NCBI GenBank assembly: GCA_046704725.1 | Contig: JBJKRI010000006.1 | Coordinates: 128,001-192,000, forward strand | Length of the DNA: 64,000 bases | DNA from: Candidatus Woesearchaeota archaeon | GTDB taxonomy: Archaea > Nanobdellota > Nanobdellia > Woesearchaeales > SKIA01 | Reading direction: 5' to 3' | Shown: positions 1-64,000 of the stretch, piece after piece | Layout: every line of letters begins with the position of its first letter | How positions within the stretch are numbered: the stretch's first letter is position 1 | Translations under genes and position numbers: made by a program | Notes under the pieces: generated by a model | What the model was told of the DNA's origin: nothing | Seen by the model: only the letters and a program-made list of their open reading frames with translations | Database searches by the model: none

Positions 1-43
1 GGCCGGCGAAGCCGGCCCCGATAATGACGATATGGGGTCTCAC
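1..43 (-). CDS. N-terminus of FAD/NAD(P)-dependent oxidoreductase (runs off window edge)
   Basis: Minus strand from GTG at 43 reads (M)RPHIVIIGAGFAG, a Rossmann GxGxxG motif. Confidence 0.7.
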   Translation of the reverse strand, partial: MRPHIVIIGAGFAG

Positions 44-69
44 CTCAGGTGGCACACCGCATAGGACGA

Positions 70-77
70 TTTATAAA
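70..77. promoter_or_regulatory. Palindromic TATA box (TTTATAAA), likely serving both divergent genes
   Basis: About 23-27 nt from GTG 43 (-) and ATG 100 (+). Confidence 0.5.
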
Positions 78-99
78 TGTACTGGCGCATTCCGGACGC

Positions 100-768
100 A
101 TGCCGACACGAAAGCCTGAAAAGAAGGTGCATCAAAGGACTCCCGTGCGAAAACGCTACGTCACGGCCATCGGCATCGCCGTGCTCTCGGCGCTCGCCAC
201 GCTTCTCGCGTACGAGGCGTTGCCGGCGACGATCACCATGCACTGGAGCGCTTCTGGCGTCGCGAACGGTTTTGCTCCCAAGTGGCAGATATTCTTTGCG
301 CCCGCGCTGTCCGCGGTGCTCACCGCGATACTCTGGGCGCTGCCCTACATCGACCCGCAAGGGCGCACCAAGCGCTCCGAGGCGTACGCGAACCTTGTGG
401 TCGCCATCGCGTTTTTCATGCTGGTGGTGCAAGCGGCCATCCTCGCCAAGAACCTCGGCAGCGCGCTGCCCATGCAAGCGCTCATCAGCGTTCCGCTCGG
501 CATCCTCTTCATCGTGATGGGCATCTACTTGCCGCGCGTGCCGCGCAACTGGTTCATGGGCATCCGCACGCCCTGGACGCTGTCGAGCGACACCGTCTGG
601 AAGAAGACCCACCACCTAGGCGGGCGACTGTTCATCGCGTCCGGCGTAATCATGCTCTTGGGAATCATCTTCCCGTCGGCGGCCCTCGCATTCATCCTCG
701 TGGCCGCAATAGGGACGCTCTTGACGTGCGTCGCGTACAGCTATTTCGCGTGGCGCGCCGAACACTGA
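100..768 (+). CDS. SdpI/YfhL family membrane protein (DUF1648 + SdpI)
   Basis: LP..I.MHW...G.ANGF and PRNWFMGIRTPWTLSSDTVWKKTH motifs; multiple TM helices; start taken at ATG 100. Confidence 0.85.
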   Translation: MPTRKPEKKVHQRTPVRKRYVTAIGIAVLSALATLLAYEALPATITMHWSASGVANGFAPKWQIFFAPALSAVLTAILWALPYIDPQGRTKRSEAYANLVVAIAFFMLVVQAAILAKNLGSALPMQALISVPLGILFIVMGIYLPRVPRNWFMGIRTPWTLSSDTVWKKTHHLGGRLFIASGVIMLLGIIFPSAALAFILVAAIGTLLTCVAYSYFAWRAEH

Positions 769-771
769 GAA

Positions 772-854
772 CGCCACAGCCCGGATTTGAACCGGGGATT
801 CCTTACGGAACAGGATTAGCAATCCTGCGCAATACCAGGCTATGCGACTGTGGC
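772..854 (-). tRNA. tRNA-Ser(GCT)
   Basis: Reverse complement GCCACAG...CAGGATT-GCT-AATCCTG, long variable arm, GGTTCAAATCC T-loop, CTGTGGC-G acceptor; no encoded CCA. Confidence 0.95.
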
Positions 855-888
855 AGCGGATTGGCGAGTCCAAGACGCCTTTTAAACG

Positions 889-1950
889 TTATTCTTTGCC
901 TTCCTCACGGGCATAGATGACATTGACCAGCGCGTTCCCTTTCGTCACAGCGATGTAGAACCCCTCGAGATGCTCGGGATTGAGGCTGGAGACGTTCGCC
1001 AGGAATTCGTCGGGGCGATCGTTGTGGGGGAGGAGGTAGAACGCCACCGCGCGTTCCATATCAAGGAGCGGGATGGGGAGCTTCGTTTTGCCCACGTGCA
1101 GGGGGATCAGGAGGTACCATGGGGCGTCGACCGCTTCGGTATACTTCCGGTTGAAATCCGCCTGCACCTGATGGACCGCCTCGTGCGCCTGTATGCCGAC
1201 CGCCTCGCGGCGCAAGGCGACCAACGTGCGGTCGTAGCTCGCTATCGCCTCTTTTCGCAGCCGTTCCTGATCGCTCTGGAGAGGGTTGAGAGTGAAATAC
1301 CGTCGAACGGTGTCGACCCTTGTGACCAACGGGCGCTTGTAGGCGACCGCCCCGCCGAAGGAGAGCCCCCCCGACAGCTCGGGATCGAGGAAGAAGCGTT
1401 GAGAATGTTCGAACGAGAATGTCGGTATCCCTTCCTCCAGGGTTCGTTCGGGCTCGAAGCGCCCGCCTGACAGGAGGAAGTACGCGCTCCCGAGCACAGC
1501 GTCCTGAGGGGCGTAGGAGACGTGCAGTGCGCCGCAGTCGTCGGTGAGACGAACGCCGAGATAGCTCGTGGACACGTCATGGCACCAGCGCTCGCCCGTC
1601 ATCGCGTTCACCTGGACGCTGTTCCCTGCCTGGCCCACGAGGTACGCGAGCGGTGTACGGGCTCCATGGACGCGCAACCCATCGTCCGCGAGGCGCACCC
1701 CCTGCACAGCCGTCTCTGTGGCGAGGATCGTGCCGATCGTCCTCGCGTCGAGATGGCCCGAAGCGGCAGCATAGACGCTCTTGATGGCTGTATTGACCAG
1801 CGCATTGAGCCCGAAGCGCTCCGCCCGCTGCCAGCCGACGGTGGCCGGCGCGAAGGCGGTCAGCGCGTGTGTCTCCTGCTTTTGTGCCGCGAGCGGGGAC
1901 GCCAGGGAGAGTCCGGCGACGAGGGAGAGCAACGTACGGCGTACATTCAT
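889..1950 (-). CDS. Secreted hypothetical protein, putative HExxH zinc metallopeptidase
   Basis: Signal peptide ending PLAAQ; HEAVH and PDEF motifs; paralog at 13777-14829. Confidence 0.6.
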   Translation of the reverse strand: MNVRRTLLSLVAGLSLASPLAAQKQETHALTAFAPATVGWQRAERFGLNALVNTAIKSVYAAASGHLDARTIGTILATETAVQGVRLADDGLRVHGARTPLAYLVGQAGNSVQVNAMTGERWCHDVSTSYLGVRLTDDCGALHVSYAPQDAVLGSAYFLLSGGRFEPERTLEEGIPTFSFEHSQRFFLDPELSGGLSFGGAVAYKRPLVTRVDTVRRYFTLNPLQSDQERLRKEAIASYDRTLVALRREAVGIQAHEAVHQVQADFNRKYTEAVDAPWYLLIPLHVGKTKLPIPLLDMERAVAFYLLPHNDRPDEFLANVSSLNPEHLEGFYIAVTKGNALVNVIYAREEGKE

Positions 1951-2040
1951 TACCCGTTAGTGGTATATTTTAGTATTTAAATCCTCTGCTCTGGGGGATT
2001 CCTGCATAACCCTTAAAACGCGCCGGACGGCCCAGAAGGC

Positions 2041-2589
2041 ATGCGCGCACTACTGCTCACATTGCTGCTCGTGGCCGGCTGCACGGCGGCCGCGCAGACC
2101 CAGAGCACGCACGTCGTGCTCGACACGAACAAGGGCGTCATCGAGATCGCCCTGTACAACGCGACGGCGCCGCAGACGGTGAGCAACTTCCTGCGCTACG
2201 TCGACGAAGGCTTCTACGACGGGACGATTTTCCACCGCGTCATACCGGGCTTCGTCATACAGGGAGGCGGCTACACCGCTGAGGGCGTCAAGAAGGGCAC
2301 GCACGCTCCCATCGCATTGGAGGCGGGCGACAAGAACCTGCGAGGAACCATCGCCATGGCCCGCACGACAGACCCGAACAGCGCGACGAGCCAATTCTTC
2401 ATCAACCTCAAGGACAACTCCCAGCTCGACCCCGCACCGGGGAATCCGGGCTATGCCGTATTCGGGAAAGTGGTGAAGGGCATGGACGTAGTGGACGCCA
2501 TCGCGCAGGTTCCGACGGGAAGCCACGGCGACCACCAGGACTGGCCGACGACGCCGGTGGTCATCGAGCACGCCTACGTGAAGAAATAG
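2041..2589 (+). CDS. ppiA: Cyclophilin-type peptidyl-prolyl cis-trans isomerase, lipoprotein-like N-terminus
   Basis: FYDGTIFHRVIPGFVIQGGG, GTIAMART, SATSQFFIN motifs; LVAGC lipobox-like. Confidence 0.9.
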   Translation: MRALLLTLLLVAGCTAAAQTQSTHVVLDTNKGVIEIALYNATAPQTVSNFLRYVDEGFYDGTIFHRVIPGFVIQGGGYTAEGVKKGTHAPIALEAGDKNLRGTIAMARTTDPNSATSQFFINLKDNSQLDPAPGNPGYAVFGKVVKGMDVVDAIAQVPTGSHGDHQDWPTTPVVIEHAYVKK

Positions 2590-2625
2590 CATAAGGCTTA
2601 AAGGGACGGCAGGGCAAAGGAGCCC

Positions 2626-2985
2626 ATGGCAAGGGTCAGTCTCATCCATCGTTTCGGGCACCAGCTCACCGCAGAAGGCATCGCGGACGTCCTCGAGGAC
2701 GTCGCCAGGACATACCGGTCGAAGAGCCCGGGATCGGCGACGGTCCATCTCGAAAGGCGCGACGGCCCCGACGGGCCAGTCGCTCTGGAACGGCTGCGCA
2801 CAAGCGCGGAAAATAGAGACTTTGTCCGGTACGAGCTCCCCGGGTTGGAGGCAATAGCTGTCGTCGGCGACCGCGACGTGGGCTTCATCGCGGATATGAA
2901 GTACGCGGGAGCCCGAGCCGTCATCGCACGCTACGGCGAGAGATACCTGCTCTCCCGCGGCGTCAGCAAGGTGAGAGCCGCCTGA
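2626..2985 (+). CDS. Hypothetical protein
   Basis: ORF fills the gap between genes; TTAAA box upstream. Confidence 0.5.
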   Translation: MARVSLIHRFGHQLTAEGIADVLEDVARTYRSKSPGSATVHLERRDGPDGPVALERLRTSAENRDFVRYELPGLEAIAVVGDRDVGFIADMKYAGARAVIARYGERYLLSRGVSKVRAA

Positions 2986-3018
2986 AACCCTTATAAGGAT
3001 AGAAGACACAGGCCCCTG

Positions 3019-4914
3019 ATGCGCTGGTTGCTCCTCCTATTCGTGCTGGCACTGTTCGCGGTGCCGATGGCGCACGCCGAGCAATACATCTTCGACTCGA
3101 CGCTGTACGCGGCGCAGAACCTCGACGTGAACATCGCCGTGCAGAACAATATCACCTTGCAGGGGGACGTGCAATCGCTCACGGCGGAGCTCTTCTACTA
3201 TCCCAAGCCGTTCGGCGGGCAGACCGTGACGTCATTGACGACGACGCCGAACGCGCAGAGCACGAGCGACTCGCTCTTGTACCGCTGGGTCGCGCCGAGG
3301 AACCAAGTATCGCTGCTCATGAACAGCACGGTGCACAGCACCTTCTGGCGGCCGGCCCTCACTCACCCCATCCCCTTCCCCTACAAGACGGTGCCCGCCG
3401 CGGAGCAGCCATACCTGCAGAGCGAGCCCATCATCCAGATCACCCCGCAGATCCGGCAGCAGGCCGCGGCGATCGTCGGCAGCGAGACGGACGCGGTCAA
3501 GGTGACCTACCTGCTCGGCAAATGGGTGAAGGACCACGTGCGCTACGACCTCAACAGCGTCACGGCCAAAGCGACGGAGACGAGCCAATGGGTGCTCGAC
3601 AACAGGGAGGGCGTGTGCGACGAACTCACCAGCCTGTTCATCGCCATGGCACGCGCAGAAGGCATCCCCGCGCGCTTCATGTCAGGCGTCGCCTACACCA
3701 ACCTGCCATCATTGAACAGCAACTGGGGCCCGCACGGCTGGGCTGAGGTGTGGTATCCGGGCGTGGGCTGGGTGCCCTACGACGTGACCTACGGCGAGTA
3801 CGGCTACGTCGACGCGACGCACATCAGCTTCCAGGCCACGGCGGACGCCAAGACCGACGCTGCGGAGTACCGCATGCTCTCCCGCGGAGGCGATTTCAAC
3901 GCAGGACCGATCGCGCGCGACGTCACCCTGCTCGACAGGGGACAGGCGCGCCCGTCGGACATCAGCGTCCAGATCGCGCCCGCGCTCAAGGACGTGGGCT
4001 TCGGTGGCTGGAACCGCATCGACGTGACCGTGCATAATCTGCAGAACGAATACATATCCACAGAGCTCTACTTGGCTCGGACGGCGCATTTGAGCACGTC
4101 GGACTACAGCCAGAGCATATTGCTCGCTCCGGGAGAGCAGAGGACATTGCATTGGCTCGTCCAGGTGGACCCGTCATTGCGTGCCGGCTACGTCTACACG
4201 TTCCCCGTGGCCGTGAGCTCGAACACCGACCAGACATACGAGACGAACTTCACGGCACGCAGCGGCGGCGTCCTCGCGACAGAGCAGCAAGTGAGCGTGC
4301 CGACAGAAGCGACGGGCTCGCAACCGTTGCTCGGAAACCTGTCGTGCAAGTATCCTGAATCCGTCCTGCACGGACAGACCTTCACCGTCAACTGCACGTT
4401 CCCGCGGGCAGTGAAACTCTGCCTGACCAGCTGCGTGACGGGGACGAGCGTGAGCCAGAACTACACCTTCACCAGCGTCGGCGTGCACACCATCGTCGTG
4501 TCCGCCGAGGAAGGCGTGCGCAAGCAACAGCAGATACTCTCCGTGTCGGTCATGGACCAGCCGCACATCAACATCAGCGTGGAAGGGCCCAGCGAGGTGA
4601 ACGTATCGGGCAACGCGACGCTCGTCGTGCACGTCGCGCGGGACAGCTTCTCCACCCTAGGAGACGTGAAGCTCACCCTCGAGCATCCATTGCTGGGACA
4701 GAGCTGGGACCTCGGGACGCTCGACAGACCAGTCACGCTCGACATCGCGTTCTCGGGAGACCAGCTCACGGCGGGAACGAACACCCTGCGATTGGTCGCA
4801 AGCTACGACGGCAAGACAACCACGGACGCCGTCGAGGTGACGCCCGTGCCGCACACATTGTGGGAGCGCATCACGCTCTGGCTGAACAGCATCGTGGCGG
4901 CCCTCGGCCTCTGA
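3019..4914 (+). CDS. Secreted transglutaminase-like domain protein
   Basis: Signal peptide; GVCDE...HGWAEV...WVPYDVT Cys-His-Asp triad; Ig-like C-terminal region. Confidence 0.85.
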   Translation: MRWLLLLFVLALFAVPMAHAEQYIFDSTLYAAQNLDVNIAVQNNITLQGDVQSLTAELFYYPKPFGGQTVTSLTTTPNAQSTSDSLLYRWVAPRNQVSLLMNSTVHSTFWRPALTHPIPFPYKTVPAAEQPYLQSEPIIQITPQIRQQAAAIVGSETDAVKVTYLLGKWVKDHVRYDLNSVTAKATETSQWVLDNREGVCDELTSLFIAMARAEGIPARFMSGVAYTNLPSLNSNWGPHGWAEVWYPGVGWVPYDVTYGEYGYVDATHISFQATADAKTDAAEYRMLSRGGDFNAGPIARDVTLLDRGQARPSDISVQIAPALKDVGFGGWNRIDVTVHNLQNEYISTELYLARTAHLSTSDYSQSILLAPGEQRTLHWLVQVDPSLRAGYVYTFPVAVSSNTDQTYETNFTARSGGVLATEQQVSVPTEATGSQPLLGNLSCKYPESVLHGQTFTVNCTFPRAVKLCLTSCVTGTSVSQNYTFTSVGVHTIVVSAEEGVRKQQQILSVSVMDQPHINISVEGPSEVNVSGNATLVVHVARDSFSTLGDVKLTLEHPLLGQSWDLGTLDRPVTLDIAFSGDQLTAGTNTLRLVASYDGKTTTDAVEVTPVPHTLWERITLWLNSIVAALGL

Positions 4915-4956
4915 GCACAGACGTTTTATAAGGAAAGGCGCGCTCTTCTACCGTAC

Positions 4957-6804
4957 ATGAAAAAGACAGAGATACTCGTGCCCGACACGAGCGTGATCGC
5001 CGAAGGGCTTGTCACGACATACATCAAGGAGGGGAAGCTCTCCCCGAAACGCATCATCATCGCCGAAGCCGTGCTCAACGAGCTCGAGCACCAGGCCAAC
5101 CAAGGACGCGAGACCGGGAAGATCGGCCTCGAAGAGATAAAAAAGCTCCAGAAAGGAACGGGAAAGAAATACACTCTCGAGTACAAGGGCAAGCGCCCCG
5201 GAGAGTTCGAGATCAAGTTCAGCAGCTCCGGAGCGGTGGACAACCTCATCCGGCAGATAGCGCGCGAGGAGAAAGGCACGCTGATGACAGCGGACAAGGT
5301 GCAGGCCTCCGTGGCAGAAGCGATGGGCATACCCGTCGAGTTCGTGCGCTTCCACTTCGACGAGAAAGCCATCAAGGACCCGTTGAAAAAGCACTTCGAC
5401 AGCAAGACGATGAGCGTGCACTACAAGGAAGGCTCGCCCACCATCGCCAAGCGCGGAAAGCCGGGGGAGTGGCGCTTCGTCGAGCTCAAGGAGACGCCCG
5501 AACGAAAGCAGATGGAGACATTGGCGAAAGACATCGTCGAGGCCGCGCAGAAACGGCGGGACAGCTTCGTCGAGATAGAACGGCAGGGGAGCACGATACT
5601 CCAGCTCGGGCAGTACAGGGTGGTGATCGCGAAACCGCCATTCGCCTCGGCATGGGAAGTGACCGCCGTACGGCCCGTCGCACACCTGTCCCTCAAGGAC
5701 TACGACTTCCCCGAGAAGTTCCGGAAACGCCTCGAGGAGAAGGCCGAGGGCATCCTCGTGGCGGGCGCTCCCGGAGAGGGCAAGAGCACGTTCGCCCAGG
5801 CGCTCGGGGAGTTCTACGCGGGAAAGCAACGCATCGTCAAGACCATCGAGGCGCCGCGAGACCTGGTACTGCCAAAAAGCATCACGCAGTACAGCGCGTC
5901 GCACGGCTCGCCGGAGGAACTGCGCGACGTCCTCTTGCTGAACAGGCCCGACTACACCATCTACGACGAGATACGCAACACCCAGGACTTCCTGCTCTTC
6001 GCGGACATGCGCATGAGTGGTGTCGGCATGATTGGCGTGGTCCACGCGACAAGCCCTGTGGATTCCGTCTCACGCTTCATCAACCGCGTGGAGCTCGGCA
6101 TGATACCGAACATCATCGACACGGTCGTCTTCATCAAGGCGGGCGGCGTCGCCAAGGTCTACTCGCTCGAGATCAAAGTGAAAGTGCCCGCGGGCATGAC
6201 AGAAGAGGACCTCGCACGACCGGTGGTCGTGGTGACGGACTTCTACACGGGAACGCCGGAGTACGAGATATACAGCTACGGCGACCAGACGACAGTGGTG
6301 CCCGTGCAATCGCAGAAAAAGGGCCAGAGCGCCGTCCTGCGCTTCGCAGAGCAAGGACTGCGCGACTACTTCTCGCAATACACGGACAGGGCCGAGGTCG
6401 AGGTACTCTCGGAGCACAAGGTACGCGTGTACGTGCCCGAATCACGGATAGCCGCGCTCATCGGCAAGGGAGGCGGCAACATCCAGGAAGTGGAGAAGGA
6501 ATTAGGACTGTCCGTGGACGTCGCGTCATTGTCGGACTACAGCGGCAAGAGCTCCGCGAAGACGCAGTCCAAGAGCCCGGGCTCGCGGCAGATCGAATGG
6601 GAGGCCTTCGTGGACCGCAAGAACATCATCGTCGAGCTCCCCAACGATTTCGCCGACAAGGAAATCGACCTCTATGACCGCGGTGACTACGTCGCGACGA
6701 TGACCGCGTCGAAGAAGGCGCAGATCAAGATATCGCTCTCGTCGCCGATCGGAAGACGGCTGTCGAAAGTGATCGAGCGAGACAGACTGGAGATACAGGC
6801 GTGA
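4957..6804 (+). CDS. PIN-domain/VirB11-like ATPase with KH domain (PINA-like)
   Basis: N-terminal PIN (VPDTSVI), Walker A GAPGEGKST, KH motif IGKGGGNI. Confidence 0.9.
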   Translation: MKKTEILVPDTSVIAEGLVTTYIKEGKLSPKRIIIAEAVLNELEHQANQGRETGKIGLEEIKKLQKGTGKKYTLEYKGKRPGEFEIKFSSSGAVDNLIRQIAREEKGTLMTADKVQASVAEAMGIPVEFVRFHFDEKAIKDPLKKHFDSKTMSVHYKEGSPTIAKRGKPGEWRFVELKETPERKQMETLAKDIVEAAQKRRDSFVEIERQGSTILQLGQYRVVIAKPPFASAWEVTAVRPVAHLSLKDYDFPEKFRKRLEEKAEGILVAGAPGEGKSTFAQALGEFYAGKQRIVKTIEAPRDLVLPKSITQYSASHGSPEELRDVLLLNRPDYTIYDEIRNTQDFLLFADMRMSGVGMIGVVHATSPVDSVSRFINRVELGMIPNIIDTVVFIKAGGVAKVYSLEIKVKVPAGMTEEDLARPVVVVTDFYTGTPEYEIYSYGDQTTVVPVQSQKKGQSAVLRFAEQGLRDYFSQYTDRAEVEVLSEHKVRVYVPESRIAALIGKGGGNIQEVEKELGLSVDVASLSDYSGKSSAKTQSKSPGSRQIEWEAFVDRKNIIVELPNDFADKEIDLYDRGDYVATMTASKKAQIKISLSSPIGRRLSKVIERDRLEIQA

Positions 6805-6854
6805 TTTCTGACGCAGGCCGAATAGCATAAAAAGAAAGCCGCACGCTTTTCTGC

Positions 6855-7847
6855 ATGGAATACATCCTGCCACCGCGCCTCAAGAAAGGCGCCCACATCC
6901 GCGTCATCGCTCCTGCTCGCAGCATCGCCGTCATCGGCGAGGAACAGGCGCAGAAGACGAAAGCGCGTCTCGAAGCGCTGGGCTATCAAGTGAGCTTCTC
7001 CAAGCACTCCCATGAGAACTTCGCCTTCAACAGCGGACAGGTGGACGGGCGCGTAGAAGACCTGCACGAGGCGTTCGAGGATGACGATGTCGACGCGATC
7101 CTCACCGTCACCGGAGGGTTCAACAGCAACCAGCTGCTCGACAGGATAGACTACACACTCATCAAGGCGCATCCGAAGATCCTGTGCGGCTATTCGGACA
7201 TCACCGCGTTGACCAACGCCATCACGGCGAAGACGGGGATCGTCACGTACAGCGGACCGCACTTCTCCTCGTTCGGCATGGAGAAGGGGAACGAGTACAC
7301 GATCGAGCACTTCAGGCGTGCGTTGGAAACAAGCGAACCCTATGTCGTGGAGCCGTCGGAGGAGTGGAGCGACGACCTCTGGTTCTTGGACCAGGAGGAC
7401 CGCATGTTCATCCCGAATCCAGGTCCTGTCGCCATCAATCCGGGGAAAGCGAAGGGACGCCTTGTCGGCGGCAATCTCTGCACGTTCATCCTCCTGCACG
7501 GCACGAAATACATGCCGTCCTTGCAAGACACCATTCTTTTCATCGAGGAGGACGCGTCATTCGGAGAAGACACAGCGATGTTCGTGGACCGTCACCTGCA
7601 ATCCATCATCCAGCAGCCCGGATTCACGGGCGTGAAGGGCATCATCTTCGGACGGCCGCAGAAAGGCACGAACATGGACGAGAAGGCGTTCCGCACCATC
7701 GTGGGCATGAAGCCCGAACTCAAGGAAATGCCAATCGCCTATGGCTTTGACTTCGGGCACACGTGCCCGATGACCACCTTGCCGGTCGGCGGGGACGCCG
7801 AACTGACCGTTGCGGATACCGTCGAGCTGCGCATCACGAGGCATTAG
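6855..7847 (+). CDS. S66 peptidase (LD-carboxypeptidase/MccF family)
   Basis: GYSDITAL, GGNL, LFIEE, DFGHT motifs. Confidence 0.9.
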   Translation: MEYILPPRLKKGAHIRVIAPARSIAVIGEEQAQKTKARLEALGYQVSFSKHSHENFAFNSGQVDGRVEDLHEAFEDDDVDAILTVTGGFNSNQLLDRIDYTLIKAHPKILCGYSDITALTNAITAKTGIVTYSGPHFSSFGMEKGNEYTIEHFRRALETSEPYVVEPSEEWSDDLWFLDQEDRMFIPNPGPVAINPGKAKGRLVGGNLCTFILLHGTKYMPSLQDTILFIEEDASFGEDTAMFVDRHLQSIIQQPGFTGVKGIIFGRPQKGTNMDEKAFRTIVGMKPELKEMPIAYGFDFGHTCPMTTLPVGGDAELTVADTVELRITRH

Positions 7848-7890
7848 GCCGCACAGCTTTATATATTCGGTTCCCCCGAAAAGGTCAGCG

Positions 7891-8166
7891 ATGCGCGCAG
7901 CGACACTCCTCATCATCATACTTGCCCTCCCGTTCGCCACGGCCATGACAGGCTACTGCACAGGGCACTACGTCGAGAAGGGACCGAACTGGGTGGACGG
8001 CCTCGTGCAGAAGGGCGACGTGTACGAGTACTACTGCGAACTACCCAGCACAGTGTCAGGCGACGATACATTCAACCTCCACCTGCAGTACAGCAACGCC
8101 GAGCTCACACAGCAATTCCTCGCGCCGCGCGTGGTCTATGGAACGACACTGGTGATATTCCCATGA
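7891..8166 (+). CDS. Small secreted protein resembling an archaellin C-terminal half
   Basis: Sec signal, then YVEKGPNWVDGLVQKGDV...P...IFP aligning to the C-termini of the archaellins at 42416-44325. Confidence 0.6.
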   Translation: MRAATLLIIILALPFATAMTGYCTGHYVEKGPNWVDGLVQKGDVYEYYCELPSTVSGDDTFNLHLQYSNAELTQQFLAPRVVYGTTLVIFP

Positions 8167-8489
8167 ACGGCATAGAGCTCCTCGTTCTCCTGATAGCCGC
8201 GATCGGCATCACGGCGGTCGTCGTGCTCGTCTACGTGCAGGACGTGCACAGCTACCAGCTCAGCAGCAACCCGATACCCAAAGAATCGGATGTGCGCGTG
8301 GTCAACGTTATCGCGCAGAACATCAGCAACGGCAGCTTCAAACAGGTACGCATCAGCGTGACGACGACCGGAAAACTCGCACTGAACACGACACTCATCA
8401 CGCTGCAGACGGCGAACGGCTCTGCCGACCTGCAATGGCGCAACGGCACGCTCAAGCGGAACGTGACGACGGGGTTCTACACGCAATGA
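8163..8489 (+). CDS. Pilin/archaellin N-terminal-half-like protein
   Basis: Hydrophobic N-terminal helix, then VRVVNVIA...LALNTTLITLQT resembling archaellin AKVIEVSA...IKLSEVTLTFNT. Confidence 0.55.
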   Translation: MNGIELLVLLIAAIGITAVVVLVYVQDVHSYQLSSNPIPKESDVRVVNVIAQNISNGSFKQVRISVTTTGKLALNTTLITLQTANGSADLQWRNGTLKRNVTTGFYTQ

Positions 8490-10402
8490 AGCCATTGCTC
8501 ATTCTCCTCGCGCTGCTCGCCGCCATCCCCGTAGCGACAGCATTACAGACGACGCTCACAGTGACCGGATGCACCGCGACCATCTGCAACACGACAGAGC
8601 TCAACGCGTGGAACAACGTCTCGGGCATGAACATCAGCAAGAACGGCGCGGGGAACGTGAGCATGAGCCAGTTCGCGGGGAACAACCTGAGCACCATCAC
8701 GAACGTCTCGTTCCTCCTCTCGCACGACGGCGACTCGTCCATATCCGGCTCGTGGACCATCACGTTCTGGAACGAGACCAGCCAAGCGGCGTACTGCAGC
8801 ATGACCACGCCACTGGTGACAGCGTGGACGGTCGTGAACCTCACACCGACCGGCTGCGCATGGACGCCGGCGAAGCTCGCCGACCTGGGCGTGAACTTCG
8901 CGAACGGGGACACGGGAAAGCCCGCCACCGCGTATGTGGACTACTTCGACAGCACCGTGGTCTACTCTCCACCGCCCGTGCAGGACACGTTCGTGCGATA
9001 CACCTACGTGAGCCGGAGCGCGGCGACGATCGCCTGGGACACGAACAACGCCGCGAACAGCACCGTAGAGTACGGGACGACCACAGCGCTAGGGACCACG
9101 CTCACCAACACGAGCCTCACGACAAACCACAGCGCCACCATCAGCGGCCTAGCGGCGAACACCCTCTATTACTACAACGTGACCAGCTGCGACGGCAACA
9201 CCTGCAACACCTCCGGGCCGTACAACCTCACCACCTACCAAACTCTCCAAGTGGCGACGTGCAGCGGCGTGACCTGCTCGGTGTCCGGCGTGAACAGCTA
9301 CGACAATATCACGAGCGCGACGGGAACGAGCACGAACAACTACACGGCGAACTACACCGCCCTGGGACAATCCACGGCGACAATACAGAACATGACGTAC
9401 CGCATCGACTATAGCACGCAGAGCGCGACGGTCACATTGCTCTTCGAGAACGCCTCGAGCGGCACGCAATGGTGCAGCGCGACGCTGCCCGCGCAGGCGA
9501 GCATGACCTACGCCGAGGTCACACCGACAGGCTGCGCATGGACGCCGGCACGGCTCGACCAGCTATCGGTCGTCCAGGGCTACGGCGCGACGGACACGAG
9601 CAGCTTCGACTTCACGGCGGCGCTCGTGGATTACGTCTTCTTGCCGCAGATCAGCGGCGTGCGGAACGGGACGCTCAGCCTCAGTCAAAAACAAGTGAAC
9701 TGGACGACGCTCAACGCCGCGAACGGGACCATACAGTGGGGGAACACGACAGCGCTGGGCAACACCCTGACGAACACCACCTTTACGACCACACACCAAG
9801 CGACCATCACCGGGCTCTTGACGAGCACGACATACTACTACAACATCACGAGCTGCACGACGGACGGCTGCGAGACAGTCGGGCCCTACAGCTTCACCAC
9901 GCCAGCAGACCTCACACCCATCATCAGCAACGTGCAAGCGACGAACATCACCGACACCGGAGCGACCATCACTTGGACGACGAGCGCGGCGGCGAACAGC
10001 AGCGTGGACTACGGGAACACGAGCGCGTTAGGGACGAACGTCACGAACGCGACGCAGACGACGACGCATAGCATCGCCATTACCGGACTGAACACCACGA
10101 CGACCTACTATTACAACGTGACCAGCTGCAACAGCTTCGGCTGCAAAAGCGCGGGCACCTACAGCTTCATCACCGCGCCGCCCAAGAAGACATGCACCTA
10201 TATCTACACGCAGAAAGGCAGCGACTGGAAGCAAGGCATGCTCTCCAAAGGGGACGTGGTGCGCATTACCTGCCGGCTGCCGACGGCCATCCGGCCAAGA
10301 CAGGACCTCACTATCAAGCTGCTCTTCGAGAAGATCGAGTCCAGCCTGATGGTCCAGACGCCACGATTGTTCGTGCACGATCCGGAGGCGGTGTACCCAT
10401 GA
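8486..10402 (+). CDS. Secreted FN3-like repeat protein with an archaellin-C-half-like C-terminal domain
   Basis: Signal peptide; three FN3-like repeats (ATI.W.T...ANS.V.YG...H...I.GL...T.YYYNVTSC); C-terminal QKGSDWKQGMLSKGDVVRI...VYP. Confidence 0.7.
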   Translation: MKPLLILLALLAAIPVATALQTTLTVTGCTATICNTTELNAWNNVSGMNISKNGAGNVSMSQFAGNNLSTITNVSFLLSHDGDSSISGSWTITFWNETSQAAYCSMTTPLVTAWTVVNLTPTGCAWTPAKLADLGVNFANGDTGKPATAYVDYFDSTVVYSPPPVQDTFVRYTYVSRSAATIAWDTNNAANSTVEYGTTTALGTTLTNTSLTTNHSATISGLAANTLYYYNVTSCDGNTCNTSGPYNLTTYQTLQVATCSGVTCSVSGVNSYDNITSATGTSTNNYTANYTALGQSTATIQNMTYRIDYSTQSATVTLLFENASSGTQWCSATLPAQASMTYAEVTPTGCAWTPARLDQLSVVQGYGATDTSSFDFTAALVDYVFLPQISGVRNGTLSLSQKQVNWTTLNAANGTIQWGNTTALGNTLTNTTFTTTHQATITGLLTSTTYYYNITSCTTDGCETVGPYSFTTPADLTPIISNVQATNITDTGATITWTTSAAANSSVDYGNTSALGTNVTNATQTTTHSIAITGLNTTTTYYYNVTSCNSFGCKSAGTYSFITAPPKKTCTYIYTQKGSDWKQGMLSKGDVVRITCRLPTAIRPRQDLTIKLLFEKIESSLMVQTPRLFVHDPEAVYP

Positions 10403-10683
10403 GGAGCCAGGCAGCGCTCATATTGTTCATCGCGGGGATGCTCGTCGCGGCGCTCGCTGTCGGAGCGATCGTCCAGGTCGTGCGCAACCAACCGACCACG
10501 GCCGACGTCACGGCGCCGGCGAGCAGCCCGACCATACAGCAAGTCGGGGTCTGGAGCGTCTCGAACCAGAGCGCGCAATACGTGACGATCGACGTGGCCG
10601 GCTCGAACACGCCCGTCGCGCTCAACAGCACGCTCGTGACGTTGAGCATGCAGTCCGGCACGGCGAGCTACACCCTCTCCTAG
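10399..10683 (+). CDS. Pilin/archaellin N-terminal-half-like protein
   Basis: MRSQAALILFIAGMLVAALAVGAIVQ resembles archaellin LIIFIAMLLVAAVAAGVLLQ; PVALNSTLVTL. Confidence 0.6.
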   Translation: MRSQAALILFIAGMLVAALAVGAIVQVVRNQPTTADVTAPASSPTIQQVGVWSVSNQSAQYVTIDVAGSNTPVALNSTLVTLSMQSGTASYTLS

Positions 10684-10721
10684 GCACAACCCTTTTTAAC
10701 CACTGAGCATCACGGAGCGGT

Positions 10722-11999
10722 ATGCAGGACATCAACGCCATCAGGGAGCGCACGGACGAGGTCCGCGCGAGCATCCAGGCGCGGCACAAGGACGTATTGC
10801 CGCTCGTGGACAAGGCATTGAGCCTGGACGCGGAATGGCGACGGGTCAAGGGAGACTTGGACGAGCTGCGGCACGACCGCAACACCGTCTCGGCCGCCAT
10901 CAACACGGCGAAGAAAGAGGGCAAGGACGCGAAAGACCTGCTCAAGAAAGCCAAGGAGATACCCGCCCTGCTCAAGGCGCTCGAGGAGAAAGAGAGCGGC
11001 CTGCGAGAGGAGCTCGACAAGACGCTCAAGGCGATACCCAACTTCCTCGACCCGCAGACACCCATCGGGGAATCGGAGAAGGACAACGTCGTGAAAGAGA
11101 CGCACGGCGGGACGCCCATGCCGGACTTCGAGCCCAAGAGCCACGTGGAGATCTGCGAGGAACTCGGGATAGCGGATTTCGACGCCGCACGGCGCACTAG
11201 CGGCAACGGCTTTTTCTTCCTCAAAGGGGATCTGGCGCTGCTCGACCAGGCGTTGCAACGCTACGCCCTGGACATCATGGTGGGAGAAGGCTTCACGCCT
11301 GTGGTCCCGCCCTACATGATCCGGCGCGACATCGTGGACGGCGTGGTGGACATCGCGTTCTTCGAGGAGAGCATCTACAAGATAGAGGACGAGGACGCGT
11401 ACCTCATCGGGACCAGCGAGCATCCATTGGTGGGCATGCTGACCGGACAGGACGTGGACAGCAGGGAACTGCCCATCACGTTGTGCGGCATCAGCCCGTG
11501 CTTCAGGCGGGAGCTGGGCGCGCACGGCATCGACGAGAAAGGACTGTTCCGCACGCACCAGTTCCAGAAGATCGAGCAGATCGTCGTGTGCCATCCAGAG
11601 CAGAGCGACGAATGGTTCGACAAGCTCCTCGACATCACCAAGAAGATCTTCACCGGACTGGAGCTGCCGTGGCACGAACTGGTCATGTGCTCGGGAGACC
11701 TCGGAGACCTCAAGACGAGGCAGAGCGACCTCGAGGTGTGGAGCCCGCGGCGGCAAGGATATTTCGAGGTGGGAAGCTGCAGCAACCTGACGGACGCGCA
11801 GGCGCGACGGCTCAACATCAGGATCGTGCATCCGGACGGCCAGCGCGAGTATGCGCACACCCTCAATAACACCGCGCTCGCGACGAGCAGGGCCATGGTC
11901 GCCATCCTCGAGAACCACCAGCGAGCGGACGGCACGGTCACCATACCCAAGGTCCTGCGCCCGTATATGGGCAACAAGAGCGTGCTCGGGAAAGCCTAG
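10722..11999 (+). CDS. serS: Serine--tRNA ligase
   Basis: N-terminal coiled coil, YLIGTSE, FRRE..GLFRTHQFQKIEQ, EVGSCSN, HTLNNT. Confidence 0.97.
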   Translation: MQDINAIRERTDEVRASIQARHKDVLPLVDKALSLDAEWRRVKGDLDELRHDRNTVSAAINTAKKEGKDAKDLLKKAKEIPALLKALEEKESGLREELDKTLKAIPNFLDPQTPIGESEKDNVVKETHGGTPMPDFEPKSHVEICEELGIADFDAARRTSGNGFFFLKGDLALLDQALQRYALDIMVGEGFTPVVPPYMIRRDIVDGVVDIAFFEESIYKIEDEDAYLIGTSEHPLVGMLTGQDVDSRELPITLCGISPCFRRELGAHGIDEKGLFRTHQFQKIEQIVVCHPEQSDEWFDKLLDITKKIFTGLELPWHELVMCSGDLGDLKTRQSDLEVWSPRRQGYFEVGSCSNLTDAQARRLNIRIVHPDGQREYAHTLNNTALATSRAMVAILENHQRADGTVTIPKVLRPYMGNKSVLGKA

Positions 12000-12038
12000 C
12001 CTGATAGGCATTAAATACTCGGCTGTCTCACGGCGCAC

Positions 12039-12662
12039 GTGGCGCGCGTACGATACTACACGTTCTGGCTGGCAGGAATCCTCGTCGTGGTCTTCGGGCT
12101 GCAGCAGATCGTGCCGTACCGCTTCGCCTGGCACGTCGGAGCGATCGAGCCGCAGTTCTTCATCTCGTTGTTCTCGCACGCATCGGTCGCGCACCTCTTG
12201 GGGAACCTGTTCGCCCTGCTCATCTTCGGCGGCATCCTCGAAGGGGTGATCGGGAGCACACGCCTCGCGTGGGTGCTCATCGCCGCCGGCGTCGCGGGAA
12301 ACCTCGCGGGGATCGGGACGTACTATAGCGTGCTCGGAGCCTCAGGAGCGATCTTCGGCGCCATCGGCACGCTCATCGTGCTAAGACCGCTCATGGTGAT
12401 CTGGCTGGACTTCCTGCCGTTGCCGATGATCGTGCTGGGCATCGGCTACGCCGTCGTGGAGACCATCGGAGCCATCGCGAACGCGGACCACACGGGGCAC
12501 CTCGCGCACCTCGCAGGATTCGCTGTGGGCGTCGTCTTCGGGCTCGCCTGGAGAAAGCAGTTCCCCGCGCCGCGACGGCTCAAGAGGTATCGCGACAGGA
12601 CGCGCGACAAGCAGATCGACGCGCAGCTCGACGAGTACGAGAAGCGCTATATGGGGGGTTGA
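12039..12662 (+). CDS. Rhomboid intramembrane serine protease
   Basis: H...HLLGN, GASGA and AHLAG motifs. Confidence 0.9.
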   Translation: MARVRYYTFWLAGILVVVFGLQQIVPYRFAWHVGAIEPQFFISLFSHASVAHLLGNLFALLIFGGILEGVIGSTRLAWVLIAAGVAGNLAGIGTYYSVLGASGAIFGAIGTLIVLRPLMVIWLDFLPLPMIVLGIGYAVVETIGAIANADHTGHLAHLAGFAVGVVFGLAWRKQFPAPRRLKRYRDRTRDKQIDAQLDEYEKRYMGG

Positions 12663-13420
12663 TCCTTCTTCTCCTTCCGGCGGCTACGGATCCACAGCAC
12701 CATCACGACAAGGCCGATGAGGACGACCATGCCGGCGCCGACATAATTCGGTCCGGGAACCTTCGCGGCCACTGGAGCGGGCTTCGGAGCGCTCTTCGAA
12801 GAGGCACTCTGATCGGGAGCCGTGGTGTTCTGCGAGGCGGTCGGTGACGGCGCGGGCGCCGTCGCGTTCGATGAGCCGGTCTTGCTCGCCGCGGAGGTCG
12901 ACGCAGGAACATTCGAAGAAGCGTTCGATACGTTCACCACGGCCGGCGGGACGGTCACATTCGTGGTGTTCGTCGTGTTCTGCACGGTCTGGTTCGGGCA
13001 GTCGGCCGGGCATTGCTCGCCCGGGTCGCAATAGCCGTCGCCGCACCACGGCGCGGAGGGCTGGCAGACATTGTGGACGCACGCACCGCCGCACTTCGTC
13101 GTCGCTGTGCACTTCTGGCCGAAGCCGACGCAATCGTTGCCGCACTTGTTCGTGATGGTCGCGTTGATCTGGTAGATGTGCGGATAGTACTGGACGCGGT
13201 CTTCGCTGATCGACTGCAAACAGACCACATAGATATCCTTGTTGTCGCACTGTCCCGGACGCAGGAGGAGCGAGTAGTACGGACCGGTGAGATAAAGCGC
13301 GCTGTTGTCGCCGGCGACGGTCACGTTGAAATGCTCTCCACCGATGGTGACGCCGTTGTCCGCGTAGAAGGTGGTGGCCGCGACGAGCAGCAACGGCAGG
13401 AGGAGGAGCACGGTGCGCAT
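12647..13420 (-). CDS. Cys-rich secreted membrane-anchored protein
   Basis: Signal peptide, CGDGYCDPGEQCPADC motif, S/T/P linker, C-terminal TM plus basic tail. Confidence 0.75.
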   Translation of the reverse strand: MRTVLLLLPLLLVAATTFYADNGVTIGGEHFNVTVAGDNSALYLTGPYYSLLLRPGQCDNKDIYVVCLQSISEDRVQYYPHIYQINATITNKCGNDCVGFGQKCTATTKCGGACVHNVCQPSAPWCGDGYCDPGEQCPADCPNQTVQNTTNTTNVTVPPAVVNVSNASSNVPASTSAASKTGSSNATAPAPSPTASQNTTAPDQSASSKSAPKPAPVAAKVPGPNYVGAGMVVLIGLVVMVLWIRSRRKEKKDQPPI

Positions 13421-13453
13421 ACCGCATAACCAGGGTGATGCGCTTATAAGCGT

Positions 13454-13744
13454 TTAGTTGAGCCGATGACCGCAGTGCCCGCAGAAGTTCGCCTTCGGGC
13501 TGTTGAGCGAGCCGCATACGAAACAGCGCTGCTTGCCCTCGACGTGCGGCGCCTTGGTGTGATAGGTATGGCCCTGCGCGACCGCGGGGGTGTCCTTGCG
13601 CCCGCGATAGAGACTGCCGATCCCCCAGAGGATGAAGACGACCCCGACGATGACGAACAATCGCAATGAGGACATGAGAAGGGAGACGACCACGACGACC
13701 GCTCCCACACCGAGCCAGACGAAAGGCGGGATGGAATCTGCCAC
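13454..13744 (-). CDS. Membrane protein with C-terminal zinc ribbon
   Basis: Two TM helices plus CFVCG...NFCGHCG. Confidence 0.75.
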   Translation of the reverse strand: MADSIPPFVWLGVGAVVVVVSLLMSSLRLFVIVGVVFILWGIGSLYRGRKDTPAVAQGHTYHTKAPHVEGKQRCFVCGSLNSPKANFCGHCGHRLN

Positions 13745-13776
13745 ACGATGAGACCGCGCGACAAGGGATTTAAGCC

Positions 13777-14829
13777 TTACGGGTTCCCGATATAGGGTCC
13801 CATCGTGCTGCGCGCGATGAACTCATCCGGATCCTCCCAGTACAGCCCGATGGAGAGGACCGCGGAGGCTGTGTACTGCAGGTCGGGCATCCAATCGCTC
13901 TCCTGACCGAGGAACGCTCGCAATGCATCGCGTGGCGGCCACAAGGGCGGAGGCGACGCGTGGGAGAACCGCCGCTCCTGCGCATGGAACCCGAGGAGCC
14001 ATTCCTTGTTCACGGCGAAATGCGAGAGCTCGTGCATGAGCGTGTACCCCCGCAATCGTTGGACGTTCTGCGCGGAGTACTGGGTCACCAGCAGATCGCG
14101 CTGCACCTCGGGGCTGTTGAGATTCATCCGCCAGATCACAGCGAACTGATGTTGATAGGCGGCGCACAACCCAGAGAGATCGCGCAGGCCGATGGTCCCG
14201 AGCGTGTAATCCCCCTGGACCGGCGCCGTGCTCCGCATCGGCTCCATGAAATGGGATGTCTTGGTGAACCAGAAGGTCGGCACGCCCGTGCTCAGCGATT
14301 CCTTGTAGGCGGGGCGCTCGCCGGCGACCAACCGCCAAGCGGTCCCCTCGATGGCCTCGCGGGAGAGATGCACAGAGATGTCGCCGCAGTCGTCGACGAA
14401 ACGGGCGTACAGGTAATGCACAGTCACGCCGGCGCAGGCCCGCCGGCCGTGGATGCTATTGTCGATGGCAGCGCCGAGGACCTCCTGGCTCCCCGTGTAC
14501 AGGGGGCCGAAGGTCGAGCCGTCCATGACGGCCTGCTGCTGCAAGAAGATGCCGGCGCTCCGCAGCGCCTCAGGAACGAGCAAGCGCTTCGCGGCATGCA
14601 GGAAGGACTGTCCCTCGAGGCTCGCGCGATACGCGTCGACGATCGTCCGGAGCGCCGTGAGCGCGACGAGATTGTTGAAGCGGAAACCCTCGGGGTGCGC
14701 CGGTCGGTAGACGGACAATGCAGGAGGGGCTTCAGACGGCAATTGCTGCGCGGCGAGCGGCGCCGCCGAGAAGACCGTCGCTGCGAGGCCGGCCGCGAGC
14801 GCGCGCCAGCGCAAGCCCCCTTTACCCAT
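13777..14829 (-). CDS. Secreted hypothetical protein, putative HExxH metallopeptidase (paralog of 889-1950)
   Basis: PLAAQ signal end, DDCG, GVPTF, HELSH, PDEF. Confidence 0.6.
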   Translation of the reverse strand: MGKGGLRWRALAAGLAATVFSAAPLAAQQLPSEAPPALSVYRPAHPEGFRFNNLVALTALRTIVDAYRASLEGQSFLHAAKRLLVPEALRSAGIFLQQQAVMDGSTFGPLYTGSQEVLGAAIDNSIHGRRACAGVTVHYLYARFVDDCGDISVHLSREAIEGTAWRLVAGERPAYKESLSTGVPTFWFTKTSHFMEPMRSTAPVQGDYTLGTIGLRDLSGLCAAYQHQFAVIWRMNLNSPEVQRDLLVTQYSAQNVQRLRGYTLMHELSHFAVNKEWLLGFHAQERRFSHASPPPLWPPRDALRAFLGQESDWMPDLQYTASAVLSIGLYWEDPDEFIARSTMGPYIGNP

Positions 14830-14933
14830 GCCGCAGACCGAGAAGCGGAGGTATATATTCCTTATCGAAGAGTAGGGTCTCACTGGACGCGCAGGCAGAC
14901 GCTTTATAAACAATCGTCCGCGAAAAGCCAAGA

Positions 14934-16913
14934 ATGGACGACGTCGACCATCTCGCCATCCTCTCGACGGTGCGGGAACTGCCCTTCCATGTGGGCAAGA
15001 GCACGCTCGTGGACATCCTCTCCGGAGCGGTGACCAAGAAGATGGTGGTGAACGACACCTACATGGAGCTCCAGGGCTACGGCAGCCTCGAAGGAGCGTC
15101 CAAGGACGCGATCGCCACGATGGTGGACAAGCTCGTGCGCAACGGCCTGCTCCGCATCGAGAGCCCCGAGGACAAGCCCTACTGGAAGCTCCTCGCGCTG
15201 ACCGCGCGTGGAGCGAAAGAGCTCAAGGAACCGAGCTTCCAGGACGCGGCCTACACAGGCCATTTCGAGACGGACGCGATGGATGCGGATAGCAAAGCGC
15301 TCATGGAGCAGTTCTCGTTCTTCCTCGAACGATATAACGACGAGCAGCGCCACGCCATCGTGTGCCCCGCGAGACGGGTGCGGTGCGTGGCCGGGGCGGG
15401 GAGCGGCAAGACCGCCGTCTTGACTGCGCGCGCGCAGTTCCTCACGCGCTTCCGCGGCGTCGCGCCGGAAGACGTGCTGGCCATCACCTTCACCAGGAAA
15501 GCGCGCAAGGAGTTGCAGGAGCGGCTCGGCACGCCCGTGCATGCCACGACGTTCAACGCGTTCTGCGAACGATTGCTCCGGAAAAATGGTCAGGGAAAAC
15601 CATTGGTCATGTACAAGCAGAGGATCCAGCTCTTCCGGGAAGCGATTGCTGGGATGGGCATCGAACCGGCAGCGCTCGTGCACGAATACTTCACGCCAGC
15701 ACAACGAAAAGAGCACCAGAAGGACGAGCTCCTCCGAAGGCTCATGAGCGACGTGTACGGCATCCTCGACCACTACGCGAACGAGGACGCCGACATCCCC
15801 ACGACCGGGGCGTCCCCGCTCGCCACCACACTGCTGCGCGTCGCACGACGCATCGCGCAAGCGATGGACGAGAAAGGCGTGCGCGACTACAGCGGGCAAC
15901 TGCGCGACGCGCTCTCATTCTTACGGAAGAGGCCGGAAGCGATTCCACGCTACGAGCACGTCCTCGTGGACGAGTACCAGGACGTGAACACCGCACAACA
16001 AGCGCTCCTCGAACTGCTCTCTCCGAAGCACCTGTTCGTCGTGGGGGACCCGCGACAGAGCATCTTCGGCTGGCGAGGAAGCCAGGTCGGATTCATCACC
16101 GAATTTGACGCGGACGTGACCGTGCAGCTGCGAAAGAACTACCGATCCGCGCGACGCGTCATCGAGCTCATGAACGCGACCATCGCGCCCATGGGACTGC
16201 CTGACCTCGCGACGACCACGGAAGAGGAAGGAGCATTGCAAGTCCTCTTCTACAAGAACGAGGACGAAGAACGCGCAGGTGTGGCGTCGCTCTTGGCGGC
16301 GGCGAACCACGACGACGTCTTCGTGCTCGCGCGGACGAACAGGCAGCTCGAGGAGCTCTCGGCGCTGCTCTCAAGGAACGGCGTTGCGCACACGCTGCGC
16401 CATGAGGAGGACGAGACGGACGCGACGGGCATCACACTGTCCACGGTGCACGCCATCAAGGGGCTCGAGGCGCGCGCGGTCATCGTCATGGGGTGCGCGG
16501 AACGGCACTTCCCCTGCAAGGTATCGGACCATCCGGTCATGGACCTCATCAAGGACCCATCCTTCGACAAGGAAGAGGAGGAACTGCGATTGCTGTACGT
16601 CGCCTTGTCGCGCGCGAAAGAGACCCTCGTTCTGACGCACGCGGGCGCCCAGAGCCGGTTCCTCGAAAAACCGCTCGCCCCCAAGCGGCACGGCCGCGAC
16701 GACGGTGCGTACGAGAGGCTGCGGCGCTGGCGAGCGCAGCAAGCGGCGAGCAAGGGATTGCCAGCGTACTGCATCTGCACGGACAAGACCTTGCGCGAGC
16801 TCACAGAGCTCCGCCCGCGCACCGCAGGAGAGCTCGAACAGGTGCACGGTATGGGACCTGCGCGCGTGGCGGAGTACGGCGACGCCCTGCTCGCGGAACT
16901 CCAAAAGCTTTAG
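14934..16913 (+). CDS. UvrD/Rep-like SF1 helicase with N-terminal RQC and C-terminal HRDC domains
   Basis: AGAGSGKT, VDEYQD, VGDPRQSIF, STVHAIKGLE, YVALSRA; RQC-like N-terminus; HRDC (LRRWR...PAY.I..DKTL). Confidence 0.88.
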   Translation: MDDVDHLAILSTVRELPFHVGKSTLVDILSGAVTKKMVVNDTYMELQGYGSLEGASKDAIATMVDKLVRNGLLRIESPEDKPYWKLLALTARGAKELKEPSFQDAAYTGHFETDAMDADSKALMEQFSFFLERYNDEQRHAIVCPARRVRCVAGAGSGKTAVLTARAQFLTRFRGVAPEDVLAITFTRKARKELQERLGTPVHATTFNAFCERLLRKNGQGKPLVMYKQRIQLFREAIAGMGIEPAALVHEYFTPAQRKEHQKDELLRRLMSDVYGILDHYANEDADIPTTGASPLATTLLRVARRIAQAMDEKGVRDYSGQLRDALSFLRKRPEAIPRYEHVLVDEYQDVNTAQQALLELLSPKHLFVVGDPRQSIFGWRGSQVGFITEFDADVTVQLRKNYRSARRVIELMNATIAPMGLPDLATTTEEEGALQVLFYKNEDEERAGVASLLAAANHDDVFVLARTNRQLEELSALLSRNGVAHTLRHEEDETDATGITLSTVHAIKGLEARAVIVMGCAERHFPCKVSDHPVMDLIKDPSFDKEEEELRLLYVALSRAKETLVLTHAGAQSRFLEKPLAPKRHGRDDGAYERLRRWRAQQAASKGLPAYCICTDKTLRELTELRPRTAGELEQVHGMGPARVAEYGDALLAELQKL

Positions 16914-16937
16914 TACCCTCCTGCACGGGAAAGGTCC

Positions 16938-17150
16938 ATGCCCAAGCGCGCGACAGCAGCACTCATCCTCGGCATCCTCGCTCTCGTGACCGGACCGGTC
17001 ACGGGAGTCCCCGCCATCATCCTCGGTGTTCGGGCGAAGCGAGCCGACGAGGGAGCGCTCGCGTACGCGGGGCTCGTGCTCGGCTGGATCGGCACGCTGT
17101 GGATACTCCTGCTCGCAGCCACATTCCTTTTCGCCTGGAGCAAGGCGTAA
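16938..17150 (+). CDS. DUF4190-like small membrane protein
   Basis: AALILGIL...PAIILG...LAYAGLVLGWI pattern. Confidence 0.65.
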   Translation: MPKRATAALILGILALVTGPVTGVPAIILGVRAKRADEGALAYAGLVLGWIGTLWILLLAATFLFAWSKA

Positions 17151-17183
17151 GCGATTTAAAGAGCGCCCTGTCGCTCACCGAAC

Positions 17184-17585
17184 ATGCAGTGGAAACGGCT
17201 ACGCGAGCCCGTAGTAATAATCCCCCTGGGATACGTCATCACCCTCGGGGCGTTCCTCGCGCCGTCGTACCAGCGGCAAGTGAAAGCATCGCTGAAGGAT
17301 ACCTTGACCAACGACGTGCAGCATGCCCAGCAAGTGACCGGGGCGCTCGAGCGACGCCTTAATGATTCGCGCATCCCCATCGAGCACCGGGCACGGGCCG
17401 CGCCCTACGTGCAGAGCGCCGACTCATCGTTCAGATCGCTCGCCGAACGATTGCAGAGACCGTCGACGGACAGCATCAGCACCTACCAGGCCGAGGCGCT
17501 GCAGGCGTGCGACAACGCGCGGCGCGCCGAAAGACTGCTGCAGGACACGATATACTCCGGCTGCGCAACGCGCTCAGGGCTCTAG
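17184..17585 (+). CDS. Hypothetical membrane-anchored protein
   Basis: N-terminal TM, helical remainder; TTTAAA upstream. Confidence 0.5.
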   Translation: MQWKRLREPVVIIPLGYVITLGAFLAPSYQRQVKASLKDTLTNDVQHAQQVTGALERRLNDSRIPIEHRARAAPYVQSADSSFRSLAERLQRPSTDSISTYQAEALQACDNARRAERLLQDTIYSGCATRSGL

Positions 17586-20500
17586 GACTGCTGCTCGAAG
17601 GACGGCGCCTGATCCATCGCATGCTCCCAACCCTCATTCGGAGGGCTCTTGGGCGGGCGGTGCGCGCGGTATTCGTGCCAAGCGTACGCGCCGATCGCGA
17701 TGACGGCGATGGCGAGGAGGACCCAACCGATCCAGCCGTTGCCGCCGCTCGGCGGGGGCGGCGTCGCCGTCGTGTTCGTGACGTTCTTCGGCGGCGTCGA
17801 GTTGGACGCGTTCGGATTCTGCTCGGGCGGTGGGGTGCCGGGCTTGGTCGGGGGCTGTTGTGTGATCGTGGAGTTCGTCGAGGGCTGCGTGGTCGGCGTG
17901 TTCGAGGCGGCGAACGATACCGCGAACGGGCTGAAGCCCGGCGTGCGCGCCTCGTAGGTGACCGACGTACTGTTCTGCGAGACGACTCCCGTGGGCAATT
18001 GCTGCCAGCCGTTCACGTAGTGCAAGAGGACGACGCCATAGACAGAGTAGCCGTGCGACGTGATCCAGCTCTTCGGGACGGAGAAGCGGATGGTCGCGTC
18101 ACCGACGAGCGAGCTGTCGGGCAGTCCTGTCGTATTGATGTCGAAGTACTGGTAGACCGGCCGTCCCACAGGATGCGGAGCGGACGTCTGGCCGATGGTC
18201 ATGCTCGCGTAGGCGAGGGTCTCGTTCACCTGGAAAGCGATGCGCATCACCGAAACGTTGGACGCGGGGACGGTCCACGTGTTCGAGCCGCCCGCCGAGA
18301 GCAATCCCCAGGTCTGGGTGGCGACCTTGGACACGGCCGAGGGAAGCGTGACGTAGCCACCACCGCCACCGCCACCGCCGCCACCAGTGGATGAGGTGCA
18401 GGATTGCGTCTGCGTGTCGGTCGTGTTCCCGCCGCCATAGCAGGTGCGGGTGCCCGTGCGCGACTGCGAGCTCGACGAGCACGCGCTCCAACTGCCGTAG
18501 GTGTACGTCGTGGTGCACGCCGCGGGCGTGATGGAGACATTGTTCGTCGGTCCGAGCGTGCTGTTGAGGTTGCCGCCATCGTCCTTGACGACGACCACGT
18601 AGATGTAGTTCGTGCCCGTCGTCGCGTTCGTATCCGTGTAGGAGGCGCTGGTGGACGTGTTGAGGGCTGCGCTCGTGTTGCTCGTGTTGAGCGCGCTCAC
18701 GTTCGTCGTGCGATAGATGTAATAGACGTTGCCGTGCGTCTCGGCGTTGCCTGCCGTGTCATTCGTCACGGCGGTCCAGGTGAGGGCGACGCTGCCGTCG
18801 GTATTCGTCGTCGCGTTCAGCGACGTGGGCGAGGACGGCGCGATCGTGTCGTTCGCCGTCACGTTCTGCGCCGTGAAGGTCGTGTTCTCATGGCCCAGAG
18901 AATTGACCGTCGTGACCGCGTACCAGTACGTCGTGTTGCTCACGGTCGTGTTGTCCGTGTAATCCAGTCCGCTGACGGTGGCGAGCGCCGACAGGCCCGA
19001 GAGGTTGGAGAACGAGGAGGCCTTGCGGTAGACCTTGTAGGAGACAGCGTCGGTCACGTTCGTCCAGTTGAGCTCGACGTTGCCGTCATGGTCCGTGTCG
19101 GCGACGGTGAAGACGGTCTGGTTAGGCACCGACAGGTTCACCGCGGTGAAGGTCTGCGTCGCCGAGGAGACCGCGTTTCCCGCCTCGTCGACGGCCGATA
19201 CGCTCCAATCGTAGAGGCCGGCCGCGAGGGTCCTGTTGAGGACCATGGTGCCGTTGGCCATCTGCCCCGTGCCGTTGGCCGTGCCGTTGACGTAGAGCGT
19301 ATAGTTGATGGTCGAGGCGAGGTTGTCGGTGAGCGTGAAGTTGAAGCCGACCGACGTGGATGTGTTGGAGCCGTTCGCCGGAGCGTTGATCGTGATGCTC
19401 GGCGCGGTCGTGTCCACCGTCACGGCCGTGGCGGACGTGTTGATCGCGTTGCCCGCATCGTCGGTCGCCTGGAGGACGAGAGAGTGGTTGCCCTGCGCGA
19501 GCGTCGGTGTGAGGTTTTCTGCCACGCCCGAGGACGCGTTCCCGCTGAGCGAGGCGGAACCGTCCACGAATAGCGTGTAGTTGATCGGGTCCGCGATATT
19601 GTCTGAGACGTTTATCCTCACGGTCGGCGTGGTGGTGTTCACGGACACGCCGCTCGACGGTGAGAGGATGGCCGCTGTCGGTGCGGTGCTGTCGACATGA
19701 AGCGTGAGGGATGTGCTGTTCACGCTGTTGCCGGCGTCGTCAGTGGCCTGCACGACGACGTTGTGCGTACCGTCCGCCAAGGAGGAGAGGTTCACGCTCT
19801 TCGCCGTGTTGTTGGTCGCGTTGCCGGTGGCGCTCGACGAGCCGTCCACGAATACCGTGTAATTGATGCTCGACGAATAGTCGTCAGTGAGCGTGAAGGT
19901 GATCTGCGGGGTGCTATCATTGGTCCATGAATCGTTCGCCGGCGCGGATATCGTGGATGTCGGTGGTGCTGTCGCGTTGAGCGTGATGTTGATGTCCTGA
20001 CTGCTGTTGAGCACGACCGAGCTGTTGTTCGCGAGCGTCGCGAGGACCGATATGGGATAGACACCGGAGGCGTTCGCCGAGACGGTGAGGTTGAACGACT
20101 CGGTCGCGTTCGACGCGATGGCGACGCTATTCCGCGTCGTGCTTCCGTTGAGCCAGGCAGAGACCCCGGGGGGAGCGTCCACGCTGAAGTTGTATGTCTC
20201 GCTCGTGTTCATGGTGTTGTTCGCGGAGAAGAGCATGCTCGTGTTCGCGTCGACGAGCGCGGAGAGGTTGTCAGTCGTCTGGTTCGCATACACCAGGGTG
20301 TAGGTCGTGCTGCCCGCGGTATAGCTGCTGAAGCCGAAAGAAGCGGGTACCTGCCATGTGCTTGACATGGCCGTGGTGGACAGCAATTGGACGCCCGGGG
20401 AGTTGCTGATGTCCGTGCAGTTGGTGCCATTATCGGCGCAGTGATAGAGCTTGTCGCCCGGATAGGGTATCTGCAGCTCGATGCTCTGCGCGCCGAGCTT

Positions 20501-23500
20501 CTGCGCGAGCGTCGACCAGGCGCTGTGGCCGATGCCGATGAGCGTGGAGTTGCCCTGCGCCTGCGCGATGAGGTCTCCGCTGAGGTCGAGGAGCGACGTG
20601 TCAGTGAGGTCGACGTCCTCGAAGGTGATGGACCAGTTGGTGCTCGCATTCGCGTTCGGGTTGCGCAGCGTCAGGTTCACGTCAACGTAGTTCTGCCCGA
20701 AGGTTAGGGTGCTGTTCGTATTGTACGACGTCCCGTTCACGATGATGGAGAGGTTGCCGAGATAGCTCGATGGGGTGCCGTTCGGCGTGAAGTTGAACAT
20801 GACCGCGGTGCTCGCGGCCGACGACGCCGTCGTGAAGTTGATGCACGCGGACAGACCAGTGTTATTCGCGTAGTCGATGTTCTGGATCCGGTAGAAGTAC
20901 GTGCTGTTCGGCGTGAGGGAGTAGTTGAGGGTCTTCTGGCCGAGGAAGAGCTGGTGCCAGGGCCGGAAGACGTCGTTCGCCACGTTCTGCGGGCCGAGGT
21001 CCACGATCGTACTATTGAGCGTCGAGCACGTGGAATCGTTCTTGTAGAAGAGGATGGAGCCGTTCGTCGGCTCGCTCGACACCCAGCGCACGACCGCGCC
21101 GTTGGTGAACTGGTTGCCGTTGCTCGTCTGGATCGTCGGGCGCGTCACGTCCGCGGAGACGTTGTACGAGCCCTTGCACTGCGGCGCGAGCTCGCAGTCA
21201 GGGTCGGCGCAGTTCACCAGGCCATTGCCGTTCTCGTCACCGGGAGCGATGCAGTCCTCGACGGGCATGAAGTTCCCCTGGCCGAGGAGCGCGAACGTGG
21301 CGCCGCACGAACTCGGGTTCTGGAAGCAATCGACGGGCTTGACGTCCATGGTTCCAGGAGTATAGTAGACATTGCTGATAGCGTCGTACGCGGAGAGGTT
21401 GCTCACGTTGCTCCAACTGCCGTTGATGACCGCTCCCATGAAACGCATGTTGCCGGTGGGATTCCCGAGGGAGGATTGCGCGATCATCACCGCGGCAGCG
21501 GACTGCTGCGGTGAGCACTCGACGGGAGTGGATTGGGACTGATTCGGGCCGGTCGACATGGTGGCTGGAGAGAGCGCCGCGTCACGCACGACCCAGGTGC
21601 CGTTATAGCAGGCGTAGAAGAGCTTCTCCTGACCGGATTCGTTGACCTGGGTGTAGTTCCCGTACTTGAGCATGTACTCGAAACCGGTGTAATTGACGCT
21701 GTTGACCGTGACGTTGCATCCCGTCGAAGCATTCGCGTCGGTATCGATGAGGTACATGAACTTCATGTCCGTGATATTGCCGCCGCACGCCTTGAGGTCG
21801 GTGAGATTGTGCATCATCATCCCGACTCCCATGCCGTACGTGCTAATCGCGATGCCGAAGCCACCGATGCTCACGTTCGAGGACGCATTATCGGGCGGAT
21901 CCGCCTTGAGGCGCAGAATCTTCCCCATCCCCTCGCCGAGCTTCATCTTGAGCGCCTGTGTGCCGGTGAGCCCTTGGTATGGACCAGTAAGGGTGTTGAG
22001 GTTCCCACCACAGCTCAATGCGTTCGCGCACTGCGGGTCGGCGCAGTCGACAAGGCCGTTGCCGTTGTCGTCGACACCGTTGAAGCAGATCTCCGTGTTC
22101 GGCGCGCTCTGACAGACCGACCAGGTGCTGTTCCAGTTCCAGCCCGCCGCGGCGCACGTCGTGTTGGTGTAACAGTCGGCAGGGTTCGCGGCGCACGTGG
22201 TCTTGAGCCCCTTGATGTCGCACCAGCCGCCCGGGTTGAACGTGTCGTTGTACCACTGGCAACCGCCCCAGTCCTTCCCGCCGTTCGCGTTGCTGTTGGC
22301 GCACTGGTCCTGCGTGAAGCAGCTGCCGCACGCCGCGTCACAACTGCCGCCAGTGATCTGCGAGGGATTGAACTGTTCGGTGCACATGCCCGTGCTGCCG
22401 TTGGGCAGGCTCACGCTCGACTGCCACTGACAGTCGCCGATGCCGTTGTTCGCGTTATCGTTGCACGACGTGCTGTTCTTGATGACGAAGCATCCGGCGG
22501 TGGAGTTGAAGGCCTTGAAGTCCGGGTTGCACAGCCCGTCGGTCGAGTTGAAGGCCTGCCAGACGCACTTGTAGTTCTTCGTGTTGTTCACGCACGACGA
22601 CGCGTTCGTGTGGTCGAATAGGTAACACGCGCCCTGGTCGGGCGGCGGGCCGTTGACGAGGAAAGACGAGTAGTTCTGCGAACCGACGCCGCCGAAGTTC
22701 GTGAGGAAGTCGATCGGGTTCGCCGTGTGCTGGCTGACGTTGAAGGTGTTGGTCTCGAAGTTGAGCTTCGGCGTGATGTTGCCGAAGGCCGCGGTCTTGT
22801 TCACGACGAGCGTGATGCCCTGCTCCTTCGGGTCCGTGGCCGAACAGTTGTAATAGATGAAGGTGTCGTTCGCGCTGATGCTCGTGTTCGCATAGAAGCT
22901 GATGCCGTTCGAGTCGGAGCCGTTTGGATTGTGCTGGGTGAAGAGCGTCTTGTTGCTGTCGGGGAAGTACCAGATCTGGTAGTCAGAGCCGGGATAGCAG
23001 CTCTCGTTGTTCGGGTTGCAGCCGGTGCTCTGGTTGTTGTCGATGTCGAACTCCACGACGAAGGCGACGCTCTTGTTCGTGCCGTCGCAGACGCTCATGT
23101 TGCTGCTGACGGCGAACGGCCCGCTGATGTGCCAGGCCATGTAGTCACCCTGCTGCTCGGTCCAGACGGCAGCAGTATCATAGTTGACGTCGCCCTTGCC
23201 GTTGCACGCGTCCGTCCCGTTGCTCGAGTGCGTGTTGCAGCAGTTCTCACCGGGCGTGGTGAAGCTGCCCGCGTACTGCGGGTTACGATAGCAGCCGGGA
23301 CCGCGCGCGACGTACGGCGCGCCGGGGAAGGTGAAGTTCGCGGCGGCAGCGAGGAACTTCGCCGACTGCGCGTGGCTCCACAAGGGACTATAGTTGCTCT
23401 GCGGACCTTGTCCGCCGGGCGCGGTATTGATCGTGATGCTGCGCGAGTCGTTGGTCAGGTTCGTCCCGTTCTCATCCTTGAGTGTAGCGTTGACGCTCGT

Positions 23501-24256
23501 CGTGCCGTTGAGGGCCGCGGTGGCGTTCATACTATAGAACAGCGAATTGTTGCCCGTGATATTGAAGGTCCACCGCAACTCCCCGTTCGTGTGGTTGTCG
23601 ACCGTAGGGGTCGGCGAGGATGACGTGTAATTGAGGTATGTCGGCGCATAATCGAGGTACAAGGTGAGGTTGCTGGCGTTCTGCGTCTGCAGGTTGGTGA
23701 CGTTGACGCTGATGTCGACGGTGTCGTTCACGTTCACGCTCGTCGGCATGGAGATCAGGACCTGGTATGACGGGCCGGTCGTTGTGATATTGAGGGGGAT
23801 CGTGACGTTCTTCAGCGAGACGTTGGATGAGTTACGAACATCAGCGTACGCTTGCGTGTTCCCGTTCTGCAGGGCGGTGTAGTTGGCCGCGACGATGAAG
23901 GATTGATTCGGTTGGAGGTTGAGGATGTTCCAGAGAATGTACTGACTGGAGTTCTGCGTGCTGTTGCCGTATGTGCCGTTGCTCGCGGTGAAGTTGAGGT
24001 AGCTCGTGTCCGTCATCTCCATGACGGTGAAGTTCGTGTAGTTGACGCTGTCGTTGTTGGTGAGGTTCAGGATGTAGCTGACTGTAGTACTGGGATGCGC
24101 AGGACCAGATATCTGGTACATGTGGAATTGGACGGCGCTCACAGCACCAATGCTCGCCAGAAGAAGGAGTACAGCGATAAATGCAGTCTGCGCGTTGCTT
24201 CGCTTGCTCTTCACTTTTCCCTCCGCTCCCGGAACGTGTAGCGCCCTCGCCTTCAT
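17582..24256 (-). CDS. Giant cell-surface glycoprotein with Ig-like/FN3 domains and a PGF-pre-PGF domain
   Basis: 2224 aa; signal peptide; many N-x-S/T sequons; Cys-rich blocks; poly-G linker; YEARTPGFSPFAV; C-terminal TM. Confidence 0.85.
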   Translation of the reverse strand: MKARALHVPGAEGKVKSKRSNAQTAFIAVLLLLASIGAVSAVQFHMYQISGPAHPSTTVSYILNLTNNDSVNYTNFTVMEMTDTSYLNFTASNGTYGNSTQNSSQYILWNILNLQPNQSFIVAANYTALQNGNTQAYADVRNSSNVSLKNVTIPLNITTTGPSYQVLISMPTSVNVNDTVDISVNVTNLQTQNASNLTLYLDYAPTYLNYTSSSPTPTVDNHTNGELRWTFNITGNNSLFYSMNATAALNGTTSVNATLKDENGTNLTNDSRSITINTAPGGQGPQSNYSPLWSHAQSAKFLAAAANFTFPGAPYVARGPGCYRNPQYAGSFTTPGENCCNTHSSNGTDACNGKGDVNYDTAAVWTEQQGDYMAWHISGPFAVSSNMSVCDGTNKSVAFVVEFDIDNNQSTGCNPNNESCYPGSDYQIWYFPDSNKTLFTQHNPNGSDSNGISFYANTSISANDTFIYYNCSATDPKEQGITLVVNKTAAFGNITPKLNFETNTFNVSQHTANPIDFLTNFGGVGSQNYSSFLVNGPPPDQGACYLFDHTNASSCVNNTKNYKCVWQAFNSTDGLCNPDFKAFNSTAGCFVIKNSTSCNDNANNGIGDCQWQSSVSLPNGSTGMCTEQFNPSQITGGSCDAACGSCFTQDQCANSNANGGKDWGGCQWYNDTFNPGGWCDIKGLKTTCAANPADCYTNTTCAAAGWNWNSTWSVCQSAPNTEICFNGVDDNGNGLVDCADPQCANALSCGGNLNTLTGPYQGLTGTQALKMKLGEGMGKILRLKADPPDNASSNVSIGGFGIAISTYGMGVGMMMHNLTDLKACGGNITDMKFMYLIDTDANASTGCNVTVNSVNYTGFEYMLKYGNYTQVNESGQEKLFYACYNGTWVVRDAALSPATMSTGPNQSQSTPVECSPQQSAAAVMIAQSSLGNPTGNMRFMGAVINGSWSNVSNLSAYDAISNVYYTPGTMDVKPVDCFQNPSSCGATFALLGQGNFMPVEDCIAPGDENGNGLVNCADPDCELAPQCKGSYNVSADVTRPTIQTSNGNQFTNGAVVRWVSSEPTNGSILFYKNDSTCSTLNSTIVDLGPQNVANDVFRPWHQLFLGQKTLNYSLTPNSTYFYRIQNIDYANNTGLSACINFTTASSAASTAVMFNFTPNGTPSSYLGNLSIIVNGTSYNTNSTLTFGQNYVDVNLTLRNPNANASTNWSITFEDVDLTDTSLLDLSGDLIAQAQGNSTLIGIGHSAWSTLAQKLGAQSIELQIPYPGDKLYHCADNGTNCTDISNSPGVQLLSTTAMSSTWQVPASFGFSSYTAGSTTYTLVYANQTTDNLSALVDANTSMLFSANNTMNTSETYNFSVDAPPGVSAWLNGSTTRNSVAIASNATESFNLTVSANASGVYPISVLATLANNSSVVLNSSQDINITLNATAPPTSTISAPANDSWTNDSTPQITFTLTDDYSSSINYTVFVDGSSSATGNATNNTAKSVNLSSLADGTHNVVVQATDDAGNSVNSTSLTLHVDSTAPTAAILSPSSGVSVNTTTPTVRINVSDNIADPINYTLFVDGSASLSGNASSGVAENLTPTLAQGNHSLVLQATDDAGNAINTSATAVTVDTTAPSITINAPANGSNTSTSVGFNFTLTDNLASTINYTLYVNGTANGTGQMANGTMVLNRTLAAGLYDWSVSAVDEAGNAVSSATQTFTAVNLSVPNQTVFTVADTDHDGNVELNWTNVTDAVSYKVYRKASSFSNLSGLSALATVSGLDYTDNTTVSNTTYWYAVTTVNSLGHENTTFTAQNVTANDTIAPSSPTSLNATTNTDGSVALTWTAVTNDTAGNAETHGNVYYIYRTTNVSALNTSNTSAALNTSTSASYTDTNATTGTNYIYVVVVKDDGGNLNSTLGPTNNVSITPAACTTTYTYGSWSACSSSSQSRTGTRTCYGGGNTTDTQTQSCTSSTGGGGGGGGGGYVTLPSAVSKVATQTWGLLSAGGSNTWTVPASNVSVMRIAFQVNETLAYASMTIGQTSAPHPVGRPVYQYFDINTTGLPDSSLVGDATIRFSVPKSWITSHGYSVYGVVLLHYVNGWQQLPTGVVSQNSTSVTYEARTPGFSPFAVSFAASNTPTTQPSTNSTITQQPPTKPGTPPPEQNPNASNSTPPKNVTNTTATPPPPSGGNGWIGWVLLAIAVIAIGAYAWHEYRAHRPPKSPPNEGWEHAMDQAPSFEQQS

Positions 24257-24342
24257 TTAAATCACTGTGTGACGACTGGATGTAAGTAAATCGGCAACCC
24301 CGAAAAAATCCAAATTTATATTCTAGTTGTGTTATTAGTATA

Positions 24343-24726
24343 TTGATGCTTTCTCGCACGACACAACGGACACTAATCGTCTTCGCAGCGCTCATCGCAA
24401 CCACATTCGTCATCGCAGCCGCCGGAGCGCAGCTTTCCGCGCAGCACGCGAAGAGCGGCTGCGAATTGACAGGGCCGATCAGTTGCTCAGGCGTGACTGC
24501 CACGAGCGACGGCGTCACCCTGCACCTTGATGCGAAGCAGCAGGTGAGCGCGGTGCGCGTCCAGCTCAGCGGCGGCTGCACCACGCCTGCGAACAGCGTC
24601 TTCCTCAAGAGCGCGAGCGGCGCTTTTGATGCGCACTTCGCGTGCACGAGCGACGCAAGCCACGCCGACATCACCGTCCTGTACGGCACGACGCGGCAGG
24701 TTGAAAGCGGAAGCTACATACAGTAA
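24343..24726 (+). CDS. Secreted or membrane-anchored hypothetical protein
   Basis: N-terminal hydrophobic helix, paired Cys. Confidence 0.55.
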   Translation: MMLSRTTQRTLIVFAALIATTFVIAAAGAQLSAQHAKSGCELTGPISCSGVTATSDGVTLHLDAKQQVSAVRVQLSGGCTTPANSVFLKSASGAFDAHFACTSDASHADITVLYGTTRQVESGSYIQ

Positions 24727-24775
24727 CCCTCCTGCAGAAGTAACATTTTTTAAGCATCTTGGAGTCCGGCCATAG

Positions 24776-25582
24776 ATGAGTGAGATCCTGTCCACAGAGC
24801 AAGCGCTCAAGCAAATAGTCGAGCGGTACCCTCGCCATATGACAGCACATTCGCTGAGCATGGGGATTGGCGGAGGCGTCGTAGTCAGCTACGTGATCCA
24901 GACCATGCCAGAAACCATACAGCGGCTCTCCCAAATCCCTCACATTCCGTCAGAAGATTTTATCCTGTTGCCAGTCTTAGCGCTCGGCACATACTGGAGC
25001 GTGCGCATGTTCAGATACCTGCCCGCGGGGATATCCTATCTCGTCGACGCAGTAGCTGGCCTATATTCACCGACAGAAGAAGGGGACGTCTATATGATAG
25101 GAGGATCGAAAGATATCGTGGATGTCATGAAGGGAACGTTCAATCCATCGGGCATCACATTCACGAACCGCCCTGTGCTTGGCGACCGAATACTCGGCAA
25201 GAGGCTCCGCCCATTCGAGCGGTTCTCCGATATCGACGAGAAAGGATACTGGTTTTCTAACGAACTCACAGTGACTGACCGCGTAGAATCCGTTCCAGAC
25301 CCCGATCAGCTCAGATGGAGACGAAAGAGGAAATACGTCGCATTGCGCCTCGGTCAGGAAGAGCGACAAGTTCATGTAACATACAGGGCTAGAAACTGTT
25401 GGAACGCGGTGCGCAAAGGGCAGCACGTGCTGGCATTCTTAAGGAACGATCGCAAGGGCTTGCATCTTTATGAGATGGGCCTCCCGGAGGTCTACTTTCC
25501 AAATAGGAGACACCCCGTCATCGTGCTCGATGCGGAGACCCCTACAGAGGTTCCACGTCTCGCCGCACAGAAAGCGACCTGA
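24776..25582 (+). CDS. Hypothetical membrane protein
   Basis: 268-aa ORF, two TM segments, lower GC than flanks. Confidence 0.55.
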   Translation: MSEILSTEQALKQIVERYPRHMTAHSLSMGIGGGVVVSYVIQTMPETIQRLSQIPHIPSEDFILLPVLALGTYWSVRMFRYLPAGISYLVDAVAGLYSPTEEGDVYMIGGSKDIVDVMKGTFNPSGITFTNRPVLGDRILGKRLRPFERFSDIDEKGYWFSNELTVTDRVESVPDPDQLRWRRKRKYVALRLGQEERQVHVTYRARNCWNAVRKGQHVLAFLRNDRKGLHLYEMGLPEVYFPNRRHPVIVLDAETPTEVPRLAAQKAT

Positions 25583-25637
25583 GCCACTGGACAAACCCAG
25601 AAAGCTCTTATAAGCGATGTCTGTCCAGTGGACCCCT

Positions 25638-26705
25638 ATGGGATTGTTCAAGGACGTGCTGGACCAATCGAAATCCGTGTTCAAGGACGAGCACGCCCTC
25701 GACTACGAGTTCCTGCCGGGCGTGCTGCCCTACCGCGAGGACGAGCAACAGCACCTGGCGACCTGCATCAAGCCACTGTTCAACGACCGCTCCGGGAGGA
25801 ACCTGCTCATCCACGGGCCGCCCGGCACGGGGAAGACCGCGGCCGCGCGCTACGTGCTGCGCGAGCTCGAGCAAGAGACCGACCGCATCACACCCATCTT
25901 CGTGAACTGCTGGAAGTATAATACGACGTTCAAGGTCCTCGCCGAGATCTGCGACCAGATCGGCTACGCCTTCACGCACAACAAGAAGACGGACGAGCTC
26001 ATGCGCATCGTCGCGCACAACCTGAACAAGACGCGGAGCGTCCTGGTGTTCGACGAGATCGACAAGGCAGAGGACACGGACTTCCTCTACTTTCTCATCG
26101 AAGGGATCGAGCGAAAAGCCATCTTCTTGGTCACGAACTACAAGGAATGGCTCGTCGAGCTCGACGAGCGCGTCAAGAGCCGCTTGACGGCGGAGCTCCT
26201 GGAGTTCCCCTCCTACAACGAGAAAGAAGTGGCGGGCATCCTCGGACGCCGCCTGGAGTACGCCTTCCGCGAAGGCGTCTTCGAGGACGATGCGCTCGCG
26301 CTCGTGGCGAGGCGCACGGCCGCCGCCGGCGACATCCGTGTCGGATTGTACCTGCTCAAGGAGGCAGGCATGCTCGCAGAGGAGAAGTTCGCCGAGCACA
26401 TCACGGCGAAGCACGTGGAGGGCGCGATCGCCAAGCTCGACGAATTCACGATAAAATCGCCGAAGGAGCTGGACCCTGAAGCGAAGCTCGTGCTCGAGCT
26501 GTGCAGGAAAAGCCCGGGATCGCGTATCGGCGACGTGTTCACCAAGTACGAAGCGGCCGGCGGAAAAGGCGTGTACAAGACCTTCCAGCGCAAGGTCCGC
26601 TACCTCGCCGAGAACAAGTTCATCACGCAAGAACGCATCACGGGCGGGCCCGAGGGCACGACGACGATCATCCGCCCCGCGAACCAGTCATTGACGGAGT
26701 TCTGA
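25638..26705 (+). CDS. cdc6: Cdc6/Orc1 replication initiator
   Basis: LDYEFLP..LPYRE, GPPGTGKT, VNCW, VFDEID, GDIR; C-terminal winged helix. Confidence 0.9.
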   Translation: MGLFKDVLDQSKSVFKDEHALDYEFLPGVLPYREDEQQHLATCIKPLFNDRSGRNLLIHGPPGTGKTAAARYVLRELEQETDRITPIFVNCWKYNTTFKVLAEICDQIGYAFTHNKKTDELMRIVAHNLNKTRSVLVFDEIDKAEDTDFLYFLIEGIERKAIFLVTNYKEWLVELDERVKSRLTAELLEFPSYNEKEVAGILGRRLEYAFREGVFEDDALALVARRTAAAGDIRVGLYLLKEAGMLAEEKFAEHITAKHVEGAIAKLDEFTIKSPKELDPEAKLVLELCRKSPGSRIGDVFTKYEAAGGKGVYKTFQRKVRYLAENKFITQERITGGPEGTTTIIRPANQSLTEF

Positions 26706-26760
26706 AGATTCTGGTTCGCATAGGGAAACACAGATAAAGAATACTGTAGTATACCTTGGT

Positions 26761-27018
26761 ATGCCGACCACCATCAAGCTTCGCCAGGAGACGAAACGGC
26801 GGCTCGACACCTTCAGGGAGCACCCGCAGGAAAGCTACGACGTCATCCTCAACAAGCTCGCGGCCATCGCGGAAAACGCTGTGGAGGAACCAGAACTCTC
26901 CACCGAGACGATGCAGGCCATCCGGGAAGCGAGACGGAGGATGCAAGAAGGACGCTACGTGAGCGAAACCGAACTCCGCAAGAGGTTCGGCATTGATCCA
27001 CGAACTACACGTCGATGA
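26761..27018 (+). CDS. Antitoxin (RHH-like)
   Basis: TTIKL..ETK.RL......ESYD.IL pattern; directly upstream of RelE. Confidence 0.75.
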   Translation: MPTTIKLRQETKRRLDTFREHPQESYDVILNKLAAIAENAVEEPELSTETMQAIREARRRMQEGRYVSETELRKRFGIDPRTTRR

Positions 27019-27250
27019 GAAAGCCGTACGCACACTAGAAGAACTTCCGAAGAAGATACAAGAACGCATCCTGCGGAAGATCATCGACAGCCTGCGGAAT
27101 CCCGGACGAGCGTACCAACGCCTCGCAGGCTCGGAACTCCATAGGATGCGGGTCGGGGACTATCGCGTGCTCGCGGACATCGACGAGACGACGGTGAGAG
27201 TGCTGGTCATCGGCCACAGACGCAACATCTACGAACGAGAGGATTTATGA
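26993..27250 (+). CDS. RelE/ParE family toxin
   Basis: RMRVGDYRVL...IGHRRNIY. Confidence 0.85.
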   Translation: MIHELHVDEKAVRTLEELPKKIQERILRKIIDSLRNPGRAYQRLAGSELHRMRVGDYRVLADIDETTVRVLVIGHRRNIYEREDL

Positions 27251-27417
27251 ACAGGAACATCCCGGCAGGCGACATGCAACCCACTCCGGAAGAAGAGCCC
27301 GAAGAGAAACAACCCGAAGAGACGCAGGATTACGACGAGACGCCCGAGGAGGAACTGGCCGACGACGAGATCGACGAGGCCGAAGAAGGATTCGTGCGCG
27401 GCTACGGAGACGACTGA
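27247..27417 (+). CDS. Small acidic protein (EEGFxxGY family)
   Basis: 56-aa ORF with ATGA overlap on the toxin; ends DEIDEAEEGFVRGYGDD. Confidence 0.65.
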   Translation: MNRNIPAGDMQPTPEEEPEEKQPEETQDYDETPEEELADDEIDEAEEGFVRGYGDD

Positions 27418-27502
27418 ATCGTAGCGGCCACCATGTAGTGAAGAAAACGCATAACCATTCCTTCAAGATTGCCCTTATTAGTAATAACTCCCTACCAAGC
27501 AC

Positions 27503-28132
27503 ATGCCTCTTCGGGACGAACGTCTGCAGGCGCAATATTCACGCATCCTCTTCACGGTCAAAGATGGGACCCCTGCCCAGAAGGCCGTCGAGCGAGCGGT
27601 CGGCCTGCCAAAGAGCGAGTTCCAGGAACTCTTGGGCACGCTCAAGCAAGCACGCCTGATCGTCCGCCCGCAGCCGGGACATATCGCCATCGGCTGGGAG
27701 CGGATGGCGGAATCATACGCCCAATGGATGGACAAGCTCGTCGAGGAGAGGCTGCAGTTCTGCGAAAGGCACGCGAAAGACATGTATTGCACGTACTACA
27801 AACCGCTGCAGAAATGGATCACGCTGCGCAAATTCGTCCTTGAGGACGAGGGTATGCGCGTCATTCTCCGACGGGCCTTCTCCAACGCCGGAGCGCTCGC
27901 CCAGAGCGAATATTTCACCGTGAACGACCTGTTCCGGCAGCTCGCGACAGAGATCGGGCAATACGAGCGCGTCGCGGAGATCGTCGGGGAGGACACCGTT
28001 CTGCGACGGCTCTCCCGACTGTGCACCATCGCGACCACAGAACCGCTCGCGCTCAGTCTCCTCAGCGATACGGAGGGGGAGAACATCCGGCTCCCGGCCC
28101 CAACGATCGAAACGCGAGCGACACGGGCGTGA
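27503..28132 (+). CDS. Hypothetical protein (possible winged-helix N-terminus)
   Basis: 209-aa ORF with host-like codon usage. Confidence 0.5.
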   Translation: MPLRDERLQAQYSRILFTVKDGTPAQKAVERAVGLPKSEFQELLGTLKQARLIVRPQPGHIAIGWERMAESYAQWMDKLVEERLQFCERHAKDMYCTYYKPLQKWITLRKFVLEDEGMRVILRRAFSNAGALAQSEYFTVNDLFRQLATEIGQYERVAEIVGEDTVLRRLSRLCTIATTEPLALSLLSDTEGENIRLPAPTIETRATRA

Positions 28133-28279
28133 GCAATCAACGCGGACGCCTACGAGTGTCCGCAACCGATCCAGCAGGTGAAGAACAATCAATGCGAGGC
28201 ATCGAGAAAAAAGGGTGCGCGGAAAATGCCCCCGAAAGGACATCTCCGCGCGGGTCGCCGGGGGAAAAAGACAGTAGCG

Positions 28280-28492
28280 TTACGCTTCCAGGTATCCCTT
28301 GATGAAGCCCTCCTCCGTCGGGTCGATCCCTTCCGCCTCCAAAAGGGAATCCGTGTCGCTCATCGTGTCGAGATCGTCGAGCTCGACATGCTCCGGGAGT
28401 CCGGGAACCTTATGGACATCCCCTTCCAGGTCGTACGTGACCCAGAAGCCTTGCACAGACCAATCGTCCGACTCCAGTTGCAGCATTTGCAT
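28280..28492 (-). CDS. Small acidic protein (EEGFxxGY family)
   Basis: GGAGGTG RBS upstream; ends GIDPTEEGFIKGYLEA. Confidence 0.6.
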   Translation of the reverse strand: MQMLQLESDDWSVQGFWVTYDLEGDVHKVPGLPEHVELDDLDTMSDTDSLLEAEGIDPTEEGFIKGYLEA

Positions 28493-28603
28493 CGTTTGCA
28501 CCTCCGACAAGAGCGTGGGGACGCATCCTTATTAACGGCGTGAAGGCCTCCTCTACAACCTTGTTCCACAAGCCTTAAAACCGCATTTCGGGTTCGTCAC
28601 TCG

Positions 28604-29305
28604 ATGGAGTGGACGATAGCCCTGTTATTCGGGCCTCCTTGGTTCTACAAAGAGGCGCTCATCATCCAGGGCATCAGCGTCCTCGCCATCCTGCTCGTCG
28701 CGCTCGCGTCGCACAAATACCGCGCGCACAGCTCGCACCAAGGCAAGTTCGGCGTGCTCGAGCGGGCGCTGCTCATCGTCGCGGCCGCATTGTTCCTGCG
28801 CATCATCCTGGACGCGAGCATCTACTTCGAGCTCGCCGAGACCGTGCATCCAGGCTTCGCGACATTCCCCTCCATATTCTCGGACGAGGCGTTCCTCTTC
28901 ATCGGGGTCCTGCTGTACCGCCTGCTCATATTGCTCGGCTTCGGGACGCTCTACACGCTGTATGAGCCCCAGAAGAAGCGCAACCTGCTCCTCGGAGCTG
29001 CGTTCCTGGTGGTCGTGACGTTCGCGAGCATCGCGCACGTCTACTGGTTCCACATCGTCGCGCTGCTCCTGCTCGCCGCGACCGTGACCGCGCACTTCAA
29101 CAGAGTACGTAAAAGGAACACCGCACCAGCACGCTTCGTGCTCACCAGCTATCTCCTGCTCGCGCTTAGCCAAGTGCTCTTTATCTTCAAGACCCATGAG
29201 CTCTTCTATCTCTTGGGAATCGCGGTGCAGTTCGCCGGATTCGGCGGACTCGTGCTGACACTCTACGCCATACAACGCCATGGGAAAATACAGGTCACGC
29301 GCTGA
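28604..29305 (+). CDS. Multi-TM membrane protein
   Basis: About 7 hydrophobic segments; overlaps the downstream wHTH gene. Confidence 0.75.
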   Translation: MEWTIALLFGPPWFYKEALIIQGISVLAILLVALASHKYRAHSSHQGKFGVLERALLIVAAALFLRIILDASIYFELAETVHPGFATFPSIFSDEAFLFIGVLLYRLLILLGFGTLYTLYEPQKKRNLLLGAAFLVVVTFASIAHVYWFHIVALLLLAATVTAHFNRVRKRNTAPARFVLTSYLLLALSQVLFIFKTHELFYLLGIAVQFAGFGGLVLTLYAIQRHGKIQVTR

Positions 29306-29552
29306 GATCGTCGCAGACATGCTGGCGACGATCCTGAACAAAGGGGGTTCGATAAAACCCACCCGTCTCATGTACGGGTCGAACCTCTCGCACGGACAGA
29401 TGAAAGGCTATCTCGCCGACCTCGAGGAGCGCGGCTTCGTCGAGGAGAAGAAGGAAGGACGGCAAAAACTCATCGCCATCACCGACGCGGGAGCGAAATA
29501 CCTGCAGATGATCCGCGAGGTGCAGGCCTTCGAAGAGAGCTTCGGCATCTGA
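29280..29552 (+). CDS. Winged-helix transcriptional regulator (archaeal HTH_45-like)
   Basis: RSRAEIVADML...KPTRLMYGSNLS...ITDAG. Confidence 0.85.
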   Translation: MGKYRSRAEIVADMLATILNKGGSIKPTRLMYGSNLSHGQMKGYLADLEERGFVEEKKEGRQKLIAITDAGAKYLQMIREVQAFEESFGI

Positions 29553-29582
29553 ATTTATTAAGGACGCTTCCCCGAACAAAGC

Positions 29583-30485
29583 GTGGAAACAGGACGCACC
29601 ATCACCGAATGCCTGCGCACGCTCAACACGCACCGCACGCTCGTGATACCCTCGCTCGTCTATCTCATCGCGGCGTTCATCATCATCGGAGGATTCCTGC
29701 AGCTCTCCGGCGGACTCTCCATACTCCACAGCATACAGCAAGCGACGGACGCGTACACGAACACGCCCGCATTGCAGGCGAACTACAGCACGGTGAGCGA
29801 CTACGTGGGAAACACGATGAGCACGCAAACGATGGAGAAAATCTTCAGCCTGCGCACGCTCTGGTTGGCGCTCACGGCGTTCGCGCTGCTCGTGCTCGTG
29901 GGCGTCACGCAGGGCGCGGTGAGCTACTCCTCAGCGCACGACGCATTGCACGGGAAGCTCCGATGGAAGGATGCGCTGCGGCAGGCGGCAAAGCGTTTCG
30001 GCAGCTACTTCTCGTTCCGTCTCTCCCTGCTCGGGCTCGGGCTCGCCCCGCTCATCCTGGTCGCCGCGGTCCTGTTGGCATTCACCTTGTTGACGCAGAA
30101 CGTGTTGGGGATGGCGCTCATGGCCTTCCTCTTGCTTATCGGTTATCTGGCGTACCTGTTCTTCCTGCAACTGCGCTTCATCTTCGGCGGTCCCGGCGTG
30201 TTCTGGGGCGGGCACCGCGGCATTCCATCATTGAAGGCGAGCTATCGGTTAACGCGCAAGGACCTGCTCGGAGCGTTCATAGTGCTCGTCATCGTCGCCG
30301 TGGCCGCGTTCGTGCAAGGGCAGGTGCAAGGCTCGGCGCGCGGACTGTTCCTGTCGCTGCTGATGACCGCGCAACCGAGCGTCCTGCTCGGAGCTATCCT
30401 TGTCGTGATCCTCGTGCTCGTCGCAGCCGTGGACGCCTTCCAGTACCTCTTCTTGCTGGTCTCGTACAGGGACTTCCCCCGGTAG
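29583..30485 (+). CDS. Membrane protein
   Basis: Multiple TM helices; SLKASYRL motif. Confidence 0.7.
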   Translation: METGRTITECLRTLNTHRTLVIPSLVYLIAAFIIIGGFLQLSGGLSILHSIQQATDAYTNTPALQANYSTVSDYVGNTMSTQTMEKIFSLRTLWLALTAFALLVLVGVTQGAVSYSSAHDALHGKLRWKDALRQAAKRFGSYFSFRLSLLGLGLAPLILVAAVLLAFTLLTQNVLGMALMAFLLLIGYLAYLFFLQLRFIFGGPGVFWGGHRGIPSLKASYRLTRKDLLGAFIVLVIVAVAAFVQGQVQGSARGLFLSLLMTAQPSVLLGAILVVILVLVAAVDAFQYLFLLVSYRDFPR

Positions 30486-30522
30486 AAGAACCTTTTTATA
30501 CCCCTCTTCCCAGGGCAAGAGC

Positions 30523-30909
30523 ATGCAAACGCCAGGAGGAGTGCGAGCGGTCTCCATCTTCTATTGGGCGCTGTGCGCTGCGTGCGCGCTCGGCGCAATC
30601 GCGCTCTTCCTCACACGGCAGAGCGACTCGCTGGTCGGAGCGGCGCTCGGACCGGCCCTGATGCAAGCCGGAGCGTTCGTCGCGGTGCTCCTGCTCGTCT
30701 TCGCTGTCCTTTACGGCGCGCTCGCTTGGGGCTTGTGGCGCGCGCGGACGTGGGCGCACAGCATCACACTGATACTCACCGCGGTGCTCGGGCTGTTCTC
30801 CCTGGTGGGAGTCTTGCTCAGCCTGTGGCTAGACGTCGTCGGAGTCATCGTGAACGGCGTCATCTTCTGGTACATGGCGCAGCCGCGCACGCGGAGGACG
30901 TTCGCATGA
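30523..30909 (+). CDS. Small 4-TM membrane protein
   Basis: P.GV...GLWR.R.WA pattern; tandem paralog follows. Confidence 0.7.
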   Translation: MQTPGGVRAVSIFYWALCAACALGAIALFLTRQSDSLVGAALGPALMQAGAFVAVLLLVFAVLYGALAWGLWRARTWAHSITLILTAVLGLFSLVGVLLSLWLDVVGVIVNGVIFWYMAQPRTRRTFA

Positions 30910-31280
30910 AACGACCACCCATGGGCGTGCGACTGGTCACGTTCCTCCTCTTCCTGGACGCGCTGATCGCGGCGATCATCGGCCTGGCCGGCATGTGGGT
31001 CGGCCACCCATTGTTCTTCGTGACGTATGGCACGATGCAGCAGGCCAACCTGCTCGGATTCCTCTTCCTCGGCGCAGCGGCACTAGAGATCGCCGTCGGC
31101 GTGGGCGTGTACCGCCTGCGTGAATGGGCGTGGACGAGCGCCATCGGGCTGTCCCTGTTGGGCATCCTCGTGTCATTGCTCTGGCTGCTCGCGAGCAGCG
31201 CGCTCGGCGGCATCGTGCTGATCGGGTCGCTGCTTGTGCTGTATTACCTGTCGAACGAGCGCAAGCGCTTCACAACATAG
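30906..31280 (+). CDS. Small 4-TM membrane protein, paralog of the previous gene
   Basis: RPPMGV...GVYRLREWAW; ATGA overlap. Confidence 0.7.
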   Translation: MKRPPMGVRLVTFLLFLDALIAAIIGLAGMWVGHPLFFVTYGTMQQANLLGFLFLGAAALEIAVGVGVYRLREWAWTSAIGLSLLGILVSLLWLLASSALGGIVLIGSLLVLYYLSNERKRFTT

Positions 31281-31311
31281 GCTTTTTGTAGACAGGGCGC
31301 ATGGTCAAGTC

Positions 31312-32175
31312 ATGCAGCTCACACATCCCGATAAGATTCTTTTCCCGGAATCGGGCATCACGAAACGGGATGTCGCGGAATACTATGCGGGCGTCTCGCA
31401 CTCCATGCTCCCGTTTCTCGTGAAACGTCCCATCGCATTGCGGCGCTATCCGAAGGGCATCAGCGAGGAGGGGTTCTTCCAGAAGGAGGCGAGCGGCATC
31501 CCCGGCATCGGCACGGCAGCGGTACAGCACAGCGAAGGGGTGAAGAACTACGCCGTCCTCACGGGCGCGGAGGACCTCCAACGGTTGGTGGAGGAGGACG
31601 TCATCGAGCTGCACGCTTTCTTGAGCACCACCGCGCACCTGCACGTGCCTGACAGGATGGTCTTCGACCTGGACCCCTCGAAGATGGATGACTTCGGTTC
31701 AGTGCAGGACGGAGCGCGACGATTGAAGGAACTGCTCGAACGGCTCGGCGCGCACCCTCTCGTGAAGACGACGGGCGGCAAGGGACTGCACGTCATCGTC
31801 CCGCTGGTTCCCGAAGAGGACTTCGACGCGGTGCGTGAGTTTTCCAAAGCGCTCGCGAGGCGCATCCTCGAGCACGCACCCGAGCGCTTCACGCTCAAGT
31901 ACCGCAAGAACGCGCGCCATGGAAAAGTGCTGATCGACTGCTGGCGGAACGCGTTCGGACAGACCGCTGTCGCGCCGTACAGCGTTCGGGCTCGCCCGAG
32001 CGCTCCGGTGGCAGCACCGCTCACCTGGGAGGAAGCGCTCGACCCATCGTTCTCGCCGCAACGCTATACCGTCAGGAACATGCATGACCGGCTGCAGCGC
32101 GTGGGCGACGTGTGGAAAGGACAGGAGCGACCGGCTCGTCTGAAGACGATGCGGGACGCCTCTTGGGATCAATAG
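31312..32175 (+). CDS. ligD: Stand-alone LigD primase-polymerase domain (NHEJ)
   Basis: LTHPDKILFP, RYPKGI..FFQK, PDRMVFDLDP, KTTGGKGLH, APYSVRAR. Confidence 0.9.
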   Translation: MQLTHPDKILFPESGITKRDVAEYYAGVSHSMLPFLVKRPIALRRYPKGISEEGFFQKEASGIPGIGTAAVQHSEGVKNYAVLTGAEDLQRLVEEDVIELHAFLSTTAHLHVPDRMVFDLDPSKMDDFGSVQDGARRLKELLERLGAHPLVKTTGGKGLHVIVPLVPEEDFDAVREFSKALARRILEHAPERFTLKYRKNARHGKVLIDCWRNAFGQTAVAPYSVRARPSAPVAAPLTWEEALDPSFSPQRYTVRNMHDRLQRVGDVWKGQERPARLKTMRDASWDQ

Positions 32176-32669
32176 AATCTATCCTTCACGGGACTGTAGG
32201 TGTGGAAGACGCGCATGGCAGCGGCGATCACCGTGGTGTAAGCGCCCACGACCCCGTCGCGTTCGATGATATCCAGTTTCGTGCGCGCGACGAGATTGTC
32301 GAGCGCTTCCTCCGACCGCAGCCCGAGAAAGCGCATGATGGCCGACTCGTCATGGAACTCGGATGAGAACAGGTCATCCAGACGATCCGCGGGATAGTTG
32401 GGGAACCGCTCTCGGAGCAGCGCACGATACGTCGGGTCCTGCTTGGGGACCGCGAACGGGCCGAGCAGCGAGGTGCGGACGAGCGTGCGCACCGTTCCGG
32501 GATCGGCGCCAGTCACTTGCAACGCACCATGCTCTGGGTCAGAACGGACACGAGCGGACGGGTAGAGCCGGTGCAGGCGCCATGACAGGTCGCGCCCCAA
32601 GGCAGTGACATAACGCCCCGCCAGCGGATCATCTTCCGCTCCCATCCAGTACACCGCCACCGAACCCAT
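32169..32669 (-). CDS. Hypothetical protein
   Basis: ORF fills the gap between genes. Confidence 0.45.
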   Translation of the reverse strand: MGSVAVYWMGAEDDPLAGRYVTALGRDLSWRLHRLYPSARVRSDPEHGALQVTGADPGTVRTLVRTSLLGPFAVPKQDPTYRALLRERFPNYPADRLDDLFSSEFHDESAIMRFLGLRSEEALDNLVARTKLDIIERDGVVGAYTTVIAAAMRVFHTYSPVKDRFY

Positions 32670-32747
32670 GGAGAGGGCATGTCTTCCCCCGATAAAAATG
32701 AGCGTGCATAACATTTATATGGGGATTTCCGGTGATTATCCTGCTAG

Positions 32748-33044
32748 GTGACGCAAGCCACGATCCACGAGCTTTTCGTGTGGAAGCTCAGCAAGGAGTT
32801 GGCCAGGGATTATGACCGTGTGCGCACCAACGTCTTTCTCCACGATGACCGACGCGTCCTGGCGGAGATAGACGTGCTCGCCGAAAAAGACGGCGAGGTG
32901 CACGTGTACGAGGTCAAGAAGTCCTTGCGACCCACAAAGGCGCGCCTGCAGTTCCGCAAGATACGCAAGCACTTCGCGGGGGACATCGCGAAGTACTTCT
33001 TGTACGCGGCGGATGCGGACCGACTCCTCGAGCTCAGACCGTAG
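32748..33044 (+). CDS. Small PD-(D/E)XK nuclease-like protein
   Basis: EIDVLA...YEVK motif. Confidence 0.65.
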   Translation: MTQATIHELFVWKLSKELARDYDRVRTNVFLHDDRRVLAEIDVLAEKDGEVHVYEVKKSLRPTKARLQFRKIRKHFAGDIAKYFLYAADADRLLELRP

Positions 33045-33155
33045 CGCGTGACAGCGACAAGACCGCGCACCCCCAGAGGGAGCGCTCCCACTGGACATGC
33101 ACGCGCGCCGCGGTTATAAGCGCGCGCAGCCTTGAAGGCAGTGAGGTGATTCGAT

Positions 33156-33263
33156 ATGGATCTTTCGACCGAGACGATAGCGGACATCACGTTCAGACAG
33201 GTGCGCGGCGAGACGAGACGCGCAATGCAAGGCGTCTGGGAGGCGCGGGGGTGGACAGTATGA
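33156..33263 (+). CDS. Putative 35-aa microprotein
   Basis: GAGGTG RBS upstream; ATGA overlap with the next ORF. Confidence 0.35.
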   Translation: MDLSTETIADITFRQVRGETRRAMQGVWEARGWTV

Positions 33264-33358
33264 GTTTCTACGACTCCGAAGAGGTCGAGGAGGAGCTGTT
33301 CTGCGATGCGCTCGATGCGCATGAAGAAGGTTTCATGCGCGGGTACCTCGCCGCATAG
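33260..33358 (+). CDS. 32-aa acidic microprotein (EEGFxxGY family)
   Basis: MSFYDSEEVEEELFCDALDAHEEGFMRGYLAA. Confidence 0.55.
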   Translation: MSFYDSEEVEEELFCDALDAHEEGFMRGYLAA

Positions 33359-33404
33359 CGGCTCGTTTCATTCCCTTTTTATACATCCTCGTTCTCACTG
33401 CGAT

Positions 33405-33959
33405 ATGCAGGTGCGACGGGAGGACGTGGAGATGCAGGAACGCCACTTCCTGCCGCTCCTCAAACGATCATTGTTCATCCATCCCACAGATACGTTCTAC
33501 GGCATCGGCTGCGACGCGACGGATGCCCGGCTCGTGATGCGCTTGCGCGTGCTCAAACGCTGGCAGACACAACCGTTCACCGTCATCGCCCCGAGCGTGG
33601 ACTGGGTGATCGAGAACATGGACGTCCCGTCCGACGTGGCCAAGCACTTCCCCGGACCGGTGACGGTCATCGCGCGCGCCAAGAACCCTGATTGCGTCTG
33701 CGAGGACGTGCATCTCGGCTCGAAGACGTTCGGTGTTCGCATCCCGAACCACTGGATCGCCGACATCGTCGCGAAGCTGGGGATACCCGTCGTGTCGAGT
33801 TGCGCGAACAAGCGCGCCGAAGATCTCATGACGAGCCTGGAGAACGCGGACAAGGAACTCGTGGAAGCGGCGGAGGTCGTATTGCACGAAGGGCCCAAGC
33901 GAGGGCGCGCGGCGCTTTTCATCGACTACACGGAAGGCGCGCAAATCATCACGGAGTAG
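33405..33959 (+). CDS. Sua5/YrdC/TsaC threonylcarbamoyl-AMP synthase family
   Basis: PTDTFYGIGCDA, PGPVT, GVRIP, S.AN. Confidence 0.85.
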   Translation: MQVRREDVEMQERHFLPLLKRSLFIHPTDTFYGIGCDATDARLVMRLRVLKRWQTQPFTVIAPSVDWVIENMDVPSDVAKHFPGPVTVIARAKNPDCVCEDVHLGSKTFGVRIPNHWIADIVAKLGIPVVSSCANKRAEDLMTSLENADKELVEAAEVVLHEGPKRGRAALFIDYTEGAQIITE

Positions 33960-35874
33960 ACCAGTGTTGCACGAGCAGCACGAGGTCGAAGATGTTCACC
34001 GTGCCGTCTCCATTCAAGTCCGCTCCTGCAGTGTAGCCGCTCGTCTTATGCAGGTTCTCGACCTCCAAGACGAGGTCCTGCAAGTCGACCTTCCCGTCGC
34101 CGGTCAGGTCGCCCGGCGAGGCGGCGGTGTTGTAACCGACCTCGGTCAGCCACATCACGGACGGATACCCGGAACTGCCCTGGTCCGCCGGCTGATAGAG
34201 CCTGAATATCGTGGCGTTCGCCGGCGGGAACGTGACATTCGAGCGCGCGACATCGCCAGAGTAGAGCACCGTTGTCACATTCGAGAAAGCGGTGCCGTTC
34301 CAATATTGCACGACGATGTGCTGGGAGGTCATGTAGGATGACAGCCTCGAATTATACGCCCAATCGATCGTGAAAGCGTGCAACACGGTCGGGGCAGGAA
34401 AAGTGAATTCGATCCAGTGCGGAGAGGTCGTGCTCTCGGCCGACGCCCAAGTAGTGGCCGTGCCTCCTGTCGCATTGATGACGCTGTCATGGATGACCGC
34501 GGACGAGTAGCCCGCGTAGGTACTGTCCACCGACACGACGAGCGACGACGACGGGGCCGACACAGAGAAGGATACGGGATAATCAGTGGGGTCCACGTTG
34601 CCGGACGAGTCGTTGCAGCGCACGTTATAGGAGTATGACGCGCCGTCCTGCAGACCTGTCAACGCGGCAGTGTGATGGATGCCGTCGGTCGTGGAGAAAG
34701 CGTCGGTCATGGATGCGTACGGGGTCCCCGATGAGACGCTGTACCTGCATGTCGCGTTCTCGTTCGTCTGCACCGAGAGCGTCGCGTTGGTCGTGCCTGA
34801 CGGAAGCGGTCCGGAGGGAGAGCCCGCAGAGACGACGGGCGGGGTCGTGCCGGTCGTATTCGGAGCGGGTCCACAGCTGATGTACTGGGTGCTGACCGCG
34901 ACGTCGTCGAACCAGATCCGGTTGCTGTACGTCACTTCACCAGCTGGGATGTAGTGCTGGAGCCACGCCTTGTTGAGTCCGACGTCGGAGGTGTCTCTGA
35001 ACGCGATGCCTGTGTGGGTATCCATGAGCTGGCCGTTGAGCCAGAACTGCATGACCGAATCGTTCTTGCCCGGCGTGTTGAGCTTGAGGTGCAGTTCCAG
35101 GCATTCCCACGGTCCCTCCGGCAAGGTCACGGCCGGCGAAGGATGGAAGACGTTGCCCCAGCAGCACTCGGGACCGTTCGTGCACGCCAAGCCGCGAGAA
35201 GCACATTGGGTGCAGATGTTCTGGACGTACGAGCCGCTGCAATACCAGTTCGGATCGTACTGGACCTCACCTGGATCGCAGTGCATCGCTGGGAAATAAG
35301 TGTACCAGAACAGGCTCCCGGCGCTGTCCATGTCGAGGGTCGTTCCGACGGACAAATTGCCTGTCGGTCGGCAGCCGGCCGTGCCTTCGCTGTTCCAGTA
35401 GCCGTCAGGGGTCGTCCCGCCGATGGAAAGGAAGTGATGGACATGCTGGTGGTCCGGCGCGAGCTTCACCCACGTCCGGAAGTACAGCTCGTCGTGATTG
35501 AGGAGATTGCAACCCTGCTGCTTGGTGCCATTGCAGTCGCGCCAGGTGAGCGACGCCCCTTGATAACCGGCGGAAGCAGCCGCCGGCATATACAAGGACC
35601 ACTGCCCGTCGTGCGACTCGTTGTCCACGAGCTGAATCTGACCAGGGATATTGCCGCTCGCGTTGCAGCCGAGGCATTCCACCCAGGGCGACTGGGCGAA
35701 CCAGGCGTTCCAGCCGAGGCTGCCGTTCTCGAAATCCTCGCACATCAGATATCCTGGCTGCGGGTGCGCGCAATCCAGCATGGCTTGGTCACTGACACTT
35801 GTGGGAGCGCTGGAGGCTGCGGTGGCCAGCGCGCAGAAAAGCACAGCCACCAACCCATACACGATGAGGCGCAT
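33949..35874 (-). CDS. Secreted polysaccharide-lyase-like/ConA-fold protein with C-terminal dockerin-like domain
   Basis: Signal peptide; CEDFE; W.CLE.HLKLNTPG..D....W.NG; IWFDDVAVS; GDLTGDGKVD...DLNGDGTVNIFD. Confidence 0.7.
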   Translation of the reverse strand: MRLIVYGLVAVLFCALATAASSAPTSVSDQAMLDCAHPQPGYLMCEDFENGSLGWNAWFAQSPWVECLGCNASGNIPGQIQLVDNESHDGQWSLYMPAAASAGYQGASLTWRDCNGTKQQGCNLLNHDELYFRTWVKLAPDHQHVHHFLSIGGTTPDGYWNSEGTAGCRPTGNLSVGTTLDMDSAGSLFWYTYFPAMHCDPGEVQYDPNWYCSGSYVQNICTQCASRGLACTNGPECCWGNVFHPSPAVTLPEGPWECLELHLKLNTPGKNDSVMQFWLNGQLMDTHTGIAFRDTSDVGLNKAWLQHYIPAGEVTYSNRIWFDDVAVSTQYISCGPAPNTTGTTPPVVSAGSPSGPLPSGTTNATLSVQTNENATCRYSVSSGTPYASMTDAFSTTDGIHHTAALTGLQDGASYSYNVRCNDSSGNVDPTDYPVSFSVSAPSSSLVVSVDSTYAGYSSAVIHDSVINATGGTATTWASAESTTSPHWIEFTFPAPTVLHAFTIDWAYNSRLSSYMTSQHIVVQYWNGTAFSNVTTVLYSGDVARSNVTFPPANATIFRLYQPADQGSSGYPSVMWLTEVGYNTAASPGDLTGDGKVDLQDLVLEVENLHKTSGYTAGADLNGDGTVNIFDLVLLVQHWSTP

Positions 35875-35938
35875 ATGAGTGCTTGCGCGAGGGGCTAATT
35901 AAGGTTTATGCGCCTGTAATTTCGATTATGATGAAGGA

Positions 35939-37369
35939 TCAGCCCTTCAGCACGCCCAAAGGCACCAAGCGCACGACAGGACGTGCGATGCCTGCCTGCT
36001 CCGTCACGCGGATGACCTCGTCCACATCCTTGTAGACCATCGGGGCCTCCTCGGCCACGCCTTTCATGGAGGCCGCCTTGACATGGATGTGGCGTTGGAG
36101 GAGATCCTTAGTCACCTGCTGTCCATGGAAACGCTTCTTGGCCTGTGTGCGCGACATCAAGCGACCGGCGCCGTGCGCCGAGGAGCCGAACGTCTCGCTC
36201 ATGGCCTTTTCCGTGCCGATGAGGATGTAGGAGGCCGTTCCCATGGAACCAGGGATGAGGACGGGCTGGCCGAACGAGCGGTACACCCCGGGCACCTCCT
36301 CTCGCCCTGCAGGAAAAGCGCGCGTCGCGCCCTTGCGATGGACGAAGACATCCACCTTTTTGCCGTCGACCACGTGGGTCTCGCGCTTGGCGATGTTGTG
36401 CGCGATATCATAGACCTGCTTGACAGAGCAGCCCGGGAACAATCGGGAGAAGGCCTTCCGCACCTGGTGCGCGATGACCTGCCGGTTGCAGAAGGCGAAG
36501 TTCGCCGCGGCCCGCATCGCGCCGAGATAGTCATTGGCGACCGTCGAGGACAGGGGCGCGTAGGCGAGATTCTTCTCCGGCAACGCAGCCATGATATCGG
36601 GGAAGGTACGCTCGATCTCACGCAGATAGTCCGTGCAGACCTGATGGCCCATACCGCGGCTGCCGCAATGGATCATGACGCAGACCTGGCCCTCGTGCGT
36701 GATGCCGAAGGCCCTCGCTGCTTCCTTGTCCTGGATGCTCTCGACGACCTGCACCTCTAGGAAATGATTGCCCGCGCCCAGAGTGCCGAGCTGGTTCATG
36801 CCACGTCCCTTCGCACGGTCGGAGACCTTGGCAGGGTCGGACGCGTCGAAACGGCCGTTCTCCTCCGTGCGCTCGATATCCTGCTCGGTCGCGAAACCAT
36901 GGGAGAGCGCCCAACCGCTTCCTTCTCGAAGCACCTCATCGAGCTCCTGCCTGGAGAGACGGATACTGCTCTTGACGCCCACGCCGACCGGAACGGACTG
37001 GGCGAGGAGCTCGAGCAGGGCTTCGATGCGCTCCTCCACGACATCCGCATCAAGGTCGGTCGCGAGGACGCGCACGCCACAATTGATGTCGAAGCCGATC
37101 GCTCCAGGTGAGACGATGCCGTCCTTCGCGTCGAAGGCGGCGACGCCTCCGACCGTGAAGCCGTAGCCCACGTGCATATCGGGCATGCCGAGAGCGGCGC
37201 CCACGACACCAGGCAGGCCAGCGGCGTTCTCCACCTGCTGGACGGCAGAATCCTCGACCATATCATGGAGCTTCTCAGACAAAAAGAGCTTTCCCGGAAC
37301 ACGCATCTTCCCGCTCTTCGGGAGGACATACGTGACATCGGATGTCTTTTTGAGCCGCTCTTTCGCCAT
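35939..37369 (-). CDS. rtcB: RNA-splicing ligase RtcB
   Basis: MPDMHVGYG, DINCGVR, GNHFLE, HRKGAT, PGSMG, HGAGR. Confidence 0.97.
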   Translation of the reverse strand: MAKERLKKTSDVTYVLPKSGKMRVPGKLFLSEKLHDMVEDSAVQQVENAAGLPGVVGAALGMPDMHVGYGFTVGGVAAFDAKDGIVSPGAIGFDINCGVRVLATDLDADVVEERIEALLELLAQSVPVGVGVKSSIRLSRQELDEVLREGSGWALSHGFATEQDIERTEENGRFDASDPAKVSDRAKGRGMNQLGTLGAGNHFLEVQVVESIQDKEAARAFGITHEGQVCVMIHCGSRGMGHQVCTDYLREIERTFPDIMAALPEKNLAYAPLSSTVANDYLGAMRAAANFAFCNRQVIAHQVRKAFSRLFPGCSVKQVYDIAHNIAKRETHVVDGKKVDVFVHRKGATRAFPAGREEVPGVYRSFGQPVLIPGSMGTASYILIGTEKAMSETFGSSAHGAGRLMSRTQAKKRFHGQQVTKDLLQRHIHVKAASMKGVAEEAPMVYKDVDEVIRVTEQAGIARPVVRLVPLGVLKG

Positions 37370-37403
37370 TAACCGCCCGCAATGGCCGGTCGTTTAAAAA
37401 ATG

Positions 37404-37811
37404 TCAGATATCGAGCGTCACTCGTACGAGGCAGGGCGTTCCCTCCTCGACGCGCATGTCGTGGTACGTCGGCGCTTTGACATCACCATGGCGGGCGTAG
37501 CGCGCAGCGTCATCACCAGAGAGCTTCCCGGAGAGGTTCCAATCCTTGTTGTGCGTGATCCGCAGGTCCGCCGAGGAGACGAAAAGACCCTCGGTGTCCA
37601 AGAGCACGATGAGCTCGGAGAGATAGTCGAAGAACAACGCCTCCTTGCTCTCGGCGCGTATCAGGATAGGGACGCTGCGCTCCGCCCGGACATCCTCATC
37701 CGTCATTACATGCGTGAGCGCCTTGGCCGCTTCGGAGAACGCCTCTGCGAGGGTTTCCCCGGTGGCCTCGAACTTCACCTCCGCGGTGTGCGGGAGATAG
37801 CGATAGGGCAT
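37404..37811 (-). CDS. Archease
   Basis: HTAEV...VKAPTYH...LDI; adjacent to rtcB. Confidence 0.92.
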   Translation of the reverse strand: MPYRYLPHTAEVKFEATGETLAEAFSEAAKALTHVMTDEDVRAERSVPILIRAESKEALFFDYLSELIVLLDTEGLFVSSADLRITHNKDWNLSGKLSGDDAARYARHGDVKAPTYHDMRVEEGTPCLVRVTLDI

Positions 37812-38023
37812 CAGTAGGGCTCGATGCGCACATCAGTGCGCTCGGGAGCGGGGGCCGGCTCGCTTTCCGTGTCGAACATGTTGAGCATGCCGGGGCTCGG
37901 CTCGACAGGCTCTGAGCGGACGGGCTCAGGATAGGCAGAGTCGCCGGCGAGGCGTCGGAGGAAATCGGCCGCCTGACGCAGGCGCTGCGCCGAGTCCTTC
38001 TCGGTGTCGATGGTGAGTATCAT
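37811..38023 (-). CDS. Small hypothetical protein
   Basis: Translationally coupled to archease; TTTTATATA about 25 nt upstream. Confidence 0.65.
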   Translation of the reverse strand: MILTIDTEKDSAQRLRQAADFLRRLAGDSAYPEPVRSEPVEPSPGMLNMFDTESEPAPAPERTDVRIEPY

Positions 38024-38146
38024 GTCCGGAAAGCGGCGAGACTGCTATATAAAACCGCCGCGGGGCCGGACAAACGCCCGGAAGTCAGGCGGTATTCCCG
38101 CCCCGAAGGAACAAGGCATCTAAACCGCGCGTGCACCAACGCATGC

Positions 38147-39289
38147 ATGAAACACCTCATCATCCTCGCGCTGCTCGTGCTGCCACTGGTGGCCGCGGTG
38201 CGCATCGACATGATCTATCCGGACGCGTTCAACGAGAGCGGCAGCGAATTCGTACTGCTCAACAACACCGGCGACGCCGTGAACGTGGACGGCTGGCACC
38301 TCGCGACAGCGACGTCAGACACGGACGCGACGCTCAGCGGAACGATACCTGCGAACAGCACGTACCTGATGGCGGATGCCGGCTGGAGCACGGGAAAAGA
38401 CGACAGCGCATGGCCGGACGCCGACCATGAGGAGACCTTGACGATGCCGAACAGCGCGGGCTTCGTGCAGCTTTTCGACGCGGACGGGAACGTCGTGGAC
38501 ACGGTGGGCTACGGGGACGCGCAGCGCTTCGACGGGACACCAGCAGCGGCTCCGGACGAGGGATTCGCCCTGGTGCGCGTCAACGACACGGGGAACAACA
38601 GCGCCGACTTCGTGGCGGAAAAGCCGCGGTTCAGCATGACAGGAGGAGAGAGCGGCGCGACGATACTCGTTGTGAACGTGACCGACAGCGCCCCCCACAT
38701 CACGGACGTGTCGCTGGCCGACGCCGCCCCGGAACCGGGCATACAGGCCCTCGATATCTCGAACAGCACGATCACCGTGAACGTGACAGTGGTGGACGAC
38801 AACGGTCTTGGGAACCTGACCGTCACGGCGGGCGGAATCGCCCTCACTCTGCAGGAAGGCGTCTGGACCGGCTATTGCCATATCGAGAACGGCAGCTGCC
38901 ATATCGTGGCGGACGACGGGACGCTCCAGGATGCGACGGACATATCCGTTGAGCTCCTGCCGGCAGTGAGCATCGACGTGCAGCAGACGCTCGCGCTCAA
39001 GACGGAAGCGGGCGTCCCCGCGAACGGGACGATCATCGTGCGCAACACGGGCGGTCTACCGGTGGACATCCAGGTCGGCGGCACGGTGCCCGCGCTCGGA
39101 CAGACGGTCGTCGGCCAGGTGCAGTATGGACTGTTCGGAGAGGAATTCCCGTTGACGGACAGCTTCCGCGGCCACGCCGTCAACCTCACGCCAGGAAGCG
39201 ACCTTGCCATCGACGTGCAGGTGACGCCCGGAGCGGTCGGTGCGGGCACGTACCTCGGACGGCTCGTGGTGGTGGCCGTCGCGCGATGA
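38147..39289 (+). CDS. Secreted lamin-tail-domain protein
   Basis: EFVLLNNTG.AVNVDGW.L...VVDTVGYG...DTGNNSADF. Confidence 0.8.
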   Translation: MKHLIILALLVLPLVAAVRIDMIYPDAFNESGSEFVLLNNTGDAVNVDGWHLATATSDTDATLSGTIPANSTYLMADAGWSTGKDDSAWPDADHEETLTMPNSAGFVQLFDADGNVVDTVGYGDAQRFDGTPAAAPDEGFALVRVNDTGNNSADFVAEKPRFSMTGGESGATILVVNVTDSAPHITDVSLADAAPEPGIQALDISNSTITVNVTVVDDNGLGNLTVTAGGIALTLQEGVWTGYCHIENGSCHIVADDGTLQDATDISVELLPAVSIDVQQTLALKTEAGVPANGTIIVRNTGGLPVDIQVGGTVPALGQTVVGQVQYGLFGEEFPLTDSFRGHAVNLTPGSDLAIDVQVTPGAVGAGTYLGRLVVVAVAR

Positions 39290-39780
39290 TCGCGCTCTTG
39301 CTGCTCGCGGTGCATCCTGCGATGCTCAACCTCACCGCGGCGCCAGGAGCGCTCGTGGACGTACCGCTCACGATCCAGGGAGAAGGGAAGTACTCCATCG
39401 TCGGGGGCGGCTCGCTGAGCGGCAGCGAGGACCGGACGATCACCGGAGTCTCCCGTCAGGAAGCGCAGCTGCGCGTCAGGCCAGACACCCCTCCAGGTCT
39501 AGGGACAGGATACGTCTATATCATCCCCAAAGGCGGAGACATGGCCGCAGGGGTCGGTGTTAGGGTGAATCTCAATATCACGCCCGCGACAGGGACGTCG
39601 AGCATCGTTCCGGGGACAGCGCACCTGTTGCTGTCGACACCCCCGGCAGCGCTCGCAGGGGGTGGGGCATTGCTCGTCGCGGGAGCGTTGTTCGGGACGG
39701 GAGCGATCAGGATCTCGAAAGGAAACGGGAAGCGTTCTCCCAGAGCAGGCGGGCGCACTCCTCCTCCGACAATCCCTTGA
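39286..39780 (+). CDS. Secreted or membrane-anchored hypothetical protein
   Basis: ATGA overlap with upstream gene; C-terminal hydrophobic segment. Confidence 0.55.
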   Translation: MIALLLLAVHPAMLNLTAAPGALVDVPLTIQGEGKYSIVGGGSLSGSEDRTITGVSRQEAQLRVRPDTPPGLGTGYVYIIPKGGDMAAGVGVRVNLNITPATGTSSIVPGTAHLLLSTPPAALAGGGALLVAGALFGTGAIRISKGNGKRSPRAGGRTPPPTIP

Positions 39781-40444
39781 TGCGAGCGATCTCCTTCACC
39801 ACGAGGACGATGTTAGCGGGCTCGTTCTTCTTCTCGCGGTCGGGGGATAGCCACGGACTGTCCGTCTCGGTCAATAACTGCTCCATAGGGACCTCCTCGA
39901 CGAGGCGCTGGAAGTGCGTCGCTCGAACGATGGTCGCGGGGATGCTGAAGTAACAACCCATCGCCGCCGCGCGCTTCGCGAGCTTCAGGGAGCCGCCGAA
40001 GCAGTGCATGTCCGCGACGACGCTCCGCCCCTCCAGGAGTTCGATGACATCCGCTTCCGCTTTCCTGCTGTGGATGAGGAGCGGTTTCTTGATCTCCTCG
40101 GCGAGGTCGAGGACCTTGGTGAAGACGTCACGCATCCTCTTTTTGTGCGTGTCGTCATAATGATAGTCGATGCCCACCTCGCCGATGGCGATCGGATCGC
40201 GCTGCTTGATGCCATCGAGGACCGCGTCGACCTCCTCATCGGAGAGCTCGACGGCATCGGTGGGGTACAACCCGAGAGCGGCCTCGACCTCGGGGAAGCG
40301 CTCGGCGAGAGCGAGCGCCTTCCTGTTGGAATCAGGCCCGGTGCCGTTGGTGAGGATGAGACCGACGCCAGACTCCTTGGCGCGCGAGACGATCGACGCG
40401 GGATCGTCGTAGGAGTCGAGATGGCAATGGATGTCGTACCGCAT
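39707..40444 (-). CDS. tatD: TatD family deoxyribonuclease
   Basis: DIHCH, IGEVGIDY, IHSRKA, HCF, LTETDSP. Confidence 0.93.
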   Translation of the reverse strand: MRYDIHCHLDSYDDPASIVSRAKESGVGLILTNGTGPDSNRKALALAERFPEVEAALGLYPTDAVELSDEEVDAVLDGIKQRDPIAIGEVGIDYHYDDTHKKRMRDVFTKVLDLAEEIKKPLLIHSRKAEADVIELLEGRSVVADMHCFGGSLKLAKRAAAMGCYFSIPATIVRATHFQRLVEEVPMEQLLTETDSPWLSPDREKKNEPANIVLVVKEIARIKGLSEEECARLLWENASRFLSRS

Positions 40445-40480
40445 GAGAGCACGAACGAGAGGAACTATTAGAAGGAATCG

Positions 40481-40873
40481 CTAAAGCTTCTTGGCGGCGG
40501 CGTGGCGTCGGAAGGACTCGACGATGTCGATGACGTACTTGCCGTCCTCGAGCTTGTAGACCAGGGGCTGGCGGTCGGTGAAAAGGTTGACCAGGTCGAG
40601 CTCGTAGCGGCCGGGTCCGAGGATGTTGATCGACTCGATGTCCAAGACGACGGGCTTGTCCCGGTCGATCTCGTCGCCGATGAGGCTGAGCACGTCGCTC
40701 TCTATCTGGTTGCGCTGCTCCTCGGAGAGGGCCGCGCCACGCTTCTTGGCCTCCTCGACCTTGTTCTTCTTGACGTAGAAGAAGAACTTCCCGCCGCATT
40801 TGCTGCAGCCGTCGAGGATCTCCTTGCTACCGTCGTCGTAGAAGGTGTTGCACTGCACGCACTGGTGGGGCAT
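40481..40873 (-). CDS. Zn-ribbon protein (OapC/DUF2072)
   Basis: MPHQCVQC...GCSKCGGKFF, ESINILGPGRYELD. Confidence 0.88.
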   Translation of the reverse strand: MPHQCVQCNTFYDDGSKEILDGCSKCGGKFFFYVKKNKVEEAKKRGAALSEEQRNQIESDVLSLIGDEIDRDKPVVLDIESINILGPGRYELDLVNLFTDRQPLVYKLEDGKYVIDIVESFRRHAAAKKL

Positions 40874-40912
40874 GTGCCTAGCAGTCTCAGACGCGCTATA
40901 TAAAGGATTCGC

Positions 40913-41365
40913 TTAGCCGAGGAGGTCCAGGGCCGCGACGCAGAGCCGCCTGGTGCTCTCCGGGATATCCATGCTCTCTATCTCCTCGCGGGTGCACCAC
41001 TTGCAGACCGTGCGCTCGTGATTGTCGGGCTGCACGACACGGTCGCTGTCGGCGCTGGCCGCGAACTCGATGCAGAAGTGGTCGTGGGTCTCGGACACCT
41101 TGTGCCGGTCGATCGCGAGGGGCTGCGGGAAGAGCGTGAACTCGTCTCCTGGAGCGTAATCAGGCTCTCCGGGGATGTGCACGTCCAGGCCGACCTCCTC
41201 CTTGGCTTCCCGATGGGCAGCCTGGAGCGGATCCTCTCCCGGGTCGACGTGGCCACCGACTCCCAGCCAGAGGTCCCATTTGTCGTGCAGCCGCAGCAGG
41301 ACCTTCCCGTCGTGCACGATCCAGAGCTGGACCACGAAACAGCAGCTGTCGTCGGTGTGCGGCAT
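40913..41365 (-). CDS. NUDIX hydrolase
   Basis: GGHVDPGE...AAHREAKEEVG. Confidence 0.9.
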   Translation of the reverse strand: MPHTDDSCCFVVQLWIVHDGKVLLRLHDKWDLWLGVGGHVDPGEDPLQAAHREAKEEVGLDVHIPGEPDYAPGDEFTLFPQPLAIDRHKVSETHDHFCIEFAASADSDRVVQPDNHERTVCKWCTREEIESMDIPESTRRLCVAALDLLG

Positions 41366-41427
41366 ATGACAGATGAGCAGACAACTCGCTCAAAAGCTTT
41401 CGTGTGCGCGACGTGCGGAAAACAAAC

Positions 41428-41793
41428 TCACTGCGTGAGCAACTGGATCTTGTCTGGGTCCTGCTTGATCTCCTTGACCACAGACGCGGGGCCGATGATG
41501 GTCAGGCCGGCGCGGTTGCCTTGGAGCAGGTTCACGAGCCTGCTCTTGAGCTTGCCGAGGAACTCCTGGTTGCCCGCGTCAGGGTACAAGACAGCGAGCT
41601 CGATGCCCTTGAACTTCTTGTCGATGGACTCCATCGTCTTCTGGATGAGCGATCCCTCCTCCTCGGGGGTCAGGCGTCCTTCCATGAGCACGATCTTGTT
41701 CTGCTTGGCCACAGCCAATAGTTTCTTGATGCGCTCCTTGCTCGACAGGCCGTCGATCTCCTGATAGGGGATGAACTGGAGGGTGAGGCTCAT
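41428..41793 (-). CDS. DUF2073 protein (OapB)
   Basis: EGRLTPEEE..LIQKTM...FKGIE, GLTIIGPA; start MSLTLQF at 41793. Confidence 0.85.
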   Translation of the reverse strand: MSLTLQFIPYQEIDGLSSKERIKKLLAVAKQNKIVLMEGRLTPEEEGSLIQKTMESIDKKFKGIELAVLYPDAGNQEFLGKLKSRLVNLLQGNRAGLTIIGPASVVKEIKQDPDKIQLLTQ

Positions 41794-42419
41794 TTCGTCA
41801 CCTCGAACAACGACTCGTAGAAGTCCTCGATGTGCTTTCCGAACTTCGCGCTGATACCGACGATCTTGTACTGCGGGAACGCCGCCTGGATGCGTTTCAG
41901 ATCGGATTTCTTGAGGTCCGTCTTGTTCGCGACGAGCAGTACCGGGATGTCCCGTGCCTGCAGGTTGCCCACGATCGTGATGTTGACCTGACTGTAGGGG
42001 TCCTTGGTGGAGTCCAGGACGACGATGACCGCGTCCATGTCGTCGAGCCACTTGATGGCGTCGATGACGCCCTTGGTCGCTTCCTTGGCGCGGGACTTGG
42101 CGTCCTTCTCCTTCATGCCCGACTTGATGAACTCCTCGTAGTCGATCTTCGTGGCGATACCAGGAGTGTCGACGAGGTTGAAGGTGAGCTCACGGCCGTC
42201 CTTGCTCTTGATGGTCACACTCTCCTTGATCTGGACCTCGCGCGTCTCGTGCGCCATGCTCGAGACGGATCCCATCTCCTCGCCGAGCCAGTCCTCGCAG
42301 ATACGGTTCGCGAGCGTGGTCTTGCCGCCGTTCGGAGGACCGTACAGGCCGAGCTTGACCTGCTTCTTACCGCCGAACAGGTCGCGGAAAAGTGACTTCA
42401 GGAAGCTGGTCAGGCTCAT
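41790..42419 (-). CDS. Era-like GTP-binding protein (OapA)
   Basis: GLYGPPNGGKTTLANRI, HETR, DTPG, ANKTD, ISA. Confidence 0.9.
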   Translation of the reverse strand: MSLTSFLKSLFRDLFGGKKQVKLGLYGPPNGGKTTLANRICEDWLGEEMGSVSSMAHETREVQIKESVTIKSKDGRELTFNLVDTPGIATKIDYEEFIKSGMKEKDAKSRAKEATKGVIDAIKWLDDMDAVIVVLDSTKDPYSQVNITIVGNLQARDIPVLLVANKTDLKKSDLKRIQAAFPQYKIVGISAKFGKHIEDFYESLFEVTK

Positions 42420-43033
42420 GGATAGAGATAAACCCGCTCCGTGCTCATCACGTCAGGCGTGTCGAACTCCGTCGTGGTCGGGGTGCCGATCTTCGGGATG
42501 AAGCTGATGCGCACATGCTGTCCTTCGCCGATCTTGTTGGTCACGTTGAAGTACAGCTTAATCACGTCGCCACGGACGAGGACGCCATTCTGGTGCGAGG
42601 GCCCCTCCTGCATATATTCCACCGTGAAGTTCCCAGTCTTGCCGGACACCTGTACACAATCCACCGCAGTGGTGTTCGTGCCACAGTATGCAGAGGCGTT
42701 AGTGAAGTTCCGGTAGTTGTACGTGATCGAGTCGGTGGATGTCGAGTAGGTCAATGTCACGTCAGCAAGCTTAATGGGGTCGCTGCCCGGAGCCAGCTTC
42801 ATGACTTCGGAGAAGGCATTGATTCCCGCAGTGTCTGAACCGTTGGTGGCGGAGACCTCAAGCACCAAGGCGTTGGTGCTGATTTGGCTCGTGGCCTGCG
42901 TGCCCGTGGAGAGGGCACGTTGCTGCAGGCTTCCCGCGGTCTGTATGAGCACTCCGGCCGCAACAGCCGCGACCAGCAATAGCGATATGAAGATTATCAG
43001 CGTCCCTACACCCATCTCTGCTTTTCGGTTCAT
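42416..43033 (-). CDS. Archaellin (archaeal flagellin)
   Basis: Class III signal KA/EMGVGTLIIFISLLLVAAVAAGVLIQT. Confidence 0.88.
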   Translation of the reverse strand: MNRKAEMGVGTLIIFISLLLVAAVAAGVLIQTAGSLQQRALSTGTQATSQISTNALVLEVSATNGSDTAGINAFSEVMKLAPGSDPIKLADVTLTYSTSTDSITYNYRNFTNASAYCGTNTTAVDCVQVSGKTGNFTVEYMQEGPSHQNGVLVRGDVIKLYFNVTNKIGEGQHVRISFIPKIGTPTTTEFDTPDVMSTERVYLYP

Positions 43034-43111
43034 GATGTCTCTGGGTCTCCACCGTCGCAGTAGTATATAAAGCTTTTCGTGTTTTCGGAAAGAGGAAAAG
43101 GAAAAGAGAGT

Positions 43112-43750
43112 TCAGGGATACAAGTAGACCCGCTCGGTACTGATGACATCCGGCGTGTTGAACTCCACGAGGGTCGGGGTACCGATCTTCGGGATGAAGT
43201 TTATCCGGACGGCCTCGTCCTGGGCGATGGAGAACGGCGCGTCGAAGTATACCCGGATGACATCGCCACGCTGGAGGTTCCCATCGAGGTGATTGGTCCC
43301 ATTGATCAGATAGTCCACCGTGAAGTTGCCAGTGTACGAACCGGAGCCCGCGGAGGCGGTCCCCGCACACTGGCTCGCAGTGAGGTTCGCGGTGGCGTTC
43401 GAGCAATAGACCGAAGTATTGGTCGGGGCCCGATAAATCAGTGTCGTGGTCGAGTTCACCGTGTTGAACGTCAAGGTGACCTCGCTGAGCTTGATCGGAT
43501 CGGAGCCGGGACTCAACTTCATCTGCATCGAGAAGTTCTCCACCGTCTGGTCCGTGCCATCCACTGCCGAGACCTCGATGACCTTCGCGTTGGTGGATAT
43601 CTCACCCTTCGATTGCTGGCCCGTCGATAGGGCCTTCTGCTGGAGGCTGCCAGTGGTCTGCAGGAGAACACCTGCAGCGACCGCGGCGACCAACAGCATA
43701 GCAATAAAGATAATGAGGGTGCCGACACCCATCTCCGCACGTCTACTCAT
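43112..43750 (-). CDS. Archaellin
   Basis: RA/EMGVGTLIIFIAMLLVAAVAAGVLLQT. Confidence 0.88.
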   Translation of the reverse strand: MSRRAEMGVGTLIIFIAMLLVAAVAAGVLLQTTGSLQQKALSTGQQSKGEISTNAKVIEVSAVDGTDQTVENFSMQMKLSPGSDPIKLSEVTLTFNTVNSTTTLIYRAPTNTSVYCSNATANLTASQCAGTASAGSGSYTGNFTVDYLINGTNHLDGNLQRGDVIRVYFDAPFSIAQDEAVRINFIPKIGTPTLVEFNTPDVISTERVYLYP

Positions 43751-44325
43751 GGATACAGGTAGACCCGCTCCGTGCTGATGACATCCGGCGTGTCGAATAT
43801 CACCCGCGTGGACGTGCCGATCTTCGGGATGAAGTTCAGACGCACATAGGCCCCTTCACCGATGGAACTCGGCGCGAGGAACTGCATCTCGACCACATCG
43901 CCGCGCACCATGACACCGTTCTGGTGGTTCGCGCCCTGCTGCAGGTACGTGACCACGAACGTCCCGTTCTGGTCCGTCGCGTTCACCGAAGGCGTGCTCG
44001 ACGCATTGTCATAGATGTACGTCGTCGTCGTGTTGACCGTGTTCAGCGTCAGCGTGGAATCGCCCAGCTTGATTGAATCGCTTCCCGGTGCGAGCTTCAT
44101 GATCATCGAGAAGTTCTCGATGTTCTGGTTCGTCCCGTCGACCGCACTGACCTCAAGCACGACAGCGTTCGTGCTGATCTGGCTCGTGGCCTGAGAACCG
44201 GTGGACAACGCTCGTTGCTGGAGGCTCCCAGCAGTCTGTATAAGCACTCCTGCAGCCACCGCGGCGACGAGCAGGAGAGATATGAAGATTATCAGGGTTC
44301 CGACGCCCATTTCTCCTTTTCTCAT
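43747..44325 (-). CDS. Archaellin
   Basis: MRKG/EMGVGTLIIFISLLLVAAVAAGVLIQT; GGAGTGA RBS upstream. Confidence 0.88.
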   Translation of the reverse strand: MRKGEMGVGTLIIFISLLLVAAVAAGVLIQTAGSLQQRALSTGSQATSQISTNAVVLEVSAVDGTNQNIENFSMIMKLAPGSDSIKLGDSTLTLNTVNTTTTYIYDNASSTPSVNATDQNGTFVVTYLQQGANHQNGVMVRGDVVEMQFLAPSSIGEGAYVRLNFIPKIGTSTRVIFDTPDVISTERVYLYP

Positions 44326-44490
44326 TACTATCACTCCATGCAGGGTCTCTCCCCTGCTCTCTCCACGTCGAACCTGAAAGTGGTCGTATTTAAACTTTCC
44401 TACACTCCGAAAAACACAACCAGACCCCGGAAAGCCCTGTTCCCAAACACCACGACAAGCAATAAGAACCGTCGCGCGTTCCACAAAGCG

Positions 44491-46191
44491 ATGCGCAAGC
44501 CGACCGACATCCCAAACGCTCCAGGAGTATACCTGTTCTCGGACGCGGACGGCGCGATCCTCTATGTGGGCAAGGCGGCGAGCCTGAAGAAACGACTGGC
44601 GAGCTACTTCCGAAAGGACGTGGACGACAAGACGCGACGCATGCTTGAGAAAGCAGCGCAGGTCGACACGATCACCGTGCGCAACGAGGTCGAGGCGCTC
44701 CTGCTCGAGAACCGGCTCATCAACCAACACATCCCGCCGTACAACATCATGCTCCGCGAGAGCAGGCGATACGCATGGATACTCGTCACGGACGAGCGGT
44801 TCCCAAGGATCCTGACCGCGCGCAACAAGCGACGGCGTGGACACTATTACGGGCCGTACACGGACGGGACGGCGCGACGGGCGATCGTGCTCGGTCTCAA
44901 CAAGGCCTTCCGATTGCGGACCTGCCGGACACTGCCCAAACGCGTCTGCCTGCAATACCACATCGGCAACTGCACCGGACCGTGCGAGGGACACGACACG
45001 AAAGAGGAATACTCGCGAAGGGTGAGGGATGCCGAAGCGGTGCTTCAGGGAAAGACACGTGCGCTCGTCGCGCGCTTGGAGAAAGAGATGCGCGACGCAT
45101 CGGCGAAGCAACGCTTCGAGCAGGCGAAGACCGTGCGGGACACGATCGCCGCGCTCGAGCGCCTGGAGACGACGCAGGTCGTCGAGCGCGAGGAGACCCA
45201 CGACCAGGACGTCATCGGGAACGCGTCGAACGAGGAGGAGGTCTTCGTCGTCTTGTCCGTGCGGCGCGGCGTCATCGCTCGAAAGCGCGAGTACCGGCTG
45301 CCCCAGGCGCCCGACGCCCAAGAGACGTTCCTCACGGCATTGTACCGCGAGGCGATACCGCCAAAAGAGATCATCGTGGGCGGGCTGAGCGAGGAACGGG
45401 CAAGAACGCTCGCAACATACTTCTCGAAGCTCGTGGAGGGCACGGTGAACGTGACCGTACCGCAGCGAGGCGACAAGCGACGATTGCTGGAGCTGGCACA
45501 GCAGAACGCGACGCTCGCGCTGACACGGGAGGATCCGGGCCTTGCGAGCCTGCAGAAGCGACTGAACCTCGCCGCGGCGCCGGAGACGATCGACTGTTTC
45601 GACATCTCAACGCACCAAGGGGCGGAGACGGTGGCGGCGAGCGTGCGCTACCGCAACGGCAAACCCGACCCGTCGGAGTACAGGCACTTCATCATCCGCG
45701 ACGCTGTGCACGACGACTTCGCCTCCATGCGCGAAGCGGTGTCCAGAAGGTATGCTAGTTCACCGTTACCGGACCTGATCGTCATCGACGGCGGCAACGG
45801 ACAGCTGTCGGCGGCGGGAGTGGCATTGGCCTCGCAAGACCATGTGACGGTCATAGCGCTCGCGAAGAAAGAGGAGGAGATCTACGTGCCCGGACTGTCG
45901 TTTGCGCTACGCATGGACGACAAGGATCCAGGGCTCTTATTGTTGCGGCGCATCCGGGACGCGACGCACCGCTTCGTCATCGGGCACCACCGCGGGCGGC
46001 GGCGAAAAGCCATGAGCGCGAGCATGCTCGACCACGTGTCCGGCATCGGAGCGGCGAGAAAAGACAAGCTCTACAAGCGCTTCGGGACGTTCGAGCATAT
46101 CGCGGAAGCGAGCAAGAAAGAACTGCAGGATGTATTGGGGGAGAGGACCGGAACCCACTTATACAAGCGATTGCACGACGCAGCGCGATGA
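44491..46191 (+). CDS. uvrC: Excinuclease ABC subunit C
   Basis: GIY-YIG (PGVYLF..LYVGKA), Cys cluster, DCFDIS, DLIVIDGG.GQ, HhH. Confidence 0.95.
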   Translation: MRKPTDIPNAPGVYLFSDADGAILYVGKAASLKKRLASYFRKDVDDKTRRMLEKAAQVDTITVRNEVEALLLENRLINQHIPPYNIMLRESRRYAWILVTDERFPRILTARNKRRRGHYYGPYTDGTARRAIVLGLNKAFRLRTCRTLPKRVCLQYHIGNCTGPCEGHDTKEEYSRRVRDAEAVLQGKTRALVARLEKEMRDASAKQRFEQAKTVRDTIAALERLETTQVVEREETHDQDVIGNASNEEEVFVVLSVRRGVIARKREYRLPQAPDAQETFLTALYREAIPPKEIIVGGLSEERARTLATYFSKLVEGTVNVTVPQRGDKRRLLELAQQNATLALTREDPGLASLQKRLNLAAAPETIDCFDISTHQGAETVAASVRYRNGKPDPSEYRHFIIRDAVHDDFASMREAVSRRYASSPLPDLIVIDGGNGQLSAAGVALASQDHVTVIALAKKEEEIYVPGLSFALRMDDKDPGLLLLRRIRDATHRFVIGHHRGRRRKAMSASMLDHVSGIGAARKDKLYKRFGTFEHIAEASKKELQDVLGERTGTHLYKRLHDAAR

Positions 46192-46961
46192 GAGACTGCA
46201 TAGAACGGCTCGTCATAGAAGCCGGCGAAATCGTCATGCCCTACTTCGGGAACACCAGCCACGTCGAGAAGACGTCTCGCGCGGACGTCCTCACGGAGGC
46301 CGACCTAGCGAGCGAGCGCCACATCATCGAGAGCATCCGGCACGATTTCCCCGACGACAACATCTTCAGCGAGGAGGCGGGCGGGATCAAGGACTTCTCG
46401 GGGCGCACATGGATCGTCGACCCGATCGACGGGACGCACAACTTCTCACGGCATTTGCCTGTCTTCGCCATCATGGTCGCGCTCGTGGAGAACGAAAAAG
46501 TGATGCATTCGGCGATCAGGGTCCCAGTCACCAAGGAGACGTTCTCCGCCAGCCGCGGCGAAGGGGCGTACCGCGACGGCGAGCGCATCACGTGCTCGAC
46601 GCACGCGGCGGTGGACGATAGCGTGGGCCATCTCGACTTCCCATGGGACGATCCGACGTGGGAAGAAGCGATGATCGCCGTCCATGACAGGATCCTCCGG
46701 GAGAACGGCTCGCTCAAGGACTTGTTCTCCATCGGCGTCTCTGGAGCGCAGATAGCGTGCGGAAGGTCCGACCATTTCTTCGGCGCTGGAGCACGCATCT
46801 GGGATTACGCCCCGATCTCGCTCATCCTCGAGGAGGCAGGGTGCATCGTGACAGGGCTCGATGGCAAGCCATGGACCATCACCGAGCCGAGCCTGCTCGC
46901 CGCGAACCCCATGCTGCATGCGCAGCTCCTCCGACATTTCACGGACGCGAAGGAGCGATAG
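46188..46961 (+). CDS. Inositol monophosphatase family protein
   Basis: SEE, WIVDPIDGT.NF, WDYA...LILEEAG. Confidence 0.92.
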   Translation: MRDCIERLVIEAGEIVMPYFGNTSHVEKTSRADVLTEADLASERHIIESIRHDFPDDNIFSEEAGGIKDFSGRTWIVDPIDGTHNFSRHLPVFAIMVALVENEKVMHSAIRVPVTKETFSASRGEGAYRDGERITCSTHAAVDDSVGHLDFPWDDPTWEEAMIAVHDRILRENGSLKDLFSIGVSGAQIACGRSDHFFGAGARIWDYAPISLILEEAGCIVTGLDGKPWTITEPSLLAANPMLHAQLLRHFTDAKER

Positions 46962-46985
46962 CCGCACGACCTTTCTGACGCAGAA

Positions 46986-47285
46986 TCAGTGCACGGCAGG
47001 ACGATGCACGTCGTAGGAGCTGTCGTGGAACACGTAGATCGTCGGACCACTGCCTCGAGGATAATAGACCTGCAACGACAGTGGGCGCCCCGGCAGCAAG
47101 GACGGCTCGAGTCGTTTCCACGTCGGGTCAGCGACAAAGACACCGAGCGCCGCTGTTTTCTCATCGATCGTCGGCAACGCAGCGATGCGATTCATCTCGC
47201 CTCGAACGGTCCTTCCGATCACGCGAGGGCCATCGCGGCTTCCCAGAGCGCCAGGCATCGGCCCGGGCATCAATCGTCCTCCCAT
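46986..47285 (-). CDS. Hypothetical protein
   Basis: ORF fills the gap; no recognisable motif. Confidence 0.35.
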   Translation of the reverse strand: MGGRLMPGPMPGALGSRDGPRVIGRTVRGEMNRIAALPTIDEKTAALGVFVADPTWKRLEPSLLPGRPLSLQVYYPRGSGPTIYVFHDSSYDVHRPAVH

Positions 47286-47339
47286 ACGCAGCGGAATCGC
47301 ATCTTGTTCAAAAAGGTTCTGCGCGATGCGTGGGGCGGA

Positions 47340-48740
47340 CTACGACGAGGAAAAATCCTCCGCAGTCCAACGCGCGTAGAACGCGTCCACGGCCCGTTCC
47401 ATATAGCGCAGTCTCGCCGGACTGCCGCGTTCCGGACTCATGAAACGTTGCAGGGAGTCTTTCGGAACAGCATATATCTCCGGGCGTGAGGATCCCACCA
47501 CCTTCACGCCGACCTCTCTCAAGTACTCCAGCACGTGATGCGTATTCCGACGGACGCCCTCGAATCCATGCATGTCCTTGCTCGTGAACAGCATGAACGG
47601 TTTTCCGGAGATACTGTTGAACAGGCTTCCACGGATCTCCTCACGCATCCGCCCGTATATCGATGATTCATTGTCTAGCGCGAGCGGCAGCTCTTCCTCT
47701 GTCAGGTACAGCACGCCTTGCGGTAGAGCACCCCCAGTAACGAACCCTCCGCGCAAGCGACCTTCTCGTATTCTTGTCTCAAGCGTCGGTTTGCGGAGGG
47801 CTCCCGGAAGGGACCCGAAGTGCTTCGTGGTGACAAGAAGGACTCCTGGCGAGTACCAGCCCGGCAGGCCGTCGAGCGTTGACAGGCCTCCTTCGTACGC
47901 TCCCACAGAAGTCTCTACAGGATGGAGCTTGGGCTGGTGGCCGTTCATGGAGATGTCATCGACATCGATATGCCCTTCCCATCGGTTCACTATGCTGCGC
48001 ATCACGACGGCGTGGAGCTCCCGCACGTTGCCCGGCCACGCCTCATTTTTGAGTCGCTCCACCGCCGCTTCGGTGAAGCCGAGGGTCTTCGCCTCGAAAT
48101 GGCTGCGCGTGCGTGCATGGAGATATGCCACGATCTCCGGAATATCATCCGGTCGCTCGCGCAATGGCGGGACGATGATCTCGTACTGCGCGATGCGATG
48201 GAAGAGGTCCCGACGGAATCCGTCCTCGAACGCGTCGCGCAGCGATGCGTTGGTCGCGGAGAGCACGCGGGTGACGACCTTCTGCGGCAAGGTATCTCCG
48301 ACCGGAATGATAAGGTCCTCCTCAAGGAAGCGCAGGAGCTTTGGTTGGAGCTGGGGCGGCATGTCGCCTATCTCATCGAGGAACAACGTCCCTCCTTCAG
48401 CTGCCTTCACGAAGCCCTTGCTGTCCGAGCTCGCCCCGGTGAACGCGCCCTTGCGGTGCCCGAACAGCGTCGACTCCGCAAGATCCAGAGGGAGGGCCGA
48501 GCAATTCACGGCGACGTACGGATTCATGGCGTTGGGACCGAGATGATGGAGGGCACGGGCGACGAGCTCCTTGCCGACGCCAGTCTCTCCCTGGATGAGC
48601 ACACGGATGTCGAGCTGTGCCAGGCGGCGTATCTGTTCATAGAGCGTCTGCATCGGTGCGGAAGAGCCGATAATCCGAAAATCGGTTCCGGGAATCTGCA
48701 AGGACCGCATGATTCCACGAGTCAATAGTGACGTATTCAA
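47340..48740 (-). CDS. Sigma54-interaction (bEBP-type) AAA+ ATPase with unrecognised C-terminal domain
   Basis: GETGVGKE, ESTLFGHRKGAFTGA, GTLFLDEIG, FRRDLFHR, WPGNVREL. Confidence 0.88.
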   Translation of the reverse strand: MNTSLLTRGIMRSLQIPGTDFRIIGSSAPMQTLYEQIRRLAQLDIRVLIQGETGVGKELVARALHHLGPNAMNPYVAVNCSALPLDLAESTLFGHRKGAFTGASSDSKGFVKAAEGGTLFLDEIGDMPPQLQPKLLRFLEEDLIIPVGDTLPQKVVTRVLSATNASLRDAFEDGFRRDLFHRIAQYEIIVPPLRERPDDIPEIVAYLHARTRSHFEAKTLGFTEAAVERLKNEAWPGNVRELHAVVMRSIVNRWEGHIDVDDISMNGHQPKLHPVETSVGAYEGGLSTLDGLPGWYSPGVLLVTTKHFGSLPGALRKPTLETRIREGRLRGGFVTGGALPQGVLYLTEEELPLALDNESSIYGRMREEIRGSLFNSISGKPFMLFTSKDMHGFEGVRRNTHHVLEYLREVGVKVVGSSRPEIYAVPKDSLQRFMSPERGSPARLRYMERAVDAFYARWTAEDFSSS

Positions 48741-48809
48741 AAAGCTTTTCTTCGAAAAAGCAATGGCGTCCGGCAGCGAAGACGCATAACGCCGGCTTCT
48801 CGCAGTGTC

Positions 48810-49151
48810 CTATCCTTCACGGACGACGCTCTGGCACCAACCATGCTTGCGGAAGAAATCGTAGTGGGTGATCTGCGAATAACCGTTGAAACGGTCCCTG
48901 ACCGCCGTTACTCGCACGACACAGCTTGACGAAGCGTATCCTTCCCGCAGGTCGGGGCGCAGGAACACGGAGAGCAAGACATTCCTCCCGAACGGATCGT
49001 GCATGATGTAATCGCGGAGGATGTCGAAGACCTGCCGGTCCGAGGCGTCCGACGGCAACGAATCCACGAGGGACTCGAGATGTTTCGAGAGGCTTCCCCC
49101 GCCCAGGCAGAAGCGGAAGTCGAGCGACGGTGTCGCGGGTTCCATGGCCAC
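48810..49151 (-). CDS. Hypothetical protein
   Basis: 113-aa ORF; TTTAAG upstream. Confidence 0.45.
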   Translation of the reverse strand: MAMEPATPSLDFRFCLGGGSLSKHLESLVDSLPSDASDRQVFDILRDYIMHDPFGRNVLLSVFLRPDLREGYASSSCVVRVTAVRDRFNGYSQITHYDFFRKHGWCQSVVREG

Positions 49152-49243
49152 GTCCAGGCGAGCGGATACTTAAACGTTGGGCGGACCGGAACACGACAGG
49201 CTGCTCGCACAAACATCTTAAGCACGGGGTCGCTCCCAGCCTC

Positions 49244-49388
49244 ATGCCCAGAAACACGGTCTTCTCGCTCAAAGCGCCACAAGCCGGCGGGCGGGCAGCC
49301 CGAAGCCATCAAGGAGCTGCTGGACGGCTACAAGAAGCAGCAGAAGCAGACCCTGCTCGGCGTGACCGGATCAGGCAAGACATTCTTC
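49244..49388 (+). pseudogene. Frameshifted, truncated copy of the uvrB 5' end
   Basis: Nucleotide match to 53226-53352 with a 2-nt deletion (GCGCC--ACAAG vs GCGCCGTACAAA); similarity ends just after GSGKTF. Confidence 0.85.
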
Positions 49389-49467
49389 TTGACGAAGTCA
49401 AGACTATCTGTCCGAAGGACGCGGGCACTTCCGTTTTTATGCTAAAATAGCTCGGATTCCAAAATTG

Positions 49468-49526
49468 AACTAACAGACGGGTTGAGCGCGTTGTGAAACA
49501 ATACGTGCTAGTCATTTGTTAATGGC
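49468..49526. repeat. attC-like site 1
   Basis: AACTAACAGACGGGTTGAGCGCGTTGTGAAACAATACGTGCTAGTCATTTGTTAATGGC. Confidence 0.8.
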
Positions 49527-49617
49527 TTGTAAGTGATTTTTAGTGCAAGATACTCAATGAAAGCGCAAGAATTATATAATAGAAAAGGATACATTTCTGT
49601 ATCAATAGGTGATGTAA

Positions 49618-49893
49618 ATGTCTGCTATTCTAGATGCGGATCCGAAGCACTGGCCCACGCTAAACACAGTGATCATGGTAGAGCAAACAATAAACAAGCT
49701 CGACGATAGTATCGTCACTGTTCCTCAAATCAAACGCGCGTTGCCACGAAAAGTCAACCATAATACCCTCAAACTCATCCTCAAGTACTTAGAGGAAAGT
49801 AACAAGATCGCCGTAAGCATAGATGGAATTACCTGGATCCACAATCAGAATCAAAAGCTACAACGAGCGATTCAATCAGGTTTAGAGCTGTGA
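49618..49893 (+). CDS. Cassette 1 putative antitoxin (winged-helix-like)
   Basis: 91 aa; GTGA overlap with a RelE-like gene. Confidence 0.6.
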   Translation: MSAILDADPKHWPTLNTVIMVEQTINKLDDSIVTVPQIKRALPRKVNHNTLKLILKYLEESNKIAVSIDGITWIHNQNQKLQRAIQSGLEL

Positions 49894-50243
49894 AACGAGC
49901 ACGCATTATTTTATCTCCAGAAGCAGAAGAGGTCTACAACTATCTGAACAAAGAGGCAAGCAAGTCAAAAACAGAGCGCGCAATACTGAATGCCTTCAAC
50001 AAGAAAAAAGATCTGATCAAGAACAACATCCACTATGGTGAACCGATCGCAAAAAGCAAAATTCCTGAGGCGTACAAGAAATCGTATGGAGTGACGAATT
50101 TATTCTGGGTAGACTTGCCGGATGCGTGGAGGATGCTGTATACGCTGACAAACGATGAATCTCAGATTGAGATTATCGCATTTGTGCTGGATATCTTCGA
50201 TCACAAAGCATACGAGAAAAAAATGGGATACAAGAAGAGCTAA
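49890..50243 (+). CDS. Cassette 1 putative RelE-like toxin
   Basis: Basic protein; NLFWVDLPDAWRMLYTL...DHKAYEKKMGY. Confidence 0.6.
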   Translation: MKRARIILSPEAEEVYNYLNKEASKSKTERAILNAFNKKKDLIKNNIHYGEPIAKSKIPEAYKKSYGVTNLFWVDLPDAWRMLYTLTNDESQIEIIAFVLDIFDHKAYEKKMGYKKS

Positions 50244-50280
50244 TCATTGCCAACCTTGCAACTTCTGAAAATCACGTATT

Positions 50281-50339
50281 GCCACTAACATACGGGTTGA
50301 GCGCGTCCTGATAGGATGCGTGCTAGTCGTTGTTATGGG
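50281..50339. repeat. attC-like site 2
   Basis: GCCACTAACATACGGGTTGAGCGCGTCCTGATAGGATGCGTGCTAGTCGTTGTTATGGG. Confidence 0.85.
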
Positions 50340-50417
50340 TTGCTGCCGATATGCCAGGCGCAGTCTTTGAATTTCGCGAATTGATACTATTATAAAGGAG
50401 GAACATACTGTGTTAAC

Positions 50418-50864
50418 ATGGATTTTGCGTACGAAGGAGATTACACCTACGGTCACACTCGGGGCACCACGAAAGGTTATGTTCGGCTCGGAGAAGCGGG
50501 AAAGCTTGTTGGCATTGTACGAGATGACGGAGGGCAACGAAAGTTCCTCGTCGGCCATCACACAGACAACAGAGTAGAATTCTTCAAAATTCCCGAACTG
50601 CCACTCAGCGTTCGCTCTTTAGGATACAGCGCAAAAGGAACTCCAGACTCCAGCTACGATGCGCAGTGGGGAGTCATCCCCGTATTTTCAGACGTAGCAG
50701 TTTCATGGAGCAATGTACTCTTTGATCTTCGAGATGTGGAATCAGACCGAGACCTTGATTTCTTGGATGCAGTGGACTTGGATGACATTGTTCGCGCGTC
50801 CGAACAAATAGCTGAAGTCAATCCATCCACAGATACTGCATCTTTCCGACTTAATCCACTATAA
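50418..50864 (+). CDS. Cassette 2 hypothetical protein
   Basis: Single ORF between sites 2 and 3; TTATAAA upstream. Confidence 0.65.
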   Translation: MDFAYEGDYTYGHTRGTTKGYVRLGEAGKLVGIVRDDGGQRKFLVGHHTDNRVEFFKIPELPLSVRSLGYSAKGTPDSSYDAQWGVIPVFSDVAVSWSNVLFDLRDVESDRDLDFLDAVDLDDIVRASEQIAEVNPSTDTASFRLNPL

Positions 50865-50936
50865 ACCCCATTTTCAATCGTGTTCGTCATGGAGTCAAAT
50901 GAAGTGCCTGAACTCCTGAAAGCATATCTGCATTTT

Positions 50937-50994
50937 CCCATAACATACGGGTTGAGCGAGTCGCTTGCGATGCGTGCTAGTCATTGTTAATGGC
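50937..50994. repeat. attC-like site 3
   Basis: CCCATAACATACGGGTTGAGCGAGTCGCTTGCGATGCGTGCTAGTCATTGTTAATGGC. Confidence 0.85.
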
Positions 50995-51104
50995 TGTCGT
51001 ATTGAACGTGCGCGGAGGTGCGGAGAGGCCCAAGAACACAATGTTCCCATTAAATAGTAGTTAGTTACCGGTATGTTTATAAGTACTGTTTTCTTTCCTC
51101 CTGT

Positions 51105-51596
51105 ATGTCGCTATTAGAGGAGTTAGTAGCTGAATACGCCCTTGATATCGATGGTGTTATTCTAGAGGATGTGGTACAGAAGCGATACTCCACACTCATC
51201 CAGAACGGATCGATAGACGCCATGACCTCGCTACGCGAAGCAACAGGAATCAACCCTGCAGAGGAGGTGGTACAGAACGGATACTCCACACTCATCCAGA
51301 ACGGATGGATAGACGACATGACCTCGCTACGCGAAGCAACAGGAATCAACCCTGCAGAGGAGGTGGTACAGAACAGATACTCCACACTCATCCAGAACGG
51401 ATGGATAGACGACATGACCTCGCTACGCGAAGCAACAGGAATCAACCCCAAGGTCCCAGAGGATGTGATACAGAACAGATACTCCACACTCATCCAGAAC
51501 GGATGGATAGACGACATGACCTCGCTACGCGAAGCAACAGGAATCATGCCGAATGAAGAGAATGCAAGAGCGTACGTCGCGCATCTCATGGAATAA
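51105..51596 (+). CDS. Cassette 3 tandem-repeat protein
   Basis: Four ~32-aa repeats of EEVVQNRYSTLIQNGWIDDMTSLREATGINP. Confidence 0.7.
   Translation: MSLLEELVAEYALDIDGVILEDVVQKRYSTLIQNGSIDAMTSLREATGINPAEEVVQNGYSTLIQNGWIDDMTSLREATGINPAEEVVQNRYSTLIQNGWIDDMTSLREATGINPKVPEDVIQNRYSTLIQNGWIDDMTSLREATGIMPNEENARAYVAHLME
51165..51546 (+). repeat. Intragenic tandem repeat, four copies of ~96 nt
   Basis: Units start at 51165, 51261, 51357 and 51459. Confidence 0.9.
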
Positions 51597-51630
51597 CTGT
51601 TACCCGCAAAAACGCACGAACACACGTATT

Positions 51631-51689
51631 GCCACTAACATACGGGTTGAGCGCGTCCTGATAGGATGCGTGCTAGTCGTTGTTAGTTG
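51631..51689. repeat. attC-like site 4
   Basis: Core identical to site 2; ends GTTAGTTG. Confidence 0.85.
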
Positions 51690-51765
51690 GTGTTGCTCTC
51701 GATAATTCTTCAATTTTTTCGTGTGAATCAATTTGATTTATATACTGTCTTTGCGTTGAGCCACT

Positions 51766-52203
51766 ATGATTATCCGTACTGCCACAATTGATGATTGTGT
51801 TGCTTGCGAATCCCTTAGTAAGATTCCTGAATTGTTAACTCCAGAAGGTCAGCACGTTGTCAAGGAGTACTTCGAAGTGCTAGTGGATGATGATGAATTG
51901 TTTATTGTAGCGGAAGAGCAACAGCAGATTGTCGGATATGTTGTTGGCGAGCCCATGAAAGCTAATCAAGCATTCATCAGTCTGTTGGTAGTTGATCCAC
52001 ACTTTCGGCGAAGAGGTATTGCGAAACAACTACTTGATGAATTTAGAACCCGCTGCGATACTAAAGGACTGAGATACATTTCATTATTCGCTCCTTCGTT
52101 CAATGAAGCAACGCTTGAATTCTACACAAAAGCAGGTTTCACTCGCGGAGAATCCTACATCTTGTTCAGCGAAAGCAGAATGCCCGATACCGAACAAAGG
52201 TGA
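51766..52203 (+). CDS. Cassette 4 GNAT acetyltransferase
   Basis: IRTAT.DD, VDPHFRRRGIAKQL, N.A..FY.K.GF. Confidence 0.88.
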   Translation: MIIRTATIDDCVACESLSKIPELLTPEGQHVVKEYFEVLVDDDELFIVAEEQQQIVGYVVGEPMKANQAFISLLVVDPHFRRRGIAKQLLDEFRTRCDTKGLRYISLFAPSFNEATLEFYTKAGFTRGESYILFSESRMPDTEQR

Positions 52204-52236
52204 AGGTCTTTGAGAGGTTTTCTGAAAGCACAATGA

Positions 52237-52312
52237 CAACTAACATACGTTATGGCGGACGCTTTGCGCCCGCGAACCATGGATGTTAGGCCTAACCGGA
52301 GACATTCCGGTT
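52237..52312. repeat. Divergent attC-like site 5 plus candidate attI
   Basis: CAACTAACAT...ATGTTAGG hairpin with similar spacing, then GTTAGG|CCTAAC and AACCGGA-GACAT-TCCGGTT. Confidence 0.6.
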
Positions 52313-52355
52313 TTATCCACAATGAACTATTGAAGTTTGTTTCGAGCGGTGGAGC

Positions 52356-53195
52356 ATGGTTACAGAGGACGTCGAGCGCCGTCTGCTTAAGCAACTGGAG
52401 GATATCTGCGCTCTCAAGGGCCTAAGCGGCCAGACTGTCCGTGCGTACTCCTCAGTCCTGGCTCAGTATTTTGCGTATCTTCGACACAAGGAGACAAAAC
52501 TCGGCCATGAAAGTGTGAAAGACTACTTGCTAACGCGTAAGGTCAACCCGAATTCGTTGCGCCTGCACCGCGCGGCGCTGCAGTTCCTCTTCACCCACAT
52601 CCTGGACAGCCCGTTCTCCTTCAATCAGATACCGATCAAGAAAAGGCCAAAACAGCTCCCCAAGGCGCTCAGCAGGCAAGCGGTCAAGACGATGATCGAC
52701 TCGACAGAGAACCCCAAGCACAAGCTCATCGTGCAACTGCTCTATTCCTGCGGCCTCCGACTGTCGGAACTGGTCAATCTCCGACGGGACGACATCGATT
52801 TCGACCGCGGACTGGTCCATGTCAGGAAGGGCAAAGGCAGCAAGGATCGCTACACCACGATCTCGCAGTCCCTGCAGTCAGCTCTCCTCCGATACTACGC
52901 CACGAACACCTTCGCCACCCCCTATATCCTCGAAGGAAGGAATGGCAAGTACTCGAAGAAATCGGTGCAGAAGGTCGTCGAGCAGGCAGGCAAGCGCGCG
53001 GCCGTTAAAGCCACGCCCCACACGCTGCGCCACTCGTTCGCCACACACCTCTTGGAGGCGGGCGTCTCTTTACGCCATATCCAGCAGCTCCTCGGCCACG
53101 CGAGCCTTGACACGACCCAGGTCTACACCCACATCGCGAACAGCGACATCGCCGCGATCCCAAATCCATTGGACCGTCTCGAACGCAACGCCTAA
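52356..53195 (+). CDS. Tyrosine recombinase/integrase (XerD/IntI-like)
   Basis: SAM-like N-terminus; YSCGLRLSE, KGKGSKDR, HTLRHSFATH, LLGH..L.TTQVY. Confidence 0.93.
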   Translation: MVTEDVERRLLKQLEDICALKGLSGQTVRAYSSVLAQYFAYLRHKETKLGHESVKDYLLTRKVNPNSLRLHRAALQFLFTHILDSPFSFNQIPIKKRPKQLPKALSRQAVKTMIDSTENPKHKLIVQLLYSCGLRLSELVNLRRDDIDFDRGLVHVRKGKGSKDRYTTISQSLQSALLRYYATNTFATPYILEGRNGKYSKKSVQKVVEQAGKRAAVKATPHTLRHSFATHLLEAGVSLRHIQQLLGHASLDTTQVYTHIANSDIAAIPNPLDRLERNA

Positions 53196-53219
53196 AACCC
53201 GCGCCCCATTCTCACCCAC

Positions 53220-55148
53220 ATGCCATTCTCGCTCAAAGCGCCGTACAAACCGGCGGGCGGACAGCCCGAAGCCATCAAGGAGCTGCTGGAGGGCTACAAG
53301 AAGCAGGAGAAGCAGACCCTGCTCGGGGTGACCGGCAGCGGCAAGACCTTCCTGATGGCGAACGTCATCCAGGCGCTGGGCAAGAAGACATTGGTGCTCG
53401 CGCACAACAAGACGCTCGCCGCGCAACTGTGGAGCGAACTGCGCGAACTGTTCCCCGAAAACGCCGTGGAGTACTTCGTGAGCTACTACGACTATTACCA
53501 GCCGGAATCCTACCTGCCGCAGACGGACACCTATATCGAGAAGGACAGCAGCAAGAACGACGTGATCGACGCGTTGCGCTTGCGCGCGACGGCCAACCTC
53601 TTGTCGCGCGACGACGTCATCGTCGTGGCGTCCGTGTCGTGCATCTACGGCTTGGGGGACCCGGAGGACTGGGAGGAACTGAGCCTGCATATCGAGAGAG
53701 GAGAGAGCATGAATAGGCAAGGGCTCATCAAGGGCCTTGTGGACATGCAGTACGAGCGAAACGACACGCAGCCCCAGCGCGGACAGTTCCGCGTGACAGG
53801 CGACACGGTCGAGGTCGTGCCGGGATACCAGGACGAGCACGTGCGCATCGAATTGTTCGGCGACGAGGTCGAACGCATCAGCATCAGGCACCACGTCACG
53901 GGAGAGGAGATCGAGCGCGCCGAGCGCATCGTCTTGTTCCCGGCAAAGCATTTCGTGACGACAGAGGAGAAGCAAGAGCGCGCCATCGCGGGCATCAAGG
54001 AGGAGCTGGAGGGGTACTTGCCCACGCTCGGACCGCTCGAGCACGAGCGCCTGGAGCGGCGCACGAGGTTCGACCTGGAGATGATCGAGGAACTGGGGTA
54101 CTGCAACGGCATCGAGAACTACAGCAGGCACTTCTCCGGGCGCAAGGAAGGGCAGCCGCCGCACACCCTCTTGGACTTCTTCGGGAAGGACTGGCTGCTC
54201 ATCGTGGACGAGAGCCACCAGACATTGCCGCAGGTGCACGCCATGGCGCACGGCGACCGCAGCCGCAAGGAGCCGCTCGTGGAGTACGGCTTCCGGCTGC
54301 CCAGCGCTTTCGACAACCGGCCGTTGACCTTCGAGGAGTTCGAGGGCCGCATGCCGACAACAATGTTCGTCTCCGCGACGCCGGGCGAGTACGAGACCAA
54401 GACGAGCGGCAACCTCGTGGAATGCGTCATCCGGCCGACAGGGCTCTTGGACCCCCACATCACCGTCAAGCCCACGAAAGGGCAGATAGACGACCTCATC
54501 AGCGAGGTGCACAAGACCGTCGAGGACGGGAACAAGGTCTTGGTGACCACGCTCACCAAGAAGATGTCGGAGGATCTGACGAACTACCTCGCGCGGCGCG
54601 ACATCCGGGTGCGCTACCTGCACAGCGAGATCGAGACGCTCGAACGCACGGAGCTCATCCGGCAATTGCGGGCGGACGAGATCGACTGCATCGTCGGCAT
54701 CAACCTGTTACGGGAAGGGCTCGACATCCCCGAAGTGTCGTTGGTGGCAATCCTGGATGCGGACAAGGAAGGCTTCCTGCGCAACGAACGGTCTCTCTTG
54801 CAGACCATCGGCCGGGCCTCGCGCAACAAGGACGGGCGCGTCATCATGTACGCGGACAAGACGACGGACTCGATGCGGCGCGCCATCACCATAACGCACG
54901 AGCGCCGTGCATTGCAGGAGAAGTACAACACAGAGCACGGCATCACGCCCAAGACCATCGTCAAGGCGGTGCCCGAGCAGCGCGTGGCCATGAAGGACAC
55001 CAAGCACATCCCAGACGCTGATGTGGAGAAGACGATCGAATCCTTGCGCGAGGAGATGGCCGCGGCGGCCGAGCAGTTGAACTTCGAGCTCGCCATCGAG
55101 ATACGCGACCGCATCAAGGAACTGGAGAAACGGCTGGAGAAGCGATAG
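53220..55148 (+). CDS. uvrB: Excinuclease ABC subunit B
   Basis: GVTGSGKT, FVSYYDYYQPE, DESH, GINLLREGLD, C-terminal UVR domain. Confidence 0.97.
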   Translation: MPFSLKAPYKPAGGQPEAIKELLEGYKKQEKQTLLGVTGSGKTFLMANVIQALGKKTLVLAHNKTLAAQLWSELRELFPENAVEYFVSYYDYYQPESYLPQTDTYIEKDSSKNDVIDALRLRATANLLSRDDVIVVASVSCIYGLGDPEDWEELSLHIERGESMNRQGLIKGLVDMQYERNDTQPQRGQFRVTGDTVEVVPGYQDEHVRIELFGDEVERISIRHHVTGEEIERAERIVLFPAKHFVTTEEKQERAIAGIKEELEGYLPTLGPLEHERLERRTRFDLEMIEELGYCNGIENYSRHFSGRKEGQPPHTLLDFFGKDWLLIVDESHQTLPQVHAMAHGDRSRKEPLVEYGFRLPSAFDNRPLTFEEFEGRMPTTMFVSATPGEYETKTSGNLVECVIRPTGLLDPHITVKPTKGQIDDLISEVHKTVEDGNKVLVTTLTKKMSEDLTNYLARRDIRVRYLHSEIETLERTELIRQLRADEIDCIVGINLLREGLDIPEVSLVAILDADKEGFLRNERSLLQTIGRASRNKDGRVIMYADKTTDSMRRAITITHERRALQEKYNTEHGITPKTIVKAVPEQRVAMKDTKHIPDADVEKTIESLREEMAAAAEQLNFELAIEIRDRIKELEKRLEKR

Positions 55149-55199
55149 CACACGACACTCCTGCACAAGCTTCAAAAACGGCCCCGCATTCGCGCTCTG

Positions 55200-57941
<2,742 letters not shown>

Positions 57942-58340
57942 TCACGCCGCACGATCAAGGACCTGAGAAATAAGCATTCTATACGCCTCTTGTGATTGCG
58001 GGCCATCGAGATGAGGGAAAATAGGCTCACCTGAAATGGTTTGATACGCGATCACGGACGGAATCTGATAGATGTGGGAGCGCATTTTCACCAGCTGCAT
58101 CACCCTTGGATCATCCATACCTTCACTGTCGAGATCTACCGCGTATGCACCCAATGGTCCATGCTCCGAAGCGAGAGCATCAGTCAACCTCTCTATCGCA
58201 GCCTGACTCTGGCTCGCCCACGAGGCGTAATACAAGACGACCGCAGCATTGAGCTTGGTGTTCGTGATCGCCTTTTCAAGCTCAGAAGGACTCTTAAGCT
58301 CCTTGAGCTCAATACCTGCAGAAGATTCCTCTTCCCCCAT
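57942..58340 (-). CDS. Thioredoxin-fold protein lacking CxxC
   Basis: VVLYYASWASQS, AVDLD, IPSV pattern. Confidence 0.55.
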   Translation of the reverse strand: MGEEESSAGIELKELKSPSELEKAITNTKLNAAVVLYYASWASQSQAAIERLTDALASEHGPLGAYAVDLDSEGMDDPRVMQLVKMRSHIYQIPSVIAYQTISGEPIFPHLDGPQSQEAYRMLISQVLDRAA

Positions 58341-58402
58341 GCGGACGCCGACACGTACTAGTATATAGGTGTTCGGAAAGAATACGTAGGAGAGAGCTTT
58401 AA

Positions 58403-59023
58403 ATGAAGAGACCCTCGTGGCGTGGTGTGACAATCCGCCATCTCGTCTTCGACCTGTTCGGCACGCTGGCCGACAGCGATCCACGGCTGCTCTGCACGCC
58501 GCGCGGGCGGTTATTGGCGTGGGGAACCACGCGCTGGATGGGAAAGGACATCCCCGAGGAGCATTTCTTCGAGCAGTACTGCGAGGCGGTCGGCGGCATC
58601 AGCGAGGAAGAGCTCGAGGAATCCTTCCACGCGATGGAACAGACATTGCATTTCTTCGACGGGGTCAAAGGACTCCTGGAAGGGTGCAAGCGGCGCGGAT
58701 TGTCGCTGCATCTGCTCTCGAACACCGGAAAATCCGTCGAACGATTCATCCAGCGCGAGAAAGACACGTTCTCGTTGTTTGACACGCTCGCGCTCTCGTA
58801 TCTCACCGGACGCATCAAACCCGATCCCGACGCCTTCACCGGCCTGCTCAAGAGCATCGGCGCACGGCCGGAAGAATGCGTGATGGTCGGCAATTCAGAG
58901 ACAGAGGACATCGCGCCCGCACGGGAACTGGGCATGCGGACAATCCACTTCCAGGGACGCACACAAGGCATCACCGAGCTGAAAAACGCCCTCGACGATA
59001 TCCTGTCTATACATAATCCTTAA
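58403..59023 (+). CDS. HAD-superfamily hydrolase
   Basis: FDLFGTL, LSNT, KPDP, MVGN...DI; real start may be slightly downstream. Confidence 0.85.
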   Translation: MKRPSWRGVTIRHLVFDLFGTLADSDPRLLCTPRGRLLAWGTTRWMGKDIPEEHFFEQYCEAVGGISEEELEESFHAMEQTLHFFDGVKGLLEGCKRRGLSLHLLSNTGKSVERFIQREKDTFSLFDTLALSYLTGRIKPDPDAFTGLLKSIGARPEECVMVGNSETEDIAPARELGMRTIHFQGRTQGITELKNALDDILSIHNP

Positions 59024-59055
59024 ATATCTCGAAACCGTTATATCCGTTCCGATAT

Positions 59056-59553
59056 ATGAAACATCTCAAGACCCTCATCTACCACCTGCTCCTCGAAGGA
59101 CCGCACACCGGCTACGCCATGGCCAAGGAAGTGGAGCAGCGCACAGGCTGGAAACCGAGCTGGGGCAGCATCTACCCGTTGCTGGAGAGCATGGAAGCGG
59201 AGGGAAGCATCAGCGCGACGCAGGAAGGAAGAAGCAAAGTCTACACGCTCACGAAGACCGGAGAGAAAGAGGCGCACGACGCGGTCAGCCACAGCAAGGA
59301 GCTCATCGGCGCGGTCATCGAACGCATGAAGGTATTCCAGGAATTCAGCAACGAGGACCTGTCGATGCCCATCGCATTGCTGACAGAGATCCAGCGCACG
59401 GGGCGCAACCCGCTGCGGCCCATCAGCAAGAACTTCACGCCATTGCGCAACGAACTGCTACGATTGTGGCAAGCGGACCTCCTGCAGCCCAACGCCGAAC
59501 GCATCAACAAGGAACTGTCGGGGCTCACCGAACGGTTGAGGAGGATACGATGA
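59056..59553 (+). CDS. PadR family transcriptional regulator
   Basis: TGY.MAK...PSWGSIYPLL...KVYTLT..G. Confidence 0.9.
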   Translation: MKHLKTLIYHLLLEGPHTGYAMAKEVEQRTGWKPSWGSIYPLLESMEAEGSISATQEGRSKVYTLTKTGEKEAHDAVSHSKELIGAVIERMKVFQEFSNEDLSMPIALLTEIQRTGRNPLRPISKNFTPLRNELLRLWQADLLQPNAERINKELSGLTERLRRIR

Positions 59554-60245
59554 CCGCACGAAAGAAGCCGATCATCACGCTCAAAGGAGTGTGGAAGACC
59601 TACACCATGGGGGACAAGCCCGTGCATGCGCTGCGCGGAATCGACCTCGAGGTGGAGCGCGGAGAGTTCCTCGCCATCATGGGACCGAGCGGCTCCGGGA
59701 AGAGCACCGCCATGAACATGATCGGCGCGCTCGACGTACCCAGCAAAGGAAAAGTGGTATTGGACGGCCACGATATCGCCACACTCACCGAGAGCCAATT
59801 AGCCCTGGTGCGCGGACGCAAGATCGGCTTCATCTTCCAGCAGTTCAACCTGCTCGGCACGCTCACCGCCAAAGAGAACGTGACCCTACCGCTCGTCTTC
59901 CAGAACATCCCCGCGCCCGAACGAGAGAAACGCGCGAAAGAACTACTCACGCTCGTCGGGCTCGGAGACCGCATGGACCACCGCCCGACAGAGCTCTCGG
60001 GCGGACAGCAACAGCGCGTGGCCATCGCCCGCGCACTAGCGACGGAACCGGAAGTCATCCTCGCCGACGAACCGACAGGCAACCTCGACAGCACCACAGG
60101 AGACACGGTGATGGACTTCCTGAAGGACCTGCACAAGAAACAACACACAACAATCGTTATGGTCACCCACGACGAGGACGTCGCGCACAACGCAGAGCGC
60201 GTGCTCGTCCTGCGGGATGGCCAGATACAAGGAGGAAAGAAATGA
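59550..60245 (+). CDS. ABC transporter ATP-binding protein (LolD/MacB type)
   Basis: GPSGSGKST, LSGGQQQRVAIARAL, ADEPTGNLD. Confidence 0.95.
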   Translation: MTARKKPIITLKGVWKTYTMGDKPVHALRGIDLEVERGEFLAIMGPSGSGKSTAMNMIGALDVPSKGKVVLDGHDIATLTESQLALVRGRKIGFIFQQFNLLGTLTAKENVTLPLVFQNIPAPEREKRAKELLTLVGLGDRMDHRPTELSGGQQQRVAIARALATEPEVILADEPTGNLDSTTGDTVMDFLKDLHKKQHTTIVMVTHDEDVAHNAERVLVLRDGQIQGGKK

Positions 60246-61405
60246 ACAAGACTGCACTGCTGCTCGTGCTGCTGGCGCTCGCAACGCCGCTGGTGGCCGC
60301 GCAGCTCCAGACCAGCACGCCGGTCGACGTCAGCCTGCTGCGCTACCAACCGGTGCCCGCGCAGGCCGGCGACGTGCTCGACGTGTACATCCAGATCGCG
60401 AACAACGGGACCTCGCAGGCAGGCGACGTCCAGCTCCAGATACTGTCGAGCGACAACCTGCAGCCCGAAGGGCAGAGCACGGTGGACGTCGGGACGCTCG
60501 CCGCGCAGAGCACGTACGTCGCGCACGTGAAAGTGCGCGTGGACGCTGCCGCGCCGGCAGGACCGCACATCCTTCTCGTGCAGACCAAGCAGGGCACGCA
60601 GAGCTGGCAGGACCACCAGCTCACCATACAGGTGCAGCCGACGCAGGCCAGCGTCTTCGTGGGCGCGGTGACGAGCACGCCAGCAGTGGTCGCTCCGGGA
60701 CAGGACGCGACGGTCTCTCTCACCATACAGAACCAGGCGGACCAGCGATTGCGCGACCTGAGCGTCTCGCTCGACCTGAGCAACAGTCCGTTCATCCCCA
60801 TGGACGGGACCGCGAGACAGACCGTGCAACTGGTGATGCCGAAGACGTCCGCCGACGTGAGCTTCCACCTCAGCGCGAAGCCTGGCGCGACGGCCGACAG
60901 CTACCGGATCCCCGTGACCATCACGTACCTCGACGAGCTCGGCGAGACCAAGACGCAGACCGACACCATCGGTATGCGCGTGGATGCGACGCCAGACGTG
61001 AAGGCCTATATCGACTCGGTCACCTCGCAGCAGGGCGGCGCACAAGTGTCCGTGCGCATCGTCAACCAGGGACTCTCGCAGATCAAGTTCGCCGAAGCGC
61101 ACATCGCGAGCGGCACGGACTACACGGTGCCGGACCAGGAACGCGACCAGTACGTCGGCAACATCGACAGCGACGACTGGGACACGATCCGATTCTCGGT
61201 GAAGACCACGCAGCAGCAGGTGACGATACCCATCACCTACAGCTACAAGGACAGCTTCAACCAGGAGCACAACGCGACCCAGAGCTTCGTCGTCGACATC
61301 CCCGCGCAGCAGGGCGGCAGCGGCGCGACGCTCTGGATTATCCTGATCGTGATCGTAGTCGGGGGCGGCGGCATCTGGTGGTACCGGAGGCGGCGCAAGA
61401 AGTAG
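60242..61405 (+). CDS. COG1361-like S-layer/Ig-domain membrane-anchored protein
   Basis: Signal peptide, Ig-like domains, YVGNIDSDD, C-terminal TM plus RRRRKK. Confidence 0.8.
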   Translation: MNKTALLLVLLALATPLVAAQLQTSTPVDVSLLRYQPVPAQAGDVLDVYIQIANNGTSQAGDVQLQILSSDNLQPEGQSTVDVGTLAAQSTYVAHVKVRVDAAAPAGPHILLVQTKQGTQSWQDHQLTIQVQPTQASVFVGAVTSTPAVVAPGQDATVSLTIQNQADQRLRDLSVSLDLSNSPFIPMDGTARQTVQLVMPKTSADVSFHLSAKPGATADSYRIPVTITYLDELGETKTQTDTIGMRVDATPDVKAYIDSVTSQQGGAQVSVRIVNQGLSQIKFAEAHIASGTDYTVPDQERDQYVGNIDSDDWDTIRFSVKTTQQQVTIPITYSYKDSFNQEHNATQSFVVDIPAQQGGSGATLWIILIVIVVGGGGIWWYRRRRKK

Positions 61406-61412
61406 GTGAAGC

Positions 61413-62639
61413 GTGCTTCGCGACAGCTTCACCTATGCGGCTCGCTCCCTCATACACCGCAGGCTGCGCTCCTGGCTGACCGTCATCGGCATCTTCATCG
61501 GGATCGCCGCGGTCGTCGGGCTCATCAGCCTCGGGCAGGGATTGCGCGGCGCGGTGGCGGAACAGTTCTCCGCATTGGGCGCGCAGACGCTCGTCATCCA
61601 GCCACAGAGCGGCGGCTTCGGACCTCCGGGAGTCGGCTCCGCGGTGAAGCTGGACAAGAGCGATCTGAAAGTCGTGCAGCAGGCGCAGTACGTGCAATTA
61701 GCCACGGGGCGATTGCTCAAACCGGTCACGGTGCAGTTCAACCGGAAAGCGGTCACGGCCTTCCTAGCGAGCCTGCCCGACGACCGCGCGCAACGCGACA
61801 TGGTCTTGTCGTCTGCGAACGAGCATATCGAGAGCGGACGCCAACTGCTCGCGACGGACCGCGGACGCGTCGTGCTCGGTGCGGGCTTCGCCGCCGGAGG
61901 GCAGTACGCCAAGACGTTCGGCACGCCCGTGCAGGTCGGCGACAAGATCGATATCGCCGGAACGAAGTTCGAGGTCACCGGCATCCTCGGCAAGAAAGGC
62001 AACCCGCAGAGCGACCAGGCCATCCTCATGAACGAGCCGGACATGCGAGCGCTCCTGAACCTCTCGGACGAATACTCGTTCATCGTCGCGGAAGCCGACA
62101 GCATCCAGGACGTGAACGCCGCGCGCGACGCGATAGAGAAAGACCTCCGGAAGCACCGCAACGTGAAGCCACGGCAAGAGGACTTCACCGTGCAGACCTC
62201 GCAGGACATCCTCAACACCGTGGATAGCGTGCTCGGAATCGTGACGGGAGTGCTCGTGGGCATCGCGGCCATCAGCCTGCTCGTCGGGGGAATCGGCATC
62301 ATGAACACGATGTACACCGCAGTGTTGGAACGGCGAAAAGAGATCGGCATCATGAAGGCCGTGGGCGCGACGAACGCACAGGTACTGCAGCGCTTCCTCA
62401 TCGAGAGCGGGATGCTGGGCATGGTGGGCGGAGGCATCGGGGTGCTCATCGGCGTCGGCATGTCCAAGCTCGTCGAGCTCGGCGCATCGCAGGCGCTCGG
62501 CCCCAGCGTGCTCAAGGCGACCAGCCCCTGGTGGCTCATCGTGGGGGCGCTCGCCTTCAGTTTCGTCGTCGGCACATTGTCGGGCATCCTGCCGGCGCGT
62601 CAGGCGGCACGATTGCCACCCGTGGAGGCGTTGCGGTGA
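61413..62639 (+). CDS. ABC transporter permease (FtsX/MacB family)
   Basis: RSWLTVIGIFIGIAAV, GGIGIMNTMYTAVLER..EIGIMKA. Confidence 0.93.
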   Translation: MLRDSFTYAARSLIHRRLRSWLTVIGIFIGIAAVVGLISLGQGLRGAVAEQFSALGAQTLVIQPQSGGFGPPGVGSAVKLDKSDLKVVQQAQYVQLATGRLLKPVTVQFNRKAVTAFLASLPDDRAQRDMVLSSANEHIESGRQLLATDRGRVVLGAGFAAGGQYAKTFGTPVQVGDKIDIAGTKFEVTGILGKKGNPQSDQAILMNEPDMRALLNLSDEYSFIVAEADSIQDVNAARDAIEKDLRKHRNVKPRQEDFTVQTSQDILNTVDSVLGIVTGVLVGIAAISLLVGGIGIMNTMYTAVLERRKEIGIMKAVGATNAQVLQRFLIESGMLGMVGGGIGVLIGVGMSKLVELGASQALGPSVLKATSPWWLIVGALAFSFVVGTLSGILPARQAARLPPVEALR

Positions 62640-63850
62640 AGCCCGTCTTCATGCTCGCGGTCAACAACCTTCTTCACCGGAAGAAACGGGCGTGGCTGAC
62701 CATGATCGGCATCTTCATCGGCATCGCCGCGGTGGTGAGCCTCATCAGTCTCGGGCAAGGGCTCGAGGGAGCGATCAACCTCCAGTTCCAGCGCATCGGC
62801 TCGGACAAGCTCTTCATACAGAGCGACGCGAACCTGTTCGGCGCCTCGGGCGGGGACATCAGCAACCCCCTCACCACCAAGGACATGAACACCGTAGCGG
62901 GCGTGCAGGGGGTGGCGGAGGTATCGAGCTACGTGCTGCGCGTGGTGCGGGTGCAGGTCGGACAGGACGTCGGTTACTATTACGCGGCGGGCTTTCCCAC
63001 ATCGCAAGGATACCAGTTAGCGCGGGACAGCATACCCGTCGACCTGTACGACGGCCGCGAGCTGCGGCCGGGGGATACGAACAAGGTGCTCGTGGGATAC
63101 GACTACACGCGCACATCGAGCTTCCAGAATCCTGTGGGCGTGGGCGACCGTATCACCGTGAACGGCCAGAAGTTCACGGTCGTGGGCGTCATGGAGCCCG
63201 TCGGGGACGCGCCCGACGACCACGCGGTCTACATGCCGATCGACACGCTCAAACAGCTCACGAACGTGACCGACCAGCGCGACGCGATCATCGCGCGCGT
63301 CGCACCGGGAGAGGATCCGAACCAGGTGGCGGCCGACATCACGCGCGAGCTCGATAGGGAACGACACCTGCGCGCCGGCGAGGAGGACTTCAACGTGCAG
63401 ACGCCTGAGGACCTCCTCGCGAGCTTCGGCACCATCATCACGCTCGTGCAGGTCGTGCTCGTGGGCATCGCCGGGATCAGCCTGCTCGTCGGCGGCATCG
63501 GCATCATGAACACGATGTACACCGCCGTCTTGGAGCGAACGCGCGACATCGGCATCATGAAGGCCATCGGCGCGTCGCCCGGAGACATCCGGAGCATCTT
63601 CTTGCTCGAGAGCGGACTGCTCGGGTTGGTCGGCGGGATGATCGGCGTGGCCATCGGCGTGGCCATCGCCAAAGCCGTGCAGTACATCGGAACCGCCGTG
63701 CTGCACTCCGCGTTCCTCACCGCGGAGCTGCCGTGGTGGCTGATCGTCGGCGCGCTCGTGTTCAGCACGGTCATCGGCATGGTCTCCGGCTACCTGCCCG
63801 CGCGCAGCGCGTCGCGGCAGAATCCCGTGGAGAGCCTGCGCTACGAGTGA
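62636..63850 (+). CDS. ABC transporter permease (FtsX/MacB family)
   Basis: Paralog of the previous gene; ends NPVESLRYE. Confidence 0.93.
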   Translation: MKPVFMLAVNNLLHRKKRAWLTMIGIFIGIAAVVSLISLGQGLEGAINLQFQRIGSDKLFIQSDANLFGASGGDISNPLTTKDMNTVAGVQGVAEVSSYVLRVVRVQVGQDVGYYYAAGFPTSQGYQLARDSIPVDLYDGRELRPGDTNKVLVGYDYTRTSSFQNPVGVGDRITVNGQKFTVVGVMEPVGDAPDDHAVYMPIDTLKQLTNVTDQRDAIIARVAPGEDPNQVAADITRELDRERHLRAGEEDFNVQTPEDLLASFGTIITLVQVVLVGIAGISLLVGGIGIMNTMYTAVLERTRDIGIMKAIGASPGDIRSIFLLESGLLGLVGGMIGVAIGVAIAKAVQYIGTAVLHSAFLTAELPWWLIVGALVFSTVIGMVSGYLPARSASRQNPVESLRYE

Positions 63851-63907
63851 AGTATCAGTGAACCACACATACGTTTATAAAGAAACTTCGTGTCGGTACG
63901 CATTCCG

Positions 63908-64000
63908 ATGCAGCAGAAACTGGTGAGTGCGTGCCCGCAGTGCGGTTCGACGGAGGTGAGGCAGGACACGAGCGACCCCCTCCAAGGACCGTTCGGCCTT
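63908..64000 (+). CDS. Zn-ribbon protein, truncated at window end
   Basis: MQQKLVSACPQCGS; TTTATAA upstream. Confidence 0.5.
   Translation, partial: MQQKLVSACPQCGSTEVRQDTSDPLQGPFGL

Follow-up and report, generated by a model that had tools for sequence, protein, structure and literature searches.

In a 64,000-nucleotide stretch of Woesearchaeota DNA (hereafter, the window), four open reading frames (ORFs), C1, N1, C2, and N2, follow one another with an ATGA overlap at each of the three junctions (Table 1). A preliminary description of this DNA had presented them as four such overlapping genes for archaellin parts, in the order C-half, N-half, cargo plus C-half, and N-half; the ORFs and junctions were verified, and this sequence observation is confirmed. 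From general knowledge of archaeal promoters, we take the TTTATATA box upstream of C1 to be the putative promoter of the four-gene operon. C1 has orthologues in genomes G002, G003, and G004, in which the n-h-c layout of its signal recurs by eye. N1 opens with 3 to 5 residues ahead of a hydrophobic helix, which a variable linker joins to strands equivalent to archaellin β1 to β4; its end is conserved, of the form YRxG...GFYTQ, and it contains six N-X-S/T sequons. C2 contains 32 sequons and 16 Cys residues, and the FN3-like cargo ascribed to it was recovered in Pfam as matches to Pur_ac_phosph_N (E 3.6e-18, three stretches), PhoD_N (E 9.4e-10), and fn3 (E 1.7e-8). N2 has orthologues in G004 and G001 as well as P0116, P0118, and P0126. 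The AF2 model of the intact archaellin at 42416..43033 matches archaellum subunits (E 1.5e-14).

Table 1. Features of the four-gene operon and comparator archaellins, in positions of the window
Feature	Position	Strand	Basis or remark
TATA-like box TTTATATA	7857..7864	+	27-34 nt upstream of ATG 7891; read from sequence
C1, 91 aa, predicted secreted archaellin-fold C-half without cargo	7891..8166	+	ORF; hhalign to archaellin residues 133-205
C1 Sec-type signal peptide (MRAATLLIIILALPFATA)	7891..7944	+	by eye
N1, 108-aa N-half	8163..8489	+	ORF; profile alignment
C2, 638 aa, predicted secreted: signal peptide, cargo, and C-half tail	8486..10402	+	ORF, Pfam, profile (P0007)
C2 Sec-type signal peptide (MKPLLILLALLAAIPVATA)	8486..8542	+	by eye
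FN3-like cargo domain, C2 residues 173-250	9002..9235	+	best stretch of Pfam PF16656
FN3-like cargo domain, C2 residues 480-552	9923..10141	+	best stretch of Pfam PF00041
C2 archaellin C-half tail with Cys pair, residues 566-638	10181..10399	+	profile match (P0007), alignment
N2, 94-aa short N-half; stops after fourth strand, without GFYTQ tail	10399..10683	+	ORF, BLASTP, alignment
Comparator intact archaellin, 205 aa	42416..43033	-	PF01917 over cut-off
Comparator intact archaellin, 212 aa	43112..43750	-	PF01917 scan
Comparator intact archaellin, 192 aa, start MRKGEMG	43747..44325	-	PF01917 scan

Homology of the halves and position of the split

Several lines of sequence comparison support the idea that C1, N1, the C2 tail, and N2 are complementary halves of the archaellin fold. 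In BLASTP, C1 (E 1e-5) and the C2 tail (E 1e-4) both align with one of the intact archaellins in the window, as had been judged by eye, and with each other (E 5e-10). N1 aligns with N2 (E 9e-7), and the N2 helix is identical to the archaellin helix at 11/20 residues (55%). N1 alone gave no significant BLASTP alignment with archaellin (E 0.79); we nevertheless accept the homology of the N-halves because profile comparisons settle the question. In hhalign, eight N-halves match nine archaellins over archaellin residues 9-109 of 205 with a probability of 97.8% (E 1.1e-12), placing them, as anticipated, on the pilin helix and the first β-strands, and eight C-halves match residues 133-205, reaching the last residue, with a probability of 97.7% (E 1.3e-12). 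Against a single archaellin, the probabilities were 93.6% for the N-half and 96.2% for the C-half. The N-half profile also matches the solved archaellins 5o4u (E 6.8e-7), 5z1l, 8rh5, 9eq7, and 7ofq; by sequence, the C-half profile found no archaellin among solved structures. The check with the archaellin Pfam model that the preliminary description had proposed turned out negative in that none of the four proteins reached the PF01917 cut-off of 29.5 bits: N1 scored 13.4 bits (E 0.097; 10.6 bits in a whole-genome scan), and C1, C2, and N2 gave no match. As a control, the half profiles were compared with the ArlF/ArlG-like proteins of the same genome (C7:32039-33372), giving hhalign probabilities of 21.8/0.5% for the ArlG-like and 0.5/0.2% for the ArlF-like proteins. 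Membership of the halves in ArlF/ArlG was rejected on these probabilities (0.2-21.8%) and on the location of the arl operon on contig C7 and of the split genes on contig C6.

In the AF2 model of the intact archaellin, a helix (residues 9-49) and strands at 55-63, 71-80, 93-97, and 102-107 are followed by a low-confidence loop (108-132) and by strands at 133-142, 157-168, 173-179, 186-191, and 200-204. Given this layout and the coverage of the two profiles, the break between the halves falls in the variable loop, in agreement with the earlier statement that the N-halves stop about where the archaellin variable region begins. Four of the nine strands precede the cut, which divides the β-sandwich itself. 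The C-halves end in (V/I)(Y/F)P, as archaellins do, and all 10 full-length C-half proteins have by eye the positive start, hydrophobic run, and A-x-A-like end of a Sec-type signal, in line with the signals attributed to C1 and C2. The Cys-for-Phe exchange described for these two proteins is general: two aromatic residues give way to a Cys pair in 34/35 split (nonarchaellin) tails vs. 0/47 intact archaellin-type proteins, and this pair, judging by eye, probably forms a new disulfide across the first hairpin of the C-half. Folded alone, the C-half is modeled with four strands at a pLDDT of 80.6, and on account of this confident model it might be stable without its partner. With this model, Foldseek gave no match at E ≤ 0.001, and the best Z in VIA-align was 3.0; archaellin chains were matched at their C-terminal ends, with Z 2.7 for 5ya6_B (residues 128-207, 73 aligned, rmsd 3.8) and Z 2.3 for both 8qx4_H and 9eq7_A, and were level with unrelated entries.

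Conserved pairing, cargo, and the predicted N1/C1 interface

An N-half gene adjoins each of the 11 Sec-type C-half genes examined, which come from seven genomes and one metagenome contig with a GC content of 0.37-0.61 (two genes each in G000, G004, and G366, one each in G001, G002, G003, and G006, and the metagenome locus L045). Start and stop overlap by 4 nt at nine of these loci and by 20 nt at one. The split, which the preliminary description had suggested to look for in related DPANN genomes, is thus found as paired halves throughout. G000, G002, G003, and G004 carry C1+N1 pairs free of cargo. Two split lineages can be told apart: in the lineage of the window (type B), the gene order is C then N; in the other (type A), it is N then C, and the normal class III signal peptide is kept. 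Seven clusters of type-A N-halves come from database proteins. It seems that the split occurred on two separate occasions at one site. A search with the profile of 11 N-halves found 16 proteins, and word-indexed protein searches with N1 or C1 alone returned the query only. With a four-row C-half alignment, one true locus was found in metagenome contigs (L045) and, in genome contigs, nothing except an unrelated bacterial stretch (L044).

The relatives also support the idea that the C-half may act as a carrier of large adhesin-like cargo. All 17 large relatives scanned contain adhesin-type Pfam domains and none contains PF01917; cargo among database relatives extends to ∼2,700 residues and includes MG2, FN3, laminin-G, and Ig-like domains. 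At least 20 clusters at 50% identity share the layout of an adhesin-type protein of 450 to 2,700 residues with an archaellin C-half tail, and wherever the source name was checked, the cargo-bearing clusters are "hypothetical" or nameless. In unsplit long archaellins of relatives, an insertion is present at the same site (L027, 313 aa; L028, 432 aa; L038, 512 aa). The order also contains an archaellin pseudogene (G036:C15), with TGA and TAG stops mixed and the start codon absent, unlike the split genes. TGA recoding of this archaellin was rejected, as its in-frame stops are two TGA and one TAG, it lacks a start codon, and recoding hardly alters the lengths of ORFs across 20 kb.

Complex prediction, proposed earlier for each N-half/C-half pair, was carried out for C1 and N1 and gave an ipSAE of 0.79 (0.78-0.80 between runs) vs. 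0.00 for the best of three controls, based on small alignments in which rows 5-8 of the two proteins are in nonmatching order. The ipSAE mark used was reached by 116/157 solved complexes and by 2/215 mismatched pairs; ipSAE expresses how confident the model is, to which its prior exposure to the solved archaellin fold may have contributed in part. At least 86% of the ∼219 contacts agree between runs, and the partner pLDDT is at least 82. In the model, N1 residues 62-66 pair antiparallel with C1 residues 27-31, and N1 residues 78-82 with C1 residues 44-48; through the profile alignments, these pairs correspond to archaellin β2-β6 and β3-β7. N1 and C1 are, therefore, predicted to form a heterodimer through interleaved strands. 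The pairing suggested earlier, C1 with N1 and C2 with N2, agrees with the loci of relatives that consist of two genes and, for C1 and N1, also with this interface.

We consider it probable that the operon encodes two archaellin globular domains of two chains each, which would be rebuilt outside the cell and in which the C-half would serve as the cargo carrier. Homology and complementarity of the halves, the conservation of their pairing, the interface predicted for N1/C1, and the presence of cargo domains are computed; the routes of export, the disulfide, and the final location of the unit we infer. N1 and N2 would each provide a hydrophobic N-terminal helix held in the membrane, a linker, and the first four β-strands. 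C1 and the C2 tail would be exported separately via Sec, lose their signal peptides, and contribute the last five strands, with the new disulfide stiffening the C-half. Outside the cell, the half-sandwiches would dock, β2 with β6 and β3 with β7, to give one archaellin-like domain, and translational coupling through the ATGA overlaps would hold the two chains in step. The site of cargo fusion would be the free N terminus of the C-half. Because this terminus lies where long archaellins bear their outer-domain insertion, any Sec-exported protein could be fused to it, such as the FN3-type modules of C2 or the far larger adhesin-type domains of relatives. Docking of the halves together with cargo fusion would make the module a noncovalent plug and socket by which cargo is held to the helix of the N-half.

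Filament subunit or membrane anchor

The preliminary description had interpreted the pairs as heterodimeric minor archaellins displayed on or at the tip of a filament. A predicted heterodimer is supported by the complementary halves, the conserved split, and the modeled N1/C1 interface; the seat in a filament is not. Polymerization of the reassembled heterodimer into, or at the tip of, the archaellum, with adhesins riding along, is possible but in our view doubtful. The N-half helix is archaellin-like, as seen in the identities of N2 and in L7/I8/I11, which are nearly invariant among 11 N-halves, and the N-half start codon lies no more than 3 to 5 residues from the archaellin cleavage position (N1, MNG-IELL; N2, MRSQ-AALI). 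K/R-rich leaders are kept in the basal type-B member G366_Na and in 8/8 type-A N-halves, the existence of cargo-free pairs implies a role for the domain as such, and the archaellum set of the genome is complete, with a single class III peptidase also encoded. In addition, archaellins of Haloarcula marismortui with extra outer domains form filaments, according to passages in PMC13357602. However, except for R2 in N2, the K/R-G/A peptidase context is absent from the N-halves of the window. By crude motifs, the peptidase context, in our own approximation of the class III consensus, is present in 0/14 type-B N-halves vs. 30/40 intact archaellins, and the conserved helix extension (SLQQKALSTG-like) in 0/14 vs. 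28/40; type-B N-halves instead have Pro/Gly-rich linkers of variable length. Moreover, cargo of 600 to 2,700 residues cannot occupy every lattice position, and the split genes lie outside, and far from, the arl operon. For the pairs of the window, we lean toward a unit that stays tethered to the membrane, with a topology like that of ArlF/ArlG, over one built into a lattice. A bolder version, in which the two-gene archaellin of Woesearchaeota is a general plug and socket whose N-half is drawn into a filament by the archaellum or type IV machinery without need of prepilin peptidase and on which giant Sec-exported adhesins dock by half-domain complementation, we regard as unlikely. If true, the motility filament would be an exchangeable adhesin-bearing organelle for attachment to host cells, and type IV filaments would have a novel route for taking on cargo.

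Two further explanations dispense with the rebuilt domain. The halves could function unbound, the N-halves acting by themselves in the membrane like ArlF/ArlG and the tail of the C-half being an independent C-terminal domain by which surface proteins are sorted or bound to the wall. The confident model of the lone C-half is consistent with this, as is the precedent of ArlF/ArlG, an archaellin-like sandwich on an uncleaved helix that works outside the filament and whose structures (4p94, 5tuh, and 5tug) are among the structure matches of the AF2 archaellin model. Yet each half has only part of the sandwich, the halves adjoin at 11/11 loci, mostly with stop/start overlap, the complex scored far above its controls, and the hhalign scores with the ArlF/ArlG-like proteins of the genome are weak, which together make unbound halves improbable. 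It is extremely unlikely that the split genes are remnants of broken archaellins or artefacts of assembly or sequencing. While archaellin pseudogenes do exist in the order, an identical layout with intact frames, new signal peptides, and the new Cys pair recurs across at least three genera and two families over the whole range of GC content, and a simple stop codon or frameshift cannot produce the order C then N.

Known systems and implications

Canonical archaellins (ArlB/FlaB; PF01917; 5o4u, 5z1l, 7ofq, 8rh5, and 9eq7) resemble the halves in the N-terminal helix, the β-sandwich, and the C-terminal end. The split form of the window differs in having two genes per domain, a putative Sec signal and a Cys pair on the C-half, the order C then N, and no PF01917 score above the cut-off, and its N-halves have almost no leader and no conserved helix extension. 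The ArlF/ArlG (FlaF/FlaG) stator proteins, with an archaellin-like sandwich on an uncleaved membrane helix outside the lattice, have the topology that we favor for the pairs of the window; however, each is made as one chain from a gene of the arl operon, and hhalign probabilities to the halves are at most 22%. According to PMC13357602, various archaea have larger archaellins that bear outer domains. In ArlA2/ArlB of H. marismortui (9v95/9v96) and in L027, L028, and L038, the outer domain leaves the core in the variable region, like the split plus cargo, but each of these proteins is one chain, has a class III signal peptide, and bears an insert that does not exceed a few hundred residues.

The closest precedent is the split pilin of Geobacter sulfurreducens, in which PilA-N (GSU1496) and PilA-C (GSU1497) are encoded by adjacent cotranscribed genes, a signal peptide is present on the second part as well, and the gene order is reversed in some species, as stated in sections of PMC5174107; together they form a heterodimeric major pilin of 61 + 104 aa (PDB 6VK9; described in part of PMC11046646). 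As in the split archaellin, adjacent genes for N- and C-parts are kept together. By contrast, the Geobacter system is bacterial and cargo free, is cut between the helix and the globular domain, and has no sequence relation to the split archaellin beyond the superfamily. In Streptococcus sanguinis PilB/PilC, a pilin scaffold presents vWA or lectin modules (PMC11046646, in part); these bacterial proteins differ in that a single chain holds both the module and a whole pilin. A full-text literature search gave no report of a split archaellin, which agrees with the remark in the preliminary description that no account of this arrangement was known.

The split archaellin would thus be a natural β-sandwich that is cut in mid-domain and rebuilt from two separately exported chains, and, cut elsewhere and loaded with cargo, an archaeal counterpart of the split pilin in Geobacter. 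For annotation, "FlaB" matches of 95 to 130 residues and unannotated 72-residue tails on giant proteins could be read as partners. DPANN archaea live attached to other cells, and little is known of the means by which their very large surface proteins are anchored. An archaellin C-half as C-terminal anchor, with its N-half encoded next door, would offer a concrete and testable mechanism for the anchoring of DPANN adhesins.

Archaellin halves encoded by separate genes

Here, we analyze a four-gene operon of a Candidatus Woesearchaeota archaeon (genome G000; 1.18 Mb, 8 contigs, 99.7% complete; window, G000:C6:128001-192000) in which archaellin is divided into C-halves (C1 and C2, the latter with FN3-type cargo) and N-halves (N1 and N2). 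The genes lie on the same strand, have the coding GC pattern typical of the genome, and overlap by ATGA at all three junctions (C1/N1, N1/C2, C2/N2), the stop codon overlapping the next start codon. A TTTATATA box 27-34 nt 5' of the first ATG is the putative promoter. Genes for a PIN/KH ATPase and an LD-carboxypeptidase neighbor the operon on the 5' side, and genes for seryl-tRNA synthetase and a rhomboid protease on the 3' side. Besides the intact archaellins of the window, the genome has two further canonical archaellins, an insertion-bearing archaellin of 306 aa, genes for ArlG/ArlF-like proteins adjoining arlH/arlI, and one class III peptidase.

Features in the window and arrangements in relatives (N, N-half; C, C-half; cargoC, C-half fused behind cargo; lengths in aa in brackets)
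Feature	Position	Strand	Product or arrangement
C1	7891-8166		91 aa
N1	8163-8489		108 aa
C2	8486-10402		638 aa
N2	10399-10683		94 aa
Cys-rich secreted protein	12647-13420	minus	
same, L032	450-1199		
same, L034	73-858		
Large ORF	17582-24256	minus	2,224 aa
GTPase neighborhood	40481-42419	minus	small GTPase (209 aa), DUF2073-like protein, zinc-ribbon protein
Three intact archaellins	42416-44325	minus	
Low-GC island	49600-53195		
four-tandem-repeat protein	51105-51596		
tyrosine-recombinase-like gene	52356-53195		
Archaellin and surface protein outside the window	G000:C6:76732-97819		archaellin with insertion (306 aa), repetitive surface protein (6,531 aa)
G004			C(93)-N(108)-cargoC(826)-N(99)
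G003			C-N(106)
G002			C-N(103)
G001			cargoC(686)-N(98)
G006 (different genus)			cargoC(864)-N(117)
G366, locus 1			cargo protein with terminal C-half (2,515), overlapped by N(121)
G366, locus 2 (L042, G366:C9)	405-1797	minus	reverse order: N(128), 80 nt gap, C-half protein (308)
L045 (metagenome contig)			cargoC, ATGA overlap, N(116), synthetase gene
G036 archaellin (L043)	G036:C15:2500-5500	minus	

Several lines of evidence confirm the earlier observation that these genes encode archaellin halves. First, in BLASTP C1 and the C2 tail matched the same intact archaellin of the window (E 1e-5 and 1e-4) and each other (E 5e-10), and N1 matched N2 (E 9e-7); N1 had no significant match to the intact archaellin. 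Second, we built alignments from orthologues (A1, 8 N-halves; A2, 8 C-half domains; A3, 9 archaellins), and in hhalign A1 aligned with residues 9-109 of the 205-residue archaellin (probability 97.8%, E 1.1e-12) and A2 with residues 133-205, up to the last one (97.7%, E 1.3e-12). With a single archaellin sequence as target, probabilities were 93.6% and 96.2%, respectively, versus 21.8% and 0.5% for the ArlG-like control and 0.5% and 0.2% for the ArlF-like control of the same genome. Third, among solved archaellins the N-half profile matched 5o4u (E 6.8e-7), followed by 5z1l, 8rh5, 9eq7 and 7ofq; by sequence, the C-half profile matched none of the solved chains. None of the four proteins reached the cut-off of the Pfam archaellin model PF01917.

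Modeled with AlphaFold2 (pLDDT 73.7), the intact 205-aa archaellin comprises a helix (9-49), strands 55-63, 71-80, 93-97 and 102-107, a loop of poor definition (108-132), and strands 133-142, 157-168, 173-179, 186-191 and 200-204; the model matches PDB archaellum subunits with E down to 1.5e-14. Taken together with the hhalign ranges, this layout assigns the helix and strands 1-4 to the N-half and strands 5-9 to the C-half. As modeled, the variable loop is thus the sole piece of archaellin missing between them.

The suggestion that the halves pair is supported by a complex prediction for one pair, N1 with mature C1, each chain with its own alignment. With input alignments that were small and differed in the order of their last four rows, ipSAE was 0.79 (three runs, 0.78-0.80), whereas the best of three controls scored 0.00; 116 of 157 solved complexes reach this mark, as do 2 of 215 mismatched pairs. 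At least 86% of contacts were shared between runs, and pLDDT was at least 82 for the partner and 66-69 for the other chain. The interface has ∼219 contacts. The surest strand pairs are antiparallel (N 62-66/C 27-31 and N 78-82/C 44-48) and, via the hhalign alignments, would be equivalent to pairing of archaellin strand 2 with strand 6 and of strand 3 with strand 7; the predicted contact is an interleaved sandwich rather than a side-by-side arrangement. The score may draw on a memorized archaellin fold. The C-half alone folds fairly confidently (pLDDT 80.6, four strands, last 14 residues weak); a structure search with this isolated model returned no significant neighbor, and its similarity to archaellin C-terminal ends (Z 2.3-2.7) is tied with unrelated folds. 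Altogether, the predicted heterodimer is well supported by computation.

Other features were noted around these genes. Beyond the rhomboid gene, G000, G001 and G003 encode, in conserved synteny, a secreted Cys-rich protein with a membrane helix at the C-terminus; the window copy has no Pfam match. The GTPase neighborhood lies immediately 3' of the intact archaellin genes, and the adjacency of archaellin and GTPase genes recurs in G001 and G005 (L036 337-969; L040 372-1431). The low-GC island (0.46 vs 0.61), with small genes, a GNAT-like gene and a repeat protein, and adjoined by the recombinase-like gene, may be a mobile element. The large ORF has a coding GC pattern and is probably another large surface protein. 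The repetitive surface protein is encoded two genes from the 306-aa archaellin, and A2 found no C-half at its end.

Conservation, cargo and the Cys pair

The possibility that the split is a sequencing artefact was not borne out: an N-half gene adjoins 11 of 11 Sec-type C-half genes with readable surroundings, in genomes with GC from 0.37 to 0.61. Among 41 relatives, C1 had matches in 10 and N1 in 8, and the seryl-tRNA synthetase gene adjoins the split loci of G001, G002, G003, G004 and G006. G366, from a different family, has two split loci on one contig; at the second, the N-half has a normal K/R-rich class III leader and the archaellin helix motif, and its partner combines a Sec-like signal and an insert rich in Asp (DxDxDG-like) with a C-half that lacks the Cys pair. 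Unlike these pairs, the long archaellin gene of G036, with in-frame TGA, TAG and TGA and no start codon, is a pseudogene; TGA recoding was rejected, as read-through barely altered ORF lengths over 20 kb.

A HMMER search with A2 against 1.84 billion representatives (E ≤ 0.001) gave 109 proteins, classed by script as intact archaellin-type (47), Sec-like start with an exactly C-terminal C-half (20; 91 to 2,746 aa), lacking an N-terminal signal and mostly fragments (28), and other or repeats (14). All 17 large C-half proteins scanned contain adhesin-type Pfam domains (MG2, FN3/Pur_ac_phosph_N, Big_7, Big_13, laminin-G, CARDB), and none of the 17 matched PF01917. Ten C-half proteins (eight large with cargo and the small P0005 and P0006) are named "hypothetical protein" or not at all by their sources. 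Two large proteins, P0003 (3,248 aa) and P0021 (1,727 aa), match the central part of the C-half profile (positions 13-65) 24 and 9 times, respectively, which may stem from repetition of a hairpin-like unit or from composition.

The Cys residues noted earlier in place of two archaellin aromatics recur in 34 of 35 non-archaellin tails versus 0 of 47 intact proteins. Because mature C1 positions 5 and 31 face each other in the first hairpin of the C-half model, a disulfide between them is plausible.

Of the 401 genomes sampled from the order, 52 had a C-half match, nearly all to ordinary archaellins; among the matches listed, split forms occurred in the window's family and G366 only. Searching with a profile built from 11 N-halves gave 16 short proteins, seven of which (117-142 aa) have complete class III leaders and the ending ...G(F/Y)(F/Y)T(Y/V)R. 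These share their N-half type, type A, with the second G366 locus, where the N-half gene precedes the C-half gene, type B being that of the window, with the opposite order; some type-A N-halves are named "FlaB" or "archaellin" by their sources.

Origin and site of action

In a tree inferred by maximum likelihood from 68 N-terminal parts (126 columns; a short alignment with long branches and an arbitrary root), all 14 type-B N-halves fall on one side of a marked branch (98/98), and the 8 type-A N-halves form a marked clade (100/99) embedded among intact long archaellins. The tree points, as a lead rather than proof, to two fissions at one shared site, namely the N-terminal border of the outer-domain insertion.

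The reassembled unit could act in a filament or be tethered to the membrane. The N-half helix is still archaellin-like, the start codon sits at the archaellin processing position, basal and type-A N-halves retain leaders, and pairs without cargo occur. Moreover, two reports describe archaellins with outer domains that build filaments (PMC13357602) and, for Woesearchaeota, highly expressed archaellin genes with proposed roles in attachment (PMC11606122). Against a filament role, only 3-6 residues precede the hydrophobic run in 12 of 14 type-B N-halves, and by crude motifs the lineage's peptidase context (0/14 vs 30/40 intact archaellins) and the conserved helix extension (0/14 vs 28/40) are absent. 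Variable Pro/Gly-rich linkers behind the N-half helix, the very large cargo and the location of the split genes outside the arl operon point the same way. For the window's copies we tentatively favor membrane tethering, a filament role seeming somewhat less likely; we consider type A more likely to provide true filament subunits.

The nearest precedent is the split pilin of Geobacter, in which GSU1496 is a 61-aa helix and GSU1497 the beta-sheet part, which has a signal peptide of its own (PMC5174107, PMC11046646), the adjacent genes being co-transcribed and sometimes reversed in order (PMC5174107). By contrast, the split archaellin is archaeal, is cut inside the sandwich and bears cargo on its C-part. 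Full-text searches of the literature, covering main texts, gave no split archaellin, and none is mentioned in passages of a 2026 survey on type IV filament systems in archaea or of a history of archaellation from 2021. The split archaellin is of clear interest for archaeal surfaces and for DPANN-host attachment.

Follow-up and report, generated by a model that had tools for sequence, protein, structure and literature searches.

An integron-like array of hairpin sites beside a XerA-like recombinase in a Woesearchaeota genome

The window analyzed here is a stretch of 64,000 nt from the genome of a Candidatus Woesearchaeota archaeon (G000; 1.18 Mb); all coordinates are positions in this window, and 'the order' denotes the archaeal order of the organism. 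The genome is archaeal by its SSU and LSU rRNA, as stated in an earlier reading of the same DNA that was made from the sequence alone (the sequence-only reading), and the DPANN affiliation also proposed there is only plausible. Between positions 49464 and 52288 we found five TAAC...GTTA hairpin sites with four AT-richer cassettes in between, next to a tyrosine recombinase gene, all of which had been described in that reading. The island has a GC content of 0.40-0.52 vs 0.60-0.65 outside. The features of the locus are as follows:

49239-49396, + strand: left direct repeat; displaced, frameshifted copy of the region ahead of uvrB together with its first ~50 codons
49464-49521, + strand: site s1; ATTG-N4-TAAC...GTTA hairpin, apex TTGT-GAA-ACAA; array site farthest from the integrase
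49618-49893, + strand: cassette ORF, 91 aa; putative antitoxin partner; its stop overlaps the start of the next ORF by 4 nt
49890-50243, + strand: cassette ORF, 117 aa; possible RelE/ParE-like toxin (a lead only)
50278-50335, + strand: site s2; apex TCCT-GAT-AGGA
50418-50864, + strand: cassette ORF, 148 aa; matches no known family
50932-50989, + strand: site s3; apex TCGC-TT-GCGA
51105-51596, + strand: cassette ORF, 163 aa; four 96-nt (32-aa) tandem repeats (family D1); sub-threshold Pfam scraps only
51628-51685, + strand: site s4; same sequence as s2
51766-52203, + strand: cassette ORF, 145 aa; GNAT acetyltransferase (PF00583, 64 bits)
52232-52288, + strand: site s5; integrase-proximal (attI-like) class; GC-rich version of ATTG-N4-TAACA-N-CTATTA-hairpin
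52297-52309, no strand assigned: palindrome CGGAGACATTCCG, 59 nt ahead of the integrase start; candidate operator
52356-53195, + strand: XerA-like tyrosine recombinase, 279 aa; array-linked; transcription leads away from the array
53203-53362, + strand: right direct repeat; upstream region and 5' end of intact uvrB (gene 53220-55148)

Site coordinates run from the ATTG extension through GTTA. Measured from TAAC to GTTA, the five sites span 48-51 nt and their cores are 40-43 nt apart, which replaces the spacing of 44-47 nt given earlier; the apical stems read as they had been given. Two conserved 29-nt arms (repeat families D4 and D5) are common to s1-s4, and s2 and s4 show no differences over the stretch that starts 13 nt ahead of TAAC and ends with GTTA (repeat family D2). 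Site s5, whose sequence diverges from that of s1-s4, had been taken for another attC and turned out to belong to a separate class, located next to the integrase and conserved in further genomes. Single-stranded DNA folding yielded full + strand hairpins for s2 (-13.5 kcal/mol, z -3.9) and s4 (-15.2 kcal/mol, z -4.7) and a hairpin for s5 as well (z -2.2); the full hairpin was not the minimum-energy fold for s1 (z -1.65) or s3 (z -0.29). In the apical stems of s1-s4, 95% of cells were paired and two-sided changes occurred in 3/20 pairs, values that were reached by 9 to 30 of 500 shuffles in this small sample. An Rfam scan of the sites returned nothing relevant at E up to 10. The + strand of the genome has 20 matches to the pattern TAAC-N36-60-GTTA, five of them in the island. 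Genome-wide scatter of the repeats had been named as an observation that would speak against a gene-capture array; the 19-nt arm motifs were absent from the rest of the 1.18 Mb at ≤3 mismatches. Two matches elsewhere with four mismatches were inspected and rejected as unrelated sequence.

The four cassettes of this genome carry genes that are co-oriented and all read toward the integrase, and a survey of ORFs and Pfam families revealed no transposase within the island. The toxin-antitoxin-like pair suggested by the sequence-only reading is based on two overlapping small ORFs and on a lead from a language model, in which the nearest Atlas clusters of the 117-aa ORF were 'putative RelE toxin' and 'plasmid stabilization' (0.96-0.98); Pfam lent it nothing, neither ORF matching a family above cut-off. 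A homolog of the 91-aa ORF adjoins the integrase of G111, and homologs of the 117-aa ORF could be identified in 87 of the 151 genomes of the order. Three genomes have a RelE-like pair with a site 34-43 nt past its stop codon; homologs of the toxin gene were mostly located away from sites, being next to one in 1/24 loci. Pfam agreed with the earlier assignment of the GNAT protein and the recombinase, and the 'repeat protein' indeed consists of tandem repeats. The GNAT ORF scored under all NCBIfam equivalog cut-offs.

The integrase is composed of Phage_integrase (PF00589, 131.9 bits) and SAM_4 domains in Pfam. Its best NCBIfam match was archaeal XerA (NF040815; 219.2 bits, cut-off 220), and its best solved relative was Pyrococcus XerA (4a8e; E 2.7e-49), to which it aligned in one stretch. 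The integron integrase IntI4 (2a3v) ranked second among the solved matches, and the model integrase_gron (TIGR02249, NCBIfam) gave 190 bits against a cut-off of 265, split into two stretches. The alignment to IntI4 is interrupted (query 177-203, chain 177-246), leaving ~43 IntI4 residues without a counterpart at the position of the IntI-specific domain; thus, this domain, which lies near patch III, is absent. A second XerA-like gene with 41% identity to the array integrase was found on contig C4 of the same genome. In a tree of 53 proteins, the array integrases (clade A) and the second XerA-like paralogs formed separate clades with 100/98 support, clade A being sister to the XerA-like paralog clade of the same order, and both genes co-occurred in eight genomes (G000, G001, G111, G012, G047, G035, G023 and G151). 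The catalytic R, K, HxxR, H and Y were unchanged across the 22 members of clade A, and no clade-specific insertion could be observed in it. Judged by its sequence, the array integrase is a dedicated XerA paralog, not an IntI. A role as the housekeeping XerA of chromosome dimer resolution was also considered and rejected, because the integrase falls below the NF040815 cut-off and the C4 gene forms its own orthologous clade. Upstream of the gene, the motif CGGA-N5-TYCG was present at 59-61 nt in 9/22 clade A loci vs 0/31 paralog loci. Relatives of the integrase on metagenome contigs were no closer than 42% identity.

Clade A genes are linked to sites or to assembly breaks throughout the order. 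Among the 22 clade A loci, 10 had a site upstream and the other 12 had none but lay within 1.4 kb of an upstream contig end, whereas none of the 31 paralog loci had an upstream site and one had such a contig end; in total, 17/22 clade A loci vs 1/31 paralog loci were cut upstream. It should be noted that contig breaks upstream of clade A genes could have other causes. Among the matches listed, which leave out 41 unlisted integrase matches, a hand tally placed 47 of the 51 sites sharing a contig with an integrase match (23 genomes) upstream of it on its strand, compared with about a quarter by chance. Arrays of 3-6 sites were found in G012, G071, G023, G079, G118 and G141. The class of s5 also occurred at other clade A loci, 41-202 nt ahead of the integrase start; a regular expression detected it at 18/22 clade A loci vs 5/31 paralog loci, and two further copies were truncated by contig starts. 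The proximal site, too, takes the form of a hairpin. In other genomes, we found five contigs whose start lies no more than 2 nt from a TAAC core, four of them at proximal sites (G001, G094, G043 and G025) and one at an array site (contig C98 of G011), which points to a crossover at TAAC. The cargo was heterogeneous, with cassette ORFs on both strands in other arrays, and part of it resembled housekeeping genes (SurE, a prenyltransferase and an SbcCD-like pair).

The motif TAACAT..GG.TT.AG, which the studied genome has in common with others, led to hairpins of 76-160 nt with a three-way junction in other genomes. A covariance model of these longer homologous sites (R1), the kind of search suggested by the sequence-only reading, had matches in 64/151 genomes of the order. 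R1 had no match in the 108 kb surrounding 30 paralog genes, nor in the 918 kb surrounding 80 Xer/IntI-like genes, most of them bacterial. Across the order, 94% of cells were paired vs 74% in shuffles and two-sided changes occurred at 21/28 pairs, values reached in 0/500 shuffles with an alignment that was fitted to the model and so favors the structure. The earlier proposal that structure rather than sequence is conserved thus gained strong covariation in its favor. Within one genome, site copies vary by compensatory changes. The three-way-junction sites share conserved junction sequences, namely AATTTGGG and a CTGCAAG loop, and the core arms lie 40-140 nt apart across sites. With filters off, R1 recognized only the outer stem in the sites of the studied genome (10.8 and 11.6 bits, E ~1); on the basis of a 13/15 motif match and arm similarity, they appear to be marginal members of the order-wide family.

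The whole island is bracketed by a duplication of the 5' region of uvrB (158 nt), one copy on each side, with the integrase at one edge. The left copy matches 53203-53362 in two segments whose offsets are 2 nt apart (D7, 40 nt, 75%; D3, 118 nt, 88%), and it corresponds to uvrB residues 8-48 with 80% identity. The position of the entire unit between duplicated uvrB 5' ends suggests that it came in or was rearranged as a block. In the congeneric genome G001, the integrase is upstream of uvrB too, and no second uvrB fragment was found there; in G003 and G004 there was no integrase within 7-9 kb of uvrB. Of the 16 loci examined, only those of G001, G003, G004 and G006 contained uvrB. These direct repeats had been overlooked in the sequence-only reading.

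The array shares several features with integrons: a tyrosine recombinase transcribed away from an adjoining row of short genes, most of them unrelated to each other, imperfect palindromes between these genes whose cores are AAC and GTT, a distinct site adjoining the integrase, and two or more attC-type sites separated by <4 kb in which the fold is conserved and the sequence variable. The plan of R-box, spacer and L-box parallels that of attC aadA1 and attC dfrA1, so that the sites follow real class 1 attCs more closely than the 'only loosely' of the earlier description. On the other hand, the proximal site here is a hairpin, unlike that of integrons, and three-way junctions whose junction sequence is conserved make up most of the array sites. 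In addition, the bulge lies on the 5' arm (+ strand) here vs the 3' arm of the equivalent strand in the class 1 attCs that we folded; the strand choice of integrons cannot be transferred to these sites. Nor does the array have a common promoter at the integrase end together with co-orientation, as the genes of the studied genome face the integrase and other arrays use both strands. Archaeal XerA and its dif site (4a8e, 5hxy) offer the closest enzyme in sequence and length, with the same catalytic residues, and the TAACAT core of the array sites presumably resembles a Xer-binding arm; however, the array integrase belongs to a separate paralog clade and is accompanied by multi-copy hairpins instead of a single duplex site. 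In the dif modules of Acinetobacter plasmids and other Xer-exploiting elements, genes bounded by Xer-type sites are moved by a Xer-family recombinase. The dif-like sites of such modules are duplexes of ~28 bp with two 11-nt arms and a 6-8 nt spacer, used by the housekeeping XerC/D of the host. The array resembles them in having gene modules between Xer-type sites with a Xer-family recombinase, and differs in its hairpins of 48-160 nt and its dedicated paralog.

Considering all these data, we think it probable that the island is an integron-like gene-capture array with the dedicated XerA paralog as its recombinase. The earlier proposal of a platform for gene capture that has a site family of its own is strengthened by the recurrence of clade A and of homologous hairpin arrays across the order, by their covariation and by the linkage between site and integrase in position and strand. 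The integrase would recognize as its sites imperfect palindromes whose cores are TAAC and GTTA; because the core arms are so far apart, the sites would have to leave the duplex, presumably folding as single strands in vivo with one strand being used. Strand exchange may take place at or beside the TAAC core, in which case a gene between two array sites could be excised as a circle, and circles could be re-inserted at the integrase-proximal site (s5 in the studied genome), acting in the role of attI. The contig starts at TAAC and a variant apex of one site in run X1 would be indirect signs of such excision and insertion at most. The cassettes appear to have their own promoters; since they occur in either orientation in other genomes, a common cassette promoter would be unnecessary.

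Part of the evidence could also be read as a single integrative mobile element inserted by its integrase at the 5' end of uvrB, with the internal repeats being successive tandem insertions of small elements at its own attachment site, like Xer-exploiting elements or dif-module arrays; there would then be no dedicated system for cassettes. Elements integrated in gene ends likewise have an integrase at the edge and direct repeats of the target end, and such an origin would agree with repeats that bracket the island exactly, with its deviating GC content, and with an integrase upstream of uvrB in G001 and none nearby in G003 and G004. However, arrays in other genomes were not seen beside uvrB, G001 lacks the second fragment, the core arms are too distant for a duplex dif-like core site, and many families of the order conserve both the site family and the proximal site with constant polarity toward the integrase. 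We regard this explanation, which accounts for the location and not for the function of the internal sites and is compatible with a gene-capture array, as unlikely.

Selfish or regulatory palindromic repeats (MITE/REP-like elements, terminators or small RNAs) that gather in variable regions, with a recombinase that does not act on them, would equally be intergenic imperfect palindromes. Some sites are indeed far from the integrases detected (contigs C1 and C2 of G034) or in genomes without an integrase match (G030 and G106), ordinary-looking genes are among the cargo, and the conserved junction sequences and loop could be signals at the protein or RNA level. Yet such repeats would be numerous, near-identical and scattered in both orientations, whereas the arm motifs here are confined to the island and copies in the same genome differ by compensatory changes; the one-sided placement of sites relative to the integrase, the lack of R1 matches near paralog genes, the distinct site class at a fixed place ahead of the integrase and the lack of a transposase also make this reading quite improbable. 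A canonical integron with IntI and standard attC sites, possibly from bacteria, would be in line with the integrase_gron and IntI4 matches, the box plan of the sites and the presence of TA-like and GNAT genes, described as typical cargo by Ghaly et al. (2022; PMC9668308). The same authors report only six archaeal IntIs, which carry the IntI-specific domain; the sub-threshold, split integrase_gron match, the residues skipped at that domain and the sister position of clade A to the order's own XerA-like paralog leave this possibility with hardly any weight.

We give about even chances to a broader proposal, namely that small-genome (DPANN-type) archaea have a native integron lineage, in which a XerA paralog would recombine folded hairpins without the IntI-specific domain; its attC-like sites and its attI-like hairpins would form families of their own, and the cassettes would be self-expressed. 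Such a lineage might represent the Xer-like state that preceded integrons, or the same strategy might have been invented independently. If the proposal holds, a domain treated as necessary in bacterial work would be dispensable for folded-hairpin recombination, and many 'integrase-less' attC clusters in archaeal genomes could be accounted for. Clusters of attC sites without an integron integrase are termed CALINs by Cury et al. (2016; PMC4889954), and Nanoarchaeota CALINs are reported by Ghaly et al. (2022). Lacking the domain of intI_Cterm, the array integrase would not count as an IntI under the definition of IntegronFinder, and the arrays would be filed as CALINs if the attC model of that program detects the sites; unlike CALINs, they adjoin an integrase of one specific clade. 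What is new here is the XerA-like enzyme, its clade linkage, the order-wide site family, the attI-like class and the uvrB bracket: an integron-like layout with a simpler enzyme that recurs in many related archaea. No circular junctions were seen, nor did we find arrays of this strain that were empty or differently filled; the sole sequencing run with the organism has low-depth contigs. On a low-depth contig of run X1, the right arm of s3 occurs with a different apex.

The island of the source genome (G000), made up of hairpin sites, cassettes and the gene for a XerA-type integrase, proves to be a genuine integron-like system, the mechanism of which we infer. G000 (1.18 Mb, 99.7% complete) is archaeal by its SSU and LSU rRNA. 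The DPANN-like placement suggested by the sequence-only reading appears reasonable from the relatives of its proteins, which by name are Woesearchaeota, Pacearchaeota, Undinarchaeales and Nanobdellota records, but it falls short of proof. Five sites with TAAC and GTTA ends, as described in that reading, were recovered by reading of the window and by repeat search. Their positions, with the conserved ATTG extension taken as the left end and GTTA as the right end, are:

49464-49521, site s1
50278-50335, site s2
50932-50989, site s3
51628-51685, site s4
52232-52288, site s5, next to the integrase

Two 29-nt arms are common to s1-s4, with s5 divergent, and s2 is identical to s4 from 13 nt before TAAC to GTTA, directly after which the two sequences part. 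The apical stems vary yet keep pairing, as had been claimed, with 95% of cells paired among s1-s4 and both-side changes in 3 of 20 pairs. When folded as DNA, s2, s4 and s5 formed the full hairpin, which was absent at minimum energy for s1 and s3. Scattering of the repeats over the genome, named beforehand as an observation that would count against the reading, was not found: throughout the 1.18 Mb the arm motifs were confined to the island, and the two matches outside it had four mismatches and lay in unrelated sequence. In a strict stem scan of the genome, the only matches were s2, s4 and, on contig C3, an unrelated hairpin of 44 nt. This solitary TAAC...GTTA hairpin (70051-70094, 11 of 14 arm pairs), which has GC-rich surroundings and is far from the island, is probably a product of chance. 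Rfam, at E up to 10, gave only two chance-level matches in 48500-53500.

The cassettes were also AT-richer, as first noticed, with a GC content of 0.40-0.52 within the island and 0.60-0.65 outside. Between the sites lie two overlapping small ORFs, a 148-aa ORF, a 163-aa protein gene with four repeats of 96 nt and a GNAT gene, the last of which was confirmed as such. The supposed TA-like pair could be upheld as two overlapping small ORFs but not by family assignment: no Pfam family was found for the 117-aa ORF, and its nearness to RelE/ParE-type clusters (0.96-0.98 in a language-model look-up) is a lead only. AT-rich, putatively TATA-like motifs precede each cassette gene.

The tyrosine recombinase beside the array, correctly recognized in the initial reading, has 279 aa and contains Phage_integrase and SAM_4 domains. 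It scored 219.2 bits with the archaeal XerA model (cut-off 220) and 190 bits, in two stretches, with the integron-integrase model (cut-off 265). Among solved structures, Pyrococcus XerA aligned to it in one stretch (E 2.7e-49). The alignment of Vibrio IntI4 was in two pieces, with ∼43 IntI4 residues skipped where the IntI-specific domain sits. IntI is defined in the IntegronFinder description by PF00589 plus intI_Cterm; given the model scores and the gapped IntI4 alignment, the island integrase is not an IntI by this definition.

Of the four tyrosine recombinase genes in G000, one lies on contig C4, and its product shares 41% identity with the island integrase. Searches of 151 genomes of the order with these two proteins gave two sets of 30 loci. 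Seven of these 60 loci were left out of the tree, three because of internal stops, three as duplicates and one as a fragment. The remaining 53 proteins formed two clades (support 100/98): clade A, a set of 22 rows to which the island integrase and its G001 ortholog belong, and a paralog clade of 31 rows that contains the C4 gene. One member of each was present in several genomes. Point motifs differed between the clades, notably in a conserved GR.GKY stretch where IntI has its extra domain, and a clade-specific insertion is absent. No integrase relative above 42% identity was found in a scan of metagenome contigs. A scan of genome contigs with the clade A alignment returned at least 600 matches, which were generic Xer/IntI-like and were used as a negative control.

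Related sites, detected with a loose motif from the G000 left arm, were found upstream of clade A integrases elsewhere. Ten of the 22 clade A rows had an upstream site, and in the other 12 the upstream sequence stopped, with no site, at a contig end no more than 1.4 kb away; among the 31 paralog rows, none had an upstream site and one had such a contig end. Altogether, 17 of 22 clade A loci were cut upstream, versus 1 of 31 paralog loci. The sites in other genomes are longer (76-160 nt). Their plan starts with ATTG-N4-TAACAT, a 1-2 nt bulge and the stem GCGATTAAGAG/CTCTTAATCGC, and continues with two inner hairpins linked by AATTTGGG and then TGTTA. On sequence grounds, the G000 sites appear to be a reduced form of these, with one short apical hairpin.

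A covariance-model search, which had been proposed as a check, supported the existence of a site family: the model R1, built from seven of the longer three-way-junction sites, identified sites in 64 of the 151 genomes, often in arrays of 3-6. On the window itself, R1 gave no match with default filters and recovered the outer stem only with filters off. No match occurred around 30 paralog genes (108 kb) or around 80 Xer/IntI-like genes, most of them bacterial (918 kb). Among 33 aligned R1 matches, in an alignment fitted to R1 and including a few opposite-strand rows of the same sites, 94% of cells were paired (74% in shuffles), and both-side changes were seen in 21 of 28 pairs, values reached by none of 500 shuffles. 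Among the matches listed, a hand tally placed 47 of 51 co-contig sites upstream of an integrase match and on its strand; these 47 come from 23 genomes, and 41 further integrase matches lie outside the tally. The four remaining sites were in G040 and G099 (one each) and in G140 (two). It should be noted that the tallies over the order (integrase, paralog, R1 and toxin searches) include G117 and G137, on neither of which any specific claim depends. R1-type sites were also seen away from detected integrases, singly or in small clusters, in G034 (C1:122007, C2:34560 and C2:35338), and a similar CALIN-like placement was observed in G030 (C37) and on several contigs of G106. Inside the three-way junction, and again just downstream of sites, there are recurrent small hairpins whose loop reads CTGCAAG or GTGCAAC, at the following places:

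L051, ∼8230-8260, 11500-11560 and 12390-12420
L050, 13300-13320

Clade A integrases are preceded by a distinct proximal element, ATTG-N4-TAACA-N-CTATTA followed by a simple co-varying hairpin, which lies 41-202 nt from the predicted integrase start and of which s5 is a GC-rich version. By a loose regular expression it was present in 18 of 22 clade A upstream regions versus 5 of 31 paralog regions, and two further copies were cut by contig starts. A palindrome, CGGA-N5-TYCG, was seen in 9 of 22 clade A loci, always 59-61 nt ahead of the integrase start, and in none of 31 paralog loci. It is a candidate operator for the integrase:

52297-52309 of the window, palindrome in G000; the others are at L021, L022, L024, L027, L030, L036, L038 and L039

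The position of the contig breaks appeared to be informative about the crossover point. Contigs of G001, G094, G043 and G025 start within 2 nt of the proximal-site TAAC, and contig C98 of G011 starts exactly at the TAAC of an array site. Assembly failure at a repeat does not explain the breaks at the proximal site, because that site is single-copy; they can be explained if the sequence directly left of TAAC varies within the sampled populations. From these contig starts, crossover would occur at or beside TAA|C, comparable with that at G|TT in integrons. The system described here would also explain why assemblies of these genomes break just upstream of the clade A integrase. The identity of s2 and s4 and the distance from the RelE-like stop codon to the next site, which is constant at 34-43 nt in G000, G111 and G125, are compatible with either crossover polarity (left or right core). 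As for sequencing reads, the organism was found in only one run, the mangrove metagenome X1 (0.11 of words), which yielded short contigs at low depth; the island was not covered in X2 or X3. No circular junction, cassette deletion or alternative array of the same strain was found in these data. One low-depth 182-nt contig of X1 joins the right arm of s3 to the repeat-protein cassette (window 50970-51120) with an apex that is different yet self-complementary. Skips of 4 kb between uvrB copies, considered as empty sites, were rejected as uvrB of other organisms (replaced letters, <95% likeness).

The family of the RelE-like ORF (49890-50243) was found in 87 of 151 genomes, with up to five copies per genome, and identities of 60-69%, above the integrase level, were reached between different families (L215-L238 and the window). 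As tracers of cassette mobility, the toxin homologs had a site at only 1 of 24 loci. In G125, a minimal 25-nt site, ATTGAACA-TAACAT-CGGAATTCC-TGTTAT (L215 1420-1459, minus strand), follows the closest homolog of the RelE-like ORF (69% identity) at a distance of 43 nt; it is solitary, and no upstream site was seen at this locus. Cargo in other arrays is heterogeneous and comprises an AbiEii-like ATPase, SurE, two TrmB regulators, a prenyltransferase, DUF5680, a TPR protein, LemA, GlpM, an SbcCD-like pair, SHOCT and several family-less proteins.

For comparison we used the class 1 integron on plasmid NZ_CP080262.1, with intI1 set to the same direction. In both systems the integrase is transcribed away from the array. 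The class 1 attC of aadA1 reads TCTAAC-GCTTGA-GTTAAGC...GCTTGAA-CGAAT-TGTTAGA and the archaeal consensus TATAAC-ATCGCGA-TTAAGAG...CTCTTAA-TCGC-TGTTAT, whose bulges, unlike those of attC, are on the other arm. Also in contrast with the class 1 integron, the G000 cassette genes read toward the integrase, and other archaeal arrays have ORFs on both strands. IntI is the defining enzyme of integrons, and its extra domain is regarded as necessary for recombining folded attC. A system of this architecture that is widespread in archaea and works with a plain XerA-type enzyme would, if true, provide a direct test of that need, bear on the origin of integrons from Xer recombinases and offer archaea with very small genomes a means of turning over their genes. 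Surveys keyed to the IntI domain would then undercount such systems and file their arrays as integrase-less clusters. For archaea, six IntIs that carry the IntI domain have been reported, together with 539 attCs, which are mostly CALINs (Ghaly et al., 2022; PMC9668308). The literature searched, to which the supplements of Ghaly et al. (2022), a possible place of listing, did not belong, contained no description of hairpin-site arrays with a XerA-type integrase. The accessible text of a review mentions integrons just in passing (Badel, 2021), and that of a 2026 Nanobdellota preprint gave no match in a term search.

Finally, the uvrB upstream region and first ∼50 codons are directly repeated on either side of the island (49239-49396 and 53203-53362), with 88% identity over 118 nt and 75% over 40 nt; a 2-nt shift puts the left copy out of frame. 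These repeats bracket the island, and therefore the whole unit was either inserted at this place or rearranged there as one block; the repeat could stem from the integration of a circle that carried the uvrB 5' end of a relative. The integrase of G001 is likewise upstream of uvrB, with a Bro-N domain gene between them (L016 4184-5032, minus strand, 282 aa), and a second uvrB fragment was not found in that genome. G003 and G004 lack the integrase within 7-9 kb of uvrB, and no empty site is definable there because synteny upstream of uvrB is not conserved. Nearby in the window, the gene at 47340-48740 (minus strand) has a product of 466 aa in which a sigma-54 interaction domain was recognized (PF00158, 198.9 bits), and a GAFTGA-type motif can be read in its DNA. 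The presence of this domain, unusual in an archaeal genome, may reflect transfer from bacteria.

What the first reader, a model, noticed from the sequence alone, without database searches (positions are those of the whole stretch)
49518..52244. Each cassette's two ends are reverse complements, marking the crossover point
Seen: cassette 1 has GTTAATGGC(49518)...GCCACTAAC(50281), one mismatch. Cassette 2 has GTTATGGG(50332)...CCCATAAC(50937), exact. Cassette 3 has GTTAATGGC(50986)...GCCACTAAC(51631), one mismatch. Cassette 4 has GTTAGTTG(51682)...CAACTAAC(52237), exact. The flanks match within a cassette, not across a site. Established: integron cassettes show this pattern because the full hairpin is restored in the excised circle. 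Inference: these units were inserted as circles with crossover at the GTT/AAC core.
Basis: partly seen in the sequence, partly recalled or inferred. Interest (0 to 1): 0.8.

Follow-up and report, generated by a model that had tools for sequence, protein, structure and literature searches.

The report
Archaeal cassette ends pair as hairpins
In a tiny DPANN archaeon, four imported gene cassettes each carry matching (reverse-complement) ends, as integron cassettes do, but the neighbouring recombinase is a plain Xer-type enzyme, so this looks like an integron-like gene-capture system built on a different enzyme.

Summary
Each of the four low-GC cassettes (49518-52244) begins with GTTA+N4-5 and ends with the complementary N4-5+TAAC. 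In three of the four, the complementarity runs about 25-35 nt further.

In related arrays from other Woesearchaeota-type genomes and metagenomes, the 4-nt "barcode" next to the core matched perfectly within the cassette in 21 of 36 intervals. The controls gave 3 of 48 across one site and 98 of 2892 for unrelated pairs.

The array lies upstream of, and on the same strand as, a 279-aa XerA-like tyrosine recombinase that lacks the IntI-specific insertion. A conserved hairpin sits just before that gene.

My reading is an integron-like system with folded single-strand sites, circular cassette intermediates and a crossover at the AAC/GTT core. The crossover is more likely at the AAC on the left of each hairpin, which gives the canonical integron topology. 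No circle was seen, because no reads were available.

The end-complementarity rule is textbook integron biology. The Xer-type setting is a new variant, and this scan already flagged it on this window (e1-6888233).

The parts
49239..49396 (+). Decayed duplicate of the 5' end of uvrB (left boundary of the whole platform)
   Evidence: Direct repeats D3 and D7 (118 nt at 88% and 40 nt at 75% to 53203-53362). The alignment shows a 2-nt deletion in this copy.
49386..49462 (+). Cassette-3'-end-like element with two GAA-triloop hairpins and an oligo-T run. Homologous elements precede sites in other arrays.
   Evidence: Hairpins at 49388-49402 and about 49410-49420. The same CTTGACGAAGTCAAG...hairpin motif lies left of sites in L009, L058, L065, L139 and L044.
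49463..49521 (+). Site 0: ATTG-AAC-TAAC, hairpin, GTTA (TAAC 49471-49474, GTTA 49518-49521)
   Evidence: (D2, D4, D5)
49518..50289 (+). It holds two overlapping ORFs, 49618-49893 (91 aa) and 49890-50243 (117 aa, RelE/ParE-like lead).
50286..50335 (+). Site 1: TAAC...GTTA hairpin, identical to site 3
50332..50944 (+). Cassette 2, ORF 50418-50864 (148 aa, no family hit)
50941..50989 (+). Site 2: TAAC...GTTA hairpin
50986..51639 (+). Cassette 3, ORF 51105-51596 (163 aa, four tandem 32-aa repeats)
   Evidence: (D1)
51636..51685 (+). Site 3: TAAC...GTTA hairpin
51682..52244 (+). Cassette 4, ORF 51766-52203 (145 aa GNAT acetyltransferase)
   Evidence: PF00583, 64 bits
52241..52296 (+). Recombinase-proximal hairpin (candidate attI equivalent): TAAC-ATACGTTATGG...CCATGGAT-GTTAGGCC, ending in the 12-bp palindrome GTTAGGCCTAAC
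   Evidence: Homologous TAAC-AYNTATTA hairpins lie 85-235 nt before the recombinase gene in other genomes.
52356..53195 (+). 279-aa XerA-like tyrosine recombinase lacking the IntI-specific insertion
   Evidence: NF040815 XerA_Arch scores 219.2 bits (cut-off 220). TIGR02249 IntI scores 190 bits (cut-off 265) in two stretches. Against VchIntIA 2A3V, residues 21-177 align to 16-177 and 203-275 to 246-320. Genome hits to the IntI model skip profile positions 178-238.
53203..55148 (+). Intact uvrB (ORF 53220-55148). Its first ~160 nt are the right-hand copy of the flanking duplication.
   Evidence: 984 bits, NF003673

Best explanation
This is an integron-like gene-cassette array of a Woesearchaeota-type (DPANN) archaeon.

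Anatomy. Four imported cassettes (GC 0.40-0.52 in a 0.62 genome) are separated by ~50-nt hairpin sites of the form (ATTG)-N4-TAAC-hairpin-GTTA-N4. The array ends at a distinct, conserved hairpin about 70 nt before a XerA-family tyrosine recombinase on the same strand.

Why the ends match. The N4(-5) next to TAAC at a cassette's end is complementary to the N4(-5) after GTTA at that cassette's start. When the cassette is a free circle, its two ends come together around one hairpin and complete an 8-9 bp (here up to ~35 bp) outer helix. This is the counterpart of the integron R box (RYYYAAC/GTTRRRY). In the array, each site has flanks from two different cassettes, so they do not match.

Crossover. 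Recombination therefore crosses over in or next to the invariant AAC/GTT triplet of a folded single strand. Cassettes move as circles, and the recombinase-proximal hairpin is the docking site.

What is shown and what is inferred.
- Shown: the complementarity, its generality in the family, the covariation of the stems, the linkage of sites to one recombinase clade, and the absence of an IntI.
- Inferred: circles, single-strand folding, the enzyme-site relation, and the side of the crossover.
- On the side, I favour the AAC at the left of each hairpin, on the + strand, at about 0.6. That makes the layout identical to a canonical integron read along the integrase-sense strand. The differences are that the cassette genes point towards the recombinase and seem to carry their own TATA-like boxes.
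For: 1. Window: coordinates and complementarity are confirmed, and cognate flank pairs are the strongest partners.

2. Family: covariance model R1, built from 15 sites of 9 genomes, found 49 matches (E<=1) in 707 kb around clade members. 48 of the 49 lie upstream of, and on the strand of, the recombinase. It found 0 matches in 429 kb around other tyrosine recombinases.

3. Barcode test: 21 of 36 are 4/4 within a cassette, against 3 of 48 for same-site pairs and 98 of 2892 for non-cognate pairs. Core variants covary within cassettes (GATA/TATC, GTTT/AAAC).

4. Inner stem: 93.1% of cells are paired, 122 cells changed on both sides, and 0 of 500 shuffles reach this. Slid controls give 34-45% paired.

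5. Strand-specific folding: hairpins with GNA triloops number 67, against 9 of the complementary TNC, in 18.6 kb of site regions. Elsewhere in the loci the counts are 131 and 112. G.T outnumbers A.C 30 to 10 in the stem. d(GNA) triloops and GCGNAGC mini-hairpins are very stable DNA structures (abstract starts of PMC3201870 and PMC13037366, search listing).

6. Recombinase: it is XerA-like and lacks the IntI insertion. No IntI scores over the cut-off in this 99.7%-complete genome. All 120 listed homologues are 163-303 aa long.

7. Tree: in a FastTree of 106 rows, 29 of the 35 site-linked recombinases fall in one clade of 34 rows (SH-like support 94). The genome's second XerA-like paralogue falls elsewhere.

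8. Proximal hairpin: a regex finds it in 16 of 21 loci with >=205 bits and >=150 nt upstream. 18 of 20 examined fold with z<-2.

9. Left-side crossover: in G034 a 300-nt unit is duplicated in exact phase, from the base after (T)AAC/TATC to the next TATC, giving unit, unit, proximal hairpin.

10. Assembly: contigs break within 2 kb upstream of the recombinase gene in 29 of the 38 genomes with known contig length. No baseline was computed.
Against: - No circle, junction read or array variant was seen, because no sequencing run was listed.
- The IntI-specific domain, held to be needed for attC recombination (Ghaly 2022, passage read), is missing, and no Xer-type enzyme has been shown to run such a system.
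- Model R1 does not detect the window's own short sites. Their kinship with the long sites rests on shared ATTG-N4-TAACAT...TGTTA ends, on position, and on 13 identical bases with G034's sites.
- 7 of 36 intervals match only 0-2 of 4.
- Against a left-side crossover: sites 1 and 3 are identical over the 17-nt left flank plus the whole hairpin (63 nt). This is simplest if the hairpin belongs to the upstream cassette. The bulged bases also sit on the 5' arm of the + strand, whereas in canonical attC (recalled) they sit on the 3' arm of the recombining strand.
- The G.T excess may be inflated by an RNA-type model alignment and by related sequences.
- The sites in the count are not all independent.
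Confidence: 0.7

Rival explanations
1. An ordinary integron remnant (CALIN). The sites are attC sites served by a true IntI that was lost or acts from another cell or element. The XerA-like gene next door is a chromosome-dimer or island integrase that has nothing to do with the cassettes.
For: - The sites share the AAC/GTT cores and hairpin form of attC.
- Ghaly 2022 reports mostly CALINs in Archaea, Nanoarchaeota included, and shows that bacterial IntI1 recombines archaeal attCs (passages).
- The whole unit is flanked by a duplicated uvrB 5' end, as an integrated element would be.
Against: - No IntI scores over the cut-off in the 99.7%-complete genome.
- Site-recombinase adjacency, strand and order recur in 26 loci: 48 of 49 model matches, and 0 matches near other recombinases.
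- A conserved hairpin with the same TAAC boundary precedes the gene.
- Site-linked recombinases cluster on the tree, apart from the second paralogue.
Confidence: 0.1
2. Double-stranded site-specific recombination of the Xer/dif or pdif-module kind. The inverted repeats are two binding arms of a duplex core site, and modules are exchanged between duplex sites without any folded single strand.
For: - The enzyme is XerA-like, best matching P. abyssi XerA 4A8E at E 2.7e-49.
- Every site is an inverted repeat.
- Xer-bounded modules are known on Acinetobacter plasmids (recalled, no call).
Against: - Duplex crossover gives no reason for a cassette's two ends to be complementary to each other.
- Arms covary while the distance between them ranges from a few to more than 100 nt, which does not fit a fixed 6-8 bp overlap.
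- Triloops are strand-asymmetric, 67 GNA against 9 TNC.
Confidence: 0.1
3. RNA-level elements. The hairpins are transcript structures (terminators, processing stems, perhaps RNA circularisation), and the end complementarity serves the cassette transcript rather than DNA recombination.
For: - The favoured strand is the sense strand of the ORFs.
- G.T exceeds A.C, 30 to 10.
- Oligo-T runs follow some hairpins.
Against: - No Rfam family matches.
- The sites are tightly linked to one recombinase clade.
- G034 holds a phase-locked tandem unit with no ORF.
- Cassette GC is foreign to the genome.
- GNA triloops are a DNA hairpin hallmark (abstract starts only).
- Contigs break at the arrays.
Confidence: 0.06
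4. Chance resemblance or an assembly artefact of a repeated sequence.
For: Only four cassettes are in the window, and two of them share end types.
Against: In addition, the motif A[AT]T[GT]-N3-5-TAACA[TG]A occurs in the whole genome only at these five sites, all on the + strand.
Confidence: 0.01

Closest known systems
Bacterial integrons (IntI, attI, attC; class 1 and Vibrio chromosomal integrons)
   Same: - Tandem cassettes are separated by imperfect hairpin sites bounded by ...AAC and GTT...
- The few bases beyond the core are complementary within a cassette, not across a site.
- A special site and the recombinase gene sit at one end of the array. Read along the recombinase-sense strand, the order array, docking site, gene is the canonical one.
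- There is a toxin-antitoxin-like cassette (lead only).
   Different: - The recombinase lacks the IntI-specific insertion.
- The docking site is itself a hairpin.
- The window's cassette genes point towards the recombinase and have TATA-like boxes of their own (inference). No common Pc promoter is evident.
- A conserved unpaired ATTG lies 4 nt outside the core.
- In related genomes the sites are multi-hairpin structures rich in GNA triloops.
- The favoured strand is the gene-sense strand.
Archaeal integrons and CALINs of Ghaly et al. 2022 (PMC9668308; outline and passages read; supplements not opened)
   Same: Archaeal, Nanoarchaeota (DPANN) included. They are arrays of short ORFs with attC-like folding sites, and most lack a detectable IntI.
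   Different: That paper defines integron integrases by the additional domain and reports only six. It does not mention Xer-like neighbours: 'XerA' has 0 occurrences, and 'Xer' 2 occurrences, one at least for the XerC/XerD out-groups of its tree. Whether arrays like this one are among its CALINs (data S3) I could not check.
Archaeal XerA/dif chromosome-dimer resolution (P. abyssi XerA, PDB 4A8E)
   Same: It is the best sequence match, full length, E 2.7e-49. NCBIfam XerA_Arch scores 219.2 bits.
   Different: The genome has a second XerA-like gene (C4, 41% identical, 221.3 bits) that groups with recombinases having no such sites. The array-linked one has many hairpin sites beside it instead of one duplex dif.
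CTX-phage integration by XerCD at a folded single-stranded hairpin (recalled from memory; no call)
   Same: It is a precedent that a Xer-type enzyme without an IntI domain can recombine a folded single-stranded site.
   Different: That case involves one phage genome and one chromosomal dif, with no cassette array.

Membership tests
Integron (IntI + attI + attC) | Integrase of the IntI family with the IntI-specific additional domain around patch III | tested here: not met
   TIGR02249 scores 190 bits against a cut-off of 265, in two stretches. The region is about 43 residues shorter than VchIntIA between residues 177 and 203. Genome-wide hits to the IntI model skip profile positions 178-238, and none is over the cut-off.
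Integron (IntI + attI + attC) | Cassettes separated by imperfect-palindrome sites bounded by ...AAC and GTT... that fold as hairpins with bulged bases | tested here: met
   (window). (family: 93.1% paired, 122 double changes). A bulged T or TC follows TAACA. The IntegronFinder attC model itself could not be run.
Integron (IntI + attI + attC) | Bases beyond the core are complementary between the two ends of one cassette (crossover inside the core) | tested here: met
   Window. Family: 21 of 36 against 3 of 48 and 98 of 2892.
Integron (IntI + attI + attC) | A primary attachment site next to the integrase gene at one end of the array | tested here: inconclusive
   A conserved hairpin with the same TAAC boundary lies 85-235 nt before the gene. 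Its use as a docking site is inferred from position and from the G034 duplication.
Integron (IntI + attI + attC) | Promoterless cassettes read from a common promoter Pc at the integrase end | tested here: not met
   All five ORFs of the window's cassettes point towards the recombinase. A TATA-like box lies 25-40 nt before the first ORF of each of the four cassettes (read; promoter function is inferred).
Integron (IntI + attI + attC) | Excised circular cassettes and single-strand (bottom-strand) recombination | not testable with these tools
   No sequencing run was listed. Strand asymmetry of triloops (67 against 9) speaks for single-strand folding, but of the gene-sense strand.
XerA/dif chromosome-dimer resolution | Xer-type tyrosine recombinase of about 280 aa with the RHRY catalytic set | tested here: met
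   Invariant R135, H222, R225, H248 and Y257 in 32 homologues.
XerA/dif chromosome-dimer resolution | Acts on one duplex 28-bp dif site per replicon | not tested
   No dif was sought. Five hairpin sites lie next to the gene, and a second XerA-like paralogue exists.

The most novel reading that the evidence does not exclude
DPANN archaea hold a second lineage of integron-like gene-capture systems that does without IntI.
- A plain XerA-type recombinase recombines folded single-stranded sites built from DNA mini-hairpins (GNA triloops), on the gene-sense strand.
- The outer helix is a 4-nt cassette-specific barcode plus the AAC/GTT core, restored only in the excised circle.
- The docking site is also a hairpin.
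- This would explain many of the 'integrase-less' archaeal cassette arrays.
Probability: 0.55. Interest if true: 0.8.

Novelty: new variant of a known kind. Interest (0 to 1): 0.62.

Why it matters
Within-cassette end complementarity is the sequence footprint of recombination through a circular intermediate with a folded site. Finding it here, and across related arrays, is the strongest sequence-only argument that these archaeal arrays are active integron-like systems.

It also suggests that their enzyme, which lacks the domain thought indispensable for attC recognition, handles folded DNA in another way.

That makes three long-standing questions testable: how integron integrases arose from Xer-type enzymes, what the minimal requirements for hairpin recombination are, and who serves the integrase-less arrays of Archaea. 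The report supplies defined sites, a defined 279-aa enzyme and clear predictions (barcode pairing, AAC-side cleavage, strand preference).

Tried and rejected
- **Energy-based site finders.** The versions with terminal TAAC/GTTA forced or required missed sites 0 and 2 and picked wrong boundaries. I replaced them with a covariance model.
- **Model R1 on this genome.** It finds nothing in the window or in the genome itself, because the window's sites are a short variant.
- **Rfam.** No family matches the sites in the window or in G012. The only over-threshold hit is a tRNA in L053.
- **RNAalifold.** On 20 proximal sites it gave no consensus because the right arms were misaligned. I folded each site singly instead.
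- **Sequencing runs.** None was listed for 49200-52400. Circle junctions and array variants could therefore not be sought, and read laying was not used.
- **BLAST between arrays.** I hoped to find one cassette in two contexts. It returned mainly the conserved non-coding modules on both sides of the sites, which does not settle the side of the crossover.
- **Metagenome scan.** It returned mostly distant recombinases (at most 47% identity). Only some loci had sites.
- **G.T versus A.C count.** I treat it as weak evidence.
- **Literature.** Three searches found no paper linking attC-like arrays to XerA-like recombinases. Among the 15 papers listed, none holds both 'attC' and 'XerA'.
- **Earlier-findings search.** A word search failed on a slip of too many words and was not repeated.
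- **Not run.** Structure prediction and complex prediction, because they would not bear on the cassette-end question.
Full report
**1. The observation**

The region holds five sites of the form TAAC, hairpin, GTTA. The TAAC ends at 49474, 50289, 50944, 51639 and 52244. The GTTA starts at 49518, 50332, 50986, 51682 and 52285.

The sites delimit four units of 815, 655, 695 and 605 bp (spacings and the coordinates above). Because TAAC and GTTA are common to all sites, the cassette-specific signal is the 4-5 nt beyond them:
- ATGGC/GCCAC, one A-C mismatch, cassettes 1 and 3;
- TGGG/CCCA, cassette 2;
- GTTG/CAAC, cassette 4.

In a 5 x 5 matrix of flank duplex energies (40 nt per flank, DNA parameters):
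- the four within-cassette pairs score -18.2, -19.0, -19.4 and -11.1 kcal/mol;
- the two flanks of one site score -5.1 to -8.9;
- the 21 non-cognate pairs average -6.8 (sd 1.6).

With the first 8 nt kept and the outer 32 nt shuffled, 0, 1 and 1 of 300 shuffles reach the observed energy. For cassette 4 there is no such extension (128 of 300).

Joined in silico as circles, the junctions fold into one long hairpin each: -27.4, -21.6, -28.6 and -19.4 kcal/mol on the + strand. Cassettes 1 and 3 have the same end type and are not independent.

**2. Surroundings**

The four units have GC 0.40-0.52 in a genome region of about 0.62. The ORFs, all on the + strand, are:
- 91 aa and 117 aa, overlapping, in cassette 1;
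- 148 aa in cassette 2;
- 163 aa, with four 32-aa repeats, in cassette 3;
- a 145-aa GNAT acetyltransferase in cassette 4.

About 70 nt after the last site starts a 279-aa tyrosine recombinase, also on the + strand.
- Its best family is archaeal XerA (219.2 bits, cut-off 220).
- The integron-integrase model is matched below its cut-off (190 against 265) and in two pieces.
- Against the solved Vibrio IntI (2A3V), residues 21-177 and 203-275 align with 16-177 and 246-320. About 43 residues are therefore missing exactly where the IntI-specific domain lies.
- The full-length best match is P. abyssi XerA (4A8E).

The genome is 1.18 Mb in 8 contigs and 99.7% complete. It has no protein over the IntI cut-off. 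Its two XerA-like genes both skip profile positions 178-238.

Relatives of the recombinase are named Woesearchaeota, Nanoarchaeota or Diapherotrites by their sources. The five sites are the only ones in the genome.

The whole unit (array plus recombinase) lies between a decayed copy and the live copy of the first ~160 nt of uvrB.

**3. Does the rule hold in larger arrays?**

Homologues of the recombinase (E<=1e-60) occur in 40 of 401 genomes sampled from the order. In 29 of the 38 with known contig length, the contig breaks within 2 kb upstream of the gene (counted by hand, no baseline computed). That is what a repeat-rich, variable array would cause.

Where upstream DNA exists, it holds arrays of longer sites with the same ends: ATTG, N4, TAAC, ATC, stem, GAAGT, hairpin, TTTGGG, hairpin, stem', TGTTA, N4.

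I built a covariance model from 15 such sites of 9 genomes, using the outer 16 pairs only.
- It found 49 matches (E<=1) in 100 sources totalling 707 kb. 48 of them lie upstream of, and on the strand of, the recombinase.
- It found none in 48 other loci totalling 429 kb around other tyrosine recombinases.

I carried 48 of the 49 matches into the count. I dropped the 5'-truncated match in L039, then dropped the truncated L040 match, added recombinase-proximal sites by a regex, and removed two regex hits that were plainly spurious.

For the 36 intervals between neighbouring sites (4 of them from the window), I compared the 4 nt after GTTA with the 4 nt before the next TAAC:

| Comparison | 4/4 | At least 3/4 |
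|---|---|---|
| Within cassette | 21 of 36 | 29 of 36 |
| Two flanks of one site | 3 of 48 | 8 of 48 |
| Non-cognate pairs | 98 of 2892 | 429 of 2892 |

(All.) Seven intervals match only 0-2 of 4. Several of these are long (2-3 kb) and may hide undetected sites.

Where the core departs from TAAC/GTTA, it does so on both ends of the same cassette: GATA...TATC twice in G034, and GTTT...AAAC in G312. Only AAC/GTT, or less, is common property of the sites. This places the crossover there. The refutation test is passed.

**4. The sites fold, and on one strand**

The inner stem covaries strongly (the alignment is fitted to the model, which favours it):
- 93.1% of 655 cells are paired;
- 10 of the 11 pairs of the second helix change on both sides;
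- 122 cells changed on both sides, and 0 of 500 shuffles are as high;
- slid controls give 34-45% paired.

The hairpins of these regions end in GNA triloops closed by C-G or T-A far more often than in the complementary TNC: 67 against 9 in 18.6 kb of site regions, compared with 131 against 112 in the other 280 kb. Since a perfect hairpin exists on both strands, this asymmetry says the + strand (gene-sense, recombinase-sense) is the one selected to fold.

d(GNA) triloops and GCGNAGC mini-hairpins are known as exceptionally stable DNA structures. I saw only the abstract starts of PMC3201870 and PMC13037366 in the listing.

G.T outnumbers A.C 30 to 10 in the stem, which is weak evidence. In the window itself only three such triloops occur, at site 0 and just left of it.

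**5. The recombinase-proximal hairpin**

In most loci of the clade, a site of a distinct and conserved kind lies 85-235 nt before the start codon: N4-TAAC-A-YNTATTA, a variable stem and loop, then TAATA.
- A regex finds it in 20 of 33 loci with at least 150 nt upstream: 16 of 21 with >=205 bits and 4 of 12 below. Background is 0.18 per 320 nt.
- The regex misses the window, L140, L144 and L157, where I see the site by eye.
- Of 26 such sites (the window plus 25) I folded 20. I left out six that looked truncated or without a right arm. 18 of the 20 have z<-2 against shuffles.

The left barcode of this site matches the start of the last cassette like any other site (rows marked prox). The regular sites are always distal to it. 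The window's site 4 is of this kind.

**6. Which side of the hairpin is cut?**

Both sides fit the complementarity. Four things favour the AAC on the left, so that each mobile unit would be hairpin, GTTA, gene, N4-TAAC:
- the proximal hairpin stays fixed beside the gene in all genomes, as a docking site should;
- in G034 a 300-nt ORF-less unit is present twice in exact phase, from the base after the core to the next TATC, followed by the proximal hairpin. That is two whole units under this reading, but three different things under the other;
- the + strand is the folding strand, and in canonical integrons the folded strand is cut in the AAC of its 5' arm (recalled);
- read along the recombinase-sense strand, the order array, docking site, gene is then exactly that of a canonical integron.

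Two things speak against it:
- the window's sites 1 and 3 are identical over the left flank plus the hairpin (63 nt);
- the bulged bases lie on the other arm than in attC (recalled).

I put the left side at about 0.6.

**7. The enzyme clade**

16 of 123 were dropped for length outside 235-335 aa, and one duplicate of the window's gene was dropped.
- 29 of the 35 site-linked rows fall in one clade of 34 rows (SH-like support 94).
- Four of the five other rows in that clade have at most 112 nt of upstream DNA. The fifth (L052) has 971 nt and no site.
- The genome's second XerA-like gene groups with seven rows that have no sites.
- The label needs 8 changes on the tree, against 29.7 when shuffled. 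Kin share labels, so this shows clustering only.

**8. Comparison and novelty**

The end-complementarity rule and its explanation are established integron biology (recalled; the folding requirement is restated in Ghaly 2022). What differs here is:
- the enzyme, which has no IntI domain;
- a hairpin docking site;
- genes facing the recombinase, each with a TATA-like box 25-40 nt upstream (read);
- the unpaired ATTG;
- the multi-hairpin, triloop-rich sites of the relatives;
- the strand.

Ghaly et al. report archaeal integrons that are mostly without integrase. They define IntI by the additional domain and do not discuss Xer-like neighbours (supplements not opened). Three literature searches found nothing on Xer-type recombinases with attC-like arrays.

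This scan had already flagged the recombinase on this same window (e1-6888233). My tests of its claim agree with it.

**Verdict.** It is a new variant of a known kind.

Noticed in passing
window 49239-49396 and 53203-53362: The whole platform (array plus recombinase, about 3.96 kb) lies between two copies of the first ~160 nt of uvrB. They are 88% alike, and the left copy has a 2-nt deletion. This looks like an integration that duplicated or replaced the gene's 5' end. In the same-genus genome G001 the homologous recombinase also lies upstream of uvrB, with one ORF between.
   Followed up: partly
window 49618-50243: Cassette 1 holds two ORFs overlapping by 4 nt (91 aa and 117 aa). The second resembles 'putative RelE toxin' / ParE clusters of Nanobdellota and Woesearchaeota in the ESM Atlas (score 0.98, 232 of 256 features). 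Pfam and NCBIfam gave nothing. It is possibly a toxin-antitoxin cassette.
   Followed up: partly
window 51163-51553: The 163-aa ORF of cassette 3 consists largely of four tandem 96-102-nt (32-34-aa) repeats that are 91-100% alike (D1). It has no family hit.
   Followed up: no
window 49571-49580, 50388-50396, 51074-51082, 51736-51744: An A/T-rich TATA-like box (TTATATAA, TTATAAAG, TTTATAAG, TTTATATA) lies about 25-40 nt before the first start codon of each cassette. This suggests that each cassette brings its own archaeal promoter (read; not tested).
   Followed up: no
L009 7429-7588; L058 1687-1833 and 7965-8128; window 49386-49462: A conserved non-coding element of about 90-165 nt sits at the 3' end of some cassettes. 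It has two GNA-triloop hairpins, an oligo-T run and a GGGGCGGGTGGTC motif, and it ends in ATTGAAACTAAC. It is 85-89% alike between loci and stands in front of different hairpins. To the right of GTTA-N4, many sites have a further conserved two-hairpin module.
   Followed up: partly
window 52285-52296: A perfect 12-bp palindrome, GTTAGGCCTAAC, lies at the right end of the recombinase-proximal hairpin. GTTAGGC is also the classical class 1 core-site sequence (recalled).
   Followed up: no
window 47340-48740 (- strand): A 466-aa protein with a sigma-54-interaction AAA+ domain (NorR/NifA/NtrC-like, E 1e-76 to 1e-81, all below cut-offs) sits in an archaeal genome.
   Followed up: no
L053 5643-5725 (G012): A tRNA gene (Rfam 38.8 bits) and several minus-strand genes lie inside the first interval of the G012 array. 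That interval's ends do not match.
   Followed up: no
G001-G374, contig ends: In 29 of the 38 genomes with known contig length, the contig ends within 2 kb upstream of the recombinase gene. The arrays are therefore largely missing from MAGs.
   Followed up: partly
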